Shown: positions 1-58,920 of the stretch, in pieces
How the letters are laid out: each line of letters opens with the position of its first letter
How positions within the stretch are numbered: the first letter of the stretch is position 1
Virus record (IMG/VR): IMGVR_UViG_3300027782_000095
Coordinates: 1-58,920 of that record
Source of the DNA: a virus
Taxonomy: Duplodnaviria > Caudoviricetes
Strand: one strand, 5' to 3'
DNA length: 58,920 nucleotides
Notes under the pieces: model-generated
What the model was told of the DNA's origin: nothing
Database searches by the model: none
What the model saw: only the letters and a program-made list of their open reading frames with translations
Translations under genes and position numbers: made by a program

Positions 1-1194
1 TCCAATCTCATGAGCATTAATAACCAAACCTGAGTTAACAGCTTCACGCTTGATAGCTTCGTTAACAAGCTTCATACCACCCAAACCAGTTTGAACAATC
101 AACTGACGTTGAGGATCTGGTCCTTTAAATTCAACCTTACCATTGAAGAAGTTGAATAATTCAGATTTAAACAAATCCAAATTGAAAGTACCACGATTAT
201 ATATACGCTTGTAAGAGTTATCTAATTGCTTCCAAAGACCCACTGATAAACGAATATCATCTGGACCATCTTGCTTAACTTTACCACCTTGTCCCCACAT
301 TAAGTAAGTTTCGATGTCATTAGCAATCTTAGTCAAATGAGCTGCTTCTAAAGTAGTCAAGAAAGAACGAGTTAATTGACCTGATTGGTATGCTTTTTTA
401 ACATAGTCCTTACCCATCTTAGAAGCCATATCTTCCAAGTTAGTAATAGAAGGATCAGGATTTTTGTCAAAGTTTCTCCAAAGTTCAATAACTGGAACTG
501 TACCATCAGCTTTCATTCCACCTTTCATCATCAAGTCAGCACGACTAGAGATTGAATAATGAACGTGAGCTTCAGCACCACCAACGTAGTTGTAGAACTC
601 TCTAAATCCTGCAGACACTGAACCAATGTCAGAGAATCTTTCGCCATACTCACCACGAGCAGAACCTTTTCTAAACACTCTTGTACCAACTGTAATGTAT
701 TTGTTGTCCAAGAATTTAGTGTTGTCGTTGTTTACCAACTGTACTGTGTATATGAAACCATCTCCTGCTGGGATAACATCATCAGCAGTGATGTACATTT
801 CCACACCATTGTACTTGTCATAAGTGATGATATCACCATGACCAAAAGAACGTTTGTTTAATTTAATCTTGAAGGTTTGACCATCAACGCCTTTAGTTGC
901 ATTCTGAGGATCAAGATCTTCAATGATGTAAGGTAAGTCCTGTGCTACAGGAATTTGCCATTTGTATTCACCACGTGCGTTGTCTACCATAATCACATTC
1001 TTACCACCAAAAGAAGACATTTGATAAAGAGGCATTTCTACCTTTTGTACCATTGCCCACAAATCAACTGGACCTAAGTCAGTTGGCTCTGCAGATTTTA
1101 GTAAGTTAGATAAGTGATATGAATCCACATGTGAACTCGTATGATACTGAGTGTCACGTAGGAATATACCATTGTTTAAAACTGGGGTTGCCAT
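1..1194 (-). CDS. Major capsid protein (crAss-like), 3' end outside the window
   Basis: Absent from the ORF track. ATG at 1194 gives MATPVLNNGIFLRDTQYHTSSHVDSYHLSNLL...GEYKWQ...FGHGDIITYDKY and the frame continues to base 1. Follows portal and scaffold-like genes, as in the crAss-like head module. Confidence 0.85.
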   Translation of the reverse strand, partial: MATPVLNNGIFLRDTQYHTSSHVDSYHLSNLLKSAEPTDLGPVDLWAMVQKVEMPLYQMSSFGGKNVIMVDNARGEYKWQIPVAQDLPYIIEDLDPQNATKGVDGQTFKIKLNKRSFGHGDIITYDKYNGVEMYITADDVIPAGDGFIYTVQLVNNDNTKFLDNKYITVGTRVFRKGSARGEYGERFSDIGSVSAGFREFYNYVGGAEAHVHYSISSRADLMMKGGMKADGTVPVIELWRNFDKNPDPSITNLEDMASKMGKDYVKKAYQSGQLTRSFLTTLEAAHLTKIANDIETYLMWGQGGKVKQDGPDDIRLSVGLWKQLDNSYKRIYNRGTFNLDLFKSELFNFFNGKVEFKGPDPQRQLIVQTGLGGMKLVNEAIKREAVNSGLVINAHEIG

Positions 1195-1225
1195 AGGGCT
1201 TAAAATTTAAGGGTTAATAAAATTA

Positions 1226-2497
1226 TTATCGTTTAAAAATATTTGTTTGTCTAGTTATTTTTTTAGGCTTATTTTGTTCTTCTTCTTCGTGATATGTAGA
1301 AATATTCTTACGAGCTTGTTCTGTCTTTAATTGTCTTACAGTTTGTTCAACTGCTGCATTCTTACCCTGTTTTTGTAAAGATTGACGATAGTCATCAGGG
1401 CTAGAAAGTAACCAAAGAGCTTCAGCAATTAATTCATAATTGGGCTCTACATATTGATACTTCTCTAAAAGATGTCCTAACAAATTAGTAGGTCTACCTG
1501 ATACAGAAGGATATTGAGGTTGAACAAGTCCTGAATAAAGAAATGCTTGAGTTTTTTTATCAAGTTTCATTCCACTTATCTCTCCAGGTCTAAGTGCTTC
1601 AAATACGTTTTGTATATATGCACTAGCTGCTTGTTCTTGTTGTTGTCTACGTTGCTCTTGTTCAGCAAGTTGTGCATGAACAATTTGTTCTTGCATTGCA
1701 TCCAACTTTGGTTTGTATTGTTTAGCTTTCTTTTCAAGAGATCCAAGATCTCTAAGAGTGGCTATTTCTTCTTCGATATCTTCAGCATCTTCTCCACGAG
1801 CTTGTAAAAAGTTTCTTATAATAAGCTCTTGATCATAATCATCATTAGGATCAAGCTCTCTCACTTGTTCTGTTTGAGCTAAAGCTTGAAATAGTCCTTT
1901 AAGATCTTGACCACCATCTGCTACATACTTAGCAGCATATTGAAGTTCTTCTGGAAGACTCTTAAAAAATTCAGCAGGTGTTTGAGAAGCCACTTCACTT
2001 TTAAGATTATCAACATTAGCTTTCCATAGTTCATCTACATCTTTTTCAGATAGATTTCCTAAGTATTCATCTAACGATTGTTTCTTTTCATCATAGTCAT
2101 CAAATGCAAACATTTCATTTGATTCTATTCTTTTCTTTAGAAACTCAACCAATCCAGACTTTTCTGTTTTTGGTCTTCCTTTTTTAGGAGTATCATCTTC
2201 TTCTAGCTCATCTGTAATGTCGCCATCCAAAATGTCACTTAGAATTTCTTTAGCTTGTTCTTTAGATACTAGCTTTTCTTTAATATCACTTTCCTCGTCA
2301 CCTGTTAAAGGTTTATCAAGAGCAGAAGGTTTATCTAAGAAAGTAAGATCTGTTGTGTTTTTACTGAATAGATTTGGTTTTGCTTCTTCTTTAGAAGGAG
2401 TGACAATACTGTCAGCACCAGGAGCTCCTAACCAGCTATCAATATCTACATCTATTTGTTGTACAGAAGTCTGTACATTTGTTTGATTTTCAGCCAT
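1226..2497 (-). CDS. Acidic coiled-coil head protein / putative scaffold
   Basis: 423 aa, very D/E/Q-rich and helical; lies between portal and major capsid. Confidence 0.6.
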   Translation of the reverse strand: MAENQTNVQTSVQQIDVDIDSWLGAPGADSIVTPSKEEAKPNLFSKNTTDLTFLDKPSALDKPLTGDEESDIKEKLVSKEQAKEILSDILDGDITDELEEDDTPKKGRPKTEKSGLVEFLKKRIESNEMFAFDDYDEKKQSLDEYLGNLSEKDVDELWKANVDNLKSEVASQTPAEFFKSLPEELQYAAKYVADGGQDLKGLFQALAQTEQVRELDPNDDYDQELIIRNFLQARGEDAEDIEEEIATLRDLGSLEKKAKQYKPKLDAMQEQIVHAQLAEQEQRRQQQEQAASAYIQNVFEALRPGEISGMKLDKKTQAFLYSGLVQPQYPSVSGRPTNLLGHLLEKYQYVEPNYELIAEALWLLSSPDDYRQSLQKQGKNAAVEQTVRQLKTEQARKNISTYHEEEEQNKPKKITRQTNIFKR

Positions 2498-2533
2498 AAT
2501 ATATATTGGTTTTTTATGTGTATCTCTACATTA

Positions 2534-2542
2534 ATAATATAC
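2534..2542 (-). promoter_or_regulatory. Putative phage promoter core GTATATTAT (scaffold/capsid operon)
   Basis: The same 9-mer occurs ahead of other operons (12975-12983 minus, 39153-39161 minus, 19829-19837 plus). Confidence 0.5.
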
Positions 2543-2594
2543 TAATTTAAACTCTAAAAATTTACAAAATCTTTTTAAATCACACCTAAGCTAT

Positions 2595-2614
2595 GGATAA
2601 TAGAGCTATAACTA
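2595..2614 (-). repeat. 20-bp repeat TAGTTATAGCTCTATTATCC, copy 1
   Basis: Exact reverse complement of 19791-19810. Confidence 0.85.
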
Positions 2615-2616
2615 TT

Positions 2617-5364
2617 CTATTTCTTTTTAGCAGATCCAGGCTTATCATATTTATTCTTATTTTCTTTAGCTATTTGAAGTTGTTTATTAGCTATATCTTT
2701 TTGAGTTTGAATCTTTTGTCTTTCTACATCTAGTTTATCATCTGATTGTTGTTTTTCTACAAGGTGGGTTTCCCTTTTAAGATTCATTTCATCTTGATAA
2801 CGTTGATCATCTTGAATCTTAGCCAAAGCATCCACATAATCAGATTGCTGGTTTTGGTTAATATCCACTCCTGCACCATACCCTGCAGCTCTAATTTCAG
2901 CCACAGTGATGTTAGTGTCTCTATCTTTTTGAGATTCATCAGATTTAAATTGCATTTGCATTTGCAATTGTTTCTCTTGAGATTGTAACTGCTCTTGTTG
3001 CATTTGTTGTTGATGCTGTTGTTCTTGTTGTTTTTGTTGCAGCATCTTCTCTTCTGTACCTTTAAGAACACCTGTAAGCTCAGCAATAGACTCTGATTTA
3101 ATAATATTACCAAGATCAAATATAGAAGCACCACTAGTGTTATTCTGTATAGCTAGTTGTTTAAGCTGTTCCATAATAGCACGAGAATTAGTTTTAGTAG
3201 AACAGAAGATGTTAAGATCTCTCATAAGAAGATCTGTACCATTCATTTCAAAGTTCATCTTTTCATCAGCTGTAGTGATGTATTGAAGACGTACACTAGG
3301 TTTCTTAGAATGATAATACTGTGCTAAGTCAGTTCTCATTTGGTGTACACGAGGCATTAAGTTATCACTATGCTGTATAAAGTATTGTTCTGTCTGTGCA
3401 TAAGAAGCATTCATAGCTTGTTCTATACCTGTAGCAGTTTGTTGCTGAGCTATCTGCATTCCCATACGTTGCTCATTCAATCCTATTACAGCAAACGCTT
3501 GTTGTTTAAAATAGTTACCTAATTGTATCCTAGACATTAAACGTTGAGTTTGTTCTAGGTTTAACACTTGATAATGTTGGAAGTTAAGAGCATTCTCTGT
3601 ATTGGTGATTGAAGTATCCAATGGTAACATTTGAAAGTTCTTCATAGCAACATAAGCTTTAGCCAGATTATTTTTACCCCAATCTTCTCCTAATGAGTGA
3701 CGAGGTAAAGCATTCTGGTCTAACATAATCACTGTGCCTAGTTCATCAACCAAGATGTCTGCTATTTGATTATTTACTATGTTAAAACCAATTTGATATG
3801 GTTTCATAAGATCTACAAGACTCACTGAACGTGTGTTTCTATCTCCAAACACTGATCCTTCTACAGGAAGCTTACATCCATAAAGTGTTTGATCTCCTTT
3901 AAATTGGAAAGGAATTCTACCTGGCTTACCTCCTTGTAACCCAAGATAGATGGGATTGATACCCCCTGGGTTATTTACACCCCAAAATGCAGGTCTATTT
4001 GGTCCTATCTTCACACCACCCCATGTTTCATTAATCCATATCCAATCAATATGGTCCCCATATATAAGATTATCTTTAGTTTTTTGTTTATATACAGCTG
4101 TGTTATACATAGGTTTATCAACCATTTTATAATCTTCTGTAATAACTTCTTGAATTATTTCCCCATCTTCAGTGATTTTAGTAAGATGGCCCACTTTCCT
4201 TTGACTTTTCCAATAACAATGTGTAACACGAAGCATATGAGATTTACCAAAGTCTTGAAGATCTTCACTATCAGATAGGATCCACTCAGCAATATCACCA
4301 GTGCCAAACTTAGCATCATATAAAGAAGTAAACTGCCTATAAGCAAGTGAAGGAAGTTGAGTGTTCCACTCATGAGATCTTGTAGGGTCATAATATGTAC
4401 CATCATTTTGATATCCAGAAACTGCATAACCTGCAGAACGTACAGGATAGATAACTTCAAGAGCTTCTAATTGATCTTGAGTCATCATCCATCCATACTT
4501 ATCTAATACGTCTGATACAGACATCATATCAATCTTACCCACCCAGTTACCCTGAGATATGTAACGTACATCTGGGCTCTTATGGTAGAATGTAAGTAAT
4601 GGATTCCATAATTCTAATTCATAATCTTCTTCGCCTAAAGCAAAATGCCAAAACTCTCTATCAGTGATGAGCATATCTCTAAAAGCTCTTTCTTCTAGTT
4701 CTTGCATTTTAAATCTTTCATCATCCACTCTCATTTGGTGAGTGGCCCATTGTTCTATCATAGAACGATAGTCCTTATTAAAATAAGCTTGTATTTCTGG
4801 AAGTGTTTTAAGTTTTTCAGGAGATGATTCTTGCTGAGCTTGTTCAGAATTTAAATCAAGTCCCATCTCAGTCATCTTAGCCATTATTTTATTTTTGGCA
4901 TCATCAAGCAAAGCATCTTCAATCATTTGCCTTTTCATATCAAGCATCTCATTATAAGACTGATCATCTACAGCTCTAAACATTATTCTTGAAGTTCTCT
5001 TAGAGAATTCATTTGTAAGAACGTTTACAACGCTAGGAATAATAGGATAGAATTTAAGCTCTAAAGCTGATGCATCCTCTTTTGTAAGTGTGTCTATAAG
5101 ATCAGCCATCTCATTATTTTCCTCCACTATATAATCAGTGCGATCAATAATACCTTTAGCTAATTTATAGTTTTTCATTAGACGTCTTGCATTACGTCTA
5201 AGTTGTTTCATTCCCTGAAACTCTAACCAGTCAAGATTCCATGCTCTCCACTGATCATCTTTATCAGCTTGTGGTAGAAATTGAATAGGTTGCGTAAGCA
5301 CACCCATCTTGTGGTATTCTACTTTCTTTCCAGCTTTAAGGTCTAATGCGTTATATACTTGCAT
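2617..5364 (-). CDS. Portal protein
   Basis: 915 aa; crAss-like portal features (YPIIPSVVNVL, SLVDLMKPYQ, Q-rich C-terminal coiled coil); directly downstream of terL. Confidence 0.85.
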   Translation of the reverse strand: MQVYNALDLKAGKKVEYHKMGVLTQPIQFLPQADKDDQWRAWNLDWLEFQGMKQLRRNARRLMKNYKLAKGIIDRTDYIVEENNEMADLIDTLTKEDASALELKFYPIIPSVVNVLTNEFSKRTSRIMFRAVDDQSYNEMLDMKRQMIEDALLDDAKNKIMAKMTEMGLDLNSEQAQQESSPEKLKTLPEIQAYFNKDYRSMIEQWATHQMRVDDERFKMQELEERAFRDMLITDREFWHFALGEEDYELELWNPLLTFYHKSPDVRYISQGNWVGKIDMMSVSDVLDKYGWMMTQDQLEALEVIYPVRSAGYAVSGYQNDGTYYDPTRSHEWNTQLPSLAYRQFTSLYDAKFGTGDIAEWILSDSEDLQDFGKSHMLRVTHCYWKSQRKVGHLTKITEDGEIIQEVITEDYKMVDKPMYNTAVYKQKTKDNLIYGDHIDWIWINETWGGVKIGPNRPAFWGVNNPGGINPIYLGLQGGKPGRIPFQFKGDQTLYGCKLPVEGSVFGDRNTRSVSLVDLMKPYQIGFNIVNNQIADILVDELGTVIMLDQNALPRHSLGEDWGKNNLAKAYVAMKNFQMLPLDTSITNTENALNFQHYQVLNLEQTQRLMSRIQLGNYFKQQAFAVIGLNEQRMGMQIAQQQTATGIEQAMNASYAQTEQYFIQHSDNLMPRVHQMRTDLAQYYHSKKPSVRLQYITTADEKMNFEMNGTDLLMRDLNIFCSTKTNSRAIMEQLKQLAIQNNTSGASIFDLGNIIKSESIAELTGVLKGTEEKMLQQKQQEQQHQQQMQQEQLQSQEKQLQMQMQFKSDESQKDRDTNITVAEIRAAGYGAGVDINQNQQSDYVDALAKIQDDQRYQDEMNLKRETHLVEKQQSDDKLDVERQKIQTQKDIANKQLQIAKENKNKYDKPGSAKKK

Positions 5365-5369
5365 GATTA

Positions 5370-5519
5370 TTAATTAGTTAGGGTAATATATTCATAGTTA
5401 ACATAGGTGACATCTCTTGGTCCTGTTGTATTTGTAAATATAAAAGTTCCAGCATTCCAATCTGTAATAGAAATTGTTATGCTATCTGATGTTTTTAAAG
5501 GGACTTCTTGGTTGTGCAT
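5370..5519 (-). CDS. Small hypothetical protein (49 aa) overlapping the terL 3' end
   Basis: Manual translation MHNQEVPLKTSDSITISITDWNAGTFIFTNTTGPRDVTYVNYEYITLTN; fills the terL-portal gap. Confidence 0.45.
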   Translation of the reverse strand: MHNQEVPLKTSDSITISITDWNAGTFIFTNTTGPRDVTYVNYEYITLTN

Positions 5520-7689
5520 ACACTGAAGGTTTAAGTTTTGATTGACCCATGTGTCTAAAGGGGCCCCAATTTAATTTACTAATTTTTTGGCTATTTGCCA
5601 AGTTTTCTTTATTGGTCTCAATACGTTTAGATAGGCCTCTATTAGATTGTTGCACTTTAGCAAAAGCTATAAGAGCACAGAATGCTACAAGTCTATCCAC
5701 ATTGACACCTTCTCTATAAGCCTGCATTTCTTTTAGAAGCATGGGATCTGGTATTCTTTCCACCCCATAAATGGTTTTTACAATGGTTCCATCTGGTAGA
5801 GTTTCATTGTCAAGTTCTTCTTTAAGAAATTCAATACCATAAGATAGAAGGTTTCCTTTAAATAATGTACCCACATTCTTCCAGCCATATTCTTGAAACA
5901 CATTTCTATTAGCTCCTATATCTTTTAAGAATAATATCATATCTTTAGGAACCAAGTATTTTTGTCTCTTTCTAGATATCATATACTGTATAAATAAAGC
6001 TACGTTATTTTCCACAATTGTCCAAGCATTATACCACTCTATAAGAAGTTCTAGTCTTTCATGGGTTTTATTAATGTCATCAAATCTTCCACACCAGCTA
6101 GCCACTAAGCCATCTCGTTCTATAGAATTTTCTACATCTCCATTACCATTGTCTTTAATAACCTCTACAGCATTTTTGTAAACATATATAGCACATAAAG
6201 AATCAGAAGTGGTTGTTTTACCTTCTCCTACAGGATCTACAGAGGCATAATACATTCCAAATGAAGGATTGGGGTGAGGTCTTTCATATACACATATTAC
6301 ACCTTCTTTATCTTCTGTTCTCTTAGAAATAGGAAATTCCATTATAGGAATCTTTCTGGATTGCTTATCTATAATCTTTCCTTCAGCATTTCTAGAAAGC
6401 TCAAGATATTCCACTCCATAGTTTTTATCACTAATACGTTGTAATTGTTTAGATACTAAGTGTGGAGGGAATACACTTATCTTACGTGTAGCAAAAGCTT
6501 CTTCTATAGTACGAGGATGCTGAGATATTGTAAGCTGGTAAGCAGCTGGATCCATGTTCTTCTTAGATTTTTCAAACTCTTCGTCAAGAGCAACTAAAGC
6601 TTCTTCCACTTTAGAGTTACCATATCCATCTATATAAGGAGGCATAGACCACTGTTCTGGTATAAATAATCCTGTTTTACCTATACTACCATCTCCATCT
6701 AAAAGATTTGATTCCACTGCATAGAATCCATTTTCTTCTGGATGTATGATGTATTCTTTAAGAGGTTCACATTGATCAAGATCACCTACAGATCCTGCAG
6801 CAATAAACTGTCCTGTGATGATATGGCCTGATTTAAGGGCTGGTTTCATAAACCCATAGGTGTCATTCATCTTAGGAGCAATACCCCCCTCCTCATGAAA
6901 GAAATACGTTACAGGTCCACCCACACCATTGGTTGGATCTTTTTCAAAAGAGTAAGAGTTAATTGTAGATTTTAATCCTCTATAAGTATCACGATTATTT
7001 ATTCTCACTTTAATTTGCTGTTGCCATGCTCCCACCTTATCTGGCTCAGCTGGTCTATACCAAGCAGTGTGTTCATTTAAGAAGTTTTTGTATTCATTAA
7101 GAAACTTCCAAGATCCTTTCTCATTTATATAATCTTTTAGACTTGCTCCTATCTTTAACACAGCACCTTCTTCAAACCAATATTGATTAAGTAGTTTAGC
7201 CATGTGGAAATAAGAAGAAGCTATCTGACGTTTCTTTAAAATAATAGCATGCTTATAATGAAGTTCTCCTAAAATTTCATAGAGAGCCATGTGATACTGA
7301 GCATCCCTGACTTTTGCAAAATCAAATCTTTTTTCTTCTTTATCATAGATTGGCAAGAAATTAAGCCACATATAATAGTCTCTAGATAGATACCAAGTGT
7401 AATCTCCACTATGAATAATAATGCCAGTGCGACATTTGTTTTTTTGATCATCCCAATATGTTATAAAGTCTTTACTCTTTAATGGGGCATGACAATAATA
7501 TCCTTGCTTTTGAAACTTACGTCCTTCAGCATTGAACATTAAACTGTCTTCATTAAATTCATACTTACCAGGTTCTTTAAACAATGGTAATAGAAAGTCT
7601 CTGAATTCTTCTCTTGTAGGAAATTCAGTGACAGACCATTGGCCATCTTTGTATGTAGGTACTTCTATAAAGTTACTTGATTTCTCCAC
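5482..7689 (-). CDS. terL: Terminase large subunit
   Basis: LKKRQIASSY Walker-A-like motif, FFHEEGG Walker B, RNase-H-type nuclease motifs (ASVDPVG, VENN, VDRLVA). Confidence 0.9.
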   Translation of the reverse strand: MEKSSNFIEVPTYKDGQWSVTEFPTREEFRDFLLPLFKEPGKYEFNEDSLMFNAEGRKFQKQGYYCHAPLKSKDFITYWDDQKNKCRTGIIIHSGDYTWYLSRDYYMWLNFLPIYDKEEKRFDFAKVRDAQYHMALYEILGELHYKHAIILKKRQIASSYFHMAKLLNQYWFEEGAVLKIGASLKDYINEKGSWKFLNEYKNFLNEHTAWYRPAEPDKVGAWQQQIKVRINNRDTYRGLKSTINSYSFEKDPTNGVGGPVTYFFHEEGGIAPKMNDTYGFMKPALKSGHIITGQFIAAGSVGDLDQCEPLKEYIIHPEENGFYAVESNLLDGDGSIGKTGLFIPEQWSMPPYIDGYGNSKVEEALVALDEEFEKSKKNMDPAAYQLTISQHPRTIEEAFATRKISVFPPHLVSKQLQRISDKNYGVEYLELSRNAEGKIIDKQSRKIPIMEFPISKRTEDKEGVICVYERPHPNPSFGMYYASVDPVGEGKTTTSDSLCAIYVYKNAVEVIKDNGNGDVENSIERDGLVASWCGRFDDINKTHERLELLIEWYNAWTIVENNVALFIQYMISRKRQKYLVPKDMILFLKDIGANRNVFQEYGWKNVGTLFKGNLLSYGIEFLKEELDNETLPDGTIVKTIYGVERIPDPMLLKEMQAYREGVNVDRLVAFCALIAFAKVQQSNRGLSKRIETNKENLANSQKISKLNWGPFRHMGQSKLKPSVYAQPRSPFKNIR

Positions 7690-7957
7690 GTGTAATATCT
7701 TCTATAATATCTATGTCACCTTTACTCTTATGTAAAAGGTCTAATAATGTATTTAGATGTTTACTTCTAAGAACACCTGCATGTTTATAATCATTCCAAT
7801 ACTCATTGTATGTTTCACGTGGAACAGCTGCCCACTGTTCATTAGTTGAATTATAATGAAATACCCAATCTTCTAAATAAGCTAAATCAGCTGGTTTATA
7901 ATAAGGTTCTTCGTCTTGATAAACTTCTTGTTTCATATTATTTGTTTTATTGATCAT
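7673..7957 (-). CDS. Hypothetical protein
   Basis: 94 aa ORF overlapping both neighbours. Confidence 0.6.
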   Translation of the reverse strand: MINKTNNMKQEVYQDEEPYYKPADLAYLEDWVFHYNSTNEQWAAVPRETYNEYWNDYKHAGVLRSKHLNTLLDLLHKSKGDIDIIEDITRGEIK

Positions 7958-8459
7958 ATGCTAAGTTTTGTCCACCTCTTACAGATGATTGTTGTTCTTC
8001 CATAAGATCTTTATACACTCCTTTAAATGATTGTCTCACTGCATCATACTTCTCTGCCATTCTGAGAAGTGCAGGACTAGATCCATCTCTACCAAATGTA
8101 AGTTGTTCTGTTGCCATACTTTTAGCCATATTATCTAAAAATATTTTTATCCCAAGATATGCTCTGTATGTAGGAGTTTGATAGAGTTGTTCACATCTCT
8201 TTAACCCAGCCACTATAAGATCATCATCAACACTAAAGTCAGCATCTATTTCTTTTAAGATGATACTTTCTTTATCTGTTTCTTGTATATCAAAGAAAGG
8301 ATTCATATCTGGATTGGGGCAAGTCATATAAAAAAAGTAGGCATATATAGTGAGATGATCATCTGGGTGAACATCCATTATATCTTTAAGAAACTTTAAT
8401 GTGTAACAGTGTTCACTAGGAATCACTTTACCATTACTTACATCAAATAATCTAATCAT
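7947..8459 (-). CDS. Helical protein upstream of terL, possible terminase small subunit
   Basis: 170 aa, helical C-terminus ending ...VRGG...; assignment is positional only. Confidence 0.4.
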   Translation of the reverse strand: MIRLFDVSNGKVIPSEHCYTLKFLKDIMDVHPDDHLTIYAYFFYMTCPNPDMNPFFDIQETDKESIILKEIDADFSVDDDLIVAGLKRCEQLYQTPTYRAYLGIKIFLDNMAKSMATEQLTFGRDGSSPALLRMAEKYDAVRQSFKGVYKDLMEEQQSSVRGGQNLAYDQ

Positions 8460-8730
8460 TTTTTTCTTCTTTTAAAAAGTCCATGTTACGTTTTGCATTA
8501 GGTGGAATCTTTTTTACTATTTCATCTAGTCTTTCACAATCCCATCCTTCTCCATTCATTGGGTTTCCCCATATCCTTACATCATCAGAATAAAAATGTT
8601 TAATAACACCTTTGGGTAGTCTCACTACCCACACAGTGTTTATATTAATTCCATAATCTATAATAAACATGGCTTCTCCATCACCTAATGGTGTATGGAC
8701 TTCTACTGTTGGGTTTAGTTGTAATATCAT
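8452..8730 (-). CDS. Hypothetical protein
   Basis: 92 aa in a tightly packed operon. Confidence 0.6.
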   Translation of the reverse strand: MILQLNPTVEVHTPLGDGEAMFIIDYGININTVWVVRLPKGVIKHFYSDDVRIWGNPMNGEGWDCERLDEIVKKIPPNAKRNMDFLKEEKND

Positions 8731-8731
8731 T

Positions 8732-8968
8732 TTATCCTAATAAACTTCTATTTTGTAATAAATCTCTTTTAGCTGATGTCATAGACATGCCTCTTAAAAA
8801 GGCTTGGTTTTTTAATTCATTATCATGTATCCATGATATGATGTTCTTTCTTTTATGGTCTTCACTCATATAGCATTTTCTTGCTGTGCCAGCAGGAACA
8901 ATGTCCCCATTAACATACAAGTCTAGTATTTCTGCTATTGTAAGTATATTATTTTCCTGAGTATTCAT
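8732..8968 (-). CDS. Hypothetical protein
   Basis: 78 aa in a tightly packed operon. Confidence 0.5.
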   Translation of the reverse strand: MNTQENNILTIAEILDLYVNGDIVPAGTARKCYMSEDHKRKNIISWIHDNELKNQAFLRGMSMTSAKRDLLQNRSLLG

Positions 8969-9602
8969 AGTCTAAAATTTTACCCACTAGATCACTCCTG
9001 TGGTTATGTTTTAATTTAATCCATTTAATTCCATCAATCTTTTTAGAAAGATCAATAGCATAACTAAGTCCATTAAAGTCATCTTTAATATCCTTTTGTT
9101 CATTATCGCCATTGATTATAATCCTACCATTCTTTCCAAGACGTGTAAGTAGTGCAAGCATTTCTGCCTTAGTCAAATTTTGGGCTTCTTCCACCACAAG
9201 TACATCGTCAATAGTTTTGCCACGTATAAACTGTACAGGTAGTGCAATGACTTTTTTATCTTTGATAAGATCATCAATTTTAGTTTTATTATAACACTTA
9301 ATAAGGTTTTCTTGAAAGGCTTCCAAATATGGGTTGAACTTTTCATCCAAGCTCCCAGGCAAAAAGCCAAGAGAATGACCAACTTCAACAGCTGCACGTG
9401 TAACATATATGTTGTCATATTCTTTTTTGAATATAAAGTCAAGAGCTGTTTGAGCTGATACAAGACTCTTACCACAGCCTGCTCTACCTGTTATCACCAC
9501 TATTTGATTTTCTCTTATTAGTCTTTTAGCTTCTTTCTGTTCATCATTAAGAGTGATTTCATATTTAATTTCACTTTTTAAAACTTTTTTCTTTTGTTCC
9601 AT
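8949..9602 (-). CDS. phoH: PhoH-family ATPase
   Basis: GRAGCGKS, LGFLPG, FIRGKT, VEEAQN, LTRLG, GDNEQKD and HRS motifs. Confidence 0.93.
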   Translation of the reverse strand: MEQKKKVLKSEIKYEITLNDEQKEAKRLIRENQIVVITGRAGCGKSLVSAQTALDFIFKKEYDNIYVTRAAVEVGHSLGFLPGSLDEKFNPYLEAFQENLIKCYNKTKIDDLIKDKKVIALPVQFIRGKTIDDVLVVEEAQNLTKAEMLALLTRLGKNGRIIINGDNEQKDIKDDFNGLSYAIDLSKKIDGIKWIKLKHNHRSDLVGKILDYEYSGK

Positions 9603-10429
9603 TAATGTGATTTTAATTTATGTTTGTTATCTTCTAACCAGTGTATAAGAGCTATTGCTTCTTCTTTTAAATAGGGAAGGTCATATTGTATTAGATCAAG
9701 GACAATAGGATTACCATCAGTATCAAGAGCAGATATAGGATTGTCAAACCTATCGCGTCCTGCCTCCTCAAACAATATGTGATGAATTGTGAGAACACCA
9801 GGATTAAGTTTAGGGTTATGCTTAAGAATAATAAACAAATACATACTAAGCTGAAGAGCATAGTGATTAAGATGACAATCATCAAGATGACTGAGAGGAT
9901 AAGACATTTTTTGTGTCTTTCCTTCCCAATTAGTAAATCCTTCAACTTTAATTTCTTTATTAGTTTTATAATCTGTTATATGAACTTTACCATCTACCAC
10001 TTCCACAAGATCAGACTGACCACATACACCTGCTGAACGAAGGTACACCATGTGTTCTGGATAGATGCCTTCTTTAAGCTTTTGTTCTGGAGAATATTTT
10101 ATTCCTTCCACTTCAATAGGTTTAAACACTGGCACTGTTACACCATGTCTTTCCATATCTCCTATTTGACACAAGTCATTCTCTCTTTGATTATGATACC
10201 ATGTGCCAAGATCTGTAGCACGTTTAGCTTCTGACTTCCAAGCTTCTTTAATTTCTGCAGGTGTCATTCCATACCACTTACTCTTTTTACTTTTAGCCAC
10301 TTTAGATGCTATAGTTTCTGCATCAAATGGTTGTTTAAATTGTGATATTAAACTAGTGACACTTAACCAATCAATACCATCTTCACTTGTATATTTGTGA
10401 TTGTGAGGTGTAAATTTTAATCCACTCAT
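9602..10429 (-). CDS. PD-(D/E)XK exonuclease
   Basis: SVTSLI, GTWYH, GQSDLV...ITDYKT and YALQLSMY motifs; probable start MSGLKF at 10429. Confidence 0.8.
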   Translation of the reverse strand: MSGLKFTPHNHKYTSEDGIDWLSVTSLISQFKQPFDAETIASKVAKSKKSKWYGMTPAEIKEAWKSEAKRATDLGTWYHNQRENDLCQIGDMERHGVTVPVFKPIEVEGIKYSPEQKLKEGIYPEHMVYLRSAGVCGQSDLVEVVDGKVHITDYKTNKEIKVEGFTNWEGKTQKMSYPLSHLDDCHLNHYALQLSMYLFIILKHNPKLNPGVLTIHHILFEEAGRDRFDNPISALDTDGNPIVLDLIQYDLPYLKEEAIALIHWLEDNKHKLKSH

Positions 10430-10755
10430 AGTCCTAGCTTTTGATTTAATTGATTTTCTTCTTCTTCTGTTAGTTCTGCTTTCCATTTACCAAGAGGACA
10501 ATCTGAACTAAGTGCTCTTGTTTTTAAAGATAGAGAACATCCACATCCTCCTAGTTTTTCATTGCAACAAGGATGTGTTCCTTTAACAAAACACCCTTCA
10601 CCTTGCACATCTAGAAGTTCACAACTTAGGCAAATCTGCATTCTTTGTTGTGCAATCTCTTCTACATCTTCTTTCTTAAAAACACTATTCGTTATCCCCT
10701 CTATTATCTGACCCTTGTTCTTCCATATCTTTATTATGTTTTCTTTTAGACTCAT
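10426..10755 (-). CDS. Cys-rich Zn-binding protein
   Basis: CxxC...C...CC...CGC..K...CPxGKW pattern. Confidence 0.6.
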   Translation of the reverse strand: MSLKENIIKIWKNKGQIIEGITNSVFKKEDVEEIAQQRMQICLSCELLDVQGEGCFVKGTHPCCNEKLGGCGCSLSLKTRALSSDCPLGKWKAELTEEEENQLNQKLGL

Positions 10756-11116
10756 CTTTGTGCAGTTTAATAAAATCTTTACGTTGGTTTTCTTCTTGAA
10801 TTATATTTCTTAAATTTCTTAAATCAAATAAATTCTCAGCTATTTTAAAACGAGCAGTCATTTGCTGCATGCCTTTTTGTTTATTGGTCTCTTCCCATTT
10901 CTCAAGACTATTTATCTTATCTTCTAATTTCCAATGTTTGATGGTAAAGTCCCCAAGATTGGTGAGATGTATTCTTTGATGTTTTAAAGACGATAGACTT
11001 TTTCTCACCTCCTCCCAATAAAAAGATGTTACATCTTCTATTATATTTTCCCCAATGCCAGTTATTCTACTAGTATCAGATATTAATGTTTTAGCTTTTT
11101 TAGGATGTAGCAACAC
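10685..11116 (-). CDS. HU/IHF-like DNA-binding protein
   Basis: Helical N-terminus followed by IHLTNLGDFTI, resembling the IHF arm motif; IHF-like genes are typical of crAss-like late modules. Confidence 0.55.
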   Translation of the reverse strand: MLLHPKKAKTLISDTSRITGIGENIIEDVTSFYWEEVRKSLSSLKHQRIHLTNLGDFTIKHWKLEDKINSLEKWEETNKQKGMQQMTARFKIAENLFDLRNLRNIIQEENQRKDFIKLHKDESKRKHNKDMEEQGSDNRGDNE

Positions 11117-11465
11117 TTAAAAATTTAAAATCTAAAAGAATATTACCATCACTATGAATATTTAAAATAGGATTAAGAACTATTTTCTTTTTATTTTTTC
11201 CTTCTTTTATAATCATACCTTTCTTTTCCAACTTAGCTAAACAATTACGTGCACTTTGTGGAGAAGAAAATATCTTCTTTTCAAATATTACATTACAAAA
11301 GTTGGTGAGTTCTTGCTCTCCTTCAATAGCTAAATAAGTGAGACAATCAAGTTCAGCATTGCTTAATTGTACATATGTTAAATAGCAATGCGTAATAAGC
11401 TGGTATTTTACAATACCCCACTTATCCATCTTTACTTTCTTATCCACTTGGTTTACAATAGCCAT
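11100..11465 (-). CDS. Winged-HTH DNA-binding protein
   Basis: LSNAELDCL...SPQSARNCLAKLEKKGMI pattern. Confidence 0.55.
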   Translation of the reverse strand: MAIVNQVDKKVKMDKWGIVKYQLITHCYLTYVQLSNAELDCLTYLAIEGEQELTNFCNVIFEKKIFSSPQSARNCLAKLEKKGMIIKEGKNKKKIVLNPILNIHSDGNILLDFKFLSVATS

Positions 11466-11905
11466 TATAATTCTAATTTAAAACTTATGTATTCTTGCTT
11501 TGTGCCAGTCCAATCTTTATAAGATAGGATTGGAATGGCTCCAAAGTTTTCAAATATTTTCCAACAAGCACCTATACAGGCCTCTCCTGTAAGAACACTA
11601 AAGCCAGCTTCTAAACCCCACTCTATAGTCAGCTTAACTAAGTCATGACCATATCCCTGTCCTTTTTGTGTAGGAATAACAGTGAGACTATTCATATGTA
11701 ATACATTAGATGATTTCCAAGATAGAATGATTTCTCCCACTATCTCTTTTCTTTCATCTTTAAGCCATATGCCTTGGATGTTATTTTCTTCCTCTAGCAT
11801 GTATGTCTTATAACTATTATCCTTTCTTAGTTCTCTAGGTTGTTCTTTTTCAAACTTAAAGGTTTCTTTATAATCTTTAAGTTTATATAAAGGGGTTGTT
11901 GGCAT
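11465..11905 (-). CDS. GNAT-family acetyltransferase
   Basis: Motif A, LTVIPTQKGQGYGHDLV; C-terminal FENFG. Confidence 0.8.
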   Translation of the reverse strand: MPTTPLYKLKDYKETFKFEKEQPRELRKDNSYKTYMLEEENNIQGIWLKDERKEIVGEIILSWKSSNVLHMNSLTVIPTQKGQGYGHDLVKLTIEWGLEAGFSVLTGEACIGACWKIFENFGAIPILSYKDWTGTKQEYISFKLEL

Positions 11906-11908
11906 TGA

Positions 11909-12265
11909 TTACTTTTTAAGACCTCTTGATTTAGTCTGTTCTTCTTCTACAGGTGGAGCAGGAATAGGTTCTTCAGATCTTAACACTTGATCACCCACTT
12001 TCAATCCTGCTTCCACTAATTCTGGGTTGGCATCAAGATCTTCTTGTGTAAGATTGTAAGGTGTTCCTTGTGGTTGTGTTTGGCTAGGATTGGTGGCATT
12101 ACCTATAAAAGATAGAGCCTTGATTTCCTCAGCTCTAGCCACAGCTAATCTAGTGTTTAATTCTTGAAGCTTTAATTGAACCTCTTTCACTTCAATTTGT
12201 TCTTCCATAAAAGCAATCACTTGTTCTTTACTTGGAGCTTGTTGCTCATTTACTTGTTCTGACAT
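11909..12265 (-). CDS. Hypothetical coiled-coil protein
   Basis: 118 aa; contains LTQEDLDANPELVEAGLKVGD. Confidence 0.6.
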   Translation of the reverse strand: MSEQVNEQQAPSKEQVIAFMEEQIEVKEVQLKLQELNTRLAVARAEEIKALSFIGNATNPSQTQPQGTPYNLTQEDLDANPELVEAGLKVGDQVLRSEEPIPAPPVEEEQTKSRGLKK

Positions 12266-12283
12266 TTTGGTTTATTTTAATTG

Positions 12284-12406
12284 TTATATAATACCTTTTG
12301 ATTTAGCTACAGGTTCACCTATTCTTTCCATTGCTTTCTTAACAGATTTACATACAGCTTTCTTAATTTTTTTAAATAGCTTTTTTTTAATTTTATTTTT
12401 TAACAT
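12284..12406 (-). CDS. Small Lys-rich peptide (40 aa)
   Basis: Manual translation MLKNKIKKKLFKKIKKAVCKSVKKAMERIGEPVAKSKGII; fills an operon gap. Confidence 0.35.
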   Translation of the reverse strand: MLKNKIKKKLFKKIKKAVCKSVKKAMERIGEPVAKSKGII

Positions 12407-12420
12407 AATATATAGGGAAA

Positions 12421-12738
12421 TTAAAGAATGATGTCATCATCGTCACCAAGTGATAAGTTTAGATCAATCCCCCCATCCATCATATTTATATAAGACTCCC
12501 ACTTATTTATAAAGTCTAAATAGTGTGTATCTAATATAAAAGTTTCCCCTGTATTAGTGAATATACTAGTGCAGTTGTATGAAGGCTCCCCCAACTCATC
12601 TGTACTCATCTTAGCTGCTGTCACTACACCTATATCAATAGCAAATGGTAGCCACTTACCACCATCATCATTAAGACCTAGTAAATTCATTTCTGTAGGA
12701 TTGATTGTATGACAATGCACTTTACATCTGTGTATCAT
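12421..12738 (-). CDS. Hypothetical protein
   Basis: 105 aa, coupled to the upstream ORF. Confidence 0.6.
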   Translation of the reverse strand: MIHRCKVHCHTINPTEMNLLGLNDDGGKWLPFAIDIGVVTAAKMSTDELGEPSYNCTSIFTNTGETFILDTHYLDFINKWESYINMMDGGIDLNLSLGDDDDIIL

Positions 12739-12971
12739 TATAGTTGTTGTTTAGATTTACGTGATTGATTGTATTGATTGTAATTCATATACCTACTCCT
12801 GTTATTAGCCTTTATCATCTGCATAGCCATAAGTCTATAAGCTATCCCATCTCTTACATCCACCACAGGTACTTGTACTTCCTGACCCCATTTGTTTCTA
12901 CCCACCCTATAATGAGAAAGAAGTTCTTCTTCCCCCTCTTCAGTTAGTTTTCTAAATTCTGTCTGGTTCAT
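12738..12971 (-). CDS. Hypothetical protein, first gene of the leftward operon
   Basis: 77 aa; GTATATTAT motif immediately upstream. Confidence 0.55.
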   Translation of the reverse strand: MNQTEFRKLTEEGEEELLSHYRVGRNKWGQEVQVPVVDVRDGIAYRLMAMQMIKANNRSRYMNYNQYNQSRKSKQQL

Positions 12972-12974
12972 AAT

Positions 12975-12983
12975 ATAATATAC
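12975..12983 (-). promoter_or_regulatory. Putative phage promoter core GTATATTAT (packaging operon)
   Basis: Preceded by AAATTT...AGTTTAAA, as at the 2534 copy. Confidence 0.5.
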
Positions 12984-13183
12984 TTTAAATGTTTAAACTT
13001 AACAAATTTAATTATATATTATATACACCCCTATAATTAAATATCCCCACTTTGTTAATACATCTTACATATCCCCCCACTATTGTGTTAGAAGATGTAA
13101 TGGGGTATTCATGAGCAACCCCTACTCTGTTTTGGGGAGTGTGTGTACCCCCTCAACAATGTCACCTAAAACTCAAATATAAA

Positions 13184-13501
13184 ATGGAACAGTCAACAAA
13201 CAAACCAACAGTTCAATCTTTTGACGCTATCATCTTGACTATCGATGACGAAGCTCGTCCAAAGTCAAATGGCAAGCACTTCCTTCTTTGCGAAGTGGAG
13301 TTCAAAAGTGGTGCTTTATTAGGGAAGAAGTTCTTCGCTAATCGTACATTAGGCCCAAACAAAACAGAGATTTCTGTGGGACAAGATGTACAAGTGTTAT
13401 TGTCTTTTGCTGAAAGAGATGGCGTGAAGCGTCCTTTCTTTGAGATCAGTACCAGTCGTGTGGCAAGTGCAGAAGAGATTATGGATTTATTGGGTGCGTA
13501 A
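13184..13501 (+). CDS. First early protein, beta-rich (possible OB-fold)
   Basis: Probable start MEQSTNK at 13184 after an A-rich leader. Confidence 0.65.
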   Translation: MEQSTNKPTVQSFDAIILTIDDEARPKSNGKHFLLCEVEFKSGALLGKKFFANRTLGPNKTEISVGQDVQVLLSFAERDGVKRPFFEISTSRVASAEEIMDLLGA

Positions 13502-13631
13502 TCCCATTGTAACAGTATGCATAGTAATATGTGCATACTGTTATTTTTTAGTTTACACCATTGGCTCTGTCCAATGTTATTATATATTGTTTTTTAGTTT
13601 ACACTATTCACTCACAATCTAAAACTTATCT

Positions 13632-13724
13632 ATGTTAGCAACTATCTTAGCTAATGGAACTGTTGTAATCGTTAAGTCTCTTGTAGATGTAATGACTACA
13701 GCAGAAGATGTACGCAATGCGTAA
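13632..13724 (+). CDS. Small peptide (30 aa)
   Basis: Manual translation MLATILANGTVVIVKSLVDVMTTAEDVRNA, with an A-rich leader. Confidence 0.4.
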   Translation: MLATILANGTVVIVKSLVDVMTTAEDVRNA

Positions 13725-13885
13725 TACATCTCATCCAGAGAGAGCTCATCTCTGTTAAACCACTGAGTATCAACTAATTGTGTGTGTGTTTATCTATGTG
13801 GTAGACACACACTCTTTATTCTTTCATCTAATTCAAATAGCACTAATATAGACCACTTTTGGTGGCATTAGATAGCTATAATATA

Positions 13886-14071
13886 TGTTTAATGCATCAT
13901 CTCTACTTCACAAGGGTAGACAAATGTAATATATTGTAACCAGGTAAATAAGCATATTGCTAAATAACCTGAATAATTATGATAAGATAGAAATAGGTTA
14001 TAAGGTATGCTAGCAATACTGAATATAAAACATTATAGTTCCTATTATTACATTTGAATGCAGAGTGGACA
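13886..14071 (+). ncRNA. Twister-like self-cleaving ribozyme with expanded P5
   Basis: P1 TGTT/GACA; U^AA at 13890-13892; P2 TGCA/TGCA; P4 TCTAC/GTAGA; L4 (T)TCACAAGG; T1 CAC/GTG after conserved GA; P5 CAAATGTAATA/TATTACATTTG. T2 is UC/GG rather than GC/GC and L4 has one extra U. Confidence 0.65.
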
Positions 14072-14448
14072 ATTCTATTCTAGGTTATTGGTAATCCTTA
14101 GAAATCATTCAGTTTAATCCAGTATGTCTGTTTAATGCAATCTGGTAATTATGACATACACACACTTAATTCCCTGGAAAGGGTTGTACAGCTTGTAGGC
14201 CATTGTACGTAATGTAAAACAACCTTCTGAATGATGCTAACAGCATTAGATCTAAGCACATCTATAAACTGCTCATTTTATTTAACCACACTATTAGTCG
14301 TATAAAGGACTGATATGCAACACAGATGTCTTCTGGAGTGGTGTTATTATATAGGATTTCTAGCAGTTAGACTTCATTTAACTGTGGCTTTAGTGGTGAT
14401 GCATTAACCACTGTTTTTATTTCCCCAAACATTAAAAATTATTTACAA

Positions 14449-14694
14449 ATGAAAATGGAACTTACACGTAATGCTGACAACAAGGTTGTTGGCTACAAAC
14501 TAATTAAAGAAGAACATGACGATCTAGAAACCTTTGAAAGGGTGAGAGACATGTACTTTTGGGCTTTGGATCAAGAAGTATTGGTGTATGATGGTAGAAA
14601 GAGTGATGATGATGATAATACAACAGAACTCAACTTTGCTACTAAAGCACACCATAAAGAAAAAATGGACAAAATCAATTCTCCAATCATTTAA
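14449..14694 (+). CDS. Hypothetical early protein
   Basis: 81 aa ORF with an A-rich leader. Confidence 0.65.
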   Translation: MKMELTRNADNKVVGYKLIKEEHDDLETFERVRDMYFWALDQEVLVYDGRKSDDDDNTTELNFATKAHHKEKMDKINSPII

Positions 14695-14705
14695 ATTCAT
14701 TTAAC

Positions 14706-14927
14706 ATGAAATCTCTTATCGCAATCCTAATCTATTTAGGAACATTTATGGGTCTTTTTTTACTTATGTCTCTTATTGGCTTGTTATGGATGGATAGTTA
14801 TCATTCTATTATCTCTGACAATCCATGGTTTGTGTTATACACTATATTCTTTGGTTGGTGGATGGCTATGCTACCCACGCGAGAATATTATATAAAACAT
14901 CATCATTATTTCAAAGAAGCTTTTTAA
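14706..14927 (+). CDS. Small membrane protein (2 TM)
   Basis: Two hydrophobic segments. Confidence 0.65.
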   Translation: MKSLIAILIYLGTFMGLFLLMSLIGLLWMDSYHSIISDNPWFVLYTIFFGWWMAMLPTREYYIKHHHYFKEAF

Positions 14928-14984
14928 ATTGAATGCTAGTGTAATAGCTAGCATTCTTATTTTCTCATTTAATTATTTAAACAC

Positions 14985-15323
14985 ATGAAAAAGTTATTAA
15001 TTATCAAATCATTAATCATTATTGTTGTTATTGCTATTATAGCATTTACTACATCTTGTTCTAAGCCTAATCCTTATGATTGTCCACCAGCTGTAAATGC
15101 AAATAAGCAAATTCATACAGAAGATATGGAAAGTCTTGTTAAGACAAGCCAGCTCGTTTCTATTGCAATAGCTGATACAGTGGATGGTAGAGTGACATAC
15201 AATGTTTCTTTTCCTGATGGCACTGTATTAGACTCTATGTATGCTGAAGAGATCGCTAATGGTCTTATTACAGGCAAATGGGATTATAATGAAGATTTAG
15301 CAATCATCACTCACATCTTCTAA
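14985..15323 (+). CDS. Putative lipoprotein
   Basis: MKK, hydrophobic stretch and FTTSC lipobox. Confidence 0.65.
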   Translation: MKKLLIIKSLIIIVVIAIIAFTTSCSKPNPYDCPPAVNANKQIHTEDMESLVKTSQLVSIAIADTVDGRVTYNVSFPDGTVLDSMYAEEIANGLITGKWDYNEDLAIITHIF

Positions 15324-15367
15324 ATTCTTACTCTTTTAACAATTATTTTTCACTAAATCAAACCAAA

Positions 15368-15520
15368 ATGAAAACAATTATCGTAGCTATTACAGCAGTG
15401 TTATTCTCTTGTAACAGCTCAACTAACACAACCTCTCCTTCTATGGATAGTGTTAAAGTGGCTAACGACACAACAGTTACTCATTGTGGTGCTATTCCTA
15501 AAAAGGACAGCACGAAATAA
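15368..15520 (+). CDS. Small putative lipoprotein (50 aa)
   Basis: Manual translation MKTIIVAITAVLFSCNSSTNTTSPSMDSVKVAND...; LFSC lipobox. Confidence 0.55.
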   Translation: MKTIIVAITAVLFSCNSSTNTTSPSMDSVKVANDTTVTHCGAIPKKDSTK

Positions 15521-15635
15521 ATAAGTGAGGGCTCATCTGTGCACTATTATCATACTAGTATATTATAGTATACTATGTTTATAGGTCATTAGTGAGCTCT
15601 CCCTATTTTATGGTTTGATTGATAATCAATTAGTT

Positions 15636-15872
15636 ATGAAAAAACAGCTATTATGGAGTTTTTGGCTATTAATGAGCATATTATGGTGGTTATCTCTATC
15701 CATATATATCATTGTATTTAAACTACCATCTCAATTACATCAACTGGGGCAAGAACATCCTTGGTTTATTGTAAATCTATTGGCAAGCATAGTAAATATA
15801 ATTGCTTGTGTATACATAGGCTCAATCATGCCATCAACAAATAAAAATCATTACACTCCAACTAAATTTTAA
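15636..15872 (+). CDS. Small membrane protein (2 TM)
   Basis: Probable start MKKQLLW; two hydrophobic segments. Confidence 0.5.
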   Translation: MKKQLLWSFWLLMSILWWLSLSIYIIVFKLPSQLHQLGQEHPWFIVNLLASIVNIIACVYIGSIMPSTNKNHYTPTKF

Positions 15873-15875
15873 AAA

Positions 15876-16136
15876 ATGAAAGTATCTAAAGAACTATTTG
15901 TTATGTTGGCAAAGGCAATGTCAACAGATGACGTTATAGAAAAAATGGAAGAAACCATTAATAAATACAAAGAAGCAAAAATGTTGAATATTGATCTTGA
16001 TGACGCATTAGAAAGCTTACATATTGCTACACATCTATTCATTATGAACTCTATGGAGAAAAGTCCAGATGAAATCATAAAAGAAATGAACAAAGTGGAT
16101 CAACGTGTTAAATTCTTTGACACAGAAGTAAACTAA
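15876..16136 (+). CDS. Hypothetical helical protein
   Basis: 86 aa ORF. Confidence 0.6.
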   Translation: MKVSKELFVMLAKAMSTDDVIEKMEETINKYKEAKMLNIDLDDALESLHIATHLFIMNSMEKSPDEIIKEMNKVDQRVKFFDTEVN

Positions 16137-16142
16137 TTATGG

Positions 16143-16349
16143 ATGGGGAAAGCCTGGCGATCATATCAAAGGGCTACCTATTTAAATTTTATAGTTATGA
16201 TAATGTGTTTAGTAAATTCAATAACTAAAAAACGTATGCTTGTCACTAGAGTTACATTAGACTATTTTATTTGTGATAGAGTGAATTATATATCTAAAAA
16301 AGATGTAGCACTTGGCAAATATTATATCGAAATGCTAGTAAAAGCTTAA
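16143..16349 (+). CDS. Hypothetical protein (true start may be downstream)
   Basis: Short ORF in early-operon orientation. Confidence 0.35.
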   Translation: MGKAWRSYQRATYLNFIVMIMCLVNSITKKRMLVTRVTLDYFICDRVNYISKKDVALGKYYIEMLVKA

Positions 16350-16577
16350 AATACGAGGCAAGTAGTTACTGCCTAATGTGCCTTACATGATGGGAAACAG
16401 CTTGACAACTGTATAGGTTTGCTCGTATAACAAAGTTATACCAAGATGATAACTTTAACTACAATCTATTCCTAACCTCTACCTGTGAAGAACTAGATGA
16501 GGGACAGCCACAACACTTGTAAGCTGGATAAAACAGAGTGTCACTTTTTATTATTTAAACAATTAAAATTTATAAAC

Positions 16578-16730
16578 GTGAAAAAATTAGAAACATTATT
16601 AGCAGGAATAATAGTAGGTGGATTTATATGCATGCTATTGTTTGCAATGACGTCTTGTAGAACAGGATATGGCTGTAAAGGAAATCAAAGCTGGGGTAAG
16701 ATGGAAAGACGTATTAACTCACCTTATTAA
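16578..16730 (+). CDS. Small putative lipoprotein
   Basis: GTG start, KK, hydrophobic stretch and MTSC lipobox. Confidence 0.5.
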   Translation: MKKLETLLAGIIVGGFICMLLFAMTSCRTGYGCKGNQSWGKMERRINSPY

Positions 16731-16739
16731 ACTACTATT

Positions 16740-16898
16740 ATGATAAATTTAGTAAAAGAACCAATGCCAATAAAAATAGAGGCAGATGGTAAGAAATTAT
16801 GGATTGTTCCATCTAATAAAGATGGAGTGGATTATAAAATATGGGCACAATCTTATGCTGAGGCATTACAATTGCTACCCATGATTGAATCATTCTAA
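16740..16898 (+). CDS. Small hypothetical protein (52 aa)
   Basis: Manual translation MINLVKEPMPIKIEADGKKLWIVP...LPMIESF; fills the gap between neighbours. Confidence 0.5.
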   Translation: MINLVKEPMPIKIEADGKKLWIVPSNKDGVDYKIWAQSYAEALQLLPMIESF

Positions 16899-16903
16899 AT
16901 ATT

Positions 16904-17086
16904 ATGAAAATCATGATTTACATTAAAACATTTTTATTTGGTATTAGAGCTCAAGGAGAAAAACTTCCTGAGCCTAAACTACGACCAGAAAGACCATATG
17001 ATGCACTAGATTGTACTAAATGGTGTCAAGAATTCAAATTTGGTAATAAATATGGGCATAGAGGCTCATTCTATAAAAGAAGGTGA
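16904..17086 (+). CDS. Hypothetical protein
   Basis: 60 aa ORF. Confidence 0.5.
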   Translation: MKIMIYIKTFLFGIRAQGEKLPEPKLRPERPYDALDCTKWCQEFKFGNKYGHRGSFYKRR

Positions 17087-17381
17087 GGCTAGCACAAGCT
17101 AGTACCTATGATGTGTCATTACATCTATAGGATTTAGGGGCACGTTCTTGCCCTAACCAATCCAACTCAGGATACTGATCAACCATGAACGTGTGTATAG
17201 ACGAGAATCTATTCTAATCAGGGATGAAAAAATAACCTGTAATTGTGATCAGCCTATTACACCCTTGTTACGTTAGGACTTTGTCCTGTATCTACCATAT
17301 GTAGAGCTATTGCAGCTGCTACAATGACTAGTAGTGATACACCCAGGGTGGGTGAAGCCCTGTTTTTTTAAATCTTTTATT

Positions 17382-17624
17382 ATGGATAATTGTAAAGAAT
17401 GTTTACAACTAGAAACTATGTTTGATACAATAGGTAAAACATATTATAGAATGGATGAAGAAAAAGTTTTGTGTTATAGACATTGGCATCAAGGAAATAG
17501 ACCTAAATTTGTACATAAAGGAGACTATTATGAAATATTTTCTAATCAATCAATAGCAAAAGCTAAAGGTATAAACAAAGATGAAAAATTTAAGGCTCCA
17601 AAGAGGATTTGGTATGGTATCTAA
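17382..17624 (+). CDS. Hypothetical protein with CxxC...CxxH (possible Zn site)
   Basis: Probable start MDNCKEC. Confidence 0.5.
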   Translation: MDNCKECLQLETMFDTIGKTYYRMDEEKVLCYRHWHQGNRPKFVHKGDYYEIFSNQSIAKAKGINKDEKFKAPKRIWYGI

Positions 17625-17862
17625 TACTGTTATTAGAGATCCTGATATTTCTTTAAGAGATAAAGCTATTTATGCTCATTTATGTTCTTATGCAGATGGT
17701 AAAACTAATGAACTCACTGTAGGTATTGACAGAATTGCTTCTGAATGTGGTGTAGACCACTCTACAGTGAAACGAAGTATTAAAACACTCATAGATAAGA
17801 AAGTGCTTACAAGAATTAAAAGAGGAATGAATGTTACATCAATAACAATTTTATTAAAATAA
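17581..17862 (+). CDS. Winged-HTH protein (replication-initiator-like N-terminal HTH)
   Basis: VSNTVIRDPDISLRDKAIYAHLCSYA...IASECGVDHSTVKRSIKTL. Confidence 0.75.
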   Translation: MKNLRLQRGFGMVSNTVIRDPDISLRDKAIYAHLCSYADGKTNELTVGIDRIASECGVDHSTVKRSIKTLIDKKVLTRIKRGMNVTSITILLK

Positions 17863-18013
17863 TTAGTACGATTAAGAGTGCCATACTAGTACAGAAGTGA
17901 GAAGCAAGTACGTACTGTTTATATGTGACTGTTCCCTGCATTGCTAGGACGTTCAGCTTATAACTTAAGGTCAGAGCATTCTCTAAATTAGAAAATATGT
18001 CCTCTTAATGTAC

Positions 18014-18021
18014 TATATTTG
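18014..18021 (+). promoter_or_regulatory. Bacteroidota sigma-A -7 element TATATTTG
   Basis: Matches TAnnTTTG; lies 11 nt before the tRNA-like/tmRNA unit. Confidence 0.55.
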
Positions 18022-18032
18022 TAAAAATATTT

Positions 18033-18106
18033 AGCTAAGTAGCTCCAACATAATAGAGCCCTTACTTGTAGTAGGGAGCGTATGGGAGAATGACCCATCT
18101 TAGTTA
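18033..18106 (+). tRNA. Atypical tRNA-Thr(UGU)-like cloverleaf
   Basis: Acceptor AGCTAAG/CTTAGTT, D stem GCTC/GAGC, anticodon stem CCTTA/TAGGG with loop CT-TGT-AG, T stem ATGGG/CCCAT. T loop AGAATGA is non-canonical; no encoded CCA. Confidence 0.55.
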
Positions 18107-18112
18107 ATTTAT

Positions 18113-18599
18113 GGGCCTGCCTGGTTTTGACAGCAACAAGCAGGTAGTATCACACGCAAGGCGTAGTCAGTAGCCAAACAAACTGATTAACACTTAAAGG
18201 ACAACACAACAGTTGAACTTTCTGATATGACCTTTGATAGCTTAATGGCTTTCATTGGTGCTGACGAAGCTATTGCAGCCTAGTCTCAGACGAGTAGTTA
18301 TACTTTGGAACAGAAAATAGCAAGCGTAAAGACATAGGGTCTTCCTGTGACACTGACCATCCAAGACTATATGATGTAAAAAGAAAGCACAGTCCCAAAT
18401 TTCCTGGATTATTAGGACGTTAAAAACATTAGAAGCCAGGTGGTGGAATCTAACCTATGAGTTAGCCCTATTAGGGTGCAAAAGTCAGCTTAAACACTGA
18501 CTTTAGTACATGAGTTGTCAGCTCATACCTTGACTAAGCGTGTAAAAATGGTATTATTGGCAAATTGTTTGGACAGGGGTTCGAATCCCCTCAGGTCCA
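18113..18599 (+). ncRNA. ssrA: tmRNA
   Basis: Acceptor GGGCCTG/CAGGTCC-A with G3.U70; 5' TGGTTTTGAC; 3' GGAC-AGGGG-TTCGAAT-CCCCT. Tag ORF 18200-18283, after TTAAAG, encodes DNTTVELSDMTFDSLMAFIGADEAIAA*. Confidence 0.92.
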
Positions 18600-18656
18600 C
18601 TGATCGAAAGATTAAGGGAAAACTAAAGGGTTTTTCATAGGATTTGGATTGATAAC

Positions 18657-18683
18657 GCCCTTCGTTTCTACGAGGGGTTTTTT
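18657..18683 (+). terminator. Intrinsic terminator after tmRNA
   Basis: CCCTTCG/CGAGGGG hairpin plus T-tract. Confidence 0.7.
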
Positions 18684-18734
18684 ATATCTTATTTGCCAGC
18701 TTAAACCTGATTTTAAACCTATAAAACATAATAA

Positions 18735-19082
18735 ATGACAATGTACAGAGTAATAAATACTTTTGATTCTAAGAGTGAAAATAAAGAAGTGCATGAATAT
18801 ACTATCATGCAGTATACAAATGACAATGGTCATGAAGTGACAGCTCTTCACAGAAGTCATGATGACTGCTGGTCTGAAAATAACAGAGGTAAAGAAGTAA
18901 TTAAAGTTATAGACACAGGAGACATGGTTATATTTCCTAAAAAAGAATTTGCAGGAGATGTTGATTATGATAAATTAGCAGAATTATACATTCTATTACA
19001 TTTTATAAATAAAACAGAACGTATGCCTATGTACGAAGGTAAAATAGAAGAAATTATACCAACAAAAACTATTGAAATATGA
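18735..19082 (+). CDS. Hypothetical protein
   Basis: 115 aa ORF. Confidence 0.65.
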   Translation: MTMYRVINTFDSKSENKEVHEYTIMQYTNDNGHEVTALHRSHDDCWSENNRGKEVIKVIDTGDMVIFPKKEFAGDVDYDKLAELYILLHFINKTERMPMYEGKIEEIIPTKTIEI

Positions 19083-19633
19083 GTCCAGAAAAGTATCAAG
19101 AAGTTAAAGAAATTTATATAGACCATATACAAGGGTATATGAAAGAAGTGGGTAATTTATTTCCACACATTACAATATTTGCTGAACATAAGAATAAAAA
19201 AGAAAATGATAAACCAGCTATTATTCATATTCCTATAGATGATCAATATATGGAATCAGATGAAACAAAAGATGAATTTATTAATAACGTGGTACCTGAT
19301 GTGTTTAAAACAATTAAAAATGATTTTATTCCTTCAGCTGTAGTGTGGGGAACAGAAGCATGGGTGAGAACTGTTCATAAAGAAGAAGTGATAAATGATG
19401 AAATAGGTGACTATAAGAAAATACCAATTAAAAAAGAAGTGGTATTTGTTTCTATAGAAACTAAAGATCATCAAGAAAGCATTATTTATGACATTAAAAG
19501 AAAAGGTAAACAAGTAAACTCTGATGGAGATTTATCAGATATTATTGAACTTATTGAAGCTGATGAATCTGGTAGTATGAATAATACTAGTGGTAGATTT
19601 TCAGGTTTATTTAAATTATTAGAAAATGCTTAA
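19079..19633 (+). CDS. Hypothetical protein
   Basis: 184 aa; ATGA-type overlap; WGTEAW...EVVFVSIET. Confidence 0.65.
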   Translation: MSPEKYQEVKEIYIDHIQGYMKEVGNLFPHITIFAEHKNKKENDKPAIIHIPIDDQYMESDETKDEFINNVVPDVFKTIKNDFIPSAVVWGTEAWVRTVHKEEVINDEIGDYKKIPIKKEVVFVSIETKDHQESIIYDIKRKGKQVNSDGDLSDIIELIEADESGSMNNTSGRFSGLFKLLENA

Positions 19634-19793
19634 ATTTATAAAAAACTTATTTAATTTCTCAAAAACTAAACAATTAGAAGAAGAAGTGACAGCTTTAAAA
19701 GCAAAACTTGTAGAGAAACAAGAACAAATAAATCGCACCAATTCTTACTATAAAAAAGTTATTAGAGAGATTAAAAAGGCAAAGAGTAAGTAG
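19626..19793 (+). CDS. Small coiled-coil protein (55 aa)
   Basis: Manual translation MLKFIKNLF...LEEEVTALKAKLVEKQEQINRTN... Confidence 0.5.
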   Translation: MLKFIKNLFNFSKTKQLEEEVTALKAKLVEKQEQINRTNSYYKKVIREIKKAKSK

Positions 19794-19810
19794 TTATAGC
19801 TCTATTATCC
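19791..19810 (+). repeat. 20-bp repeat TAGTTATAGCTCTATTATCC, copy 2
   Basis: Exact match to the minus-strand copy at 2595-2614. Confidence 0.85.
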
Positions 19811-19881
19811 TAGTAATTATATAATTATGTATATTATTTAAATTATAAACAATATATTTATAGTATTAAATTATATACAAA

Positions 19882-20142
19882 GTGTTATATCAATTACCAA
19901 ATGGTAAAGTTATTGAGATTAGTACAGAGCAATTCATTGATATGACTGATGAAGAACTTGAGTATCTTATTGCCTATAATTATGGAGAAGTACAAGAAAA
20001 TCCATGGTTTGGCTCAATTCTCACTAAGCAGCCACCTGCACTGTTAGAAGATGTTCAGGATCTTCCACCAGATTTAACTCAAATTCCTGTAAACGACAAA
20101 ATAAATTTCTTAGACATTGATTATAATGTTGAAGAAGATTAA
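19882..20142 (+). CDS. Hypothetical acidic protein
   Basis: 86 aa, GTG start. Confidence 0.6.
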   Translation: MLYQLPNGKVIEISTEQFIDMTDEELEYLIAYNYGEVQENPWFGSILTKQPPALLEDVQDLPPDLTQIPVNDKINFLDIDYNVEED

Positions 20143-20150
20143 AAAACACT

Positions 20151-20174
20151 AGCCCCTCTATCGAGGGGTTTTTT
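20151..20174 (+). terminator. Intrinsic terminator
   Basis: GCCCCTC/GAGGGGT hairpin plus T-tract. Confidence 0.7.
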
Positions 20175-20190
20175 ATTTAAATTAAATTTT

Positions 20191-20673
20191 ATGACTCCAA
20201 AAGTAAGAGTAACAGCAGATGACAATGGAAATGTAATTGGCATCTTTAAAAACAATCCAGAGTATGGATACATTCGTGTTGAACAAGCATCTCCAGTAAT
20301 CAGTGATACAGGCTGGTTAAGAGTGAGTAGAAGATCTAGCTTTATTAAAGGTAAAGTAGATCAGTTACAAGCTTGTAATTATTCTAATGGACAAGAACTT
20401 GCTGGTAAGATTGTAGTGATTGAATCACTCGTTCCATTTAATATGGATAATCCAGATCGTGATCTTAAGATCGCAGGTGATACAGGTGTGATATGTCGCA
20501 TCAATGATCAACCAATTTATAGACAAGCATTTTATACAACAAATCCAAATGCAACAGATGACTTAATCTATCACACTAATGCAGATGAGATTAGAGAAGT
20601 ACAATCTGCTCAGCGTGAGATATCTAGTTTAAAAGCTAGTAAATCTAAAACTGAAGCAAGTTTAGATTTGTAG
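20191..20673 (+). CDS. Hypothetical protein, beta-rich
   Basis: 160 aa, flanked by terminator hairpins. Confidence 0.65.
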   Translation: MTPKVRVTADDNGNVIGIFKNNPEYGYIRVEQASPVISDTGWLRVSRRSSFIKGKVDQLQACNYSNGQELAGKIVVIESLVPFNMDNPDRDLKIAGDTGVICRINDQPIYRQAFYTTNPNATDDLIYHTNADEIREVQSAQREISSLKASKSKTEASLDL

Positions 20674-20691
20674 TAGATTTATGATTTAACC

Positions 20692-20727
20692 AGGGGTGTC
20701 ACATAATGTGATGCCCCTTATTTTTTA
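20692..20727 (+). terminator. Intrinsic terminator
   Basis: AGGGGTGTCACA/TGTGATGCCCCT hairpin plus T-tract. Confidence 0.7.
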
Positions 20728-20745
20728 TATATAAACATTTACAAA

Positions 20746-21267
20746 ATGAATTTAAACAAAACAATCTCAGCAAACTCTAAAGGTATAACAATTAGCTTTG
20801 GAGATGTAAACAAACATCAATTTGTTTATTATAACAACACTAATGATGCTGTTAAAAAAATTCAATTAAATGGTACTGCAAAGTATCAAGCAATAGAGTA
20901 TGTACACTTTAATAAAGTACAACAATCTCTATATAATCAAGCTGTATATGGACTAAAATCATTTTCTAATGAAGCTATTATGGAAATGGAAAAAGATCAA
21001 ATAAGAAACATCAAAGAAATGCATAATAGAGCTATGTATATAATTAATGATTATAAGCAAGAAGTTTCTAATGCTAAAGTTGATACTTTTTTATCTAAGA
21101 TATTTCCAAATTCACCAATAGTAAAACAGATGCTTTGCATCAAAGGTACAGACCCATCAATTAAAGTACCTATTTCCTTAAAAGACTTAAAAATTACATC
21201 TACAATGCTTTCTAAAAAACTTGTAGAATGTAGTGTATTACCAAAAAACTTTTTTAATTTAGTTTAA
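20746..21267 (+). CDS. Hypothetical protein
   Basis: 173 aa ORF. Confidence 0.65.
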   Translation: MNLNKTISANSKGITISFGDVNKHQFVYYNNTNDAVKKIQLNGTAKYQAIEYVHFNKVQQSLYNQAVYGLKSFSNEAIMEMEKDQIRNIKEMHNRAMYIINDYKQEVSNAKVDTFLSKIFPNSPIVKQMLCIKGTDPSIKVPISLKDLKITSTMLSKKLVECSVLPKNFFNLV

Positions 21268-21659
21268 TGATAACACCTAAACTTAAAATATGTGCTGGAT
21301 GTGAAGAACTAAAACACATATGGAAATCACATGGTAAAGAAAAATACTGCAAACAATGCTGGTATACTATCGAGAAACCAAAGTCCATAAAGCCTGTATC
21401 TATCAAGATGCAGGCTACTATGGATGAATACACTAAGAAAAGAAAAGCTTATTTAGCATTGTTTTCAACATGTCAAGCTACATTAGTAGATTGTACAGGT
21501 GGAGCCACTGATGTCCATCATATGGAAGGTCGTGGAGAGAATCATAATAAAGTGAGCACTTGGTTAGCTGTATGTAGAAACTGTCACAGATGGATTGAAG
21601 AAAATCCAGCTGAAGCTAAAGAGCTTGGCTTTTCTAGGTCAAGACTTAACGAGTCATAA
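21267..21659 (+). CDS. Zn-finger/HNH-type nuclease (NinG-like)
   Basis: CxxC...CxxC, then DVHH...GRG...CRNCH. Confidence 0.7.
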   Translation: MITPKLKICAGCEELKHIWKSHGKEKYCKQCWYTIEKPKSIKPVSIKMQATMDEYTKKRKAYLALFSTCQATLVDCTGGATDVHHMEGRGENHNKVSTWLAVCRNCHRWIEENPAEAKELGFSRSRLNES

Positions 21660-21765
21660 AACACTCAAAATGTATGATATAATCATCATTAATGACCCAT
21701 TATGGGCTTAATGTTGGTTATAACCTACAAAAAGAACGTTATTGTAGAAAATAAACAACAAACTT

Positions 21766-22209
21766 ATGACATCAATAGAATGGTTAATAGACCAACTGAT
21801 ACCTGAAGATCAGCACGAAGGAATAATGGATATTATAGAAGATGCTAAAGAAATGCACAAGCAAGAGATAATAGATGCATACTCTCAATGTGGTAGAGAT
21901 AACTTTGAGCATATAAAAGTTATTAATAGGTCTGCTACTGAATACTATCAAGAAACATTTGGAAGTAAGGGAAGTGATGCTACAAAAGAAGAATCTAAAC
22001 AAGAAACACTTGAAGAATCTACTAATATAGATTTCAGTTTATTCAAAAAAGGTTTTTTTAAATGGCAACAAGAACAACAACTTCCCCAACAAGAAATATC
22101 AGATGAAGAAATAGAAGATGTTGCTTGGGAAAGATATACAGGAGACTCTGCAAAACTTGGATTTATTGAAGGCTGTAAATGGTATAGAGAACAATTAAAA
22201 CAACTATAA
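21766..22209 (+). CDS. Mosaic hypothetical protein
   Basis: Short helical modules (IEWL...AKEMHKQEIIDAY...YYQETF; QETLEE; ISDEEIE...KWYREQLK). Confidence 0.6.
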   Translation: MTSIEWLIDQLIPEDQHEGIMDIIEDAKEMHKQEIIDAYSQCGRDNFEHIKVINRSATEYYQETFGSKGSDATKEESKQETLEESTNIDFSLFKKGFFKWQQEQQLPQQEISDEEIEDVAWERYTGDSAKLGFIEGCKWYREQLKQL

Positions 22210-22298
22210 CTTGGCAGTAAAATGAGTTTAGTGCCATTTTATAGAATATTTCCTATTAAAACATTAAAAAACATTAAAAACATAGAAAATTTTCCATT

Positions 22299-22502
22299 AT
22301 GGCATTAATTATTGACCCACCATCAGGATGGCAATATGGGTTTCCTAAACCTATTCCTGAAGATAGAAGATATGACTCTCTAACATGGCTGGTAGAACAA
22401 GGATATCCACAACATCTTATAGATGAACTAGGAGAACATTTCTATTGTAGATATTGGGAACAACCAGAAGATGGTGAAGAAGTTAAACAAGTATACCCAT
22501 GA
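22299..22502 (+). CDS. Hypothetical protein
   Basis: DPPSGWQYGFPK...WLVEQGYP. Confidence 0.65.
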   Translation: MALIIDPPSGWQYGFPKPIPEDRRYDSLTWLVEQGYPQHLIDELGEHFYCRYWEQPEDGEEVKQVYP

Positions 22503-22837
22503 GCTATGAAAAAGACACATTCTCTTTAGCTAAAGGCTTACATCACATCAACAGAGCTAAAATGTATTTTCAAGATGTGAGAATAGGCTGCACAGGAGAT
22601 TTAAAGAACACCTTTAATGGTTATATAAACAAATGTGATTTTATTCTTAACAACATCTTTGATAAGTTAGGAGAAGACACTCGTAAAGTATATAAAGAAG
22701 AATTATCAGATTCATTAGGACTTGATCACATTAACGATCAATTAATGAGATTAGATAATGATCAACGAACAGAGCTTGAAAACATCCTTGATAATATTGT
22801 TAAGGGTAAAAAAGTAAGCGTAACTGTTGAAGACTAA
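22499..22837 (+). CDS. Hypothetical protein
   Basis: 112 aa, ATGA overlap. Confidence 0.6.
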   Translation: MSYEKDTFSLAKGLHHINRAKMYFQDVRIGCTGDLKNTFNGYINKCDFILNNIFDKLGEDTRKVYKEELSDSLGLDHINDQLMRLDNDQRTELENILDNIVKGKKVSVTVED

Positions 22838-22930
22838 ATGTCCAGTTTATTGCACAAAAAACTTGACAAGAATGCATGAAATTTTAGGAAAAATTCATGC
22901 ATTTTTTATTAATAACTAATTGATAATCAA

Positions 22931-23122
22931 ATGGATGAAGAAAAAGCTATTGTAAAATTTAATAATGGCAATTTAGCATTGCTTTGTAGTGATTGTTACA
23001 CTATTATTAAAATAGGTAGAGACTTCACTAAAGAAGAACTTGAGTTTACAATGGGTAGTGATAAAAATCATTTACCTCCACAATATTGTGAAAAATGTAA
23101 AAATAAAACAAATAATGTTTGA
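22931..23122 (+). CDS. Small Zn-ribbon protein
   Basis: CSDC...CEKC. Confidence 0.6.
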   Translation: MDEEKAIVKFNNGNLALLCSDCYTIIKIGRDFTKEELEFTMGSDKNHLPPQYCEKCKNKTNNV

Positions 23123-23279
23123 TGAAATATTAAAAGCTCATGAACAATTAGAAGAGCTTAACAATCAAATTATTAGAGAAAAAGATAATTATATCAAAAA
23201 ATTAGAAAATTACATTTTAGAATTAAAAACTATTATTGAAACAACTATTTTAAGAAAACATGAAAAAATTAATAAATAA
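23115..23279 (+). CDS. Small coiled-coil protein
   Basis: Probable start MFDEIL. Confidence 0.45.
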   Translation: MFDEILKAHEQLEELNNQIIREKDNYIKKLENYILELKTIIETTILRKHEKINK

Positions 23280-23544
23280 AATTGATTGGTCACTATTTTT
23301 TGCTTTTGCTAATATAATTAGTGTATTTTATTTAGTTTGTTTAGCAGTGAGTCAAACTAAAACTGTTACAGAATTAGAAGGAAAAAATCAAATATTACAA
23401 ACAACTATAGATTCTTGTATAAATTCTAATTTTGAAGAAAATATCACTAATGGTAGATATGAAATCACTTTAGAAATCTTTAGAGAAAGAAATCCTAAAG
23501 CTGCAGAACAGTTTGAGGAGATTATGTCACATGAAACTGAATAA
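23260..23544 (+). CDS. Membrane-anchored hypothetical protein
   Basis: N-terminal TM segment followed by coiled coil. Confidence 0.55.
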   Translation: MKKLINKIDWSLFFAFANIISVFYLVCLAVSQTKTVTELEGKNQILQTTIDSCINSNFEENITNGRYEITLEIFRERNPKAAEQFEEIMSHETE

Positions 23545-23548
23545 TAGC

Positions 23549-23794
23549 ATGAATTCTAAAATAACAGCAGCAGAAGAAACATTCTGTATGTATAAACTAG
23601 GTAGAGAAGGTTCATTTATGACCTCTCTTATAGACACTATCTTTAAAGGAGATATACATAACCAAGCTAAACTAGGTAAAGGATACCCAGAGCTTGTAGA
23701 AGTTATTAGAAGATATGGTATTGAAAGAGGTTACTGGGAAGATTTAGTAAATAGATGGAATGAAGAATATCCAACACTTAAATTATACAGATAA
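23549..23794 (+). CDS. Hypothetical protein
   Basis: Probable start MNSKIT; GSF..SLI...AD..N..KL..GYP-type helical motif. Confidence 0.55.
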   Translation: MNSKITAAEETFCMYKLGREGSFMTSLIDTIFKGDIHNQAKLGKGYPELVEVIRRYGIERGYWEDLVNRWNEEYPTLKLYR

Positions 23795-24177
23795 TGTCAC
23801 ATCCTTATCACCACAGTATTTCTTCAGCTAAAAAACATGGAGGAATCTGGCAAGACTATATAAATATACACAACTGGTTTGATGAGACTAAAGCTCATTA
23901 CCCAGACATGAGGCATAGAGCCTTAAGACATCACTCAGAAGGTATCTTTTGGTGTGAAAAAGAATTTGGTGTGGTTGTTATCAATAAAGATGGTAAATCA
24001 GTTCCTGTACGTACTATAGGTGAACAACATCTTATGGAAGACATAGGACATATACCAACTATTAAAGACTATCTAGACTGTATGTCACAAGAAGGATGGA
24101 TGTACAAGCCTGGAGAAGGTAGAAAAATACTAAAAGAAATTAAAGAAGAAAAATTAGATTACACAACAAACATTTAA
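23794..24177 (+). CDS. His-rich protein, DUF6915-like
   Basis: HPYHHSISSAKKHGG, IHNWFDETK, RHRALRHH, GEQHLMEDIG. Confidence 0.7.
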   Translation: MSHPYHHSISSAKKHGGIWQDYINIHNWFDETKAHYPDMRHRALRHHSEGIFWCEKEFGVVVINKDGKSVPVRTIGEQHLMEDIGHIPTIKDYLDCMSQEGWMYKPGEGRKILKEIKEEKLDYTTNI

Positions 24178-24179
24178 AC

Positions 24180-24884
24180 ATGAAAAAATCAATTTTAAAA
24201 TGGATTGAAAACCTTGATAACGAAGGTAAAGAACTATCTATAGGATGGGAAGGTGGAGGAGACTCTGGCTGGGCTTATTTTCAAATAGATGGAGATAACG
24301 TTGATAATGAATATACAGAAGCTATTTTAGACTATATGTATACTGAATTAAACTATGGCTCATGGGCTGGAGAATTTCAAGCTAATGGTACAGCTATATA
24401 TGATGTTCCAACAAGAAAATTTGAAGGAACAGATTACTATGGTGAAGATGGAAATGATACATTAGATACTACTATTATAATCCAAGTTCCAAAGAAATTA
24501 TGGTTTGATACACTTCATGTAGAAGTAGAATGTAATTATGATGAAACACCAAATATTTCTATACAATTTATTGTAAAAAATGGCTTCTTAACTCAGGAAC
24601 ATTTAGATATTTGTAGTAACTTAGAGGAGGTTTTAAAAGATGAATTTGATGCACTTTTTAGTAATTATGAATCAACAGATAGTTGTGAATTTAGAGGCTC
24701 TAACGACAGCTGGATTTTAGAAAGAAAAGATGCTGTTGAAGAAGATGATATGTTAGTTTTTAAAATAGACAATGTGGAAATTAATACAATAGACAGTCAA
24801 GAAAGAACTATTGTATTAGAGCTAACTGATAATATCATTAACACTATTGATGAAAAATTAAATCAAACAGAAAATGCAAATTAA
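24180..24884 (+). CDS. Acidic protein with DUF6878-like N-terminus
   Basis: WEGGGDSG motif...YGSWAG. Confidence 0.5.
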   Translation: MKKSILKWIENLDNEGKELSIGWEGGGDSGWAYFQIDGDNVDNEYTEAILDYMYTELNYGSWAGEFQANGTAIYDVPTRKFEGTDYYGEDGNDTLDTTIIIQVPKKLWFDTLHVEVECNYDETPNISIQFIVKNGFLTQEHLDICSNLEEVLKDEFDALFSNYESTDSCEFRGSNDSWILERKDAVEEDDMLVFKIDNVEINTIDSQERTIVLELTDNIINTIDEKLNQTENAN

Positions 24885-25626
24885 TTATGCAGAACAAACC
24901 TATATTGTAAACAATAGAAGTGGGTTTGACTTAACAACAGCACTTAGACTTTGGAAGACTAAATACCAAGATGATTATAGAGATTTTCAGAAAGATGTTA
25001 TTACACATGAAAGCTTAAGTGACTTTGATGAGTTTGTACAAGACTGCTGGAATAAAATTATGGTAATTACAGTAGAGGAAGCTCTTCAAGTAGCTAATAC
25101 AGAAGAAAGACGTGTCTATTTTGATGCTATTGGTATAGAAAAACTATTCAAAGGTCTTGAACCTATTCTTTTAGATAAACAAGTAGTTGATAAAAAAAGA
25201 ACAAGATGGGATGATGATAATAAAGAGTATGAATATGTTTTTGAAGACATCTATGAGCTCTATCAAATAGAAGGTACTAAACTATATGATAAAGACAGAT
25301 GGGGCAATCCACCTAGTCCTGTATTTGCTGTAAGATGTTGGTGTACAACTACTAATAGAGAATATTGGCTGTATGTACCAAGAGAAGCTGCATTAGGATC
25401 TAGATGGTGGGCAACTGGAGATGAAGCAGAACAACCAGATGCTATTAGAGCAATTGCTTGGACTGTACGTGTTGACGTACCAGAAGAAAATTTAGAGAAG
25501 ATATATAGACAAGGAGATATTATTGTAGCTAAGATAAAACCTAAAGCTAAGCTTACAGAATCTACTTTTAGACCATATCATCTTTCTAAAGAACAATATT
25601 TAGCCCTCATGTATTCAGAAACTTAA
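24874..25626 (+). CDS. DUF6745-like protein with C-terminal YRQGD segment
   Basis: NTEERRV...IG, VRCWCTTTNREYWLYVP, DAIRAIAWT, YRQGDII. Confidence 0.6.
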   Translation: MQINYAEQTYIVNNRSGFDLTTALRLWKTKYQDDYRDFQKDVITHESLSDFDEFVQDCWNKIMVITVEEALQVANTEERRVYFDAIGIEKLFKGLEPILLDKQVVDKKRTRWDDDNKEYEYVFEDIYELYQIEGTKLYDKDRWGNPPSPVFAVRCWCTTTNREYWLYVPREAALGSRWWATGDEAEQPDAIRAIAWTVRVDVPEENLEKIYRQGDIIVAKIKPKAKLTESTFRPYHLSKEQYLALMYSET

Positions 25627-25631
25627 AAATT

Positions 25632-25886
25632 ATGTCAGAAACAAATAAAAAAGTTCAAGAATTATATATAGAAATTGCTAAAACAAGAAATAGTATAACA
25701 TACATAAGAGAACAAGTAGCAACTATAGCAGAAGAAGTAGAGTTATGTAAAGCTATATATGAAGCAGGAGGTGTTGATAGACTTCTTTATATACTAGGTG
25801 ATAGATTAGAACATCTTTTAGAAGAACTATCAGATGAATATAGTTTTAAACCTAATTATAGTGAAATAATAAAAGATAATTTATGA
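25632..25886 (+). CDS. Hypothetical helical protein
   Basis: 84 aa ORF. Confidence 0.55.
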   Translation: MSETNKKVQELYIEIAKTRNSITYIREQVATIAEEVELCKAIYEAGGVDRLLYILGDRLEHLLEELSDEYSFKPNYSEIIKDNL

Positions 25887-26371
25887 GTACAAAACTAATT
25901 GGTCATGTAGGAGTTGATTCAGGTCAACTTCTACTATGTGACCCATGTTATATAGACAGTCAATGGGTGAAGGAAGACTTTGAAGATTTCAGAGCATACC
26001 AACACAAAGACACAAAGAATGAGCTCACTTATAGAATAGATTTTAGAAACTATGCAGAACCTATAGAAGCTTATGGTGGAAAGAATATGAATGAGCTTAT
26101 AGAAACTGGTGAATGGGAAGAAATTCCTGACACTAAAGGAGCTGTTAATCCATTTAGTTATAATGCTTGTGCTAAAGCAACACTATCTGAGAATGGACAT
26201 GGTGAACTAAACTTCAATCATGGACATGCAGGAGCAGGTGTAGCATTCAGTACAGCATTTGGAGATGGATATTATCCAGTGATTGCACATTATATGACTG
26301 ATGGTACACTAAGAAGTGTAGAAGTGTTATTTCAGAATGATGATGAAGATGACGATGATATAGAAGATTAA
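25883..26371 (+). CDS. DUF4241-like protein
   Basis: GVDSGQLLLCDPCY and STAFGDGYYPV motifs. Confidence 0.6.
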   Translation: MSTKLIGHVGVDSGQLLLCDPCYIDSQWVKEDFEDFRAYQHKDTKNELTYRIDFRNYAEPIEAYGGKNMNELIETGEWEEIPDTKGAVNPFSYNACAKATLSENGHGELNFNHGHAGAGVAFSTAFGDGYYPVIAHYMTDGTLRSVEVLFQNDDEDDDDIED

Positions 26372-26392
26372 TTCACAATTAAAAAAATAAAA

Positions 26393-26638
26393 ATGAACAA
26401 AGCAAAACGTATTGTCCTTGGTGAAGGAGAAATTATTGGACACAAACATATTCTAGAGTCTAAGAAAGACATGGAATACACACAAGACACAGACAGCATA
26501 ACATTTATGTTAGCTGACATGGGTATTCTTACACATGATGAACATGATAAGATGGTATTTTCTAAAGGGAAGTACAGATCATATAATCAAGTGGAGTTTA
26601 ATCCTTTTGATAACACAGTACAAAGAGTATTTGACTAA
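26393..26638 (+). CDS. His-rich small beta protein (usual DUF6745 partner)
   Basis: LGEGEIIGHKH...LTHDEH...GKY...QVEF...RVFD. Confidence 0.65.
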   Translation: MNKAKRIVLGEGEIIGHKHILESKKDMEYTQDTDSITFMLADMGILTHDEHDKMVFSKGKYRSYNQVEFNPFDNTVQRVFD

Positions 26639-26820
26639 TGAATAGAGAAAAATTCAAAAAGCAGTTGCTTGATGAAGGGTTTACTAAAGCTGAAATAGAT
26701 GCATATTTTAGAAAAAAAGATAATGCAGAAAAAAAGAAGCAAGAACAAAAAAAGCTTCAAAAAAAGCTTGATAAAAAATGTAAACCTATTATTTTTTATG
26801 GTTATAATACAAATAAATAA
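26638..26820 (+). CDS. Small basic protein
   Basis: 60 aa, Lys-rich, TAATG coupling. Confidence 0.5.
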   Translation: MNREKFKKQLLDEGFTKAEIDAYFRKKDNAEKKKQEQKKLQKKLDKKCKPIIFYGYNTNK

Positions 26821-27932
26821 TGAATAAAAGAGAAGAAATCCAGCAAGAAGCTCTGGATGTTGCACTAAAACATAAAAGATGTGGTTTAGGAATATCTATG
26901 GGTGTTGGAAAAACTCTTATTGGTCTTAATTATATAACTCATTTGCAGGGGAAGAATATGGGGAAGCTTAGGGTGCTCATTGTAGCACCCAAGCTCTCTA
27001 TATTTGATAGCTGGACAAATGATGCAGATAAATTTAAGATTGATATAACTAACGTAGTTTTTACCACTTATTTATCCTTAAATAAACACCATAACTATGA
27101 TTATGATATAGTAGTGTTAGACGAGTGCCATAGCTTATTAGAGAACCATTTATTATTCTTCACTCAATATAAAGGTAGAATATTAGGTCTCACTGGAACT
27201 CCTCCTAGACATCCTAGCTCAGAAAAAGGACAGATGGTAACTCAACTATGTCCTATATTGTATAAATATATTACAGATGATGCTGTAGATGATGACATTC
27301 TTAATGACTATAGAATTATAGTGCATAAGATGAGATTGTCTTCTGCTAACACCATAGCTATTAAAACCAAAACTACACAATTCTATACATCTGAAGTAAA
27401 GAATTACGCATATTGGTCACAAAGAATTATGGAAGCTAATACTAAAAAGCAAGAACAAATAGCATCTATTATGAGAATGAGAGCATTAATGGACTTTCAA
27501 ACAAAAGAACATTATGCTAAAAAATTAATAAAAGGTATTGATCAGAAATGTATCATATTTGCTAACACTCAAGAACAAGCAGACAGAATTTGTGAGCATT
27601 CAGTGCACAGTAAAAATCCTGATGCAGATGAAAATCTACAGAAGTTTAAAGATGGTGACATTGAAAAACTTTCTTGTGTAATGCAACTTAATGAAGGTGT
27701 TAATATACCAGAATTAGGTGCTGGTGTTATTCTGCATGCGTATGGTAATGAACGCAAGTCATCACAAAGAATAGGAAGGTTGTTAAGACTTAATCCTGAT
27801 GAGATGGCTGTTATACATATACTATGTTATAAGAACACTGTAGATGAAAGATGGGTGGGAGAAGCACTTAGAGATCTTGATCAAACTAAAATTAAAAACT
27901 TTGATGTAGATGAGTCAAAATTTAGTAATTAA
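26820..27932 (+). CDS. SF2 DExH helicase (UvsW-like)
   Basis: MGVGKT, LDECH, GLTGT, NEGVNIP and QRIGR motifs. Confidence 0.9.
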   Translation: MNKREEIQQEALDVALKHKRCGLGISMGVGKTLIGLNYITHLQGKNMGKLRVLIVAPKLSIFDSWTNDADKFKIDITNVVFTTYLSLNKHHNYDYDIVVLDECHSLLENHLLFFTQYKGRILGLTGTPPRHPSSEKGQMVTQLCPILYKYITDDAVDDDILNDYRIIVHKMRLSSANTIAIKTKTTQFYTSEVKNYAYWSQRIMEANTKKQEQIASIMRMRALMDFQTKEHYAKKLIKGIDQKCIIFANTQEQADRICEHSVHSKNPDADENLQKFKDGDIEKLSCVMQLNEGVNIPELGAGVILHAYGNERKSSQRIGRLLRLNPDEMAVIHILCYKNTVDERWVGEALRDLDQTKIKNFDVDESKFSN

Positions 27933-28305
27933 ATACGTAAAGAAAAAAGGACTGCTAGAGTTTCAATCTCTAGCAGCTTCTAAAAAGTTTGAAATATTTG
28001 TTTCAAATATACCTGAGAATACTATTGTAGAATGTTTTTATGAAGTGCAACATGATGATGGTACATTACCACAGCTTGCTAAGATTCATGCAATGATTAA
28101 AGAGCTTTCTATGTTTACTGGTGAAACTGTTGAGAATATGAAGCTTCTTGTAAAAGATAAAGCAGGCTTATGTATTATAAGAGAAGTGTCAGGCAAAGAA
28201 TATTTCTTAGCCAAGTCATTTGGTGATTGCTCTAAAGATGAGCTTTCTCTTGCTATTCAGGCGATAATTGAGATAGGTCAGTCAATAGACTATCATCTTC
28301 AATAA
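27910..28305 (+). CDS. NinB-like hypothetical protein
   Basis: TLPQLAKIHAMI...TGET...KSFGDCSKDEL resembles the NinB layout. Confidence 0.4.
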   Translation: MSQNLVIKYVKKKGLLEFQSLAASKKFEIFVSNIPENTIVECFYEVQHDDGTLPQLAKIHAMIKELSMFTGETVENMKLLVKDKAGLCIIREVSGKEYFLAKSFGDCSKDELSLAIQAIIEIGQSIDYHLQ

Positions 28306-28639
28306 TACTTTTAATAGTTTCTTCCATATTTTTTACTGCATCTTTCATATCAATTTCATATACAAGTCCTTGTTGTTCAGCAGCATATTCTAATTGTTGA
28401 ATAAGCAAACCTAATGTTGTAATATGTGTCATCCACTCTTCAGTAAATTGTTTATCACCTTTACTGATTTCTAAAAAAGAATCCATTTCTTTTTTATATT
28501 TTTCAATTTGATCTGTTGTTATTGATTTAGACATGAATGATATAACTTGATACAATTTTGTAATAATATTAGAATTAGCATCAAATTTAATGATTACTCC
28601 TTTTTTAATAGCTTTACCTTTTGGTATTGTATTTTCCAT
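28253..28639 (-). CDS. Antisense-oriented hypothetical protein
   Basis: Probable start MENTIPK at 28639; own TATATTTG element at 28655-28662 (minus); fills the gap between plus-strand genes. Confidence 0.6.
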   Translation of the reverse strand: MENTIPKGKAIKKGVIIKFDANSNIITKLYQVISFMSKSITTDQIEKYKKEMDSFLEISKGDKQFTEEWMTHITTLGLLIQQLEYAAEQQGLVYEIDMKDAVKNMEETIKSIIEDDSLLTDLSQLSPE

Positions 28640-28672
28640 ATAATTATTTTGTAACAAATATAACATAAAATT

Positions 28673-29389
28673 GTGACAGAACAAATAAATTTAGAAGACA
28701 TCAAAGTTAAGCTAATAGAGAAGCTCAAGCCTTCAGGCTGGGCTAACAAGCTTAGAGGTTTTATTCAAAGCTCAGACTTTGATAAAATCTTAGACACACT
28801 ATACAAAATGAGAGAAGATGGTAAGCGATTTACACCTCCTCTTAAACAAGTATTTAGGGCATTTGAAGAGTGCCCACACGATAAACTTAAAGTGATAATG
28901 ATAGGACAAGATCCATATCCACATTTAGGTGTTGCAGATGGATTAGCATTCTCATGTGGTAATACAGATAAACCACAACCCAGCCTTAAGAATATATTTG
29001 AAGCTGTAGAAAAGACAATACACCAAGAATGGCCAACCTATCAAGATCCCAATCTAGTTAGATGGGCTAATCAAGGTATACTTTTATTAAATAGTGCACT
29101 CACTTGTGAAATAGATAAGGTGGGAAGCCATTATTCTGTATGGAAAGAGTTTGTTGCATACACTATGGACATACTTAATTATACAGATTCAGGACTAATA
29201 TTTGTTCTAATGGGTAAACAAGCTCAAGAATTAGAAGCATTAATAGGACCACACCATCATATAATTAAAGTGAGCCATCCAGCCTCAGCTGCCTATACAA
29301 AGACAACATGGGACTGTGGTGATATGTTCAATGAAATAAACAAAATTATTAATGGACAAAATGGTCCAACATTTAAAATCAATTGGTAA
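28673..29389 (+). CDS. ung: Uracil-DNA glycosylase, family 1
   Basis: GQDPY, ADGLAFS, PSLKNI, LLLNSALT and HPAS motifs. Confidence 0.95.
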   Translation: MTEQINLEDIKVKLIEKLKPSGWANKLRGFIQSSDFDKILDTLYKMREDGKRFTPPLKQVFRAFEECPHDKLKVIMIGQDPYPHLGVADGLAFSCGNTDKPQPSLKNIFEAVEKTIHQEWPTYQDPNLVRWANQGILLLNSALTCEIDKVGSHYSVWKEFVAYTMDILNYTDSGLIFVLMGKQAQELEALIGPHHHIIKVSHPASAAYTKTTWDCGDMFNEINKIINGQNGPTFKINW

Positions 29390-29390
29390 A

Positions 29391-29708
29391 ATGGCAATCA
29401 ACAAAGTAGACTTAAAAGTCACACAACTAGTAAATGACCTTAATGAAGGTATGACATGGTTCAAGAAAGATGATCTTGGTTATGGTAGTATAGAAAATAA
29501 GTATGGTGCTAATGCTCCACAGATTATGGCTATTAGAAAACATCCAGCTCTTAAAGATGCTGAGACTAGTCTTACAATTTTTAACATTATAGACGACACT
29601 AAAAAAGAATCACATTCTGATCAAGTAATTGATGTTATGAATAAAACTAAACAAGTAGAAACAATAGAAACTGTTTCTGAAGCAGCAGACATCTTTGCAA
29701 ACCTTTAA
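29391..29708 (+). CDS. Hypothetical protein
   Basis: Probable start MAINKV. Confidence 0.6.
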   Translation: MAINKVDLKVTQLVNDLNEGMTWFKKDDLGYGSIENKYGANAPQIMAIRKHPALKDAETSLTIFNIIDDTKKESHSDQVIDVMNKTKQVETIETVSEAADIFANL

Positions 29709-29724
29709 TCAACCACACTTAGAC

Positions 29725-31050
29725 ATGGCAAGACAATTAAATAGACCTAGTCCTTCTCACAGTGCTACAACTTTTAATGTAGGATATAGAATGGTAGGTA
29801 ATGATGGTAGAACATGGATAGTTTCAGCTAATAGTGCAGGTGTTCAAAGATGGGTACCTGCAGGTGGTCCAAGACCATTAACACCAACACAACAACCAAG
29901 TATACAACAACCAATAACAACAAAACCCCTAAACATGGCAAAGACCAAGTCAATTACAAAAAAGACTACTCAAGAAGTACGTCACATTGAAACTTCCTTA
30001 ATTAACAAGGAAGAAGTATTTAAGATGCTAGCATTAGCAGAAGCTACAGGATTACCATTATTACTAATAGGTGAGCCAGGTGTAGCAAAGACTAAAACTA
30101 TTATAGAATATGCCAAAGCTTGGTTAAACAAGGATGGTAAGATGACAGCTGAAGATTTTCAGAACAAAATGTACATCTTAGAGACTGACGAGGGTACTAA
30201 AGCATCAGAGATTAAGGGTATGCCTGACTTAGGTAAGTTGTTCACTGAGAATACATATGAAGTGAATGCTCCTGTAGCAGAAGCTGATATTGTAATTATC
30301 AACGAGGTGGACAAAGCATCTAGTGCCATTAGAAATGCAATGTTAGGTGTAATGAACGAGAAGTTTTTATTCAATGGTAAGAATAAAATTCCATGTAAAT
30401 GGAAATTGTTTATTGCAACTTGTAATGAAATACCTAAAGATGAGAAAGACTCTCCATTCTGGGATAGATTTATGTTGAAAATGACTGTAAACAGAGTGTC
30501 TGCAGGTGATATGAGTAAGTACTATGCTAAAGGTGCACGTAACTATAAAGAAAGTTTTAAGATTGGCATTCCTAATCAAGCTGAATTAGATACTATAGAA
30601 ATACCTTCTAACAAGTTAGATAAGTATTTAGAAGTTGGCTATCAACACAGTTCAGATCGTACATTAACTTTTGTACCAAAACTAACTAAAGCTGTATCTT
30701 ATGTATGGGATATTAGTGTTGATAAAGCTCTTGTAAAAACTGCACAGATTATGATTAATCAATCTGCAGGAAGCGAACTTCAAAATAAACTAATGAGCCC
30801 AGAAATTAAGGCTGTTATGAGTAAAGTGGAAATGCTACACTCTCATAGTAACAACGAAGCTTTAGAGCTTGCAGTGGCTGAAATAGAAAGCTTGATTAAT
30901 ACATATGCATCTAGAGGTGTAATGGATAATGGTCAAGTGGAAGAAATAGAAGGCACTATGCAGTTTATTCTAAGTAATCATCCAGCTCGTACTGATTATC
31001 AAACATCAGAAGAGTTTGATAATCTAGTAGAAAGCACTAATCCATTTTAG
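29725..31050 (+). CDS. MoxR/RavA-like AAA+ ATPase with N-terminal extra domain
   Basis: GEPGVAKT, IINEVDKA, ATCNE and FWDRF motifs. Confidence 0.85.
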   Translation: MARQLNRPSPSHSATTFNVGYRMVGNDGRTWIVSANSAGVQRWVPAGGPRPLTPTQQPSIQQPITTKPLNMAKTKSITKKTTQEVRHIETSLINKEEVFKMLALAEATGLPLLLIGEPGVAKTKTIIEYAKAWLNKDGKMTAEDFQNKMYILETDEGTKASEIKGMPDLGKLFTENTYEVNAPVAEADIVIINEVDKASSAIRNAMLGVMNEKFLFNGKNKIPCKWKLFIATCNEIPKDEKDSPFWDRFMLKMTVNRVSAGDMSKYYAKGARNYKESFKIGIPNQAELDTIEIPSNKLDKYLEVGYQHSSDRTLTFVPKLTKAVSYVWDISVDKALVKTAQIMINQSAGSELQNKLMSPEIKAVMSKVEMLHSHSNNEALELAVAEIESLINTYASRGVMDNGQVEEIEGTMQFILSNHPARTDYQTSEEFDNLVESTNPF

Positions 31051-31069
31051 TTTTTTTTTCATATTTTAT

Positions 31070-31102
31070 CCCTGGGTGTTTCTACACCTGGGGTTTATTT
31101 TT
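31070..31102 (+). terminator. Hairpin/terminator between AAA and VWA genes
   Basis: CCCTGGGTG/CACCTGGGG imperfect stem plus T-rich tail. Confidence 0.5.
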
Positions 31103-31115
31103 AAATTAATTTATT

Positions 31116-32621
31116 ATGGCTAAAGAATATAAGAATGTATATACCATTCTTGAAAAAGTAAAAAAGGGTGAAATAGAAACCCATTATAAAGATAAAGATG
31201 GTTTATTTGGTAAGATTAATTTCTATAAGAAACCAGATCTTGTTAAACCCTATCTTCATTACATAGATGAGTGGAGATTAGAAAGCATTATGGACAGTCA
31301 TATGAGAGATAGTAAAATAGTTCAAGAAAGCTATGGTAAGTTTGCTAAAACTACTGACTACAAAAAAATTGATCCAAAACAACAACCTGATCAACAAGCA
31401 TTTTTTAGCAAATTTCAGGAAAACTATAAAAAGTTTCCTAAACATATGGCTAAAGACATCTTTAAGATGTTTTATAATCCCATAGAAAAGCTTGATTTTG
31501 AAGACAGGGATGAGAAGAACCATACTAAGTTTAAGTTCTTAGAAAGGGCTAATAACCCTGTAGGTAAGATTATGTCAGAACATAGCAATCTAAAGTCTGC
31601 TATATATGCACGTAACATCCTAGCTTATTTTATCACTCGTATGACTATTATGGATTTTGTAGATCCTAATGCATCTGAAGACATTAAGAATGGATTGAAT
31701 GGTCAATCTGATTTTGATAATGATGGTGTAGATAAAGCTATGAAACAAATGATGGATAGTACACAAGGTAAAAACATGTTAGATGATGCTATGCAGAAAG
31801 CTCAAGAGCTCTGTAAACAAATGGATGATGTAATGGATGGAGATGTTCAAGAACAAATGTTTGAAGCAGCTAATGAACCTGGAACAACTGGTGAAGCAGC
31901 CAAACTTAGTCCCAACTATCTTAGAACCATAGCAGCTAGTCTTGAAAACATATCTCTTTCTATGGGATCTCTTAAAGAAAAGATTAAAAAGCTAATGGAT
32001 AAGTCTGCTAGTTATTTTAGTTCTAAAAAAAAGACCATATATGAAGATCTTTTTAATTCAGATAATATAGCTGGATTAGAAGAGTATGAGATGTTACATC
32101 CCAAGCTTAGAAAGATATTTATAGAAGATGTTAATGTTAAAGACACTAAAAGTGTAGGTAAAATTGATATTTATATAGATAGATCAGGAAGTATGAGCTC
32201 TCATTGTGGTGTACAAAATGCAAATGGAAACAGTATAAGCAAAATGGATTTTTGTAAAGCTTTTACAGCTAAGCTTAAAGCCATGGATATGCTTAATGAT
32301 GTCTATACATTTGACAATAAAGTGAAGAAAGGTAAAAATGACGTTATATCCATAGCAATGATGGACTGTGGTGGTGGTACAACAATTGATAATGCAATTC
32401 AAAGTATAGAAAAGAATGGTAGAAATGCATTAATAATCACTGATGCAGAAGACAGCTGTTCTATTTATTCTGATAAAGCATTTTTTATTGGTGTAGAAGG
32501 AGCTAATTTTAACTATTTTAATGAAATCACTATTAAAGAATACTCTGACAAAGGTCAAGTGGTAGTATTTAATGGTGAAACTATACTAAAAGTTAATGAA
32601 TTTGGTCAAATAAGTAAATAA
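31116..32621 (+). CDS. VWA (MIDAS) protein, ViaA-like partner of MoxR
   Basis: DRSGSM, GGGTTI and ITDAED motifs. Confidence 0.85.
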   Translation: MAKEYKNVYTILEKVKKGEIETHYKDKDGLFGKINFYKKPDLVKPYLHYIDEWRLESIMDSHMRDSKIVQESYGKFAKTTDYKKIDPKQQPDQQAFFSKFQENYKKFPKHMAKDIFKMFYNPIEKLDFEDRDEKNHTKFKFLERANNPVGKIMSEHSNLKSAIYARNILAYFITRMTIMDFVDPNASEDIKNGLNGQSDFDNDGVDKAMKQMMDSTQGKNMLDDAMQKAQELCKQMDDVMDGDVQEQMFEAANEPGTTGEAAKLSPNYLRTIAASLENISLSMGSLKEKIKKLMDKSASYFSSKKKTIYEDLFNSDNIAGLEEYEMLHPKLRKIFIEDVNVKDTKSVGKIDIYIDRSGSMSSHCGVQNANGNSISKMDFCKAFTAKLKAMDMLNDVYTFDNKVKKGKNDVISIAMMDCGGGTTIDNAIQSIEKNGRNALIITDAEDSCSIYSDKAFFIGVEGANFNYFNEITIKEYSDKGQVVVFNGETILKVNEFGQISK

Positions 32622-32660
32622 AAATAGGGCCTCTATAAACATAGGGGCCCTTTTCTTTTT
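32622..32660. terminator. Bidirectional terminator between convergent operons
   Basis: AGGGCCTCTAT/ATAGGGGCCCT stem flanked by A and T tracts. Confidence 0.7.
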
Positions 32661-32707
32661 CTACCAACTGAAGGGAGTTGTTGATAGAATATTACGAGAG
32701 GGTTGTA

Positions 32708-32830
32708 CTATCTACCTTGACCTACATATTTCTTTGGTCGAGAAGAATGTTTATTATAAGACTTTTTAGCCTTTCCTGACTTACGTTTACCAAATGTTAT
32801 CTTTCTTAAGTCTCCTGCTGATTTAGCCAT
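32708..32830 (-). CDS. Small highly basic peptide (40 aa)
   Basis: Manual translation MAKSAGDLRKITFGKRKSGKAKKSYNKHSSRPKKYVGQGR. Confidence 0.6.
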   Translation of the reverse strand: MAKSAGDLRKITFGKRKSGKAKKSYNKHSSRPKKYVGQGR

Positions 32831-32853
32831 TTATTTCAATATTAAATTATTCT

Positions 32854-32994
32854 TTAAGAGTTTTTATCTGCTATAAATTTAGCTTGTTCAGCTTCCACCT
32901 TAGCTTTAGACTTATCTAAAATCTCTTGTACTTTTTCAGATACAGGTTTAGGTGCTGGAGAATTAGGGAATAAAGATTTAATTTCTTGTGTCAT
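32854..32994 (-). CDS. Small protein (46 aa)
   Basis: Manual translation MTQEIKSLFPNSPAPKPVSEKVQEILDKSKAKVEAEQAKFIADKNS. Confidence 0.5.
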   Translation of the reverse strand: MTQEIKSLFPNSPAPKPVSEKVQEILDKSKAKVEAEQAKFIADKNS

Positions 32995-33018
32995 AATATT
33001 TAAGTTTTAAATTGTTAA

Positions 33019-33708
33019 TTAATCCCACCAAAGGGTAACATTAGCGTTTCCTGCTGCAAATTCAAAGTCATAAGATATAAGAGCTGTAGCTAAATCTACT
33101 GTAGGCACTGATCCATAAGCTTCCAATACAAGACTATAGTTAATTTCTCCTGTAACAGGATCTGCTGGTCCATAACTATACATCATTATTTTAACACCAT
33201 ATAAAGTATTATATGCTGCAGCATCTATATCCCACATTTGAGCACCATCTGCTAAAGGAGTGGTTGTAACATCTAGAGTGGGATCAAAAAAAACATCATT
33301 ACTTTCTACAGCTGCCACCATTCCTGTTATTTTACCAGGAAATAAAACAGGGCCTCCAAATATTTCATTAGTAGGTATAATTTTAATTGTACCAAGATAT
33401 TGACTAATTACAGAATTTCCACTATACTGAAGTACTCCTCTCACTCTATAACTATTTACAGTGACAGCTGGAATAAAACCCATACCTTGACCACTAGGAT
33501 ATTGATATAAAGGACCTGCATTAAATAATGTAGATTCTGGATACCATACAAAAGGATAGTCAAGAGTATGTATTTCTTGATTAGCTTTACCTGTTTCTAC
33601 ATCATCTACCAGTCTATTAATGTGACCAAATCTTGCAAATTCTGTATCACCTTTTATTTTGCCTAATGCCCTATCAGGACTTGAAGGCTTAAATTTTCTT
33701 ATTGCCAT
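33019..33708 (-). CDS. Putative virion structural protein
   Basis: Short N-terminal anchor-like segment (FARFGHINRLV) plus a beta-rich body; lies in the late operon. Confidence 0.5.
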   Translation of the reverse strand: MAIRKFKPSSPDRALGKIKGDTEFARFGHINRLVDDVETGKANQEIHTLDYPFVWYPESTLFNAGPLYQYPSGQGMGFIPAVTVNSYRVRGVLQYSGNSVISQYLGTIKIIPTNEIFGGPVLFPGKITGMVAAVESNDVFFDPTLDVTTTPLADGAQMWDIDAAAYNTLYGVKIMMYSYGPADPVTGEINYSLVLEAYGSVPTVDLATALISYDFEFAAGNANVTLWWD

Positions 33709-33718
33709 TGTTATAATT

Positions 33719-34693
33719 TTATAAACTATTTAAAAATGCTGTTGTTAAATCTGTCCAGCCTGATACAGAGTTGTACTTTTGAAAAGTAGTAACTTCTACA
33801 TATGCATTATATCCATGGTCTACATTGATAAACGTACCATTACAATAGAATACATCTACATTAGCTCCTACATTAGCTGCTATAATACCTGATGCTCCTG
33901 TTAAGAATGTATTTGATGCTATTCTAATTTGTTCTGTACAATATTTCATAGAAGCTCCATACAAAGATGGTGTTGCTACAAAGTTGTAAGAAGCTAATAT
34001 AGTAGCTCTAAAAGCATGTAGTATAGAACAAAGTTTATAATGCTGATCATTATTAGCAAACACTCCTGTATTATATACTGGAGCAGATGCACTACCAATC
34101 ACCCAAGTAGCAGCTGTTGCTACAGCACCACATGTGTTATCTGTTAAAGACTCAGCTTGAGTTTTACCTTTTCTCCATATACGTCCTACATTACCAACTT
34201 GTGACACACCTATATGAGGCATATTAACTAAAAATAAAGCTCCATTAGTTGTAATATGAGAAGCCCATGCTTGTAGTCCTAATACACCTGTATGAGGATA
34301 ACCAGCTAATCCTGCACCAAAGAATGGTCCAAGAAAACTAGACTGCTGTGCAGAAGTCTGTCCTAGATTGTCAACATGCTCTATAGCATTAACATCATCA
34401 GAACATACGTCTGTACTAAGAAGCACATCTTTATAACTGTATCCTTGAGTTTTAATAAACTCTTTAGCAGCTTCAGCAAATCTTAAAGCTGGTACAGCAT
34501 CTTCATATTCACTTTGAACAGTGACTGTATAAGATGCTGGATTAGGTGGGAAAACAGAAGTTGTACAACACAAGTCTGCTGGAACTTCGTTCCATGTACT
34601 AGGGCCATTTGGAAATGAACCACTAGTTAAGATAAGACTACCAGGTACTATCTTTCCCTGTTTAGAATATCTTACAAATGCTCTTTTTTTCAT
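33719..34693 (-). CDS. LCIB/C-like (theta carbonic anhydrase fold) domain fused to an N-terminal virion-anchor-like peptide
   Basis: C97-S-D-D, GLAGYPHTG..G..A..SH146, PH160IG...G.VG...R.G and C188GA match the LCIB/C Cys-His-Cys signature. Confidence 0.75.
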   Translation of the reverse strand: MKKRAFVRYSKQGKIVPGSLILTSGSFPNGPSTWNEVPADLCCTTSVFPPNPASYTVTVQSEYEDAVPALRFAEAAKEFIKTQGYSYKDVLLSTDVCSDDVNAIEHVDNLGQTSAQQSSFLGPFFGAGLAGYPHTGVLGLQAWASHITTNGALFLVNMPHIGVSQVGNVGRIWRKGKTQAESLTDNTCGAVATAATWVIGSASAPVYNTGVFANNDQHYKLCSILHAFRATILASYNFVATPSLYGASMKYCTEQIRIASNTFLTGASGIIAANVGANVDVFYCNGTFINVDHGYNAYVEVTTFQKYNSVSGWTDLTTAFLNSL

Positions 34694-34700
34694 AGTTTAT

Positions 34701-34772
34701 TTATTTTTTAGGTTTTGAAATAGGTCTTGGCTTACCACAGCCACAACCATATATGTTATTATTTTTAGTCAT
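34701..34772 (-). CDS. Micro-peptide with GCGCG motif (23 aa)
   Basis: Manual translation MTKNNNIYGCGCGKPRPISKPKK; TAATG-coupled to the upstream gene. Confidence 0.4.
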   Translation of the reverse strand: MTKNNNIYGCGCGKPRPISKPKK

Positions 34773-35080
34773 TATACTTCTTTTTTATCAGACTTCTGTG
34801 TACCAAAATAGTAACTAAAAATCATGAGGGTTAATGTTTTTATGAGTTCAAATAAGTTTTCATTCTGTTGTACAGACAGCAATGGCATACCAAAAGCTAT
34901 CACCTTATCCACTACAAACACCCCTACTAATGCAGCAAATACTAATAGAATAAACCTAACTAGTAAGTCTTTAGTGTGGTTAATAAATAGCTTGTTGACA
35001 TAGTAGACACTTGCTGTGATAAAACACATACCCATTATTACACCAAGTATTACAACCCATAAATGTGGAGAGTTAAACAT
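34772..35080 (-). CDS. Membrane protein, holin-like (3 TM)
   Basis: Three hydrophobic segments and a YYFGT C-terminal motif; adjacent to the endolysin. Confidence 0.55.
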   Translation of the reverse strand: MFNSPHLWVVILGVIMGMCFITASVYYVNKLFINHTKDLLVRFILLVFAALVGVFVVDKVIAFGMPLLSVQQNENLFELIKTLTLMIFSYYFGTQKSDKKEV

Positions 35081-35676
35081 TAGACAAGTAGTTTATAGTA
35101 TTCGTTAAAGTGTTTTATTCTATCTGCAAGACCTATTGTACCACCATTTACCCTTTTTGTTACTGCTGTTACAGTAGCATCATCAGCACCTTTATCACAA
35201 ATAGCCCAAAGACCATTTTTATTAAAAAAGAAAGCTGCACTAGATAATGGGTATTTAGTAGCCACTAAATCTGGATTTGTTAAAATATCATCTTCTACAG
35301 TTTTATCAAAACTTGTATAATTGTCTTTTCCTGTCAATTGGATGTAACCACGACCTCTAAACTTATACCCATCACCACTAGCTTGATTACCATTACCCAT
35401 ACGATTAGCATATACAATATTGGCAATCTTTTCAGGCTTACGTTGATATTCTGCAGCACTTATAGCTGTGAAGTATTTCTTAAAGATAGTCTGTAACCCA
35501 CTAGCACTATAGTTTAAATTTTCTGAAACAGCTTTAAATCCACCTGATTCATGCCCACATTGGGCTAAGAAGTGAGCTAAACGTAATGTGGTTGTAATGT
35601 TAAATTTAGAAGCAGTGTCAGCAATTTGAGCAATTACACTGTCAGGAATATGTCCTTTTAGTTTATTTATATCCAT
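35080..35676 (-). CDS. Endolysin, glycoside hydrolase family 19
   Basis: FLAQCGHESGGF, ENLNYS, RGRGYIQLTG and VNGG..GL.DR motifs. Confidence 0.93.
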   Translation of the reverse strand: MDINKLKGHIPDSVIAQIADTASKFNITTTLRLAHFLAQCGHESGGFKAVSENLNYSASGLQTIFKKYFTAISAAEYQRKPEKIANIVYANRMGNGNQASGDGYKFRGRGYIQLTGKDNYTSFDKTVEDDILTNPDLVATKYPLSSAAFFFNKNGLWAICDKGADDATVTAVTKRVNGGTIGLADRIKHFNEYYKLLV

Positions 35677-36314
35677 TATTTATGAAGTTTAATTTTCCAA
35701 AATGATGAGACACCATACTGAATTTGTCCACCTTTATCTATACCTGCAGAAATACCAAATATTTTATCACTTTTACTTTTTAATAACAATCCTATATTAA
35801 TTTGATTTATAGGAGTTAATTGACTACCTTCTAATGATCCCCCAAAATATACTTGGTTTCTTTTTTTCTCAGGTATAATAATAGTTTCTTTTATAATTGG
35901 ATACTTTAAACTATAATGAGTGGACCTACCAGTTAATAAGTTTCTACTCACAGTGTCTGTAATATATACATGACCTATTGAGTCTATTTTAATGCTATCA
36001 CTAAATATGTTTTTAGCTAAAAGTTCTTTAACAAGTTCTTCATACTGTTTAATTAACCCTATATAACTTGTATCTGGTAGATATTCTGTGTTCCATCTAT
36101 CTATTGGCACAGCATAAGGTTCTGTTTTAATCAACTGAGGCTTACTATTAATAGTGTTATTTTTTTCAATCCAAGTTGTATCTCTTATTATCTTAAGACC
36201 AGTAGATGGAATATGATTGCCCCCACATCTTTGTAAAAGAATAATGATAAGAAGAGCAAATATTAATAGCTCAGATAAACTAATTTTATTGAGGCCCTTG
36301 AGTATCATCAGCAA
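35676..36314 (-). CDS. Spanin-like membrane protein
   Basis: N-terminal TM with Cys and a C-terminal amphipathic beta segment; between holin and endolysin. Confidence 0.5.
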   Translation of the reverse strand: MLMILKGLNKISLSELLIFALLIIILLQRCGGNHIPSTGLKIIRDTTWIEKNNTINSKPQLIKTEPYAVPIDRWNTEYLPDTSYIGLIKQYEELVKELLAKNIFSDSIKIDSIGHVYITDTVSRNLLTGRSTHYSLKYPIIKETIIIPEKKRNQVYFGGSLEGSQLTPINQINIGLLLKSKSDKIFGISAGIDKGGQIQYGVSSFWKIKLHK

Positions 36315-36492
36315 AAAAGTTTGAAAAGAATTTAGCTACACCAGCAGTAATCATGACTACAATGGCTATAGTTTTATAATCATTAACAAAAGCAAAACTA
36401 GAAAGTAACATAGCAGATCCTAATAAAGAATCTGCTATTTTCCTAATTTTCTTAGGAGTGGGAGCCCAATATGATTTTAGACAGAACTTCAT
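36286..36492 (-). CDS. Putative holin (2 TM)
   Basis: YWAPTPKKIRKIADSLL followed by two TM segments. Confidence 0.55.
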   Translation of the reverse strand: MKFCLKSYWAPTPKKIRKIADSLLGSAMLLSSFAFVNDYKTIAIVVMITAGVAKFFSNFFADDTQGPQ

Positions 36493-36767
36493 TACTTATA
36501 AATTTCTTTGATTTTAGAAATTACATCAGCATCAGTCCACTGACCAATAGCATCATATGCAGCACCTTCCCATAATACAATGTTTCCAGGATACCCTTTA
36601 ACAATAGCAGTAACAGTTTTATCTTTAGAACTATCTATTATAGATTCTATAGTTACAGAACTAATTGTTATGTCTCTAGCAGGAATTTGTTTTACAACTT
36701 TACTTCCACCAAGAGAAACAACCAACGATGTATCAGTAGGTTGTGTTAAAGAAATCTTTTTAGGCAT
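36492..36767 (-). CDS. Tail-associated small protein (possible fibre chaperone)
   Basis: LWEGAAYDAIGQWTD motif; directly downstream of the fibre gene. Confidence 0.4.
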   Translation of the reverse strand: MPKKISLTQPTDTSLVVSLGGSKVVKQIPARDITISSVTIESIIDSSKDKTVTAIVKGYPGNIVLWEGAAYDAIGQWTDADVISKIKEIYK

Positions 36768-36794
36768 ATTATATTTTTTAAATATTATTAATTA

Positions 36795-38732
36795 TTAAGC
36801 ATTTATATAGTAGTTTAAAAACTTACCATTCCAAGCACTATCATACATTAGTAAAACAGGTAGACCATCGCTATCCATTAGTATATCTTTTGAAACATCT
36901 TCCATATAAATATAATTTGCTGATGATAAATCATATGAACCAGTTAAATCTCTAGCTGTTATTTTCTTTATATTTAATCCTGAATTAAATGGACCAGTGG
37001 GACTAAAATTAAATATAGAGTTTGTTAATTTATTATAATCAATTTTACAAGTTCCTAATATATTATATGCTATTGAACTACTCATTTGTAATGTATTAAA
37101 ATTAATAGTACTAGATGATTCTACACCATTTAAACTAATATATGAAGCATCTAAATTATTAAATATCATTTTTCCACCATCTATGATATTATTACTAACA
37201 ATTTGAGATGCATTTGTTAATACGTTATTACTCAATGCATGACCTGATTCATAAATAGTATTACTACTCATTTGGCTATAGGATATACTATTTTCATCTA
37301 TATAACTACCATTATCTAAAGTGTTACTTTGTAAAGGCGAATGATCTAATATGTTATTTCCAATACCACATCCATTACTTAAATAATTATTATTAAAGTC
37401 TGAGTTAGATAATTTATTACCTTCTATTCTACAGGTGCCTCCTCCATTTGCATACGCTGTATTAGTCATTACATTGCTTTTATATAAATTATTATTTATA
37501 AAAGTTGTTTCTAACAATTTATTGACTCTAAAACTACTTCTATCAAAATGATTATTTCTAGTTTGTTGACCAATAATAACATTCTCAGTTAAGCCACTAT
37601 ATTGTATTATATTTTCCTCTAGTGATCCATATGAAAAACTATTACTAATAATACCACTTTTATCAATTTGATTATATTGAAAAGGAGCGTAATAAAATAC
37701 ATTATTGCTTATAAAAGCATTGTCAAGTGTATTGTATTGTACAGCAGTATTAGGTGAAGCAACTTCATTATAAAATAAAGTAGAATTTATTTGACAATAA
37801 TTTGTTAAAGTATTATCATAAATATAACCAGCTCCATTAAAATTTATACATTCAAATTCACTGTCTATAATATGATTTCCAGATAAACCAGTATTTGAAT
37901 TAGTATCATATTCATTTCCCCATTGAAAAGATTTAATAGGATTGTTATAAAAATAATTAATTATATCATCAGCTGTAACACTCACTATATTATTAGCTTT
38001 ATCTTTACGAGATGTTATACGATCTGCATCAAAATCATATGTAATAGGATCTAACACTTCATAATACTCAGTAGAGGTAAATGGTACTTCAGTCCAATGA
38101 GCAGGGTCAAGATTAAAAATATCATTTGGTACTCCTATAGTACCATCAACACTCACCCATTGCTTTCCACCCCATATAACCCAATCATTTATACTATAAG
38201 TTGGAACAACGTTTATTGTAATTGAAAACGACAAACCACTAGGATTAATAGTAACAGTATTTATAAGTCCACTACTCCAATCTCCACTTACATATTGTAT
38301 AAGATTAGATCCCATATAAAGTCCAATATCACCTTGATCACTTATTAAAGTATTTATTATTGTTGCTTCACTAGGTCCTGGTAAGTAATTATATTGCCAA
38401 TTAGTATATTCTACTTCTATTAAATTATTATAAACAGGGTATAAATCATATTTAGGATTGTAAAAAATACCATCTCCTTCTTTAGCTAGAGTGTTAGTGG
38501 TAAGTGCTTTAATAAAAACTACAGTTCCTCCATATAAAGCTACATCTGCGTCTAAAATTTTATAAATAGTTCCAGGTACCAATGTACTAGTATTTCTTAA
38601 ATCAACTAGGGCTTGACGAGTGATTGCAACAATAGGTGTACCACCACCATTACAACATGAATCTATTTTACAGCATAATTGCTTATACTTTTTAGTTAAC
38701 CAGTCTAGTTGTTCAAATATTCCTCTTGCCAT
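36795..38732 (-). CDS. Tail fibre/spike with Asn-rich beta-helix repeats
   Basis: Many 11-residue N-x-(L/I)-x-N-S repeats; Cys-rich N-terminal anchor (KQLCCKIDSCC). Confidence 0.7.
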   Translation of the reverse strand: MARGIFEQLDWLTKKYKQLCCKIDSCCNGGGTPIVAITRQALVDLRNTSTLVPGTIYKILDADVALYGGTVVFIKALTTNTLAKEGDGIFYNPKYDLYPVYNNLIEVEYTNWQYNYLPGPSEATIINTLISDQGDIGLYMGSNLIQYVSGDWSSGLINTVTINPSGLSFSITINVVPTYSINDWVIWGGKQWVSVDGTIGVPNDIFNLDPAHWTEVPFTSTEYYEVLDPITYDFDADRITSRKDKANNIVSVTADDIINYFYNNPIKSFQWGNEYDTNSNTGLSGNHIIDSEFECINFNGAGYIYDNTLTNYCQINSTLFYNEVASPNTAVQYNTLDNAFISNNVFYYAPFQYNQIDKSGIISNSFSYGSLEENIIQYSGLTENVIIGQQTRNNHFDRSSFRVNKLLETTFINNNLYKSNVMTNTAYANGGGTCRIEGNKLSNSDFNNNYLSNGCGIGNNILDHSPLQSNTLDNGSYIDENSISYSQMSSNTIYESGHALSNNVLTNASQIVSNNIIDGGKMIFNNLDASYISLNGVESSSTINFNTLQMSSSIAYNILGTCKIDYNKLTNSIFNFSPTGPFNSGLNIKKITARDLTGSYDLSSANYIYMEDVSKDILMDSDGLPVLLMYDSAWNGKFLNYYINA

Positions 38733-38735
38733 GTA

Positions 38736-39074
38736 TTAAGATTTAGGTATGTATTTATTAATATCGTAGATTTCCTCAGGTTTAAAATATTTATCATGAA
38801 CTATTTTCAAAAAATCATCACTTGATGTTTCAGTCATAGCTGTTATAGGCGTCTTAAATACTTGATGATTAAGCATTTGTACGTCTTTTTTGAGATTTAG
38901 AATCTCTGTTTTATCTACATTAGACTGAGCTAATAATTGCTTAACATCAGTTCTAAGTTCAGATACATCTCTCCATATCATCATAGCTAAAATACTCACT
39001 AAAGAAGGAAAGAGATAAAGTTTTAGGGTGTTAGCCATTGAACTTTTAGGCATAGGTGTTTCACTCATGTCCAA
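38736..39074 (-). CDS. Single-TM coiled-coil protein
   Basis: One TM segment followed by coiled coil. Confidence 0.55.
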   Translation of the reverse strand: MDMSETPMPKSSMANTLKLYLFPSLVSILAMMIWRDVSELRTDVKQLLAQSNVDKTEILNLKKDVQMLNHQVFKTPITAMTETSSDDFLKIVHDKYFKPEEIYDINKYIPKS

Positions 39075-39152
39075 AAAAATTTATAAAAATTTACACAAAA
39101 TATACAGATTAATAGAAAAAAAGAGCCTAATTTTGACATCCTTTTCTATAAT

Positions 39153-39161
39153 ATAATATAC
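39153..39161 (-). promoter_or_regulatory. Putative phage promoter core GTATATTAT (tail/lysis operon)
   Basis: Lies in the divergent intergenic region ahead of the tail/lysis operon. Confidence 0.5.
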
Positions 39162-39191
39162 ACATTTTTTAAGAACAAACCTAAAAAATTT

Positions 39192-39716
39192 ATGACACCA
39201 AAAGAATACAAAAAAAAGATGGAAAAACAACTCATTAAAGACTTTCAAGAAGCTTTTTATGAAAAAATTGGGTATCGTCCTACAGTGGTTACAGAAAGAA
39301 GTATAACAAATGAGGGACTTATTATATTGACTCTCAATGAGTTAGAAGAGTATTTTACACCTTATTTACCAATGATACTTGGTAAAAAACATAATTTAGC
39401 TTCAAAAGATAGAACAAGAGAATTAGTTGAATTAAGATGTATTTTCTTTTTTATAGGAAGATATATGCATTATGGATTAAAATCTATGGGTAATCATCTG
39501 AAAAGAGATCACACTACAGTGATACATAATATAGATGTATTTAAAAACTTATATGAAACAGATCCTAGGTTTGTACAAAAGTATTTACGCATTATTAACC
39601 AAATAAAAAAAGATTATGAGCCACCAACTGTGGATGACGCTAATAAAGCACAAGATCAGTCCCAATCAAATATACTTTCTAGATTGTTGCAGGGAGAAAA
39701 TTCAACCATCAAATGA
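39192..39716 (+). CDS. Protein with DnaA domain-IV-like HTH
   Basis: RTRELVELR...LKSMG..LKRDHTTVIH matches the DnaA C-terminal signature (RDHTTV). Confidence 0.75.
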   Translation: MTPKEYKKKMEKQLIKDFQEAFYEKIGYRPTVVTERSITNEGLIILTLNELEEYFTPYLPMILGKKHNLASKDRTRELVELRCIFFFIGRYMHYGLKSMGNHLKRDHTTVIHNIDVFKNLYETDPRFVQKYLRIINQIKKDYEPPTVDDANKAQDQSQSNILSRLLQGENSTIK

Positions 39717-40203
39717 TCTTATAAATCAAACAGCTGAAAAGAATATATGCGAGATGAAAGGTCTAATTAACGATAAAGGTATACTAACACATAAAGCAAT
39801 GGTTATACTAGATGAATTTGAAACATTGTTAGTTAAAACTAAAAAGATTGTTACGACAACTGTATTAGGTGATGATTTTATAGATAGAATTAATGAATAT
39901 AAAGAATATTTTCCTAAGAAGCTTCCAACAGGCCCAGGTAGACAATCTGTAAGAGAACTTAAACAAAAGTTTGTATGGTTCTTTAAAAACTATCCTGAAT
40001 ATGATTGGGAAGATATTCTTGAAGCAGCAAACTATTATTGTTATGAACGTAGTCAATTAAATAATGAATTTATGACCAATAGTTCAAACTTTATTAAGAA
40101 AGATACAATGAGTAAGGAAAGCATCTCTAAACTAGCTGACTATTGTCAAATGGTAAAAGATGAAATTGAAGAATTAAAAAAGAAAAGAAATGAAAACATT
40201 TGA
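39616..40203 (+). CDS. Putative replication initiator/helicase-loader-like protein
   Basis: 195 aa, upstream of DnaB; assignment positional. Confidence 0.4.
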   Translation: MSHQLWMTLIKHKISPNQIYFLDCCREKIQPSNDLINQTAEKNICEMKGLINDKGILTHKAMVILDEFETLLVKTKKIVTTTVLGDDFIDRINEYKEYFPKKLPTGPGRQSVRELKQKFVWFFKNYPEYDWEDILEAANYYCYERSQLNNEFMTNSSNFIKKDTMSKESISKLADYCQMVKDEIEELKKKRNENI

Positions 40204-40375
40204 AAAAGTAATACACCACTCTTTAGTGGCATTAATATTTAGTATAATTAACTGGCTCATCATAGATAGTTTCATAATAAAAATATCATTTATTATGTAT
40301 TTTATTTTAGAAATTATTTTGGCAATTTCATTAAAAATATGTAAATTTACTATTCAAAAATTAAACTTGAATTGA
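40190..40375 (+). CDS. Small membrane protein
   Basis: Two hydrophobic segments. Confidence 0.45.
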   Translation: MKTFEKVIHHSLVALIFSIINWLIIDSFIIKISFIMYFILEIILAISLKICKFTIQKLNLN

Positions 40376-41412
40376 TGAGCGAATCCACTGAAAACCCTTA
40401 TGGGTTTAAGTATCATTGGGAAGTGATACAGAAAAGTATAAAAAACATAGATGATAGAAGAAAAGGACGAATCAAATCATTTGTCACTCCTTGGAACACT
40501 ATCAATAATGCAACTGCAGGAGGTATAGAATGGGGATCTTTAGTTACAATTGGTGCAAGACCTGGTGCAGGTAAAACAATGTTTGTAAGTAATCTTCTTA
40601 GAGATTGTAAAGCTCTTAATCCAACACAAGATTTTAACATTCTAGAGTTTCAATTTGAAATGACTAATGAACAATATGGTCAGAGAGAAATTGTTGCTGC
40701 TACAGGATTGGATTATAATAAAGTGTTATCTACTCAAGATCAATTAGATGATTTTAACTTTCAAAGAATACAAAGATATGGTGAAGATTGTAAAAGACTT
40801 CATGATTTAGGTGTATTTCGTGGTCAGATAAATAAATCTATCACTGCTAGTGATTTAGAAAAAGCTGTACATCTTTGGTATAATAAGTTAGGTGGTAAAC
40901 CACTTATTGTCACAGTTGATCATAGCTGGTTAATTAAAAAAGATAGCACAGAAAGAGAAAAATTACAAACTCTTTATAACACTGCAGATGCTTTAATACA
41001 GCTTAAACAAGACCTTCCTATCATTATTATTATGCTTACACAGCTTAATAGAAATATAGAAGATCCTTTAAGAAAGACTCCAGGTTCCATCCAAAACTAT
41101 CCAACTAGTAGTGATATATTTGGTGGTGATGCTCTTATGCAGGGATCTGATATTGTTATGGCTCTATCAAGACCATTTACATTTGACATTCCTGCATATG
41201 GTCCTAAAAGTTATGTAGTTACAGATGATGGAATCTTTGTTCATATGCTTAAAGTTAGAAATGGTTCTAATAATAATAAAATCATATTTATGAAAGGTTT
41301 ATTTGCAGAACAAAAAATAGTGGAAACAATATCTCCAGGATTTAACATTCAGCCAGGATATACTCCTAGAAACAATAGGAGACCTTCAGCTGATATAGGT
41401 AATGAACTTTAA
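40372..41412 (+). CDS. dnaB: DnaB-like replicative helicase
   Basis: GARPGAGKT, FEM, VDH, LTQLNR and KVRNG motifs. Confidence 0.9.
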   Translation: MMSESTENPYGFKYHWEVIQKSIKNIDDRRKGRIKSFVTPWNTINNATAGGIEWGSLVTIGARPGAGKTMFVSNLLRDCKALNPTQDFNILEFQFEMTNEQYGQREIVAATGLDYNKVLSTQDQLDDFNFQRIQRYGEDCKRLHDLGVFRGQINKSITASDLEKAVHLWYNKLGGKPLIVTVDHSWLIKKDSTEREKLQTLYNTADALIQLKQDLPIIIIMLTQLNRNIEDPLRKTPGSIQNYPTSSDIFGGDALMQGSDIVMALSRPFTFDIPAYGPKSYVVTDDGIFVHMLKVRNGSNNNKIIFMKGLFAEQKIVETISPGFNIQPGYTPRNNRRPSADIGNEL

Positions 41413-41422
41413 AAATTATAAT

Positions 41423-42022
41423 ATGGCAAACGTAATGGATACAATGACAGAAAATGAAAAAACTGTTTATAGACAAATTAAACTTAAAGAAATGCATGAT
41501 TTCAATAAAGACTTCATGGATGACTTAGGTCTTATAAAAAAAGACTTTAACATGAAATTTCCTTTTATGAGGGATGGTGTTATGGTAGTAGGGTTATTTG
41601 ATAATGAATTTAGAAGACCAAAAGGTTTTTATTTTGAGTTAATTGATAGTGATCTTGAACCTATTGATTCAACTAGACCAATTTATAGAGTTCCTTACAA
41701 TGAATTTTATGCTGATGAATTTGAAATGGATGAAAGAAGTAAATTCTTAGTTCCTGTAGATCAGCTAAAGAAAATAAATAGACAAGCAGCAGCAATTCAA
41801 AAAGAGTTAGTTATTGTAGAAAGTGATAGAGACATCAAAGAAAACAAATATATTCCACCTAAACCACCATTACCTTTTAGTGCTGCTCCTCAAGAACCAG
41901 TAGTGCCAAAGTTAGAAGATGCTCCTTATAGTGAAATGACTATAAGAGATTATATAGCTATTCATACAGGCAGACCTATCAGTAATAAAGCATGGTTAAA
42001 TGAAATCGTAAAAACAAAATAA
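41423..42022 (+). CDS. Hypothetical protein
   Basis: Probable start MANV; C-terminal MTIRDYIA motif. Confidence 0.6.
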   Translation: MANVMDTMTENEKTVYRQIKLKEMHDFNKDFMDDLGLIKKDFNMKFPFMRDGVMVVGLFDNEFRRPKGFYFELIDSDLEPIDSTRPIYRVPYNEFYADEFEMDERSKFLVPVDQLKKINRQAAAIQKELVIVESDRDIKENKYIPPKPPLPFSAAPQEPVVPKLEDAPYSEMTIRDYIAIHTGRPISNKAWLNEIVKTK

Positions 42023-42026
42023 ATAT

Positions 42027-42710
42027 ATGGGACAAGGTATTTTAATTATTGCAGAATCAGGATCTGGAAAGTCAACTAGTATTGAGACGTTAGATCCAAA
42101 AGAAACATTTATCATCAATGTGGCTAATAAGCCCCTACCATTCAAAGGATGGAAAAACAAATATACTATTTGGAGTAAAGAAAATCCAAGTGGGAACATG
42201 TATGATAAAGCAAGTGTTGCAAACATTGAAGCATGTATCAAGTATGTTAATGAGAAAAGACCTGAAATTAAAAACATTATTGTTGATGATTTTCAGTATA
42301 TGAGCTCATTTGAATTCTTTGATAGAGCAGATGAAAAAGGTTATGAGAAATTCACTCAGATTGGTGCAGGTATTGCTAGAATATCTAGAATGCCTAAAGA
42401 CTTGAGAGAAGATCTTACAGTGTTTTTTCTCACTCATGCAGAAGAAGGCACTGATATGGAAGGTAAAAAGAAATATAAAGCCAAGACTATTGGTAAAATG
42501 GTAGATGAAAAACTTACTTTAGAAGGTTTATTCTCTATTGTATTGTTTGGCAAAGTGAAAAAGAATAAAGAAGGAGAAATTCGTTATGTTTTTGAAACTT
42601 CTAACAATGGTGAAAATACATGTAAGAGTCCAAGAGGTATGTTTAGTTCTTTTGAGATTCCAAATGATTTAGCAATTGTAAAAAACGCAATCGTTGATTT
42701 TGAAAATTAG
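42027..42710 (+). CDS. Sak4-like (AAA_24) P-loop ATPase
   Basis: AESGSGKST, IVDDFQY, FLTH and CKSPRGMF motifs. Confidence 0.8.
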   Translation: MGQGILIIAESGSGKSTSIETLDPKETFIINVANKPLPFKGWKNKYTIWSKENPSGNMYDKASVANIEACIKYVNEKRPEIKNIIVDDFQYMSSFEFFDRADEKGYEKFTQIGAGIARISRMPKDLREDLTVFFLTHAEEGTDMEGKKKYKAKTIGKMVDEKLTLEGLFSIVLFGKVKKNKEGEIRYVFETSNNGENTCKSPRGMFSSFEIPNDLAIVKNAIVDFEN

Positions 42711-42718
42711 TATATTTG
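42711..42718 (+). promoter_or_regulatory. Bacteroidota -7 element TATATTTG
   Basis: Matches TAnnTTTG upstream of the SSB gene. Confidence 0.45.
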
Positions 42719-42740
42719 TTAACAATTAAATTAAAAAAAC

Positions 42741-43361
42741 ATGTTCAGTACAAAAGGACAAGAAGTAAAAGCAGGAGGAGCTTCAAAATCTCTCCAACCA
42801 GGTGTGGTTAAAGCACATATCATTAGTGGTCAAATTAAAACTTCTAACAAAGGTGATAAAAAAGCTTTAGAGCTTACTTTAGAAGGTCCAGCTCTTGATG
42901 GATTCGAAGGATGGCCTATGGATAAAGATAATCCAGAAGGACCAAAGTATAAAGGCCAAACAGCTAGAGTGATGGCAACTATTTGGAATGATCAGTTCAA
43001 TACTAATGATGTTAATAAAAATGACATCTTAAACAAATTATTTGTTATTGGTAAAGAATTAGGATTGAGAAATAGTTTAGACAACATTTCTACAGTGCAT
43101 GAAATCAAATCTATTGAAGATTGGGCTAACCATGCTATTGATCTTATAAAAGGAAACGATATGTTTTTCTTTTTAAAAGGTTCAGAAGAAGAGTATAATG
43201 GTAAAACCATTGTAAAACTTTCTTTTCCCAAATATAAATTCTGTAATGCAGTGGAAAGCAAATTAGATGTATTTGATAAAAACAATCAATATCATTATAA
43301 AGCTTTACAAAACAAATCTGTTTCTGGATTTGAAGCTGCATCAAATGATTTTAATTTGTAA
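42741..43361 (+). CDS. Putative single-stranded DNA-binding protein
   Basis: LQPGV..A.I N-terminus, acidic/aromatic tail (NDFNL), position after the Sak4-like gene. Confidence 0.55.
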   Translation: MFSTKGQEVKAGGASKSLQPGVVKAHIISGQIKTSNKGDKKALELTLEGPALDGFEGWPMDKDNPEGPKYKGQTARVMATIWNDQFNTNDVNKNDILNKLFVIGKELGLRNSLDNISTVHEIKSIEDWANHAIDLIKGNDMFFFLKGSEEEYNGKTIVKLSFPKYKFCNAVESKLDVFDKNNQYHYKALQNKSVSGFEAASNDFNL

Positions 43362-43395
43362 TTGATTATTAGTTCTAGGTGAATGCATAAATTTT

Positions 43396-43426
43396 GAGGG
43401 GTGTTTTATACATCCCTCTTATTTTT
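43396..43426 (+). terminator. Intrinsic terminator
   Basis: GAGGGGTGT/ACATCCCTC stem plus T-tract. Confidence 0.6.
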
Positions 43427-43443
43427 GCACTAAATTTGACATT

Positions 43444-44415
43444 ATGTTTAAAACAAAGAATTTAGTACACGATGTGCATGATGTTCCTACACAATGGATA
43501 TTTCAACATTTTTGCTCTATAAAAGAAAAACTAACAGGCCAAGATGTAAAGATTAAATCTTTATTTAACCCTAATGAACGCACACCTAGTATGTGTATTT
43601 ATAGTGATAAAGATAATAATTACAGATACAAAGATTTCTCTACAGGAAAAGGTGGCAGTGCTATAGATCTAGTAAAAGATCTTAAACAAGTTCCTTTTCA
43701 TAAAGCTTGTCAGTTAATAGTTGAAAATTACAATGATTTTGTTCTTCATAATAATGGAGGATATGATTTTGAAGAGTTTCAACGAGCAGCTAAATATAAA
43801 GTGACTAGTCACAAGCTAAGAAGCTGGTCTACCCAGGATCAATATTTTTGGACACAGTTTAATATTGGATCTAAACTACTTGAGGCTCACAATGTGAAAC
43901 CCCTGGAAAGTTATTGTATGACTAAGGATGATAAGAACCTTTGTATAAAAGGACTATATCTCTATGGTTATTTCAAAGAAGATGGTACTTTATACAAAAT
44001 ATACCAACCCAAGACTCTTGATAAGAAATTTATTAAAGTGACCAACTGCATTCAGGGATGGGAACAACTTGGTAATCATACTAATCTAGTTATTACATCT
44101 AGTATTAAAGATGTAATGTCTATTAAGTCTCTTAAGCTTGAAATAGATGTAATAGCTCCTGATAGTGAAAACACTATGCTCAAACAAGACATAATGGAAG
44201 AACTGCAAAGCAAGTATAAAAAAATTGTGGTATTATTTGATTATGATGATGCAGGTATAAAAGCCATGCAAACTTATAAAGAAAAGTATCCATTTATAGA
44301 AACTACAGTCTTACCTATGAGTAAGGATGTATCTGATTCAATTAAAGATTTTGGAGCTAAAGAAGTTCGTAACAGATTAGTTCCTATCTTAGATAAAAAA
44401 TTAAGCAATGGCTAA
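43444..44415 (+). CDS. DNA primase (Toprim)
   Basis: ERTPS..YKDFSTG N-terminal domain; ITSSIKD, FDYDDAG and KDVSD Toprim motifs. Confidence 0.85.
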   Translation: MFKTKNLVHDVHDVPTQWIFQHFCSIKEKLTGQDVKIKSLFNPNERTPSMCIYSDKDNNYRYKDFSTGKGGSAIDLVKDLKQVPFHKACQLIVENYNDFVLHNNGGYDFEEFQRAAKYKVTSHKLRSWSTQDQYFWTQFNIGSKLLEAHNVKPLESYCMTKDDKNLCIKGLYLYGYFKEDGTLYKIYQPKTLDKKFIKVTNCIQGWEQLGNHTNLVITSSIKDVMSIKSLKLEIDVIAPDSENTMLKQDIMEELQSKYKKIVVLFDYDDAGIKAMQTYKEKYPFIETTVLPMSKDVSDSIKDFGAKEVRNRLVPILDKKLSNG

Positions 44416-44791
44416 AAATAAACGAGTACTAACCCCAAAGACTAGAAATGCAGGCACTTTAACAGAGTCTGCGTTTTGGTCTTTTATACGTAGTGCTTTA
44501 AGACAGAAATCAAGATTTTGGAAACCTATTACACAATGTAAAATGAAAGCTCGTAGGACTTACAAGGGTCCTCTTAAGAGACAGAAATTTGAGTATCAGT
44601 GTAAAGAGTGTTTAAATTGGTTTCCTGACAAGAAAATCAATGTTGACCACATTGTACCAGCTGGTACTTTAAGGTGTGCTAATGACCTCCCAGGCTTTGT
44701 AGAGAGGTTATTCTGTGAAGTAGACAATCTGCAGGTGCTCTGTGAGACCTGCCACAATAAAAAAACACAAGATGAAAAGTCCAAAAGATAA
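44408..44791 (+). CDS. HNH endonuclease
   Basis: CKEC...VDHIVP...NLQVLCETCHNKKT. Confidence 0.85.
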   Translation: MAKNKRVLTPKTRNAGTLTESAFWSFIRSALRQKSRFWKPITQCKMKARRTYKGPLKRQKFEYQCKECLNWFPDKKINVDHIVPAGTLRCANDLPGFVERLFCEVDNLQVLCETCHNKKTQDEKSKR

Positions 44792-44963
44792 ACAAGATCT
44801 TATAGAAATCGTAATGGATCAAATTAAAGTAGATGTACGTTGTGGTGAATTAGAAGCTTTAGAAGAACTACTAGGATTTATGCCTAATGTAAATTTAATA
44901 GAATATCTACCAGAAGAAGACTGGAAACAATTTAAACATTTAAGAGACAATGGAACAATATAA
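44772..44963 (+). CDS. Hypothetical protein
   Basis: Probable start MKSPK. Confidence 0.55.
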   Translation: MKSPKDKQDLIEIVMDQIKVDVRCGELEALEELLGFMPNVNLIEYLPEEDWKQFKHLRDNGTI

Positions 44964-45165
44964 AATAAAAGCTAATGAAGATTTTTTTGAATTTATAAAT
45001 GGTATGTTAAAAACAGGTGGAACATACATATTTCCTGCAGCTGATCAAGTGTATATAAAAACAGAAGATAAATTTGAAGCATCTCAAGAAGCATTAGATG
45101 CAGTTAATCCTTTAGTAAGCAAGGAATTTTTTGATAAATATTTTAAATTACAACACAATGCCTGA
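44950..45165 (+). CDS. Hypothetical protein
   Basis: 71 aa, overlapping neighbours. Confidence 0.55.
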   Translation: MEQYKIKANEDFFEFINGMLKTGGTYIFPAADQVYIKTEDKFEASQEALDAVNPLVSKEFFDKYFKLQHNA

Positions 45166-45346
45166 ATTACATGAAACCCTAATGGGTAGAAAACTTATAG
45201 AAGGTACGTTACCTGATATTGCTAAGCAATTAGAGCGTATAGCAGACATCCTGGACCAGGATAAGATTAGAGAGCTTATTAATCTCTATCCTAATGATCA
45301 AGAATTAGGCAGACATGTAAGAGAATATTACATCAGATTTAAATAA
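45158..45346 (+). CDS. Hypothetical protein
   Basis: Probable start MPELH; PNDQELG..VR motif. Confidence 0.55.
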   Translation: MPELHETLMGRKLIEGTLPDIAKQLERIADILDQDKIRELINLYPNDQELGRHVREYYIRFK

Positions 45347-45351
45347 ATATT

Positions 45352-45504
45352 ATGGCAGAAATAACAAAATCAAATGAGATTTTAGATCCCATCAATGTAC
45401 AACAGCTTATAGATTTCCTTGAATATGAGGAGGCATTGACAAAAGATAAGGATACAGCATCTAGAATTAGAACACTTTTAACACAATTAGGATTATGGAA
45501 TTAG
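45352..45504 (+). CDS. Small hypothetical protein (50 aa)
   Basis: Manual translation MAEITKSNEILDPINVQQLIDFLEYEE...LGLWN. Confidence 0.5.
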   Translation: MAEITKSNEILDPINVQQLIDFLEYEEALTKDKDTASRIRTLLTQLGLWN

Positions 45505-46523
45505 AAGATTTAATGCAAGAATCTATAGAAATAATGGAAAAAGACTTTTATGCTAAACCATTTCACTTTTCTTACAGTAGTTTAAACAAGCTCATGTGGA
45601 ACCCACAGGCTTTCTATCAAATGTATGTCCTTGGTAACAGGGAAGAAAAGACAGAAAGTTATTTAGTGAATGGTAAGATAGTTCATGCTCTTCTACTAGA
45701 AGCAGATAAATTTAACGACCAGTTTATTATTAGCCCTGCTAATCTACCCACTGGAAGTACAAGAACTGTTATAGATAGAGTGTTTGCCCATGCTCAGGAG
45801 CTACAAGCTAATGGAGATCAAAGAACAGAGTTTACAGAGTTTAGCGATGCTGTATTAGATGTCCTTAAAGATATCAATCTACACCAGAGTTTAAAGACAG
45901 ACCAACAGAGAATAGACAAGATGTATACACCTGAAGCTATAAACTATTGGGACTTTCTTAAAACTAAAGGTAATAAGACGCTTATAGATCAAGAAACCTA
46001 TGATTTCTGTAAAACAGGCGTAGATCTTATCAAGATGAATAAACAAGTTTGTGATCTTATAGGATGTAATCTCACTGAGTTTAGCAACAAAGAGGTGTTT
46101 AATGAGATTCCTGTAAATATAGACATGAATGGTAAACCATTTGGTCTAAAAGGTATCATTGATAACATTGTTGTTGATCATGATGCTAAGATTATTTATG
46201 TAAATGACATTAAAACTACTAGTAAAGATCTAAAAGATTTTAATGAATCTATAGAATTTTATAATTATTGGATGCAAGCTGCAATTTATTCTACGATAAT
46301 TGCAATAAAATTCATAAATTTAATTGATAGGGGATACCAATTTAAGTTTCACTTTGTAGTGATAGATAAAGCTTATCAAGTGTACCCTTTCCCAGTGAGC
46401 GAAAACACTCTGAATAACTGGTTTACCAGATTGACAGATGCTTTAGAAAAAGCCCATTGGCATTATATAAACAAGAGTTATGATCTACCTTATGATTTTG
46501 CTGTAGGAAAAGTAACTCTATAA
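45495..46523 (+). CDS. PD-(D/E)XK exonuclease (RecE/ExoVIII-like)
   Basis: FSYSSL, GKIVHALLLE, KGIIDN...NDIKTT and YWMQAAIY motifs. Confidence 0.8.
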   Translation: MELEDLMQESIEIMEKDFYAKPFHFSYSSLNKLMWNPQAFYQMYVLGNREEKTESYLVNGKIVHALLLEADKFNDQFIISPANLPTGSTRTVIDRVFAHAQELQANGDQRTEFTEFSDAVLDVLKDINLHQSLKTDQQRIDKMYTPEAINYWDFLKTKGNKTLIDQETYDFCKTGVDLIKMNKQVCDLIGCNLTEFSNKEVFNEIPVNIDMNGKPFGLKGIIDNIVVDHDAKIIYVNDIKTTSKDLKDFNESIEFYNYWMQAAIYSTIIAIKFINLIDRGYQFKFHFVVIDKAYQVYPFPVSENTLNNWFTRLTDALEKAHWHYINKSYDLPYDFAVGKVTL

Positions 46524-46534
46524 ACTAGAGAAAC

Positions 46535-47095
46535 ATGATTAAACGCTTATATAGTAAGTACTTTCAAAAATCTAAGTCTTTTTTATACCCTGCATTGGGT
46601 ATAAAGAAGAACGATAAATTTAAACCTATTAACACCTATCTTTCAATAGAAGGATTGATAGAACCAGAAGATGCTAAATTTATATGTACTTTTGAAAACA
46701 AAGATACAGAAGCATTTAAATATTTTGAAACTAAAATGTTAATAGAAAATCCATTATTCTATGAAAAGATAGAAATGGAGGATTGTAACATCTATGTGTT
46801 TGATTATGAAATATATACAAGTGATTGGTTTAATTTTATTTTAGGTAAATATTCTAAATTATCAAATGTTCTTAAAAGAGCTATCAAAACCTATTATGGT
46901 GAAGGTAGTTCTGAATACGAAATTATAGACACTTATTTGCATCCTAAAGAATATTATGATCTTTATAGTGATCTATTGAATGTTGACATAAATTCTCTAC
47001 AAAAAATAGGAGAGTTATGCGACCCTTGTGATATGGAAAAAGAAAATTTGAAAATTTCTGTAGAATATTTAGATAAATTAAAAAAAACTATATAA
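46535..47095 (+). CDS. Hypothetical protein
   Basis: 186 aa; FLYPALG...FILGKYSKLS. Confidence 0.65.
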   Translation: MIKRLYSKYFQKSKSFLYPALGIKKNDKFKPINTYLSIEGLIEPEDAKFICTFENKDTEAFKYFETKMLIENPLFYEKIEMEDCNIYVFDYEIYTSDWFNFILGKYSKLSNVLKRAIKTYYGEGSSEYEIIDTYLHPKEYYDLYSDLLNVDINSLQKIGELCDPCDMEKENLKISVEYLDKLKKTI

Positions 47096-47100
47096 CTTTG
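47093..47100 (+). promoter_or_regulatory. Bacteroidota -7 element TAACTTTG
   Basis: Matches TAnnTTTG, 16 nt upstream of the ATG at 47117. Confidence 0.5.
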
Positions 47101-47116
47101 TAAAAAACCAATTAGT

Positions 47117-47530
47117 ATGAGTAACATGTTATTAATTACATCAAGCTGGGGACCAGCTAAGACTTTCAAGTTGATCCCTATTGACAAAGACTGTCCATTC
47201 AATGAATGTATATTTGATGTTCAATCAAAAGTGCTTGCCATTATTGGCAAAGAAAGTAAAGAATCTTTTCACATGCTTCCAAAACTTACTGATCTTGGAG
47301 ATGTTATGCGTCTTAAACTAGGTAAGAAAGAAAATGGAAAAGATTATGCTGAAGAACGCAAAGCTCTTGTAACATTTTATGAATATTATATCATAGAAAG
47401 AGCAGAGATTGTTGACTTCATATCAAAGTTTGCAACTAACGCTGCTGATTTTGATTATGTACAGTATCTTGATTTAGAAATTCCTAAAGAAGGACCTGTA
47501 GCGAATAATATAATTACTTCTGTAATTTAA
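47117..47530 (+). CDS. Hypothetical protein
   Basis: 137 aa ORF. Confidence 0.65.
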   Translation: MSNMLLITSSWGPAKTFKLIPIDKDCPFNECIFDVQSKVLAIIGKESKESFHMLPKLTDLGDVMRLKLGKKENGKDYAEERKALVTFYEYYIIERAEIVDFISKFATNAADFDYVQYLDLEIPKEGPVANNIITSVI

Positions 47531-47550
47531 TTGTTATTCATACTTAAAAG

Positions 47551-47579
47551 AAAGGAGGTGCCTAGCACTTCCTTTTTTT
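47551..47579 (+). terminator. Intrinsic terminator
   Basis: AAGGAGGTGC/GCACTTCCTT stem plus T-tract. Confidence 0.7.
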
Positions 47580-47616
47580 ATCTTAAGGGGAAACAGCTTA
47601 ACTGAATATTATAAAA

Positions 47617-49545
47617 ATGAATACACACTGGGTAATGGACTATGAAACTATTTGTAATTGTTTCATAGCTGTATTTGAACACTATAAAAAAGAAGAAAAG
47701 CATGTGTTCGTTGTTTGCGAACAGCAAAATGACTTTCCTGAGTTTGTCACATTTCTTCAAAGATGTGTGACAGAAAATGAATGGCACATCTCTTATAATG
47801 GATTAAGTTTCGATGCCCAAATATCTCAATATATTCTTGGTGTAAAAGATAAACTACTTCTATTAGATGGTAAATCTATAGCAGAAACTATTTATAAGTT
47901 TGCACAAGAAACAATTGATAGATCTGATAAAGGAGAGTTTGCTCTCTATCCTCCAAGTAAACTTAAGATTAGACAAATTGATCTCTTTAAACTAAATCAT
48001 TGGGATAATAAAGCCAAGATGAGCAGTTTAAAGTGGATACAGTATTCTATGGACTGGGATAATGTAGAAGAAATGCCTCATCCACACTATGAACCTGTTA
48101 CAAATAGTAACACTTTAAGAGATGTAGTGAATTATTGTATTAATGACGTTAAATCTACCAAGAACATTTTAGATCATTCTAAAGAACAGATACAACTTAG
48201 ACAGACTCTCACCAAAGAGTATGGTATTGACTTGTATTCTGCTTCAGAGCCACGTATATCTAAAGAGTTATTTTTACACTTCTTAAGTAAGAAGTTAAAA
48301 TGGAACAAATCTGAGATTAAAACTCTTCGTACAAGAAGACCCACCATCAGTTTAAATGATTGCATCCTACCTTATGTTCAGTTTAACACTCCAGAGTTTA
48401 ACAAAATGTTGGATTATTTTCGCACTAAAGTTATATCCTCTACAAAAGATGGATTTAAGTATAGTGTAAACTATAAAGGTGTAAAAACTGATTATGGATT
48501 AGGTGGTATTCATGGTGCTATAGAATCTGGATTATATGAAGCTCCTCCAGGCTGGACAATAATGACGTCTGACGTTACTAGTTTCTATCCTAATCTAGCT
48601 ATTAAAAATCAATTTCATCCTGCTCACATTCCACAAAAGGAATTTGGCGAGCTATATGAGTGGTTCTTTGAAGAAAGAAAGAAGATTCCTAAAACAGATC
48701 CTAAGAACTATGTGTATAAGATTATATTAAACTCCACTTATGGATTGACAGGCGATGAAAATAGTTTCCTGTATGATCCTAAGATGACTATGCAAATCAC
48801 CATCAATGGTCAGTTATTACTAACTATGCTCTATGAGATGTTATGTGATAATATACCAGAAGCAAAACCTCTTATGCAAAATACAGATGGTCTTGAGATG
48901 ATGATTCCTACAGAGAAGATTCCTGTTTACATGAAAGTTTGTGAACAATGGGAGAAGCTTACCAATCTTGTTCTTGAGCATGATGAATATTCCAAAATGA
49001 TTATTGGTGATGTAAATAATTACATGGCTGTGTATAAGAATGGAAAAGTCAAATGCAAAGGTAGATTTGAATGGGAAGACCTTGAGAAAAAGAAAGTGGC
49101 TATGTTCCATAAGAACAAAAGCTTCTTAATCATTCCTAAGGCTATATATGCATTCTTTGTACATGGTACAATGCCTGAAGACTTTGTAGCACAGAATCAA
49201 AACATATTTGATTATTGTGGTGCAGTTAAAGCTAAAGGAGGCTGGTACTTTGAAGAAAGAAAAATAGTTAATGGAGAAGTTGTAAATAACAGGCTACAGA
49301 AGATTATTAGATATTATATAGCTGAAGATGGAGGTAAACTTGTTAAGTGCAACAAAGATGGCAGGGAGATTCAAGTGGAGGCAGGTCAATGGCTTCAAAC
49401 CACTGTTAATAAACTTACTAAAGATGATAAGCCTTTTGACGATTATAATATCAATCTAAACTATTATATCGAGAGTATTTATAAAGAAATCACTCAGATA
49501 CAAAAAGTTAGACCAATGGCTTATTCTCAATTATCATTATTTTAA
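47617..49545 (+). CDS. polB: DNA polymerase family B with 3'-5' exonuclease
   Basis: Exonuclease DYET, YNGLSFD, YCINDV; polymerase DVTSFYP, KIILNSTYG, NTDG. Confidence 0.93.
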   Translation: MNTHWVMDYETICNCFIAVFEHYKKEEKHVFVVCEQQNDFPEFVTFLQRCVTENEWHISYNGLSFDAQISQYILGVKDKLLLLDGKSIAETIYKFAQETIDRSDKGEFALYPPSKLKIRQIDLFKLNHWDNKAKMSSLKWIQYSMDWDNVEEMPHPHYEPVTNSNTLRDVVNYCINDVKSTKNILDHSKEQIQLRQTLTKEYGIDLYSASEPRISKELFLHFLSKKLKWNKSEIKTLRTRRPTISLNDCILPYVQFNTPEFNKMLDYFRTKVISSTKDGFKYSVNYKGVKTDYGLGGIHGAIESGLYEAPPGWTIMTSDVTSFYPNLAIKNQFHPAHIPQKEFGELYEWFFEERKKIPKTDPKNYVYKIILNSTYGLTGDENSFLYDPKMTMQITINGQLLLTMLYEMLCDNIPEAKPLMQNTDGLEMMIPTEKIPVYMKVCEQWEKLTNLVLEHDEYSKMIIGDVNNYMAVYKNGKVKCKGRFEWEDLEKKKVAMFHKNKSFLIIPKAIYAFFVHGTMPEDFVAQNQNIFDYCGAVKAKGGWYFEERKIVNGEVVNNRLQKIIRYYIAEDGGKLVKCNKDGREIQVEAGQWLQTTVNKLTKDDKPFDDYNINLNYYIESIYKEITQIQKVRPMAYSQLSLF

Positions 49546-49558
49546 AAAACCAATAATT

Positions 49559-50434
49559 ATGGGTGCTAACACACAATTTGTCACAGAAGATGTTATCAAA
49601 AATGCAGCCCTCCCTAATCATGGAGGCAGATATGGGGTGATTCCTCATGGATTTATTATAGATGAAACTCGTAAAGAGTTAGCCAATCAGGGCTTTAGAA
49701 TTACAAGAGAGTTATACAAGACTAATAAAGATGGTCAAGTGGCTCAAGGTATTTATCACTTAGATGTAGCTAATGACCCAGATATGGGTATGATGTTTGC
49801 TTGGTCTAATAGTTACAATAAAACTATGAGATTTAAATGTGCTGTAGGAGCTCAAGTATTTATATGTATGAATGGTGTAGTGTCTGGTGACATTGCTAAC
49901 TTTTCACGTAAGCATATTGGACAAGGAGCTTTACAAGATGCAATTGATACTATTAAGAATCAATTGCAGAATGCATACACTTACTATAACAAGCTTGTAC
50001 AGGATAAGAATATGTTAATGAACATCACTCTTCCTAGAAAAGACCAAGCTGCTATTGTAGGTAGATTATTTGCTGATGATGAAATACTCACTCCTACACA
50101 AACCAGTATTGTAAAGAAAGAAATGTACACACCAAGTCATAACTATAATTGTAGTAATGATTCAGCATGGGCATTATATAATCATATCACTCTTGCTTTG
50201 AAAGAGTCTCACCCAGGTTTATACCTAGCAGACCATCAAAAAGTTCATAACTTTTTTGTTAATGAATTTGGTCAGTTGGTTACTACCACTAACCAACTAG
50301 TTGATCCTATAGACGAAGAAGAGGATAATTATCAAATAGTTGAACCAGTGAGTCCAGCAGGAGGATCTGATTTTGATATAGATGCTATAAATGCAGAGTT
50401 AAATCAAACTGCATATGGAGTAAACTTTTTATAA
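49559..50434 (+). CDS. DUF932-like protein
   Basis: NSYNKT...G..VFICMNG...H and SAWALYNHIT..LK motifs. Confidence 0.7.
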   Translation: MGANTQFVTEDVIKNAALPNHGGRYGVIPHGFIIDETRKELANQGFRITRELYKTNKDGQVAQGIYHLDVANDPDMGMMFAWSNSYNKTMRFKCAVGAQVFICMNGVVSGDIANFSRKHIGQGALQDAIDTIKNQLQNAYTYYNKLVQDKNMLMNITLPRKDQAAIVGRLFADDEILTPTQTSIVKKEMYTPSHNYNCSNDSAWALYNHITLALKESHPGLYLADHQKVHNFFVNEFGQLVTTTNQLVDPIDEEEDNYQIVEPVSPAGGSDFDIDAINAELNQTAYGVNFL

Positions 50435-50446
50435 CCCAAAAACCAA

Positions 50447-50485
50447 CAGGAGGTGGCTATATTATGTAGTCATCTCCTAATTTTT
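50447..50485 (+). terminator. Intrinsic terminator
   Basis: AGGAGGTGGCTA/TAGTCATCTCCT stem plus T-tract. Confidence 0.65.
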
Positions 50486-50570
50486 ATCATGTATCAAAGA
50501 AAAAACACAATAAGAGGATGGATTTATCACATCTATCTAGTAATTTTGTCAATGTTTAAAAAACCACCTT

Positions 50571-51266
50571 ATGATAATAGGCGTTAATGGGTATTCAGGC
50601 TCAGGCAAAGATACCATAGGTATAATTATTCAATATTTAAACTGCACTAATATAGGCAATATTACTATTGAAGAAGCTATAAGAGATTATAAAGACCACA
50701 AATGGTGGCTTGAAGATCAATCTGAATGGCAAATTAGAAAGTTTGCAGGTAAGCTTAAAGATATAGCTGAGCATCTTACAGGTATAGATATAGAAAAGTT
50801 TGAAGACCAAGAGTTTAAAAAAACCAATCTTAGTTCAGAATGGGATGTTCCTGCTGAAGTTAGTTTAGTAGATGGAGTAGTTAATATAGGTGAATATAGA
50901 CCTATGACTGTAAGAGAGTTTTTACAAAAACTTGGCACAAATGCTCTTAGAAATGGACTACATGATAATGTATGGGTGAATGCTTTATTTGCAGACTATA
51001 AACTTATAGAGTATGGGGATGATGAGCAAGGTCACTATCCTAATTGGGTGATAACTGACACTCGTTTTCCTAATGAAGCTCAAGCTATCAAAGATAAAGG
51101 AGGAATTGTTATTCGTGTAGATAGACCAGGCGTTAGTCCCATTAATGATCACCCTAGTGAGATAGGACTTGATAGTTGGAAGTTTGATTACAAAATAGTA
51201 AATAACTCAGATTTATTTAAACTTAAGTTTGATATTTTTAATATTTTAAAACACGCAACAAAATAA
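50571..51266 (+). CDS. Deoxynucleoside monophosphate kinase
   Basis: GYSGSGKDT, FAGKLK, REFLQKLGT, DTRFPNE and HPSE motifs. Confidence 0.9.
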   Translation: MIIGVNGYSGSGKDTIGIIIQYLNCTNIGNITIEEAIRDYKDHKWWLEDQSEWQIRKFAGKLKDIAEHLTGIDIEKFEDQEFKKTNLSSEWDVPAEVSLVDGVVNIGEYRPMTVREFLQKLGTNALRNGLHDNVWVNALFADYKLIEYGDDEQGHYPNWVITDTRFPNEAQAIKDKGGIVIRVDRPGVSPINDHPSEIGLDSWKFDYKIVNNSDLFKLKFDIFNILKHATK

Positions 51267-51273
51267 AAGAATA

Positions 51274-51729
51274 ATGGAAAAAAAATTAAAAGTCAGTCTT
51301 TACCTAGATGATGTAAGAACACCTATAGAAACTATACGTGGATATCACCCATGGAATGTGGTAAGAAACTACGATGAGTTTAAAGAATGGATAGTTAAGA
51401 ATGGTATACCAGACTTAATATCTTTTGACCATGATTTAGCAGACGAGCATGCTGATGACTATTTTAGTCAAGTGGCTCAACAAGGATTTCAACAACCAGA
51501 CTACGCTTCTTATAAAGAAAAAACAGGAGTTGATTGTGCTAACTTTGTAGCAGAATATTGTCAAAAAATGAATGTAAAATTAAAACAATGTTCTGTACAT
51601 AGTCATAATCCTGTGGGTTCTAAAAACATCCAAGACTTTGTCAATGGGTTTAAGAAACATATGGGTTGGGATGAAGATTGTTTTATAATGAAACATCCAT
51701 TTGAAATAAAAGAAAAAGGGAGCAATTAA
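51274..51729 (+). CDS. Cyclic-phosphate-processing receiver (cREC)-like protein
   Basis: LYLDDVRTP, ISFDHDL, TGVDCA and VHSHNPVG motifs. Confidence 0.75.
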   Translation: MEKKLKVSLYLDDVRTPIETIRGYHPWNVVRNYDEFKEWIVKNGIPDLISFDHDLADEHADDYFSQVAQQGFQQPDYASYKEKTGVDCANFVAEYCQKMNVKLKQCSVHSHNPVGSKNIQDFVNGFKKHMGWDEDCFIMKHPFEIKEKGSN

Positions 51730-51742
51730 ACTCCCTTTTTTT
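51712..51742. terminator. Bidirectional terminator between convergent operons
   Basis: AAAAAGGGAG/CTCCCTTTTT stem. Confidence 0.65.
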
Positions 51743-54700
51743 ATAATCCTGTTTGTTTCTTATAGTATTCTATTCTATTTATATTACTCAAGAATGGAAG
51801 TATTTTTGTTACTTTCAATATTGTTCTTTCATTGTCATACATCTCTTTACCATTCTTATCTTGCACGCCTAAACTGTGATAGGTTACAGCTTTGATAGCA
51901 GCTCCCCAGTTTTTAGCTGTTTGTATTACAGGGAATACATTTTGTTGCAATTCAGCTGCAGAACCAATACTCATGTAATAAAGCATGTCTCTATTAAGAT
52001 CATGTAATTGTCTTAATACAAGTAGATTATAAATCTTTTTATCTTTATCATCATCTGGAGCTGCTGCTTTAAGAAGAGCATAAGCTATAAGAAGTGTTGT
52101 TATGATTTGCATCTCTTTCACCATCTTTTTGAAGTTACTCAATTGCATTTCATCATCAATCCCTGGGTTGGCTCCCATAAGAGCCTTTACCATCATTGGA
52201 ACAATCTGTAGCTTTTTCTCTACCACCATTCTTCCAAAAGTTCTATAATATCCTTCTTCTTCTCTTTGCAATAAAGCATCAGTGTGACGAGGATCAAAAC
52301 GAACTCCAAGAGTTTCAGGAAGCCAAGACTTAAATAGAATAAGCATTCTACCAACAGCATTGCTTTTAACCTTTAAAGGTACATCTCTACCAGTGGCACC
52401 ATGTAATTTATTAGCAAGTTGTTTGTATTTAAGTAGGTTATCCATATAGAAATCTTCAAATGATTTACCACCATTTGCTTTTTCATCCCATTCACCATAC
52501 TTTTCCACATCATATTCTCTATCTTCTGTAAGACTATCATAAAAATCAACCTTTTCTCCTTTAGATGTTACTACTTTCTCTTTTTTCATAGCTGCTAAAA
52601 TCATCTCAGCTTTAAAATGAAAATCACCAGAAGATAACCAAGTGTATGCTTTAGGAAGCATTTCTCTAAACTTATCTATTCCAGTTTTCTTATTAACTAA
52701 TGTTTTTAAGAACATACCATCTTCACCTTCAGCAAGACTAGCATCAGCCATAAGACCAAAAATAATTTTAGTGTTTTTTGTTTGGAACTTACCAAAAGAC
52801 CAATATCTAGCAGAAGATTCAATAATTGTTTTATTAGCCCACACTAAATCAGCTCTACTGAAATCTCTTCCCCCATGTGAATGAATTCTATTATTAATTT
52901 TACCTATTAGTACATTTCGTATAGCTGAGAAAGGTGAGAATCCTAAACTTAATAAACGAGTGTTAGATATAGCTGTATCAATTGTTTTTGTAAGAGAGAA
53001 GTTTCTTCCTCCTAGATTGTAATATTCTTTTTCTTTAACTTTAGCTTCTTCTTCTAACTTAGTTCTTTCATCATCTGTTAAACCTTCATTTTCTAATTTA
53101 GTGTTAATAACTTTGATATCTTCACTAAGTTGTTGAGCTTTTTTAGCATCAGCACTGTTCCATAATCCTAGAGCTGCTAATTCTTTCCAGTCGTACCAAA
53201 GTCTATCAGATTTCCAAAGTTCGTCTTCACTCTTAATACCATAGAAACTTCTAAGTACAGTGTGTTCTACAAGAGATTTAATACGAGAAGCATCTTTGTC
53301 TACAGCCTCTAATTTACCAAGCTTTTTGTTTTTCTCATAAGAACCTTCAGTGCCTTTGATAATATCAGTGATGGTATCCACCTCAGCTTTTATTGTATTC
53401 TTATGTTTATACACAAGAGACATATCACTCATTAGTTTTGCCATTAACACTAAATCTTTAGATCTTTCTTCTACAGGGACATTTTCATTAATGAACTTAG
53501 CTTCAAAACCACGTCTTTCTTTTTTTGTAAAAGCTCCAATATCTTTCTTTGTTTCAAAGTTGGACACTGTTAATGCATTTACAAACCAGTCACCCAATCC
53601 AGCAACACTTTCTTTGAGATTGGTTAATCCATATTCTTTTACAGCACGATCTGCTAATACAGGTAGGAAGTCAGGACCTAGCTCATCAATTTCATCTTGA
53701 GGAAACCACTTAAGAGTGTCTTGAATAAAACCATTCCACCAGTTGTAAAACTTAAGAAGCTTAGGATCATTTAATATTTTAGCAAAGTTCTCATCATAAT
53801 ACTTAGTGGGAACACCTTTAATTTGTTTAGCAGCAATTAAATAAGAAAATTTAGCTCCACCATATGCTGTAATTTTTTCTGCACCAAAAAACTTTTGGTC
53901 CATATACTTTAATGGATTGTTAAGATCATCATATTGATCCACTTTCATATTTACAAACTCATCAAAACTCATATCCTGTGGTACAATAGCAGGATTTGTT
54001 ACAGCTTCGTTTTCTATATCATATCTATACTCTTCCTTTGACACCTCAAACTCTTCATATTTCTTTTGAGACTCAGCTATAATAGCATCTATTTCTTCTT
54101 TACCAAACCCTAATTGTCTCATTTTATTAATCTCAAAAGTTCTTTGAGAATCATTATAATCATTTGGCTTTAAAAAAACAAGTGAATTAAAAGCAATAGT
54201 GTTTGACTCATTCCATGCATTGAATCTTTGCCATGCTTTTTTAATAAGATCTGCATCACCATTAGCACGCTCTATATCTTTACGAAGCATACTGTTATTA
54301 ACTTTCTTAGCAGCTGCAAATTCAGGACTATATCTTGATACAAGAGACATTTGCTTATTACCATCTTTATCCTCATTAATTCTAAAGAAGATGTCAAAAC
54401 CATTCTTTTTTATTTCAGGATGATCTTTAATAGGAGCAAATTGATCATCAATCTCAGCTTGATTTTTGTTATGCTCCATGTTAATCTTCATGTTAACTTT
54501 CTTTATAATGAAAGCTAACTTATTAGGTAGAGCAACACCAGTGGTGCTAAGTTCACGAGCCCATTCTGTAAACCAAGATGTATCGACCATCTTAGTTATA
54601 TCAGCTTCACTTAATCCTGTAGACTCTTTTACAAGCTCTATAGCAATTCTACGAGACTTTTTACTAAGATCAGAATATTTAGCATCTACTTCCTGCACTC

Positions 54701-55220
54701 TATTACGTGTATCCTCATTCTTAACATCCACTGAACTCTCAATACCTAACACTTTATATAAGTTTGACCAGGTTTCTACAATGTTATTTGCAAACTGCAA
54801 GTCGTTATAGGTGATATCAGTGTTACTATACATTGCTTCAACTAAATCACTATCAATCATAGCTTGAGATAGTAAAAAATCTAACTGCTTATCAATATCA
54901 GCATCGTTAAGATCACTAATACTTTTTGATATATCACTCATTATCTTTCTATACTCTGCTTTTTTAGCAAACTTTTCAGCTTTAGAAAGCTTAGGGTTAT
55001 TATTAATGGCCTGAAGCATATTGTTTGCATCACGATATCTTTGCTTAAGCATTAGATTACTATCAGCTAATAACTCAGATACTTTCTTTTTCTTAGCTGT
55101 GGCAACAGACTTGTATATATTATTAAGTCCACCAAACTCTGAAAAACCATCTTTTGATAGTTCTTTGATTAAGTTTTCCTTACTGAATTCTCTACCTTTG
55201 TATGTGTATTCACAAGCCAT
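51741..55220 (-). CDS. Large virion ejection (cargo) protein
   Basis: 1159 aa helical protein with C-terminal hydrophobic helices (GRMLILFKSWLP; IITTLLIAYALL), typical of podovirus ejection proteins. Confidence 0.6.
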   Translation of the reverse strand: MACEYTYKGREFSKENLIKELSKDGFSEFGGLNNIYKSVATAKKKKVSELLADSNLMLKQRYRDANNMLQAINNNPKLSKAEKFAKKAEYRKIMSDISKSISDLNDADIDKQLDFLLSQAMIDSDLVEAMYSNTDITYNDLQFANNIVETWSNLYKVLGIESSVDVKNEDTRNRVQEVDAKYSDLSKKSRRIAIELVKESTGLSEADITKMVDTSWFTEWARELSTTGVALPNKLAFIIKKVNMKINMEHNKNQAEIDDQFAPIKDHPEIKKNGFDIFFRINEDKDGNKQMSLVSRYSPEFAAAKKVNNSMLRKDIERANGDADLIKKAWQRFNAWNESNTIAFNSLVFLKPNDYNDSQRTFEINKMRQLGFGKEEIDAIIAESQKKYEEFEVSKEEYRYDIENEAVTNPAIVPQDMSFDEFVNMKVDQYDDLNNPLKYMDQKFFGAEKITAYGGAKFSYLIAAKQIKGVPTKYYDENFAKILNDPKLLKFYNWWNGFIQDTLKWFPQDEIDELGPDFLPVLADRAVKEYGLTNLKESVAGLGDWFVNALTVSNFETKKDIGAFTKKERRGFEAKFINENVPVEERSKDLVLMAKLMSDMSLVYKHKNTIKAEVDTITDIIKGTEGSYEKNKKLGKLEAVDKDASRIKSLVEHTVLRSFYGIKSEDELWKSDRLWYDWKELAALGLWNSADAKKAQQLSEDIKVINTKLENEGLTDDERTKLEEEAKVKEKEYYNLGGRNFSLTKTIDTAISNTRLLSLGFSPFSAIRNVLIGKINNRIHSHGGRDFSRADLVWANKTIIESSARYWSFGKFQTKNTKIIFGLMADASLAEGEDGMFLKTLVNKKTGIDKFREMLPKAYTWLSSGDFHFKAEMILAAMKKEKVVTSKGEKVDFYDSLTEDREYDVEKYGEWDEKANGGKSFEDFYMDNLLKYKQLANKLHGATGRDVPLKVKSNAVGRMLILFKSWLPETLGVRFDPRHTDALLQREEEGYYRTFGRMVVEKKLQIVPMMVKALMGANPGIDDEMQLSNFKKMVKEMQIITTLLIAYALLKAAAPDDDKDKKIYNLLVLRQLHDLNRDMLYYMSIGSAAELQQNVFPVIQTAKNWGAAIKAVTYHSLGVQDKNGKEMYDNERTILKVTKILPFLSNINRIEYYKKQTGL

Positions 55221-58200
55221 TTAGCATTTAGTTTTAATATTTAAGAATCTAGTTATATCAGCAAAGTTATCATTAATATTTTTAGTTTTTGCTTCCTGTG
55301 CAACAGCAATAGATCTTTGTTCTGTAGCTACTTCAGATGAATTTCTTGATTGAATAAGACCAACAATGTTTGTCAATCCTTCTTTTAGAACAGAATTATC
55401 TTTTACATTAATACCTAATGCTTTTAAAAGATTACCAATTAAATCCATAAACTTTTCAAAGATAGACTTTTCTCCATCGTATGTAGTGTTATTCATAAAG
55501 TCTTGGAATCCTTGGTCAGTCATAATCATACTTACAAAATCATGAACACTTGTTAATCCATAGTAGAGTGATTTATCAGAAGCAGACAAGTAACCATCTG
55601 TTTTCATTTGATCTTTAGCTTTTTGTAAAGCAGCAGCATGTTGAGGATCCATCATCATTTTATTATGCACAGCATCATAAAGGTTATTAATGTTTTCTAC
55701 ATACTTTCTTTGCTCAACACTAAGTGTCTCAGGTTTTGCATTTAAAAGTTCAGCAGTGATGTGATGCATAAACTCATGCATAAACACTTCATGTAACTTG
55801 TCTCTTATTGCATCTCCATCTAAAGCATCACCAACAGCTAATTTAGGATTAATTGTTATAGTTTTAGTATTACCATTATACATTCCTGGATCAGTTATCT
55901 TATCATCCATCACTATAGTGACAGGAGCCACTATTCCAGACTTAGCTATTGCTGTAATAACTTGTTTATTAAAAGCATTGGCATTTGAATAAACTCTGTT
56001 TAAGAAACCTTTAATATCAGTGATTGTCTTTTGACCCTGAAACATACTATTCACCCACTTATTAATATACTCAGTGGCACTATATTGCATTGCTAATTCT
56101 AGTGGATTAACCACTTCATTTGCTGCATAGCTATTCACTTCATTATTTGATGGGCTTTTTACTTCTTGAGAACCAGGAATAATACTACTTTCAGGTTTAA
56201 CTTCTTGACCATTATCTGATATAAAGCCTTTAAATACTTCTTGGTTATGTGATATATTAGAACCAGGACTCTTAATAATTACTAACGAACCACTAGTTCT
56301 TGTAACAGCAACATACATTGAGCTAAATATATCATCTTGGTTTACACTAGGATGTGCTCTGTTTTGTTTAATGTTATAATCCCCAACAATTACATTCTTA
56401 ATACTATTACCTTGAGCTGTATGAGAAGATCCTATATAAGATGGTGTGAAAGGTAGTTTTCCTTTACCATCGTGTAGCATTTTAATATCTTCTTTTGCAG
56501 TTTTAAAATCACCATACTGCATATCAAATGTGGCTATCACTTTTCCTGTAGACTTTTGTTTTATAGTGATTCCTTTTTGCATTTTGTTTTCATATCTACC
56601 AAGATCAACAGCAATATCTAACACTTTGCTATATCCTCTTAATCTATCTTGTCTATTATATAATAGAATTTGCTCCATATCAACCATTACACTTTTATCT
56701 ATATATTGAGCTATTGTGTAAGGAAGAATTTCTTTAAGAGATGTTTGAGTTTTAACAATATCCATCACTTTAAATCTTGCTCTAGGTTTGACTACACCTC
56801 CAGCAATAGCATATTCACCATCAATGTTGTCTATTTTTCTTTCGTCTAGTAAAGCTCTCACTTCATCAGATGTAGGTGTGTACATAAAGTCAGAAGCTTT
56901 CATCTCTACACCATCTGTAAACTCTACGTAATCTCCATTAGAAAAATTACGATGTGCTACAGAGTCAATCTGTTTTCCTATTTTAGCAAAATATGCTTTA
57001 CGAATTTTATCTGAAATAGCAATAGTAGTTGCATTTTCTACATTGTTATAATGCACCCAGAACATTCCATAAGGATTATTATTATCCTTTAAAAAATCTG
57101 TATAATCATCAATAACTCCTACAGTGTTATCTACAACAAGTATGTTTTCGCTTGACTTGCTTGTAAGCTTGTCGTAAGCATCAAATGAAAGTTGTTTAGC
57201 TTTCTCACCTTTTTTAGTGCGTTCAATGTTCTCTATGATTTGATTACCAATTGCATCATAAATAGCGTGTAAGTTTTTATTACTTGAACGCATCACCTGC
57301 GTAAGCTCTCTTGTTTTACTCTTATCAAGTAGTAATGTTGCAGATATAATACCTTTATTTACATCAGCGTTTTGTTGTTCTTTAATAGGACCAAGCTGAC
57401 GATAGTCACCCATGAAGATAAATATAGGCATTTTATTTGTTACACCTTCTTCTAAATCAGTGTTAATACGTGTAAGCATATCTTTAATATCTTGCACTTT
57501 AATCATAGAGCTTTCATCTACAATTATTATATCAGGAACACTAAATGCTTTTTTATATTTAATGTGCTCTAAATACTCCTCAGTTGTCATCATATCTAAC
57601 TCTGAGCTACCATATCTTATTTTATTTCTACGAGTGGCTGAAGGTATTGTATTCACTTTACCATCATTAGCTTTTTCAGAATCTAGTCCTAATGACTCCT
57701 GAAGTACAGTGGCTGCAGTGTGACTAGGAGCTAAGTACATTACATCATTTCTTCTATATTTATTACCAGTGCTTTCTAATCCTTTTATAATAGCTCTAAT
57801 AACTGTTGTTTTACCAACACCTCCTCTACCTGCAAGTCCTATCATATTATCCCACATCACTTTAGGAATAACACCTGTAAACTTCTGTGTAAGAGGGTCT
57901 GTAAAAGAAACTGTATTCTCTAAGTCTTCAGCACGAACATTAGTTCTTTCTTTAAGTATTCTCTCAACATTTCCTTTTATAAAGTTAAAAGCTTCTTGTT
58001 GACCATCATTCATTAAAAACTTAGTGGTGTCATCTTCAAATATCATCATGTTGTTTTCATTAGATCCTTCAGGTACACTAATTTTCTTTTCACCTGGAAC
58101 CACCACTTCTTTAACTTTTGTTTCTGGATCATAAAGATCTTGATCTAACTTGTCACCTAAAGCAGCATGAACTTCTTGCATAAGTTTAGGATCAGTTATT

Positions 58201-58920
58201 TCATCTCCTAAACTACTTTGTTGTAGAGATAGTATTCTGCTATCATCAGTAACCATGTATCTTGGAGAGTTAGCTTTATTAAGAGTAACAACATTATCAG
58301 GGTTCTCTTCTGCTCTTTGTAATAGGATTAACTTTTGTATAAGGTTTCTATCAGTTACAAGAGCTCCCTTTTCACCTTTTCTTTGATAGTAGATATCAAA
58401 TCCTCCTGTTACATCTGGCTCCATTATAAATGTATGAGCACCATATTGTCTTGTTACAGGTGGTTTAGCATTGTCTTCTTCCTCTTCTTGTTCTTCTATT
58501 GTAGGTTTTTCAACAACAGGAGTTATAGAATAAATATATCTACTTTGATTACCTTTTATAAAATTAGTTGAAAATTTATTATTCTTTTCAAAATCATCCC
58601 AATCTTCAAATCCTTCAGCTTTTGCATAATTATCAACATTTCTAATATTAAAATCTTGAAGTTTTTGATTATCTAAAATACCAAGAGCTTCTTTACCTTT
58701 TTCGTAATCTACTGAATTTATAACAGGACCATAGTTATCAACTGTATATTTTGCATGAGCAATAAATTCAACTTTAACTTTAGTTCCATCAGGAAGAGTG
58801 TAAATACCATCTTCAAGTTTTTCTTTTTCAGTTCTATTAGTGATTGTTTTAGTACCAGCTTTTATCTTAGCAATGTTATCAGGTTGCATTTTTAATTGAC
58901 CTTTTTCTACTTGTTCTATA
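55221..58920 (-). CDS. Polyvalent protein (5' end outside the window): ASCH-like domain, RecD/Dda-like SF1B helicase, zincin metallopeptidase
   Basis: Frame is open upstream of 58889 to the window edge. IKAGTKTITNR...AKAEGF (ASCH); GRGGVGKTT, DESSM, GDYRQL, HTAQG, YVAVTR (SF1B); HEFMH (zincin). Confidence 0.8.
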   Translation of the reverse strand, partial: IEQVEKGQLKMQPDNIAKIKAGTKTITNRTEKEKLEDGIYTLPDGTKVKVEFIAHAKYTVDNYGPVINSVDYEKGKEALGILDNQKLQDFNIRNVDNYAKAEGFEDWDDFEKNNKFSTNFIKGNQSRYIYSITPVVEKPTIEEQEEEEDNAKPPVTRQYGAHTFIMEPDVTGGFDIYYQRKGEKGALVTDRNLIQKLILLQRAEENPDNVVTLNKANSPRYMVTDDSRILSLQQSSLGDEITDPKLMQEVHAALGDKLDQDLYDPETKVKEVVVPGEKKISVPEGSNENNMMIFEDDTTKFLMNDGQQEAFNFIKGNVERILKERTNVRAEDLENTVSFTDPLTQKFTGVIPKVMWDNMIGLAGRGGVGKTTVIRAIIKGLESTGNKYRRNDVMYLAPSHTAATVLQESLGLDSEKANDGKVNTIPSATRRNKIRYGSSELDMMTTEEYLEHIKYKKAFSVPDIIIVDESSMIKVQDIKDMLTRINTDLEEGVTNKMPIFIFMGDYRQLGPIKEQQNADVNKGIISATLLLDKSKTRELTQVMRSSNKNLHAIYDAIGNQIIENIERTKKGEKAKQLSFDAYDKLTSKSSENILVVDNTVGVIDDYTDFLKDNNNPYGMFWVHYNNVENATTIAISDKIRKAYFAKIGKQIDSVAHRNFSNGDYVEFTDGVEMKASDFMYTPTSDEVRALLDERKIDNIDGEYAIAGGVVKPRARFKVMDIVKTQTSLKEILPYTIAQYIDKSVMVDMEQILLYNRQDRLRGYSKVLDIAVDLGRYENKMQKGITIKQKSTGKVIATFDMQYGDFKTAKEDIKMLHDGKGKLPFTPSYIGSSHTAQGNSIKNVIVGDYNIKQNRAHPSVNQDDIFSSMYVAVTRTSGSLVIIKSPGSNISHNQEVFKGFISDNGQEVKPESSIIPGSQEVKSPSNNEVNSYAANEVVNPLELAMQYSATEYINKWVNSMFQGQKTITDIKGFLNRVYSNANAFNKQVITAIAKSGIVAPVTIVMDDKITDPGMYNGNTKTITINPKLAVGDALDGDAIRDKLHEVFMHEFMHHITAELLNAKPETLSVEQRKYVENINNLYDAVHNKMMMDPQHAAALQKAKDQMKTDGYLSASDKSLYYGLTSVHDFVSMIMTDQGFQDFMNNTTYDGEKSIFEKFMDLIGNLLKALGINVKDNSVLKEGLTNIVGLIQSRNSSEVATEQRSIAVAQEAKTKNINDNFADITRFLNIKTKC

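Follow-up and report, generated by a model that had tools for sequence, protein, structure and literature searches.

The tRNA gene cluster of phage T4 yields small stable RNAs that are co-transcribed and processed with the phage tRNAs, and the RNAs of the locus described here can be likened to them in general terms. Phages may also encode tmRNA (ssrA). Genes for tmRNA occur in 402 of 18,146 phage genomes (PMC9004378), with examples in the OM43 phage Melnitz, subcluster C1 mycobacteriophages and huge phages, and the roles proposed for them are to keep ribosomes working or to tag proteins (PMC9004378, PMC7162821, PMC13014143). ROOL and GOLLD are structured RNAs of phages and prophages that are often near tRNA islands and sometimes covalently beside tRNAs (PMC12286853). 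In the crAss-like Cellulophaga phage phi14:2, long intergenic regions in the early arm yield abundant RNAs whose levels exceed those of most genes and which last throughout infection (bioRxiv 10.1101/2020.03.07.982082).

The stretch of DNA analysed here (the window, 58,920 nucleotides) comes from a freshwater phage of ~125 kb, the contig being 46% complete. Portal, TerL and PolA families were detected, and the TerL has cultured relatives only among crAss-like phages, those of Bacteroides, Flavobacterium and Cellulophaga, at ~25% identity; the phage is probably distantly related to crAss-like phages, with a host among the Bacteroidota. With coding sequence defined by mechanical ORFs of at least 40 aa, 41.4% of 13500-18700 is non-coding versus 3.8% elsewhere in the window, and this is the top 5.2-kb span of the window for gap content, so that the gap-rich 5 kb noticed in the preliminary description stands out as described. 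Intrinsic-terminator-like sites are more frequent than expected (9 found versus 2.8 +/- 1.7), with 7/9 on the + strand; sigma-70-like promoter matches are not enriched (32 versus 32.9 expected). We regard this region as probably an accessory island of stable-RNA genes with a tmRNA, a tRNA-shaped element (E2) and several folded RNAs, among which micro-ORFs and an HTH_36 gene are interspersed (Table 1). The island lies in the small-gene arm of the phage, and that arm is probably early; early expression would fit its position beside the divergent region 12972-13138 and its likeness to phi14:2.

Table 1. Features of the island, with positions in the window.
Feature	Positions	Strand	Description or basis
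30-aa micro-ORF in gap A	13632..13724	+	peptide kept in L141, L060, L102
A1	13781..13881	+	13-bp terminator-like hairpin (13782-13812), then conserved segment; terminator scan
A2, conserved multi-helix RNA	14055..14274	+	core 14075-14241
A3	14350..14425	+	hairpin, terminator-like hairpin and T-run; two-sequence fold
C, ~200-nt structured RNA	16350..16552	+	7 helices; covariation
D, ~250-290-nt structured RNA	17082..17370	+	7 helices; covariation
HTH_36 DNA-binding protein gene	17581..17862	+	Pfam PF13730, E 2.4e-11
E1, rod-like structured element	17863..18022	+	starts directly after HTH_36 stop codon
TATATTTG box	18014..18021	+	octamer upstream of E2 and tmRNA; read in sequence
E2, tRNA-shaped cloverleaf	18033..18105	+	layout read from sequence
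One-piece tmRNA gene	18113..18602	+	RF00023, full model
tmRNA tag reading frame	18200..18283	+	27 codons + TAG; tag DNTTVELSDMTFDSLMAFIGADEAIAA
Intrinsic terminator after tmRNA	18657..18685	+	9-bp stem, 5 GC pairs, then T-run

The tmRNA, already read in the preliminary description, is confirmed by RF00023, the sole Rfam 15 family above gathering in a search of the whole window (61.2 bits, gathering score 47, E 1.6e-21). The 490-nt gene has the G3-U pair in the acceptor stem, the T-arm GGGGTTCGAATCCCC and a discriminator A at 18599; CCA is not encoded. Homologues in relatives score 67-88 bits, and the tag frame is kept at the peptide level in 7/7 phage tmRNAs translated, all of them ending in A-(I/V)-A-A and then a stop. 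The homologous frame was read by ARAGORN in the nearest relative (L131), which is its one tmRNA call among 11 sequences (10 loci matched by Infernal plus the window); over the window it reported 0 tRNA and 0 tmRNA genes and so missed the gene matched by RF00023. The tmRNA is carried by 3/20 and 5/22 related records. It is missing from 7/7 near-complete relatives examined, which indicates that it is dispensable.

Known phage ssrA genes and the island share a complete tmRNA, a lytic-type phage, accessory presence within the group and an early or small-gene setting. The tmRNA here is in one piece, whereas that of Melnitz is in two, and it departs from known phage ssrA in its 490-nt length, its 27-residue tag and the tRNA-shaped leader upstream, as well as in having no riboswitch seen and no SmpB gene found within the window, which belongs to a contig 46% complete. 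It also sits in a crAss-like lineage, for which the accessible text of the phi14:2 paper mentions tmRNA only as a prediction method (bioRxiv 10.1101/2020.03.07.982082). The program that found 1/11 of the tmRNAs tried here, ARAGORN, is the one used in published phage tmRNA surveys.

The element E2 lies directly ahead of the tmRNA, with 7 nt between the two. It has stems of 7, 4, 5 and 5 bp and an anticodon-like loop of 7 nt, and canonical D and T loops are missing. In the six sequences from which the structure was both derived and scored, 93.7% of cells are paired versus 29-52% with partners slid, and 5/21 pairs are compensatory, 3 of these in the acceptor-like stem. Given the missing D and T loops and the 6-nt anticodon-like loop in one relative (G031), a decoding role is unlikely on the sequence. 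The tRNA-like folds of the preliminary description thus hold as cloverleaf geometry in E2, and not as genuine tRNAs, since ARAGORN found none and the Rfam tRNA model had no match in 12800-19200 at E<=10. The octamer TATATTTG is found at the equivalent place in the window and in G021, G031 and L168, with a variant in L141. The Bacteroidota -7 promoter consensus is TAnnTTTG, and by this consensus we take the box to be a candidate -7 element of that type.

Gap A is of mixed content. The micro-ORF at 13632-13724 shows synonymous-type divergence with the protein conserved in three relatives, so this part of the gap is coding and not RNA. A1 shares 73-76% identity with L086/L003 and L141, a weak comparison of three sequences in which the flanks do not align. 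For A2, RNAalifold on six distinct sequences gave 25 pairs, 11 of them compensatory, with 95.9% of cells paired versus 40-50% slid, structure and score coming from the same alignment. A3, 84% identical to L141:4493-4559 (two sequences, weak), could be where an A2-A3 transcript ends. A motif is repeated at 13541-13567 and 13587-13613, and gap B (15521-15614) contains an imperfect palindrome flanking an AT-rich spacer.

Element C ends in a hairpin with a large conserved loop and a T-run. Its covariance model (R1) has one match in the window and 36 full-length matches overall, 30 of them distinct, in which 93.4% of cells are paired versus 78.1% in shuffled controls (0/500 shuffles reach it, a significance overstated by kinship within the sequence set) and 35-50% slid. 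In the R1-fitted alignment, a procedure biased towards the structure, 24/36 pairs are compensatory; an independent MAFFT alignment of 8 sequences (A4) gave 21/36. No Rfam 15 family matches C, and among species-representative bacterial genomes its signature motif had two hits, both rejected by the model, leaving no true C. C is present in unrelated phage contigs as well, where it is often fused behind tRNAs. Among 20 C-bearing records, the TerL is 69-85% identical to that of the window in five, 29-32% in another five and undetected in ten, which include a 310-kb record with two C copies and a 69.5-kb record that is complete. Of 34 C-bearing loci, 11 have a tRNA within 2.5 kb, and it adjoins the C 5' end in three (L135, L152, L154); in L137 and L163 a sub-threshold tRNA-like match is in this place. 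C shares the tRNA-adjoining context of ROOL and GOLLD, but C and D are far smaller and have no Rfam match to either. C would be a mobile free-standing RNA, trans-acting on some partner.

Element D likewise has one match in the window with its own model (R2), 21 matches in all and 16 distinct, and no Rfam 15 family. A terminator hairpin whose loop is conserved forms its 3' end. It is 87.5% identical to G001, versus 66-79% in the flanking genes. In the 16 distinct sequences 92.1% of cells are paired, versus 80.9% shuffled, a control that again overstates significance in related sequences, and 25-47% slid; 22/40 pairs are compensatory in the model-fitted alignment, which favours the structure, and an independent MAFFT alignment of 8 sequences was made here as well. 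A U-G pair is kept in D columns 341-350 (15/15) and in C columns 305-324 (30/30). Both RNAs are read in the + sense, because the opposite strand would have A-C mismatches in place of such pairs. For E1, 33 pairs with 11 compensatory and 96.2% paired versus 32-53% slid were obtained from the same four sequences that gave the structure, one of them the tmRNA-less G001.

The HTH_36 gene is the protein anchor of this block, since relatives have D upstream and E1 or the tmRNA downstream. D is within ~900 nt of it in 7 distinct loci and at 35-1600 nt in further loci, and in 7/7 HTH_36 loci with a tmRNA, 830-1450 nt separate the HTH_36 stop from the tmRNA 3' end downstream. D and E1, which always flank this gene, could be its leader and trailer or else free RNAs. 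It is from this arrangement that a cis-regulatory explanation draws its force, in which the folded elements are leaders or trailers of adjacent small genes: D a terminator-containing leader (attenuator or riboswitch-like) of an HTH_36 operon, E1 its 3' UTR, A2/A3 a leader for the ORF at 14449, and C one for a small membrane-protein ORF starting near 16579. D is upstream of HTH_36 at every locus with both located, a fixed place that suits a cis-acting leader equally well; its terminator is 35 nt from the gene in L118 and ~100 nt in L101, E1 directly follows the HTH_36 stop even in G001, and the terminator of every element just precedes an ORF. However, the D-bearing contigs are all relatives, so that the synteny is not independent, and a different, variable gene lies between D and HTH_36 in 6/7 distinct loci. 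C, for its part, is found within arrays of tRNAs and in unrelated phages, where it has a tRNA directly before it and no downstream gene in common, and none of the riboswitch or leader families in Rfam matches. We consider the cis explanation unlikely.

Compensatory changes keep helices in four gaps (A2, C, D and E1), in agreement with the multi-stem elements of the preliminary description, which had named a lack of covariation as one half of what would speak against it; covariation is present, and strongly so in C and D. Its idea of an RNA-gene island that includes a translation-rescue RNA holds, with a real tmRNA and covariation-supported RNAs in other gaps. Single-sequence folding energies are ordinary (z = -1.95 for D, -0.16 for C, -1.04 for E and -1.78 for A), so the support for these RNAs comes from the comparison of relatives and not from thermodynamics. 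In one lake metatranscriptome, contigs with 0 differences were found at 13400-13474, 14145-14336 (overlapping A2) and 18138-18403 (in the tmRNA), and nowhere else in 5.4 kb; they give a weak hint of transcription, as strand, ends and level are not readable and DNA carry-over is possible.

The preliminary description went further and proposed a host-takeover or anti-defence cassette, in which ribozyme cutting, by a twister-like element, frees the RNAs, and the tmRNA and tRNA mimics counter RNA-cleaving defences, which would mean replacing host RNAs cut by defence nucleases. The island, the tmRNA and the tRNA-shaped element are all real, and phage tRNAs have been proposed to evade tRNA-targeting defences (PMC10264068). 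On the other hand, the six Rfam matches in 12800-19200 at E<=10 are the tmRNA and five sub-threshold, unrelated families: no twister, twister-sister, hammerhead, pistol, hatchet or HDV-like model matched, which leaves both the twister-like element and the release of RNAs by ribozyme cutting unsupported. The three similar pseudoknots are likewise unsupported: no three-copy structured repeat was found, and the models of C and D give a single match each in the window. E2, with no canonical D or T loop and with 6 nt in the anticodon-like loop of G031, is unlikely to decode, RNA ends are accounted for by terminators and tRNA-type junctions, and no element was linked here to any defence system. This proposal seems to us very improbable. 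The last alternative, DNA-level elements (origins, HTH_36/RepL-like iterons, packaging sites or promoters) with incidental helices, is hardly credible, since the weak RepL-like match of HTH_36 (E 0.0059, below cut-off), the gap B palindrome with its AT-rich spacer and the repeated motif stand against pairing kept by compensatory changes, many G-U pairs valid on the + strand only, a hairpin and T-run at element ends, and C within tRNA transcription units.

For the island of stable-RNA genes, the nearest parallels would be phage tRNA/tmRNA islands with ROOL or GOLLD and the early RNAs of phi14:2, which it resembles. The island has long gaps between small, probably early genes in common with phi14:2, as well as a crAss-like lineage and, probably, a Bacteroidota host, and the annotated phi14:2 gap g004-g006 is ~1.7 kb. 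Positions 1-12000 of phi14:2 gave best scores of 9.7 bits with R1 and 8.1 bits with R2, that is, no detectable homology, and have no annotated tmRNA; with no homologue of C or D in that early region, the precedent is an analogy only.

The island RNAs would be made as discrete molecules, with 3' ends set by intrinsic terminators like those seen downstream of the tmRNA and at A3, C and D, and with 5' ends from promoters or from the tRNA-processing enzymes of the host. The 5' end of the tmRNA would be generated by RNase P, cleavage around E2 would be due to this enzyme or to RNase Z, and where a tRNA immediately precedes C in other phages, that tRNA would mark the cleavage site. As E2 adjoins the tmRNA and tRNAs adjoin C elsewhere, tRNA-type processing with terminators is the simpler account of the RNA ends, and a self-cleaving ribozyme is neither needed nor seen. 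A2, C, D and E1 look like new RNA families, the tmRNA being of a known kind. The latter, with its G3-U pair, would be charged by the host AlaRS and would partner the host SmpB. During infection it would rescue ribosomes stuck on broken mRNAs and add to the nascent chains a 27-residue degron that is specific to the phage and has AIAA at its end.

The region 13500-18700 holds a complete tmRNA and conserved, folded RNAs on the + strand. The preliminary description had called this region rich in gaps, and with mechanical ORFs of at least 40 aa counted as coding, 41.4% of it was non-coding versus 3.8% elsewhere, the top value of any 5.2-kb span of the window. The divergent intergenic region 12972-13138 adjoins the start of the island and is followed by about 12 small ORFs on the + strand. 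Nine terminator-like sites were found versus 2.8 +/- 1.7 expected, seven of them on the + strand. Sigma-70-like promoter matches were not enriched (32 versus 32.9 expected), and the fold energies and z-scores of the single sequence were ordinary and uninformative. Further ORF-free gaps of 200-400 nt at 22838-23039, 39249-39615 and 32622-33018 gave no match with the covariance models of elements C and D (R1 and R2) or with Rfam at gathering.

Gaps, RNA elements and small reading frames of the island (lettered elements are RNA elements or candidates lying in the gaps)
Feature	Coordinates	Strand	Description
Gap A	13502-14448
Micro-ORF	13632-13724	+	30 aa; inside gap A; peptide kept in relatives L141, L060 and L102
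A1	in gap A		terminator hairpin with conserved tail
A2	14055-14274		compensatory changes in 11 of 25 pairs (6 distinct sequences)
A3	in gap A		conserved hairpin and terminator
Gap B	15521-15614
Gap C	16350 to about 16578
C	16350-16552	+	covariance model R1; compensatory pairs; 3' hairpin and T-run
Gap D	17087-17382
D	17082-17370	+	covariance model R2; compensatory pairs; terminator hairpin
Gap E plus tmRNA	17863-18734
E1	17863-18022		begins at the HTH_36 stop; compensatory changes in 11 of 33 pairs (4 sequences)
E2	18033-18105		7 nt upstream of the tmRNA; exact cloverleaf proportions
tmRNA tag frame	18200-18283	+	27 codons, C-terminal AIAA, then TAG

The window is a single IMG/VR virus record of 58,920 bp, 46% complete according to CheckV, that encodes a portal, a large terminase (TerL) and a family-A DNA polymerase (PHROGs). 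At least 599 IMG/VR stretches match its TerL; the 80 kept of these are 74-88% identical to it, and several of them lie on records 119-129 kb long. The relatives of this TerL in cultured or named phages reach around 25% identity and belong to crAss-like phages of Bacteroides, Flavobacterium and Cellulophaga. The runs containing the window DNA carry freshwater or lake metagenome labels. Because of the TerL relatives, the record sizes and these labels, we read the window as a piece of a freshwater phage of about 125 kb that is distantly crAss-like, and its host is probably a member of the Bacteroidota. Two very large ORFs of 1159 aa and at least 1222 aa, the second running off the contig end, were seen at 51741-58919 (-); the sole match of the second is a Dda-like helicase, and by their position the two might be the giant virion proteins of crAss-like phages. 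No match to 13000-19200 was obtained by blastn in 50,697 phage records, and nucleotide similarity to 80 TerL-anchored loci was almost nil across the region except for short patches, which against this background pointed to conserved elements.

The tmRNA noticed in the preliminary description is genuine by its Rfam match: RF00023 covers 18113-18602 (+) with 61.2 bits against a gathering threshold of 47 (E 1.6e-21) and spans model positions 1-374 of 374. The 7-bp acceptor stem pairs GGGCCTG with CAGGTCC and places G3 opposite T/U (G3-U70; cmscan alignment and sequence), the canonical T-arm is GGGGTTCGAATCCCC, and the discriminator A lies at 18599, with CCA not encoded. The pseudoknot region (PK1-PK4) was aligned by cmscan with low posterior probability and with insertions of 97 and 57 nt. 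The tags of all seven translated phage tmRNAs have 25-27 residues and end in A-(I/V)-A-A, a likeness at the peptide level that speaks for use of the tag, and ARAGORN called a homologous tag frame in the nearest relative, L131. No SmpB (PF01668) was found in the window, a contig 46% complete.

The tmRNA is accessory: 3 of the 20 TerL relatives and 5 of another 22 records carry it, and none of the seven records among these with a completeness of at least 90% does. Where a locus anchored on the HTH_36 gene (17581-17862, +, in the window) has a tmRNA, the two genes share a strand and the tmRNA 3' end lies 830-1450 nt past the HTH_36 stop (7/7). In some relatives the tmRNA sits amid tRNA genes, for example in L084 of record G015 (tRNA-Leu, tRNA-Ala and two more Rfam tRNA matches), L082 of record G009 (tRNA-Ile) and L141 (tRNA-Arg); the window has no tRNAs. 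Phage tmRNAs are already known: one survey gives 402 of 18,146 phage genomes as ARAGORN-detected (PMC9004378), and tmRNAs are also recorded in huge phages (PMC7162821). The window tmRNA is another member of this group, and it is noteworthy for its lineage, its size, its long tag, its tRNA-shaped leader and its escape from ARAGORN. That program called a tmRNA in one of 11 sequences (the window and 10 loci with an Infernal match, one of them sub-threshold) and none in the window. ARAGORN-based surveys overlook most tmRNAs of this lineage, and with one detection in 11 the published phage tmRNA frequencies may be underestimates.

Multi-stem elements had also been proposed for the gaps, and helices with compensatory changes, that is, changes on both sides of a pair, were found in C and D and likewise, on fewer sequences, in A2 and E1. 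For C, RNAalifold gave 36 pairs on an 8-sequence MAFFT alignment, 21 of them with compensatory changes. The conserved 3' motif of C was found in 34 IMG/VR stretches, and R1 subsequently gave full-length matches to 36 copies at 106-217 bits, which represent 30 distinct sequences. On the alignment fitted to R1, 93.4% of the cells are paired versus 78.1% after shuffling (0 of 500 shuffles as high) and 35-50% when the pairing partners were slid along, and 24 of the 36 pairs changed on both sides. The + strand is fixed by one invariant U-G pair (30/30) and frequent G-U pairs. The loop of the 3' hairpin that precedes the T-run is conserved and 17-18 nt long. When R1 was run on 92 sources (1.28 Mb), just two fragments with E=0.47 were obtained beyond the 8 distinct training members, and there was no second copy of C in the window.

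A tRNA lies within 2.5 kb of C in 11 of the 34 C-bearing loci; it abuts the 5' end of C directly in three (L135, L152 and L154), as does a sub-threshold tRNA-like match in two others (L137 and L163). The abutting Rfam tRNA match in L154, 940-1062 (-), takes 123 nt for a 71-position model, which suggests an insertion or intron in the tRNA. Among 20 C-bearing records, TerL is 69-85% identical in five, 29-32% identical in five and not detected in ten, the last including one record of 310 kb (93% complete) and one complete record of 69.5 kb. The former (G043, 310,691 bp), in which no homologue of the window TerL is detectable, carries two C copies 1.7 kb apart, at 1492-1680 and 3234-3425 (-) of its locus L158. 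Among species-representative bacterial genomes none of the motif-carrying contigs held a true member of C; two motif matches in bacterial genome contigs are due to chance and are rejected by R1. Because of the tRNA contexts, the spread over TerL groups and the lack of a true bacterial member, C appears to be a mobile, phage-specific RNA gene. It would be common to unrelated freshwater phages, from crAss-like ones with TerL identities of 85% to 29% to the 310-kb phage with its two copies and the complete 69.5-kb one.

Compared with the complete relative G001, the window is most conserved in D, with 87.5% identity versus 66-79% in the neighbouring genes. The invariant 20-nt motif of D was found in 10 stretches, a MAFFT alignment of 8 sequences yielded 40 pairs with compensatory changes in 13, and R2 had 21 matches, of which 16 are distinct. 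Pairing reached 92.1% of the cells versus 80.9% shuffled and 25-47% slid, with 22 of the 40 pairs compensatory. The weakest extra match of R2, L067 (13.1 bits, E 0.061), is probably no member of D and was retained in alignment A7. At its 5' end D forms a junction of several helices that is closed by an invariant long-range helix; a variable middle part follows, and then a terminator hairpin whose loop is conserved. At 17103-17165 the relatives in runs X2 and X9 carry 29 other letters in place of a 61-nt hairpin, a replacement that fits the shorter D variant of L095, L098 and others; this part of D is a variable, expandable arm. D stands upstream of the HTH_36 gene in every locus showing both and was found in 11 of 25 HTH_36-bearing records; 3 of the remaining 14 are truncated upstream of HTH_36. 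A cis-regulatory reading, which concerns chiefly D and E1, is unlikely in our estimate.

A2, E1 and E2 are probable structured elements, as modelled on their alignments, and are not proven because the sequences are few and the structures were drawn from the same alignments. In A2, 95.9% of the cells are paired versus 40-50% slid, and in E1, which was found also in the tmRNA-less G001, 96.2% versus 32-53%. Of the tRNA-like folds of the preliminary description, one is borne out in its geometry: E2 has a 7-bp acceptor, a 4-bp D, a 5-bp anticodon and a 5-bp T stem with an anticodon loop of 7 nt. No tRNA was called by ARAGORN in the window or matched by RF00005 in 12800-19200 (E<=10). The D-like loop CAACATAATA and the T-like loop AGAATGA of E2 are not canonical (D-loop GG, T-loop TTC). 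Over six sequences 93.7% of E2 is paired and 5 of 21 pairs are compensatory, three of them in the acceptor-like stem; the anticodon-like loop differs in G031/L169. Ahead of E2, a TATATTTG box at 18014-18021 is present in the window, G021, G031 and L168, with a variant in L141; it resembles the Bacteroidota -7 promoter element and is a candidate for one.

The remaining gaps contain smaller features. The 30-aa ORF in gap A is likely a micro-protein gene, judging by its kept peptide, and a conserved hairpin at about 13737-13757 lies 3' of it. A direct repeat (13541-13567 and 13587-13613, +, 85% identical) includes TTTTTTAGTTTACAC, each copy being immediately preceded by a terminator-like hairpin (13509-13544 and 13559-13576); the repeat may be a repeated promoter or protein-binding site. 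Gap B is an imperfect palindrome flanking an AT-rich spacer; a few relatives have it, in one orientation or the other, with about 76% conservation, and it may act as a bidirectional terminator or as a DNA site. A similar segment was seen beside C, in opposite orientation, in L033/L138/L149, and also in L141. Relatives in the DNA runs X2, X5 and X9 have indels, for example with joints 17103>17165 and 16185>16352, which show modular variation and are uninformative on function. The 68-aa ORF 16143-16349 (+) immediately 5' of C is such an indel, as X5 and X9 contigs join 16185 to 16352, and 16165-16360 is covered by short contigs of high depth. Module borders and ends of RNA elements coincide, the 16352 joint being the start of C.

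The preliminary description had also seen a twister-like element and three similar pseudoknots, neither of which was recovered. No ribozyme family was among the 6 Rfam matches at E<=10 in 12800-19200, no self-cleaving ribozyme was found at gathering across the whole window, and neither R1 and R2 nor a repeat search of the window gave such a triplet. The model proposed there, of an anti-defence cassette in which ribozyme cutting releases stable RNAs and the tmRNA and tRNA mimic counter RNA-cleaving defences, is without support and very improbable. That the conserved stretches act as DNA elements is likewise without support and scarcely credible. A2, C, D and E1 had no match in Rfam 15 at E<=10 in the window or E<=1 in the relatives searched, where the matches obtained were the tmRNA, tRNAs and sub-threshold noise elsewhere. 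ROOL and GOLLD were not matched in the window region, nor in five C-bearing and two D-bearing loci (E<=1). Readings of C and D motifs as RNase P RNA, SRP RNA, 6S RNA, T-box, hammerhead or C/D-box-like were dropped for want of Rfam support. Neither a description of C, D, A2 or E1 nor a report of noncoding RNAs in freshwater Crassvirales was found in the literature searched; "undescribed" here means not found in that literature, because it did not cover supplements and most subscription journals.

In the lake-water metatranscriptome X7, zero-difference contigs were found at 13400-13474, 14145-14336 (inside A2/A3) and 18138-18403 (tmRNA) and none elsewhere in 13400-18800, the uncovered parts being uninformative. 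These contigs are a weak hint of transcription, as they do not show strand or ends and may stem from DNA carry-over. In the crAss-like phage phi14:2, two long intergenic regions among the early genes are reported to give more transcript than most genes, from the earliest time point on, and this transcription persists (bioRxiv 10.1101/2020.03.07.982082); that early region has no homologue of C or D (R1, R2). Phage tRNA/tmRNA islands are known to hold large RNAs of unassigned function. ROOL and GOLLD are examples, found in phage genomes close to tRNA islands (PMC12286853), and the context of the window island resembles theirs.

We consider it very likely that a real tmRNA and at least two real structured RNA families are present, and we favour as probable the overall reading of an island of discrete, stable, folded RNAs together with a tmRNA; the specific functional roles of these RNAs are doubtful. 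Intrinsic termination and host tRNA-processing enzymes would free each RNA as a separate, stable molecule, the processing sites presumably being the tRNA-shaped junctions, E2 before the tmRNA and the tRNAs before C. With host AlaRS, SmpB and EF-Tu, the tmRNA would recycle those ribosomes that stall on damaged mRNA in the course of infection and append a long phage-specific degron. C would work in trans, and D and E1 would act as free RNAs or else as leader and trailer to HTH_36. C could be a new functional RNA class acting on host translation or RNA-processing machinery, and the block of D, HTH_36, E1, E2 and tmRNA could be a coordinated RNA module. Our tentative proposal is that undescribed phage RNA families are represented by C and D, probably also by A2 and E1, that C is mobile and tRNA-linked, and that this block could serve translation takeover.

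A very abundant uncultured freshwater crAss-like lineage, with at least 599 TerL-matching stretches in IMG/VR, bears several smaller, well-supported and uncatalogued structured RNAs. With C moving between unrelated phages and fused to tRNAs, they are testable candidates for new RNA functions in Bacteroidota phage infection, and the island RNAs may account for the abundant early non-coding RNAs of crAss-like phi14:2.

Follow-up and report, generated by a model that had tools for sequence, protein, structure and literature searches.

The segment at 13886-14071 on the + strand is most probably a phage-borne member of a subfamily of the type-P1 twister class, a self-cleaving RNA that would process a non-coding RNA. 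It lies in the window, the whole stretch of DNA analyzed here, which is a linear virus record of 58,920 bases from IMG/VR with an estimated completeness of 46% and a G+C content of about 32%. Genes in the window include those for a portal protein, a large terminase, an exonuclease, a DNA polymerase, and a helicase. The motif recurs in a family of viral sequences whose conservation, covariation, and genomic contexts are directly observed, and from these we infer cleavage and a processing role.

Architecture of the element

The twister class was reportedly described by Roth et al. in 2014. The initial annotation recognized twister core elements, a P5 repeat, and several insert sub-elements in this segment, and a sequence check located all of them. 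The 5′ strand of P1 (UGUU, 13886-13889) pairs with its 3′ strand (GACA, 14068-14071), and the P1 columns covary in the family. The fourth P1 pair is A-U in the metagenome relative L232, compared to U-A in the window copy. P1 is followed by the predicted scissile U^A step (13890-13891), placed by the Rfam twister-P1 consensus, with A13892 next. The U at position −1 is found in all 87 copies parsed, and the AA after the cut is invariant in alignment A1, though the parsing expression fixed AA.

The two UGCA strands of P2 (13893-13896 and 14059-14062) form 4 bp and enclose the remainder of the core. L2 begins with the 5′ strand of T2 (UC, 13897-13898), which is complementary to G13915 and G13914. 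The P4 strands UCUAC (13902-13906) and GUAGA (13916-13920) pair around the L4 loop UUCACAAGG (13907-13915), which bears the T1 strand CAC (13909-13911) and the T2 strand GG (13914-13915). P5 is an 11-nt perfect inverted repeat (13921-13931 and 14046-14056), and the 114 nt between its arms (13932-14045) form a variable insert with no similarity to the inserts of other copies. The 3′ strand of P2 is followed by a G-A step (14063-14064) that is GA in 84 of the 87 copies, with G14063 at the position of the twister catalytic guanine, and then by the 3′ strand of T1 (GUG, 14065-14067), which pairs with C13911, A13910, and C13909.

In the proposed fold, P1, P2, and P4 would be closed by the pseudoknots T1 (C13909, A13910, and C13911 with G14065, U14066, and G14067) and T2 (U13897 and C13898 with G13914 and G13915). 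P3 would be absent, and P5 would be a stem at the periphery into which sequence of any kind can be inserted. When 13886-14071 is folded to minimum energy, P1, P2, P4, and P5 all form, at −37.0 kcal/mol (z −1.80). An energy this low or lower was reached by 9 of 200 shuffles, and the energy by itself says little for the element.

Collection of related copies

Copies of the motif were collected by pattern searches. A pattern for the 5′ core (TTTAATGCA, ten free bases, TTCACAAGG), run on viral contigs, matched 11 of them. The motif is complete in every one, even though the pattern said nothing about its 3′ half. Four more patterns, each fixing another part of the motif, widened the set; the last of these fixed neither T1 strand and returned at least 120 stretches. 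Parsing of the fetched loci gave at least 114 5′ halves with at least four of the five P4 pairs. At least 95 of these have a recognizable 3′ half, and at least 87 are distinct full sequences.

The yield of individual patterns was mixed. The pattern for the 3′ half found 46 stretches, comprising 14 full motifs, 1 partial motif (L029), and 31 unrelated sequences that are mostly coding. Another pattern found 73 stretches, in 55 of which the exact P5 5′ strand is missing upstream; these are coding-like except for L011, a true copy with one base different in P5. A further 18 of 124 pattern matches were put aside by eye as unrelated coding sequence. Run on 169 loci, a first covariance model, R1, gave 138 rows at E ≤ 0.001, including two partial overlaps in antisense. 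Cellular genomes (contigs of 185,579 species) were scanned with the CAC-form pattern only, and this produced 6 chance matches, none of which has P4 or a 3′ half.

Covariation within the family

The alignment contains 81 of the 87 distinct sequences, with six longer than 205 nt left out. The structure tested was that of the initial annotation together with both pseudoknots. In these 81 rows, 93.7% of the cells in pair columns are complementary compared to 82.6% in shuffles, and none of 500 shuffles reaches the observed value. Sliding the 3′ partners by 1-3 columns reduces the paired cells to 29.6-44.9%. Changes on both sides occur in 17 of 30 pairs, compared to 12.2 in shuffles. All six tested P1 pairs, three P5 pairs, and two of the three T1 pairs vary on both sides. 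All five P4 pairs do so as well, with 100% of cells paired, a percentage that is biased because parsing demanded at least four of five P4 pairs. P2 is UGCA/UGCA in 85 of the 87 copies and UGUA/UACA, a compensatory change, in two (L055 and L061), so that 4 bp are kept in 87/87. Most patterns fixed the 5′ strand of P2, and the invariance of P2 and of most of P5 is partly due to letters that the patterns prescribed.

The T1 pseudoknot appears in three matched forms, CCC/GGG (58 of 87 copies), CAC/GUG (20 copies, including that of the window), and CCA/UGG (7 copies). The triplets are thus matched in 85/87 copies and mismatched in two (L132 and L212). This matching was not imposed by the search, because one pattern left both T1 strands free. 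In three groups, copies whose inserts are 88-96% identical have differing yet matched T1 triplets (L009, L010, and L056 compared to L144; L060 compared to L223; L061 compared to L208). The T1 strands flank the insert, and T1 differs among copies that share an insert; therefore selection, and not shared descent alone, keeps the pairing. T1 is the strongest evidence against a chance look-alike.

T2 behaves differently from the other helices in that it has no covariation of its own. Its 5′ strand is CC (68 copies) or UC (18 copies) opposite GG, giving complementarity in 86 of 87 copies, and within the family it varies on one side, with C or U opposite G. The L4 loop is UUCCCAAGG in 59 copies, UUCACAAGG in 20, UUCCAAAGG in 6, and of another form in 2. 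U-G pairs are frequent, with 29 at the closing pair of P1, 18 in T2, and several in P5, and their frequency indicates that the + strand is the RNA strand. P1 is weak in many copies, 30 of the 87 having 0-2 contiguous pairs counted from the junction.

The initial annotation proposed a twister-like architecture and looked to relatives for covariation in P2, P4, and T1. Over 81-87 independent copies, covariation is present in these three helices, and that architecture is upheld by P1 and P5 as well. A second model, R2, was built from 60 copies with the CCC and CCA forms only, after the 20 CAC-type rows (including that of the window) and the aberrant L212 were dropped. R2 nevertheless finds 13883-14074 in the window with 65.8 bits (E 7.4e-15), compared to 15 bits (E 0.27) for the runner-up. 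In addition, contigs of relatives from two further sequencing runs contain a GGG-type 3′ half directly before sequence homologous to 14078 onward, and so the ribozyme of these relatives occupies the matching position and has the alternative T1 form.

A rival reading holds that no RNA is involved: AT-rich intergenic DNA would resemble a twister by accident, or the segment would be a repeat that acts at the DNA level, for instance in recombination or in protein binding. The folding z-score of only −1.80 and the AT-rich region would fit it, and the folding energy and the Rfam searches, taken by themselves, would point to such an accident. Against these stand 87 copies with compensatory changes in five helices, the strand-specific G-U pairs, and the E-value of 7.4e-15 from the independent model R2, which leave this reading with a vanishingly small probability. 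By the R2 score, the core is far beyond chance resemblance.

Comparison with twister and other ribozymes

The review PMC5408937 describes the twister fold with a T1 of three Watson-Crick pairs between L4 and L1, a T2 in which a conserved GC in L2 pairs with two bulged L4 nucleotides, a P2 of four pairs, and optional P3 and P5. It names as catalytic residues the A that follows the cut and the G that follows P2 (the role of the G being given in its Table 1), and reports about ten nucleotides in L1 and L4 that are more than 97% conserved.

The phage family shares with twister type P1 (RF03160) the order of P1, U^AA, a 4-bp P2, L2, the P4 hairpin, and an optional P5, followed by the 3′ strand of P2, G-A, the T1 triplet, and the 3′ strand of P1. 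In both, the loop of P4 bears both pseudoknot strands, and T1 has 3 bp with its triplet followed by AA. The conserved twister positions that are kept in the window are A13891, A13892, G14063, A14064, the AA in L4, and the first C of T1. The predicted cut at U13890^A13891 and the putative catalytic role of G14063, which the initial annotation took as the position for an inactive control, follow from mapping the element onto the Rfam consensus.

The family also departs from twister. T2 is YC/GG (CC/GG, or UC/GG in the window) compared to GC/GC in twister, so that one pair is flipped on both sides, and L4 has 9 nt with one extra U relative to the twister consensus; the annotation had already listed the UC/GG pairing and the extra U as deviations, a list that comparison with the Rfam twister-P1 consensus bears out. 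L2 is YCA compared to GCC, L4 ends in GG compared to GC, and the pair that closes P4 is variable, whereas it is an invariant G-C in twister. Changed relative to twister are therefore L2 at its first and third positions, L4 at its last, and the P4-closing G-C, and there is the extra U. Unlike the twister-P1 consensus, the family has no P3 and always has P5, whose first pairs are conserved in sequence and which encloses 4 to 292 nt of unrelated sequence. According to PMC11662667 (CHiTA), G-U wobbles in natural twister pseudoknots are tolerated, P5 stem-loops are uncommon yet fully compatible with cleavage, and a manual screen took "NC" as the 5′ strand of the 2-bp pseudoknot.

Standard models do not recognize the element. 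Rfam gave no twister match on it when the whole window was searched at gathering thresholds, none when 13870-14085 (216 nt) was searched at E ≤ 10, and no twister, twister-sister, GOLLD, or ROOL match when 13600-14400 (801 nt) was searched at E ≤ 10. The Rfam twister P1, P3, and P5 models, to which the initial annotation had pointed as a check, thus leave the element unmatched even at E ≤ 10, and in scans of 26 other loci at E-value thresholds they again miss the motif copies. A canonical twister-P1 does occur near one copy, at L166 855-923 (48.5 bits, E 3.6e-8; gathering score 67.2), about 105 nt upstream of the motif, and this canonical twister also has the CCA/UGG form of T1.

Twister-sister, which we take to be RF02681, resembles the phage family in the loop letters around P1 and P2 and in a multi-stem layout. 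It differs in that the phage family has a T1 pseudoknot, matched in 85/87 copies and covarying. The review PMC5408937 states that twister-sister cuts the strand opposite to that cut by twister and that there is no evidence for a pseudoknot in it. Twister-sister identity was excluded by the covarying T1 pseudoknot and the absence of an Rfam twister-sister match.

The departures from the twister consensus raise the question of whether the fold still cleaves. A conserved structured RNA with a twister-like fold could instead have become inactive through the T2 and L4 changes and might bind proteins or serve as a scaffold at the 5′ ends of phage small RNAs. The failure of the Rfam twister models and the differences at several near-invariant twister positions are what such an RNA would predict, as is the conserved sequence at the start of P5, which is dispensable in canonical twisters and is here partly a search effect. 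However, the A and G at the catalytic positions, the U-A step, the 4-bp P2, and the 3-bp T1 are kept under selection, and, set against the consensus, the T2 change is a compensated one. Cutting would also be meaningful at the sites where the copies lie, directly behind GOLLD and between small RNAs and tRNAs. A non-cleaving RNA is accordingly considered unlikely, and the element is strongly supported, within the limits of sequence comparison, as one that would act like a twister and that is best filed as a variant subfamily, not as a member by Rfam criteria.

The locus and its relatives

The element sits inside a 912-nt interval without any ORF of at least 80 aa. A + strand gene ending at 13501 and then terminator-like hairpins form the left flank of the interval, and a + strand ORF starting at 14449 forms the right flank. 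A blastn comparison of 13500-14500 with GenBank phages gave zero matches. The related-locus search found zero loci with the 105-aa upstream protein as query and L002 alone with the 81-aa downstream protein.

L002, a 128-kb contig, is the closest full-length relative, and the element is missing at the matching site. No homologue of the element was found in the whole 128-kb contig by DNA comparison or by model R1. By this comparison of loci, the element is dispensable, since it is missing in L002 at the matching site. At L002 2760-2905 there is a 20-bit relic that has kept the strands of P2 and P5 and has lost P4 and L4.

A conserved block at 13850-13882 (+), ending in TAGATAGCTATAAT, lies immediately upstream of the element, is common to L002, L232, and L233, and occurs once in the window. 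In the initial annotation, the predicted cut would fall near the start of the early transcript. It precedes the motif in L232 and L233, and in L002 no ribozyme follows it. The block may be a promoter, an operator, or a P0-like upstream hairpin element. The upstream block TAGATAGCTATAA was rejected as a recurring promoter of the window, having 3 matches at up to 2 mismatches compared to 6.1 expected.

The P5 insert

The insert is the most variable part of the family. Its length in the 87 copies is 26 to 292 nt (median 74), and the compact copies among the R1 model matches have a loop of 4-8 nt on a short P5 (e.g., L205 5125-5196 and L120 1002-1085). Similarity clustering of the 87 inserts gives 78 clusters, 71 of which are singletons, including that of the window. 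L232, from a metagenome, has core halves identical to those of the window around an unrelated 97-nt insert. In L233 (237-348), also from a metagenome, the 5′ half is identical and is followed by unrelated sequence into an ORF region like that of L002; no 3′ half was found within the 320 nt to the end of the contig. Taken together, the L002 relic and L233 make P5 look like a hot spot for replacement or insertion.

The window insert contains the inverted pairs CAGGT (13941) with ACCTG (13967) and AATAGG (13992) with CCTATT (14041), as well as the complementary segments TATTGCTA (13955) with TAGCAATA (14011) and AGCATAT (13951) with GTATGCT (14005). From this complementarity the initial annotation derived a kissing interaction or switch. 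It proves to be at chance level, as 71 of 300 composition-matched shuffles of the insert contain an 8-nt perfect inverted repeat, and the minimum-energy fold of the insert is one long imperfect hairpin and not two kissing hairpins. Compared to shuffles, the inserts have a median z of −1.16, with 21% below −2 and the window insert at −1.39, and this slight extra structure fits a folded P5 extension. A search of the window for an antisense target of the insert found none, the best match being 16 nt long (E 0.30).

The annotation had further read the element as a regulated or allosteric ribozyme, in which the two hairpins with complementary loops in P5 would sense a signal or toggle between folds. 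Such a switch would account for the insert sub-elements, for the slightly greater structure of the inserts, and for the retention of an insert in most copies. However, the inserts are unrelated in sequence, with 78 clusters among the 87. L232 with an identical core and L233 with an identical 5′ half carry unrelated inserts, and the compact copies make do with a P5 loop of 4-8 nt. The frequency of the inverted repeat in shuffles and the single long hairpin of the predicted fold also speak against it, and relatives sharing the window insert, in which the hairpins could be seen to covary, were sought and none were found. Sequence comparison offers nothing in favor of a conserved sensor domain in the insert, which is not supported, and a switchable ribozyme is very improbable.

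Association with other non-coding RNAs

Copies of the motif occur mainly in non-coding regions. In 77 of 87 copies there is no overlap with an ORF of at least 80 aa, and where the ORF-free interval is bounded, its median length is 1138 nt (n=54). Many loci (e.g., L157, L144, L195, L006, L013, and L021) have two or three copies in the same orientation, at most a few hundred nt apart.

GOLLD is a giant phage RNA of unknown function. Full-length GOLLD matches were found in five loci (L009 10361-10756, L010 4392-4787, L011 641-1036, L056 8250-8642, and L144 4367-4761), which are not all independent lineages; their scores of 83-101 bits (E 1e-20 to 1e-25) fall short of the gathering score, which is 150. 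In all five loci, the GOLLD match ends 2-4 nt before the motif match and 9-12 nt before the predicted cut, in alignment offset. L144 has a further motif copy upstream of GOLLD too.

Other ribozymes and tRNAs are also found nearby. Pistol (RF02679) occurs near the motif in L011 and L006. At L006 (3922-3985 and 8602-8663), a pistol ribozyme (57 bits) precedes a motif copy by about 155 nt, and a freshwater-1 RNA (84 bits) is present at the same locus. Like pistol in L006 and L011, the canonical twister-P1 of L166 is within a few hundred nt of the motif, but both are separate motifs that Rfam recognizes. According to the review PMC5408937, self-cleaving ribozymes are known to cluster together. Same-strand tRNAs are found in 19 of 60 loci, mostly 1-2 kb downstream of the motif. 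At L150 3230-3426 (−), a tRNA begins a few nt from the 3′ end of the motif, and so the ribozyme and this tRNA would share one precursor. In PMC10879173, theta (minimal HDV-like) ribozymes beside tRNAs in gut phages are described, and RNA processing is proposed for them. The phage family resembles these as small, putatively self-cleaving ribozymes in phage non-coding regions near tRNAs, whereas it has another fold, belongs to another family, and lies beside GOLLD, pistol, and small RNAs on what are apparently freshwater phage contigs.

Downstream of the ribozyme in the window, a conserved 75-nt element (14167-14241, +) has stems with compensatory changes. It is 84-86% identical in L002, L151, and L013 and 73% identical in L192, and it matches no Rfam family at E ≤ 10. 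The 75-nt element follows the motif in L151, L013, and L231, lying between two motif copies in L013 and between a strong copy and a weak second match in L231. In L002 and L192 a motif copy lies downstream of it, that of L002 being the relic. In two studies, RNA-library contigs span 14145-14336 (100% identical) and 14181-14342, leave 13560-14144 uncovered, and give a weak hint that 14145-14342 is expressed. The 75-nt element is probably part of an RNA headed by the ribozyme. A hairpin with the stem AGTGGT/ACCACT followed by a T-run (14392-14422, +) was identified by eye, its 9-nt loop exceeding the scanner limit of 8, and is likely to be the end of the non-coding transcript.

Proposed role in RNA processing

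A type-P1 twister cuts near its own 5′ end. The upstream RNA would therefore be trimmed at its 3′ end, while the ribozyme would stay on the downstream RNA. In the preferred reading as a self-cleaving twister variant, cleavage would take place between U13890 and A13891, with A13891 and G14063 acting as the catalytic A and G of twister. The cut would leave a 2′,3′-cyclic phosphate on the upstream RNA and a downstream product that starts with a 5′-OH. In this phage, the downstream product would be a non-coding RNA that holds the 75-nt element and probably ends at the 14392-14422 hairpin and T-run.

Across the family, the ribozyme may act as punctuation of non-coding RNA islands, trimming the 3′ end of GOLLD and separating small RNAs and tRNA precursors. 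A bolder proposal, tentative and rather doubtful, is that the subfamily is dedicated to island punctuation, with each released RNA led by a ribozyme, and that the P5 expansion is a lineage-specific cargo RNA that phages swap when they recombine at the near-identical halves of the ribozyme.

Among the papers listed by literature searches, titles and opening abstract lines mention no phage twister subfamily with an expanded P5 and no link between GOLLD and self-cleaving ribozymes, and the environmental twister alignments of the 2014/2015 founding papers might already contain such sequences. If these RNAs cleave, they widen the twister sequence space by a subfamily in which one T2 pair is flipped, L4 is longer, and P5 can expand. 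Since this subfamily is invisible to standard models, ribozyme censuses of viromes would undercount. Cleavage would also give GOLLD a testable handle, as a cut 9-12 nt past the end of the match hints at 3′-end formation, and would offer ribozyme engineering a naturally occurring twister scaffold whose P5 holds as much as about 290 nt. These phages would then be seen to arrange pistol, twister, GOLLD, small RNAs, and tRNAs as non-coding operons punctuated by ribozymes.

Additional features of the window

The 11 nt with which the motif begins, TGTTTAATGCA, recur exactly at 14129-14139, 243 nt downstream of their first occurrence. This repeat was rejected as a second ribozyme, as the remaining motif is missing and neither covariance model (R1 or R2) matches there. 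A 30-aa ORF (MLATILANGTVVIVKSLVDVMTTAEDVRNA) at 13632-13724 (+) is followed by terminator-like hairpins, and a similar ORF with conservative changes is present in the metagenome relative L233. This ORF is probably a real small gene within the otherwise "non-coding" interval. ARAGORN reported zero tRNA or tmRNA genes in the window, and Rfam matched a tmRNA at 18113-18602 (+) with 61.2 bits (gathering score 47).

Follow-up and report, generated by a model that had tools for sequence, protein, structure and literature searches.

As a general principle, phage receptor-binding and decoration proteins combine a conserved N-terminal anchor with an exchangeable C-terminal domain. Phage PhicrAss001 bears two kinds of head fibre, the dimeric gp29 (HFD) and the trimeric gp21 (HFT), which bind hexon pockets through residues 1-58 and 1-38, respectively, and have small binding domains at their C-termini (PDB 7qof/8ckb; PMC10172136). 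The authors of that report obtained no structural neighbour for these anchors, and analogues, as yet uncharacterised, were predicted by them in other crassviruses (PMC10172136). The gp29 gene sits between holin and carboxypeptidase genes, inside the lysis cassette. Virus-encoded carbonic anhydrases of the alpha, beta and gamma classes with conserved active-site residues are among the auxiliary metabolic genes described so far; in the available portion of the preprint they are read as metabolic, and neither the LCIB family nor a fusion to a structural protein is mentioned (bioRxiv 10.64898/2026.01.21.700432).

The window (the whole 58,920-nt stretch of viral DNA analysed here) was found to encode a 324-aa protein (33719-34693, minus strand; stop codon 33719-33721) in which an N-terminal unit of 44 residues, termed module A, precedes an LCIB-type carbonic-anhydrase domain. 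The ATG is the first possible start, as the stop-to-stop frame is 33722-34696. Members of the LCIB family have been described from the CO2-concentrating mechanisms of algae and from some bacteria, whereas here the domain is phage-encoded and carries a phage-specific N-terminal module. Set against the stand-alone, host-like enzyme, free of virion-type domains, that marks an auxiliary metabolic gene, LCIB in phages is fused to shared N-termini in five architectures. The phage system is AT-rich and probably of Bacteroidota type.

On the sequence of its major capsid protein, which is of the Crass_capsid type (N-terminal 398 aa, cut by the window edge; 1-1194, minus strand), the phage is crAss-like. 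The Pfam Crass_capsid match (E 8.5e-31) was scored on a capsid protein 91% identical to that of the relative L076, which is in turn 90% identical to the fragment in the window. The portal protein matches PhicrAss001 gp20 at 6e-26. The capsid protein of this phage group has more than 3,000 relatives, and the host is probably a member of the Bacteroidota.

The closest known analogue of the protein is provided by the head fibres of PhicrAss001. The two systems are alike in their crAss-type capsid, short anchor (38-58 aa vs. 44 aa here), small distal domain and possession of two anchor families in one phage (here module A and a second module, B), as well as in lysis-cassette position, which is that of gp29 in PhicrAss001 and that of the LCIB gene here, beside a holin-like gene and an endolysin gene. 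They differ in that the passengers of module A are far more varied, with one being an enzyme, and in that multi-gene arrays and tandem anchors occur; moreover, capsid binding is established for the PhicrAss001 anchors and a proposal for module A. No homology of module A to gp29 or gp21 was detected (hhalign probability 0.3% each, no phmmer match), and the 7qof chains were absent from its structural matches, the domain being very small for such a comparison. PhicrAss001 gp36, gp27, gp28 and gp30 had no phmmer homologue among the proteins of related loci. Detectable homology to PhicrAss001 is limited to the portal and capsid proteins, and the lysis-cassette parallel is therefore one of analogy, not orthology. 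With receptor-binding and decoration proteins at large the system shares a conserved N-terminus, horizontal exchange of the distal domains, multiple paralogues in one genome and a place in a hypervariable cassette, but its anchor is an unannotated 44-aa module, and a metalloenzyme of metabolic type is found among the exchangeable domains.

The LCIB-type domain and its predicted active site

The region from about residue 54 to residue 324 (33722-34534, minus strand) is a complete LCIB/theta-type beta-carbonic-anhydrase domain on which HMM, fold and ligand alignment agree, and the assignment made in an earlier note from the sequence was thereby confirmed. Pfam LCIB_C_CA (PF18599) matched the protein at 86.4 bits (cut-off 25, E 2.2e-24) over profile positions 3-121 of 223, and LCIB homologues in other phages align with it over 9-220 of 223. 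Against PDB chains, phmmer returned 6kfs (E 3e-12) and 5b5y (E 6e-12), and a family profile raised these matches to 6e-18 and 8e-17, respectively. The AlphaFold2 (AF2) model of the whole protein (pLDDT 79.4, pTM 0.75) is unreliable at residues 94-130, C97 included, with an extra low-confidence loop at about 100-127. The model has seven Foldseek matches in the PDB at E<=0.001, every one of them to a structure of the LCIB family (TMt 0.62-0.76), the best five being PtLCIB4 and 6kfs (TMt 0.75-0.76, E ~1e-11), and ordinary beta-carbonic anhydrases come next in the ranking at E>0.05. The fold is thus that of the family as solved (PtLCIB4 5b5y, 6kfs, 9vzj, CrLCIB 5k5w and LCIC 5b5x; TMt ~0.75), with sequence identity to the solved members of only ~20%.

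Beta-carbonic anhydrases hold their Zn by two Cys and one His (PMC5876011). Every motif listed in the earlier note was found in the 324-aa protein where it had been placed, namely C97-S-D-D, GLAGYPHTG (128-136), H146, P-H160-I-G and C188-G-A. In the alignment C97, H160 and C188 stand opposite a Cys, a His and a Cys in both PtLCIB4 and 6kfs, and these three residues are predicted to be Zn ligands at the family positions. C97 (codon 34403-34405, minus strand, as for the following codons) aligns with the Cys preceding S47 of PtLCIB4, and H146 (34256-34258) with H88, the residue altered in PDB 5b5z. H160 (34214-34216) corresponds to PtLCIB4 position 102, counted from H88, and C188 (34130-34132) by counting to position 126; the Zn ligands of PtLCIB4 are C46, H102 and C126. 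The equivalences of C97, S98 and H146 were set by the PDB mutant chains 5b60 (S47R) and 5b5z (H88A), and S98 is the Ser of wild-type PtLCIB4, not the Arg of the S47R mutant.

Conservation was scored over 148 distinct phage homologues of at least 280 aa, which span five N-terminal architectures. D99, H146, H160, R174 and C188 are present in all 148, C97 in 147 and S98 in 144. The family features kept here are accordingly the Cys/His/Cys set, an Asp at the second position beyond the first of these Cys, a His that corresponds to H88 of PtLCIB4, and the Arg.

The LCIB protein matched no PHROG family, and among INPHARED cultured phages there was no match by tblastn with the protein or by megablast with the 12 kb around the gene. 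Among GTDB representatives the LCIB type was confined to a single 1.6-kb MAG contig, and when the genome in question was searched in turn, nothing was found. The literature search found no report linking the LCIB family with viruses, and no virion-associated carbonic anhydrase was found in the part of the carbonic anhydrase, bacteriophage and virion literature that was covered.

Module A and its genomic setting

Module A (residues 1-44; 34562-34693, minus strand) is predicted to be a three-stranded beta unit (strands 4-9, 21-23 and 33-37) with a basic N-terminus, a VPGSL core and a CC pair at its end. It is followed by a P/T-rich linker assigned to residues 45-53 (34535-34561, minus strand), the P/T-rich segment itself covering residues 44-53 and AF2 confidence being low at 41-47 (pLDDT <50). 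The earlier note had proposed residues 1-45 as a separate small domain, and this reading held, because the low-confidence, P/T-rich stretch follows it, because the unit folds by itself (pLDDT 87.5, AF2) and because it recurs on other proteins. The evidence argues that residues 1-44 are an autonomous module with swappable passengers, rather than a fortuitous extension.

A search with the N-terminal segment alone, as had been suggested, identified it as a widespread modular unit, carried by hundreds of phage proteins whose passengers are different. The module A profile matched 481 clusters (50% identity) at E<=1e-3 among 1.84 billion representatives, and in 149 of the 150 best-scoring clusters the module begins within residues 1-10. 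Within the best 150 of the 481, it is single in 113 and a tandem double in 37, and the passengers recognised are Fib_succ_major (10), LRR_5 (9), Laminin_G_3 (4), YDG (2) and DUF285 (1). Judged by their domain matches, these passengers are of extracellular-binding types (Fib_succ_major, BspA-type LRR and ConA-like lectin); they are also rich in Cys (2.8% vs. 1.06% for the ORFs of the window). So wide a distribution with such varied passengers fits a docking or anchor role.

The CC pair (residues 42-43), which the earlier note took as the end of the domain, is indeed kept in at least 90% of canonical copies of module A, but is missing from the diverged copies on LCIB proteins of 309-325 aa. It is thus not essential, and the terminal CC was dropped as a required feature.

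No Pfam or PHROG family covers module A on the N-terminus of the window protein or on the 61 and 150 module-bearing proteins scanned; against PHROGs, module-bearing proteins matched families of unknown function and one 'structural protein with Ig domain'. A second module A was not found among the 405 ORFs of the window, which represents ~46% of the genome, nor was the module found in GTDB representatives with one peptide pattern. In INPHARED, tblastn with a two-module protein gave a match confined to the Fib_succ_major part. No significant structural neighbour of module A was obtained, the best VIA-align Z of 2.9 and the best Foldseek E of 1.4 being at noise level, and the best E of its profile against PDB sequences was 0.21. 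A complex prediction of the capsid protein with module A scored 0.00, a result which carries no weight either way. The N-terminal 42 residues of the cyanophage Pam3 fibre chain 7ypx_a gave Z 2.4 and rmsd 2.2 against module A, which is noted as a lead only.

The gene belongs to one minus-strand unit with the endolysin and membrane-protein genes, with no terminator-like site between them. Directly upstream lies a 102-aa membrane protein (34772-35080) that is holin-like, with weak Pfam hints only, followed by a GH19-type endolysin (35080-35676; PHROG 5.8e-69) and by 212-aa and 68-aa membrane-anchored lysis-block proteins (35676-36492) that are conserved in related loci. Directly downstream, a 229-aa protein (33019-33708) has module B as its first ~40 residues. 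Module B is a second shared N-terminal module, other passengers of which include collagen repeats and Fib_succ_major, and one module-B collagen-repeat protein matches PHROG tail-fibre families (4e-55). ESM Atlas scores for the 229-aa protein reach at most 0.85 and are leads only. The variable cassette ends, as it does in almost every related locus, with a very basic 40-aa protein (32708-32830); all of these genes lie on the minus strand. A GC-rich hairpin with an 11-bp stem (32626-32651), situated between convergent operons, is likely to mark the end of the transcription unit containing the LCIB gene.

The position 'among fibre and lysis genes' given in the earlier note therefore stands as regards the endolysin and membrane proteins upstream and the gene of a module-B fibre family downstream. 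Its label of a tail/lysis operon does not, as the operon, in which no tail gene could be recognised, consists of lysis genes and variable fibre-like genes. Across 41 loci with module A, the module-A genes occur in arrays of 1-4 which share one variable cassette with lysis genes and module-B genes.

Occurrence of the LCIB gene in related and unrelated phages

Close relatives place the LCIB gene either after the holin and endolysin genes or in the head module. Relatives with a capsid protein 67-90% identical have a single LCIB gene, which lies within the head module on the downstream side of the capsid gene; type II relatives also have theirs in that module, apart from the lysis genes. These head-module LCIB proteins begin with a diverged module A, as a profile built from 23 of the diverged N-termini reaches E<1e-3 against 143 of 150 canonical module proteins that lack LCIB. 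Two complete close relatives (G002 and G004) are without LCIB, which is therefore dispensable.

In unrelated phages LCIB is found between the genes for the major head protein and for the head-tail adaptor. The first ~30 residues of the LCIB proteins of these phages recur on 24 non-LCIB proteins; nine of the 24 were looked at and all nine are repeat-rich, as in fibres, so that proteins sharing this N-terminus are probably fibrous. The 81-aa N-termini of the L081 and L083 proteins had no match in INPHARED. Among the phage LCIB proteins examined, only one (L089, 285 aa) has no N-terminal extension, and it adjoins an extended copy. The slots occupied by LCIB also house homing endonucleases and a PhoH-like gene, and closeness to structural genes is therefore not specific to structural proteins.

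Possible role of the gene product

That the protein docks on the particle is suggested by the way its domains are arranged, by where its gene lies and by the parallel with the head fibres of PhicrAss001. The gene product of this uncultured crAss-like phage would be a fibre on the surface of the virion, with module A as the anchor plugging it into the particle, most likely at a capsid hexon pocket as in the fibres of PhicrAss001. A head fibre is more likely than a tail site, because there are no tail genes in the operon and the phage is crAss-like. Beyond the short P/T linker, the distal LCIB-type Zn carbonic anhydrase is predicted to be complete, probably dimeric and catalytically competent. 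The enzyme would occupy an interchangeable binding-tip slot, since in sister phages lectin-like, LRR and Fib_succ_major domains are attached to this anchor in its place. The benefit could be local CO2, bicarbonate or pH chemistry at the surface of the host or particle, or binding through the Zn site, although it is not evident what a diffusing particle would gain from an extracellular carbonic anhydrase. That the protein is a capsid- or virion-anchored fibre tipped with an active Zn carbonic anhydrase has about an even chance of being correct. A wider claim, held with somewhat more doubt than belief, is that a widespread group of environmental crAss-like phages of ~120-130 kb and at least one unrelated lineage bear an active Zn carbonic anhydrase in many copies on the virion exterior, as one interchangeable tip of a modular fibre system, so that the particle itself would catalyse CO2/bicarbonate interconversion at its own surface or that of the host, with module A serving as a hitherto unrecognised universal plug by which any domain could be loaded onto crassvirus capsids. 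No description of such an enzyme-on-particle arrangement was found in the literature.

Display on the virion could also be combined with a purely adhesive function, the LCIB fold acting, through its Zn site or as a whole, as a binding module for an anion, a polysaccharide or a mineral surface. Chlamydomonas LCIB and LCIC showed no activity in vitro despite having the fold and the Zn motif (PMC5876011), and the slot is filled by lectin-like, LRR and Fib_succ_major domains in sister phages. This reading is nevertheless unlikely, as the catalytic set is essentially invariant in the 148 homologues, beyond the needs of a scaffold, and the non-ligands H146 and R174 are kept too, along with a Ser98 like that of wild-type PtLCIB4. 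A similarly low probability is assigned to an intracellular auxiliary metabolic enzyme that supplies bicarbonate or adjusts pH, with module A as an oligomerisation or regulatory appendage that has nothing to do with the particle; it would agree with the viral alpha, beta and gamma carbonic anhydrases described as auxiliary genes (bioRxiv 10.64898/2026.01.21.700432), with the presence of LCIB in hyperplastic slots beside PhoH-like and homing-endonuclease genes and with its dispensability in close relatives. It leaves unexplained, however, why module A is found on adhesin-type, Cys-rich passengers and why LCIB is fused in other lineages to an N-terminus also borne by repeat-rich, fibre-like proteins, and the sole unextended phage LCIB observed lies next to an extended copy.

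Carriage as internal cargo, with module A as a packaging tag that loads proteins into the cargo zones of the capsid or tail for ejection, is considered quite improbable. Targeting peptides are short and cleavable, unlike tandem folded 44-aa domains, and the lectin-like, Fib_succ_major and BspA-LRR passengers with their high Cys content suggest an extracellular role. A shared tag with a basic N-terminus on variable bodies would suit a cargo signal, and crassviruses do carry several MDa of cargo proteins, but those known are large (60-277 kDa), broadly conserved and not part of a variable cassette (PMC10172136). The protein could, finally, be a late soluble factor released at lysis, module A binding host envelope or debris with receptor masking or conditioning of the surroundings as the outcome. 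Such a role is regarded as very unlikely: the gene does share the uninterrupted minus-strand unit of the endolysin and membrane proteins, and proteins that bind cell walls typically have their binding modules in tandem, yet no endolysin with module A occurs in related loci, the gene is in the head module of type II relatives, and PhicrAss001 offers the precedent of a true head-fibre gene inside a lysis cassette.

The LCIB family is hereby extended to viruses with its active site fully conserved (C97 in 147/148). If the enzyme is indeed on the particle, as in the preferred reading of a fibre with a carbonic-anhydrase tip, the virion would possess inorganic-carbon chemistry, unlike the depolymerases and lysins usual at phage surfaces, and this would raise the question of a role for CO2, bicarbonate and pH during adsorption in natural waters. 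Whatever the role of the enzyme, module A is unannotated and very common (481 clusters), occurs in arrays of paralogous genes within a genome and is probably a mark of the surface proteins that are exchanged in an abundant group of uncultured phages. It could serve as a simple marker by which to locate the host-interaction genes of these phages, and it suggests a natural display scaffold.

The LCIB carbonic-anhydrase domain

The LCIB gene (33719-34693, minus strand) encodes a protein of 324 aa with no possible start earlier than its ATG, in a record which CheckV places at 46% completeness (58,920 bp). The earlier note had assigned this protein to the LCIB family on the basis of a series of motifs, all of which were found at exactly the residues given. 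The assignment was borne out by Pfam LCIB_C_CA (86.4 bits against a cut-off of 25, E 2.2e-24), by matches to the solved LCIB-family chains 6kfs, 5b5y, 9vzj, 5b5x and 5k5w (phmmer and a 50-sequence family profile, best E 6e-18), by an AF2 model and by Foldseek. The model, built from the family alignment (pLDDT 79.4, pTM 0.75), is unreliable over residues 41-47 and 94-130. All seven of its Foldseek matches in the PDB at E<=0.001 were LCIB-family structures (TMt <=0.76), with ordinary beta-carbonic anhydrases ranking behind them at E>0.05.

Residue equivalences were fixed by profile alignment to PDB chains of PtLCIB4, a solved LCIB-family protein, named 'S47R' and 'H88A', whose altered residues pair with S98 and H146 in the phage protein, respectively. 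C97 therefore corresponds to the Cys preceding S47 and H146 to H88, while counting from these places H160 at PtLCIB4 position 102 and C188 at position 126. Jin and colleagues reportedly gave the Zn ligands of PtLCIB4 in 2016 as exactly C46, H102 and C126. In beta-class carbonic anhydrases, Zn is described as being held by two Cys and one His (PMC5876011). Across 148 distinct phage proteins of at least 280 aa with an LCIB domain, D99, H146, H160, R174 and C188 are each kept in all 148, C97 in 147 and S98 in 144. C97, a putative Zn ligand, falls within a low-confidence loop of the AF2 model. Because the site is conserved, the domain is predicted with good confidence to be an active Zn enzyme.

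Phage identity and the variable lysis cassette

The closest cultured relatives of the terminase are those of crAss-like Bacteroides phages and Flavobacterium phages (~25% identity), and the portal matches gp20 of the crAss-like phage PhicrAss001 at 6e-26. The first 398 aa of the capsid protein lie at the left end of the window; a full-length relative in locus L098 matches Pfam Crass_capsid (E 8.5e-31) and is 91% identical to the capsid protein of locus L076, which in turn shares 90% identity with the window fragment. No close cultured relative was found at megablast level for the 12-kb region searched. For the L098 capsid protein (1515-3131; capsid protein of the related genome G004), 3,141 relatives were found at E<=1e-20, many of them lying on contigs of 120-130 kb, indicating that this phage group is very common in public metagenomes.

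The LCIB gene lies in a minus-strand block which begins with a 112-aa membrane protein and variable large proteins, continues with membrane proteins of 68 and 212 aa, a GH19 endolysin (PHROG, 5.8e-69), a 102-aa membrane protein and the LCIB gene, and ends with a 229-aa gene and two tiny genes. A strong hairpin follows, facing a convergent pair (29695-32621, plus strand) whose members are an ATPase (E 3e-17 to PHROG ATPase families) and a protein of 501 aa that has a DxSGS-type motif and no Pfam family; the pair is conserved in related loci and looks like an AAA plus vWA-like pair. Comparison of 50 related loci showed that the frame of the cassette, from the 112-aa gene to a 40-aa basic gene, is conserved and its interior variable, with changes in endolysin type, one to four module-A genes per locus (module A being the small N-terminal unit of the LCIB protein) and 229-aa family members in 30 of the 50. 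The 40-aa protein (32708-32830, minus strand) is extremely basic, has no Pfam family and ends the cassette in nearly all of these loci. Also on the minus strand is a repetitive, Asn-rich protein of 645 aa (36795-38732) without a family match, in which two CC pairs lie close to the N-terminus. In sister phages the corresponding slot is taken by unrelated proteins of 220-680 aa; the 645-aa protein is possibly a further variable surface protein. Two very large minus-strand genes (51741-58889) encode proteins of 1159 aa, without a family match, and 1222 aa, with a PIF1/Dda-like helicase core.

N-terminal modules and their passengers

The proposal that the N-terminal segment of the LCIB protein is a separate module held, as it recurs ahead of unrelated passengers (the sequences following it) and folds alone. 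In a whole-protein search of viral contigs, one locus matched over residues 1-43 only; it and its neighbours encode proteins that begin with the same ~44 residues, in some cases as two tandem copies, and continue with unrelated sequence. When a profile of 11 module-A copies was searched against 1.84 billion representatives, 481 clusters (50% identity) passed E<=1e-3; the number fell to 194 at <=1e-10 and to 14 at <=1e-30. Among the best 150 of the 481, the first copy begins within residues 1-10 in 149, one copy is present in 113 proteins and two in 37, and lengths range from 43 to 766 aa. The majority of these 150 have no Pfam family; the remainder gave Fib_succ_major (10), BspA-type LRR_5 (9), LRR_8 (5), Laminin_G_3 (4), YDG (2), LRR_4 (2), and DUF285, PQQ_2 and two others once each. 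The 61 module-A proteins from fetched loci carry LCIB (8), Fib_succ_major (6), LRR_5 (1) and Lcl_C (1). Apart from one 'structural protein with Ig domain', the PHROG matches of module-A proteins were all to families without an assigned function. Across the window protein and the 61 and 150 proteins scanned, module A itself was matched by neither a Pfam nor a PHROG family. Mean Cys content is 2.8% in 140 passengers compared with 1.06% in 38 long window frames, a rough control as these run from stop to stop. Folded alone, module A is modelled as a three-stranded sheet (pLDDT 87.5), and no structural or sequence neighbours above noise were found.

The 229-aa protein downstream (33019-33708, minus strand) shares only its first ~40 residues (module B) with its family, of which further examples are found at L002 4352-11630 and L024 470-2047. 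Module-B proteins are 145-528 aa long, with up to five paralogues per locus, and their passengers include collagen repeats, beta-helix-like repeats and Fib_succ_major. The member with collagen repeats gave matches to Pfam Collagen and, with E values as low as 4e-55, to tail-fibre and tail-protein families of PHROGs; Pfam and PHROGs annotate the collagen part only.

Position of LCIB genes and probable virion attachment

The LCIB domain is absent from three related genomes: G002 (127 kb) and G004 (121 kb), which are complete and have terminal repeats, and G003, at 96% completeness. In all three the portal is 68-79% identical to that of the window, and module-A genes are confined to the variable lysis cassette. 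In five others (G005-G009, three of them at least 98% complete), the capsid protein shares 67-90% identity with the window fragment, and each record has exactly one LCIB gene, located within the head module between conserved 338-aa and 233-aa genes, a few kb downstream of the one for the capsid protein. Canonical module A was found in none of the three searched (G005-G007). Of 150 canonical module proteins without LCIB, 143 were matched at E<1e-3 (87 at <1e-5) by a profile of 23 head-module LCIB N-termini, whose sole match among 405 window frames was the LCIB ORF; judged by this profile similarity, the head-module N-termini represent a diverged module A. Small module-B-like genes immediately follow the capsid gene in three of four head modules compared (L098, L076 and L068; not L062). 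Homing-endonuclease-like genes occupy head-module slots of LCIB or module-B genes at L062 4402-5268 and 7909-8685 and L076 2654-3595 (L062 7909-8685 by a PHROG homing-endonuclease match, the remaining two by resemblance), which suggests that these slots are insertion hot spots. All four relatives compared have a conserved basic Gly/Lys-rich protein of 81-91 aa in their head modules (L098 6415-6660; L076 8186-8428; L062 8654-8926; L068 6553-6822).

The domain, with the same catalytic residues, was found behind at least three further N-termini. In loci L081 and L083 its gene lies between those for a major head protein (E 8e-67 and 9e-71 to phrog_138) and a head-tail adaptor, adjoining a PhoH-like gene. 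Residues 1-80 of the L083 protein found 42 proteins at E<=1e-3, of which 18 are LCIB fusions and 24 resemble it over the first ~30 residues only. Among these 24, which lack LCIB, nine were examined; they have short serial repeats after the shared N-terminus, and one bears the source name 'trimeric autotransporter adhesin'; short serial repeats of this sort are typical of phage fibres. A 203-kb viral contig, from a much larger phage genome, has two adjacent LCIB paralogues (L089 6602-8665), one with a 130-aa N-terminal extension and the other unextended, with Ala in place of Ser98 and an altered GLAGYPH motif.

The arrangement most resembles the head fibres of PhicrAss001, the closest known system, in a parallel of architecture and position. 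As described for these fibres, residues 1-38 of the gp21 trimer occupy the pocket of planar hexons, residues 1-58 of the gp29 dimer attach to winged hexons, and both proteins terminate in small domains with a presumed role in binding external molecules (PMC10172136). The same account gives neither anchor a structural neighbour and expects uncharacterised analogues in other crassviruses (PMC10172136). In the PhicrAss001 record, gp29 lies between holin-like gp28 and carboxypeptidase gp30, a position relative to the lysis genes matching that of the LCIB gene, and the two fibre types find a counterpart in the module A and module B systems. Collagen triple-helix passengers on module B imply trimers; the dimer is given as the basic unit of beta-carbonic anhydrases generally (PMC5876011), the fold carried here by module A. 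However, homology between the genomes is restricted to portal and capsid, and no similarity was found between module A and gp29 or gp21, so the LCIB protein is not classed as a member of either family.

The LCIB protein is probably attached to the outside of the virion via module A, with the capsid as the most likely site. Weighing against this reading, the insertion slots also take homing endonucleases and a PhoH-like gene, and sister genomes manage without the LCIB gene. Viruses are reported to carry carbonic anhydrases of other classes as auxiliary genes (bioRxiv 10.64898/2026.01.21.700432), and an intracellular auxiliary enzyme is an unlikely role for the present protein. That it is internal cargo appears quite improbable, and that it is a factor released at lysis very improbable. 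Full-text search found no literature link between LCIB and phages or viruses and, among the matches listed, no carbonic anhydrase on a virion.

Exterior attachment via module A combined with an active Zn enzyme, given the likelihood of each, has about an even chance of being correct as a full statement. An enzyme so displayed might interconvert CO2 and bicarbonate, and hence shift pH, locally, whether at the host envelope or in microenvironments associated with particles and phytoplankton, or its Zn site might recognise an anionic ligand.
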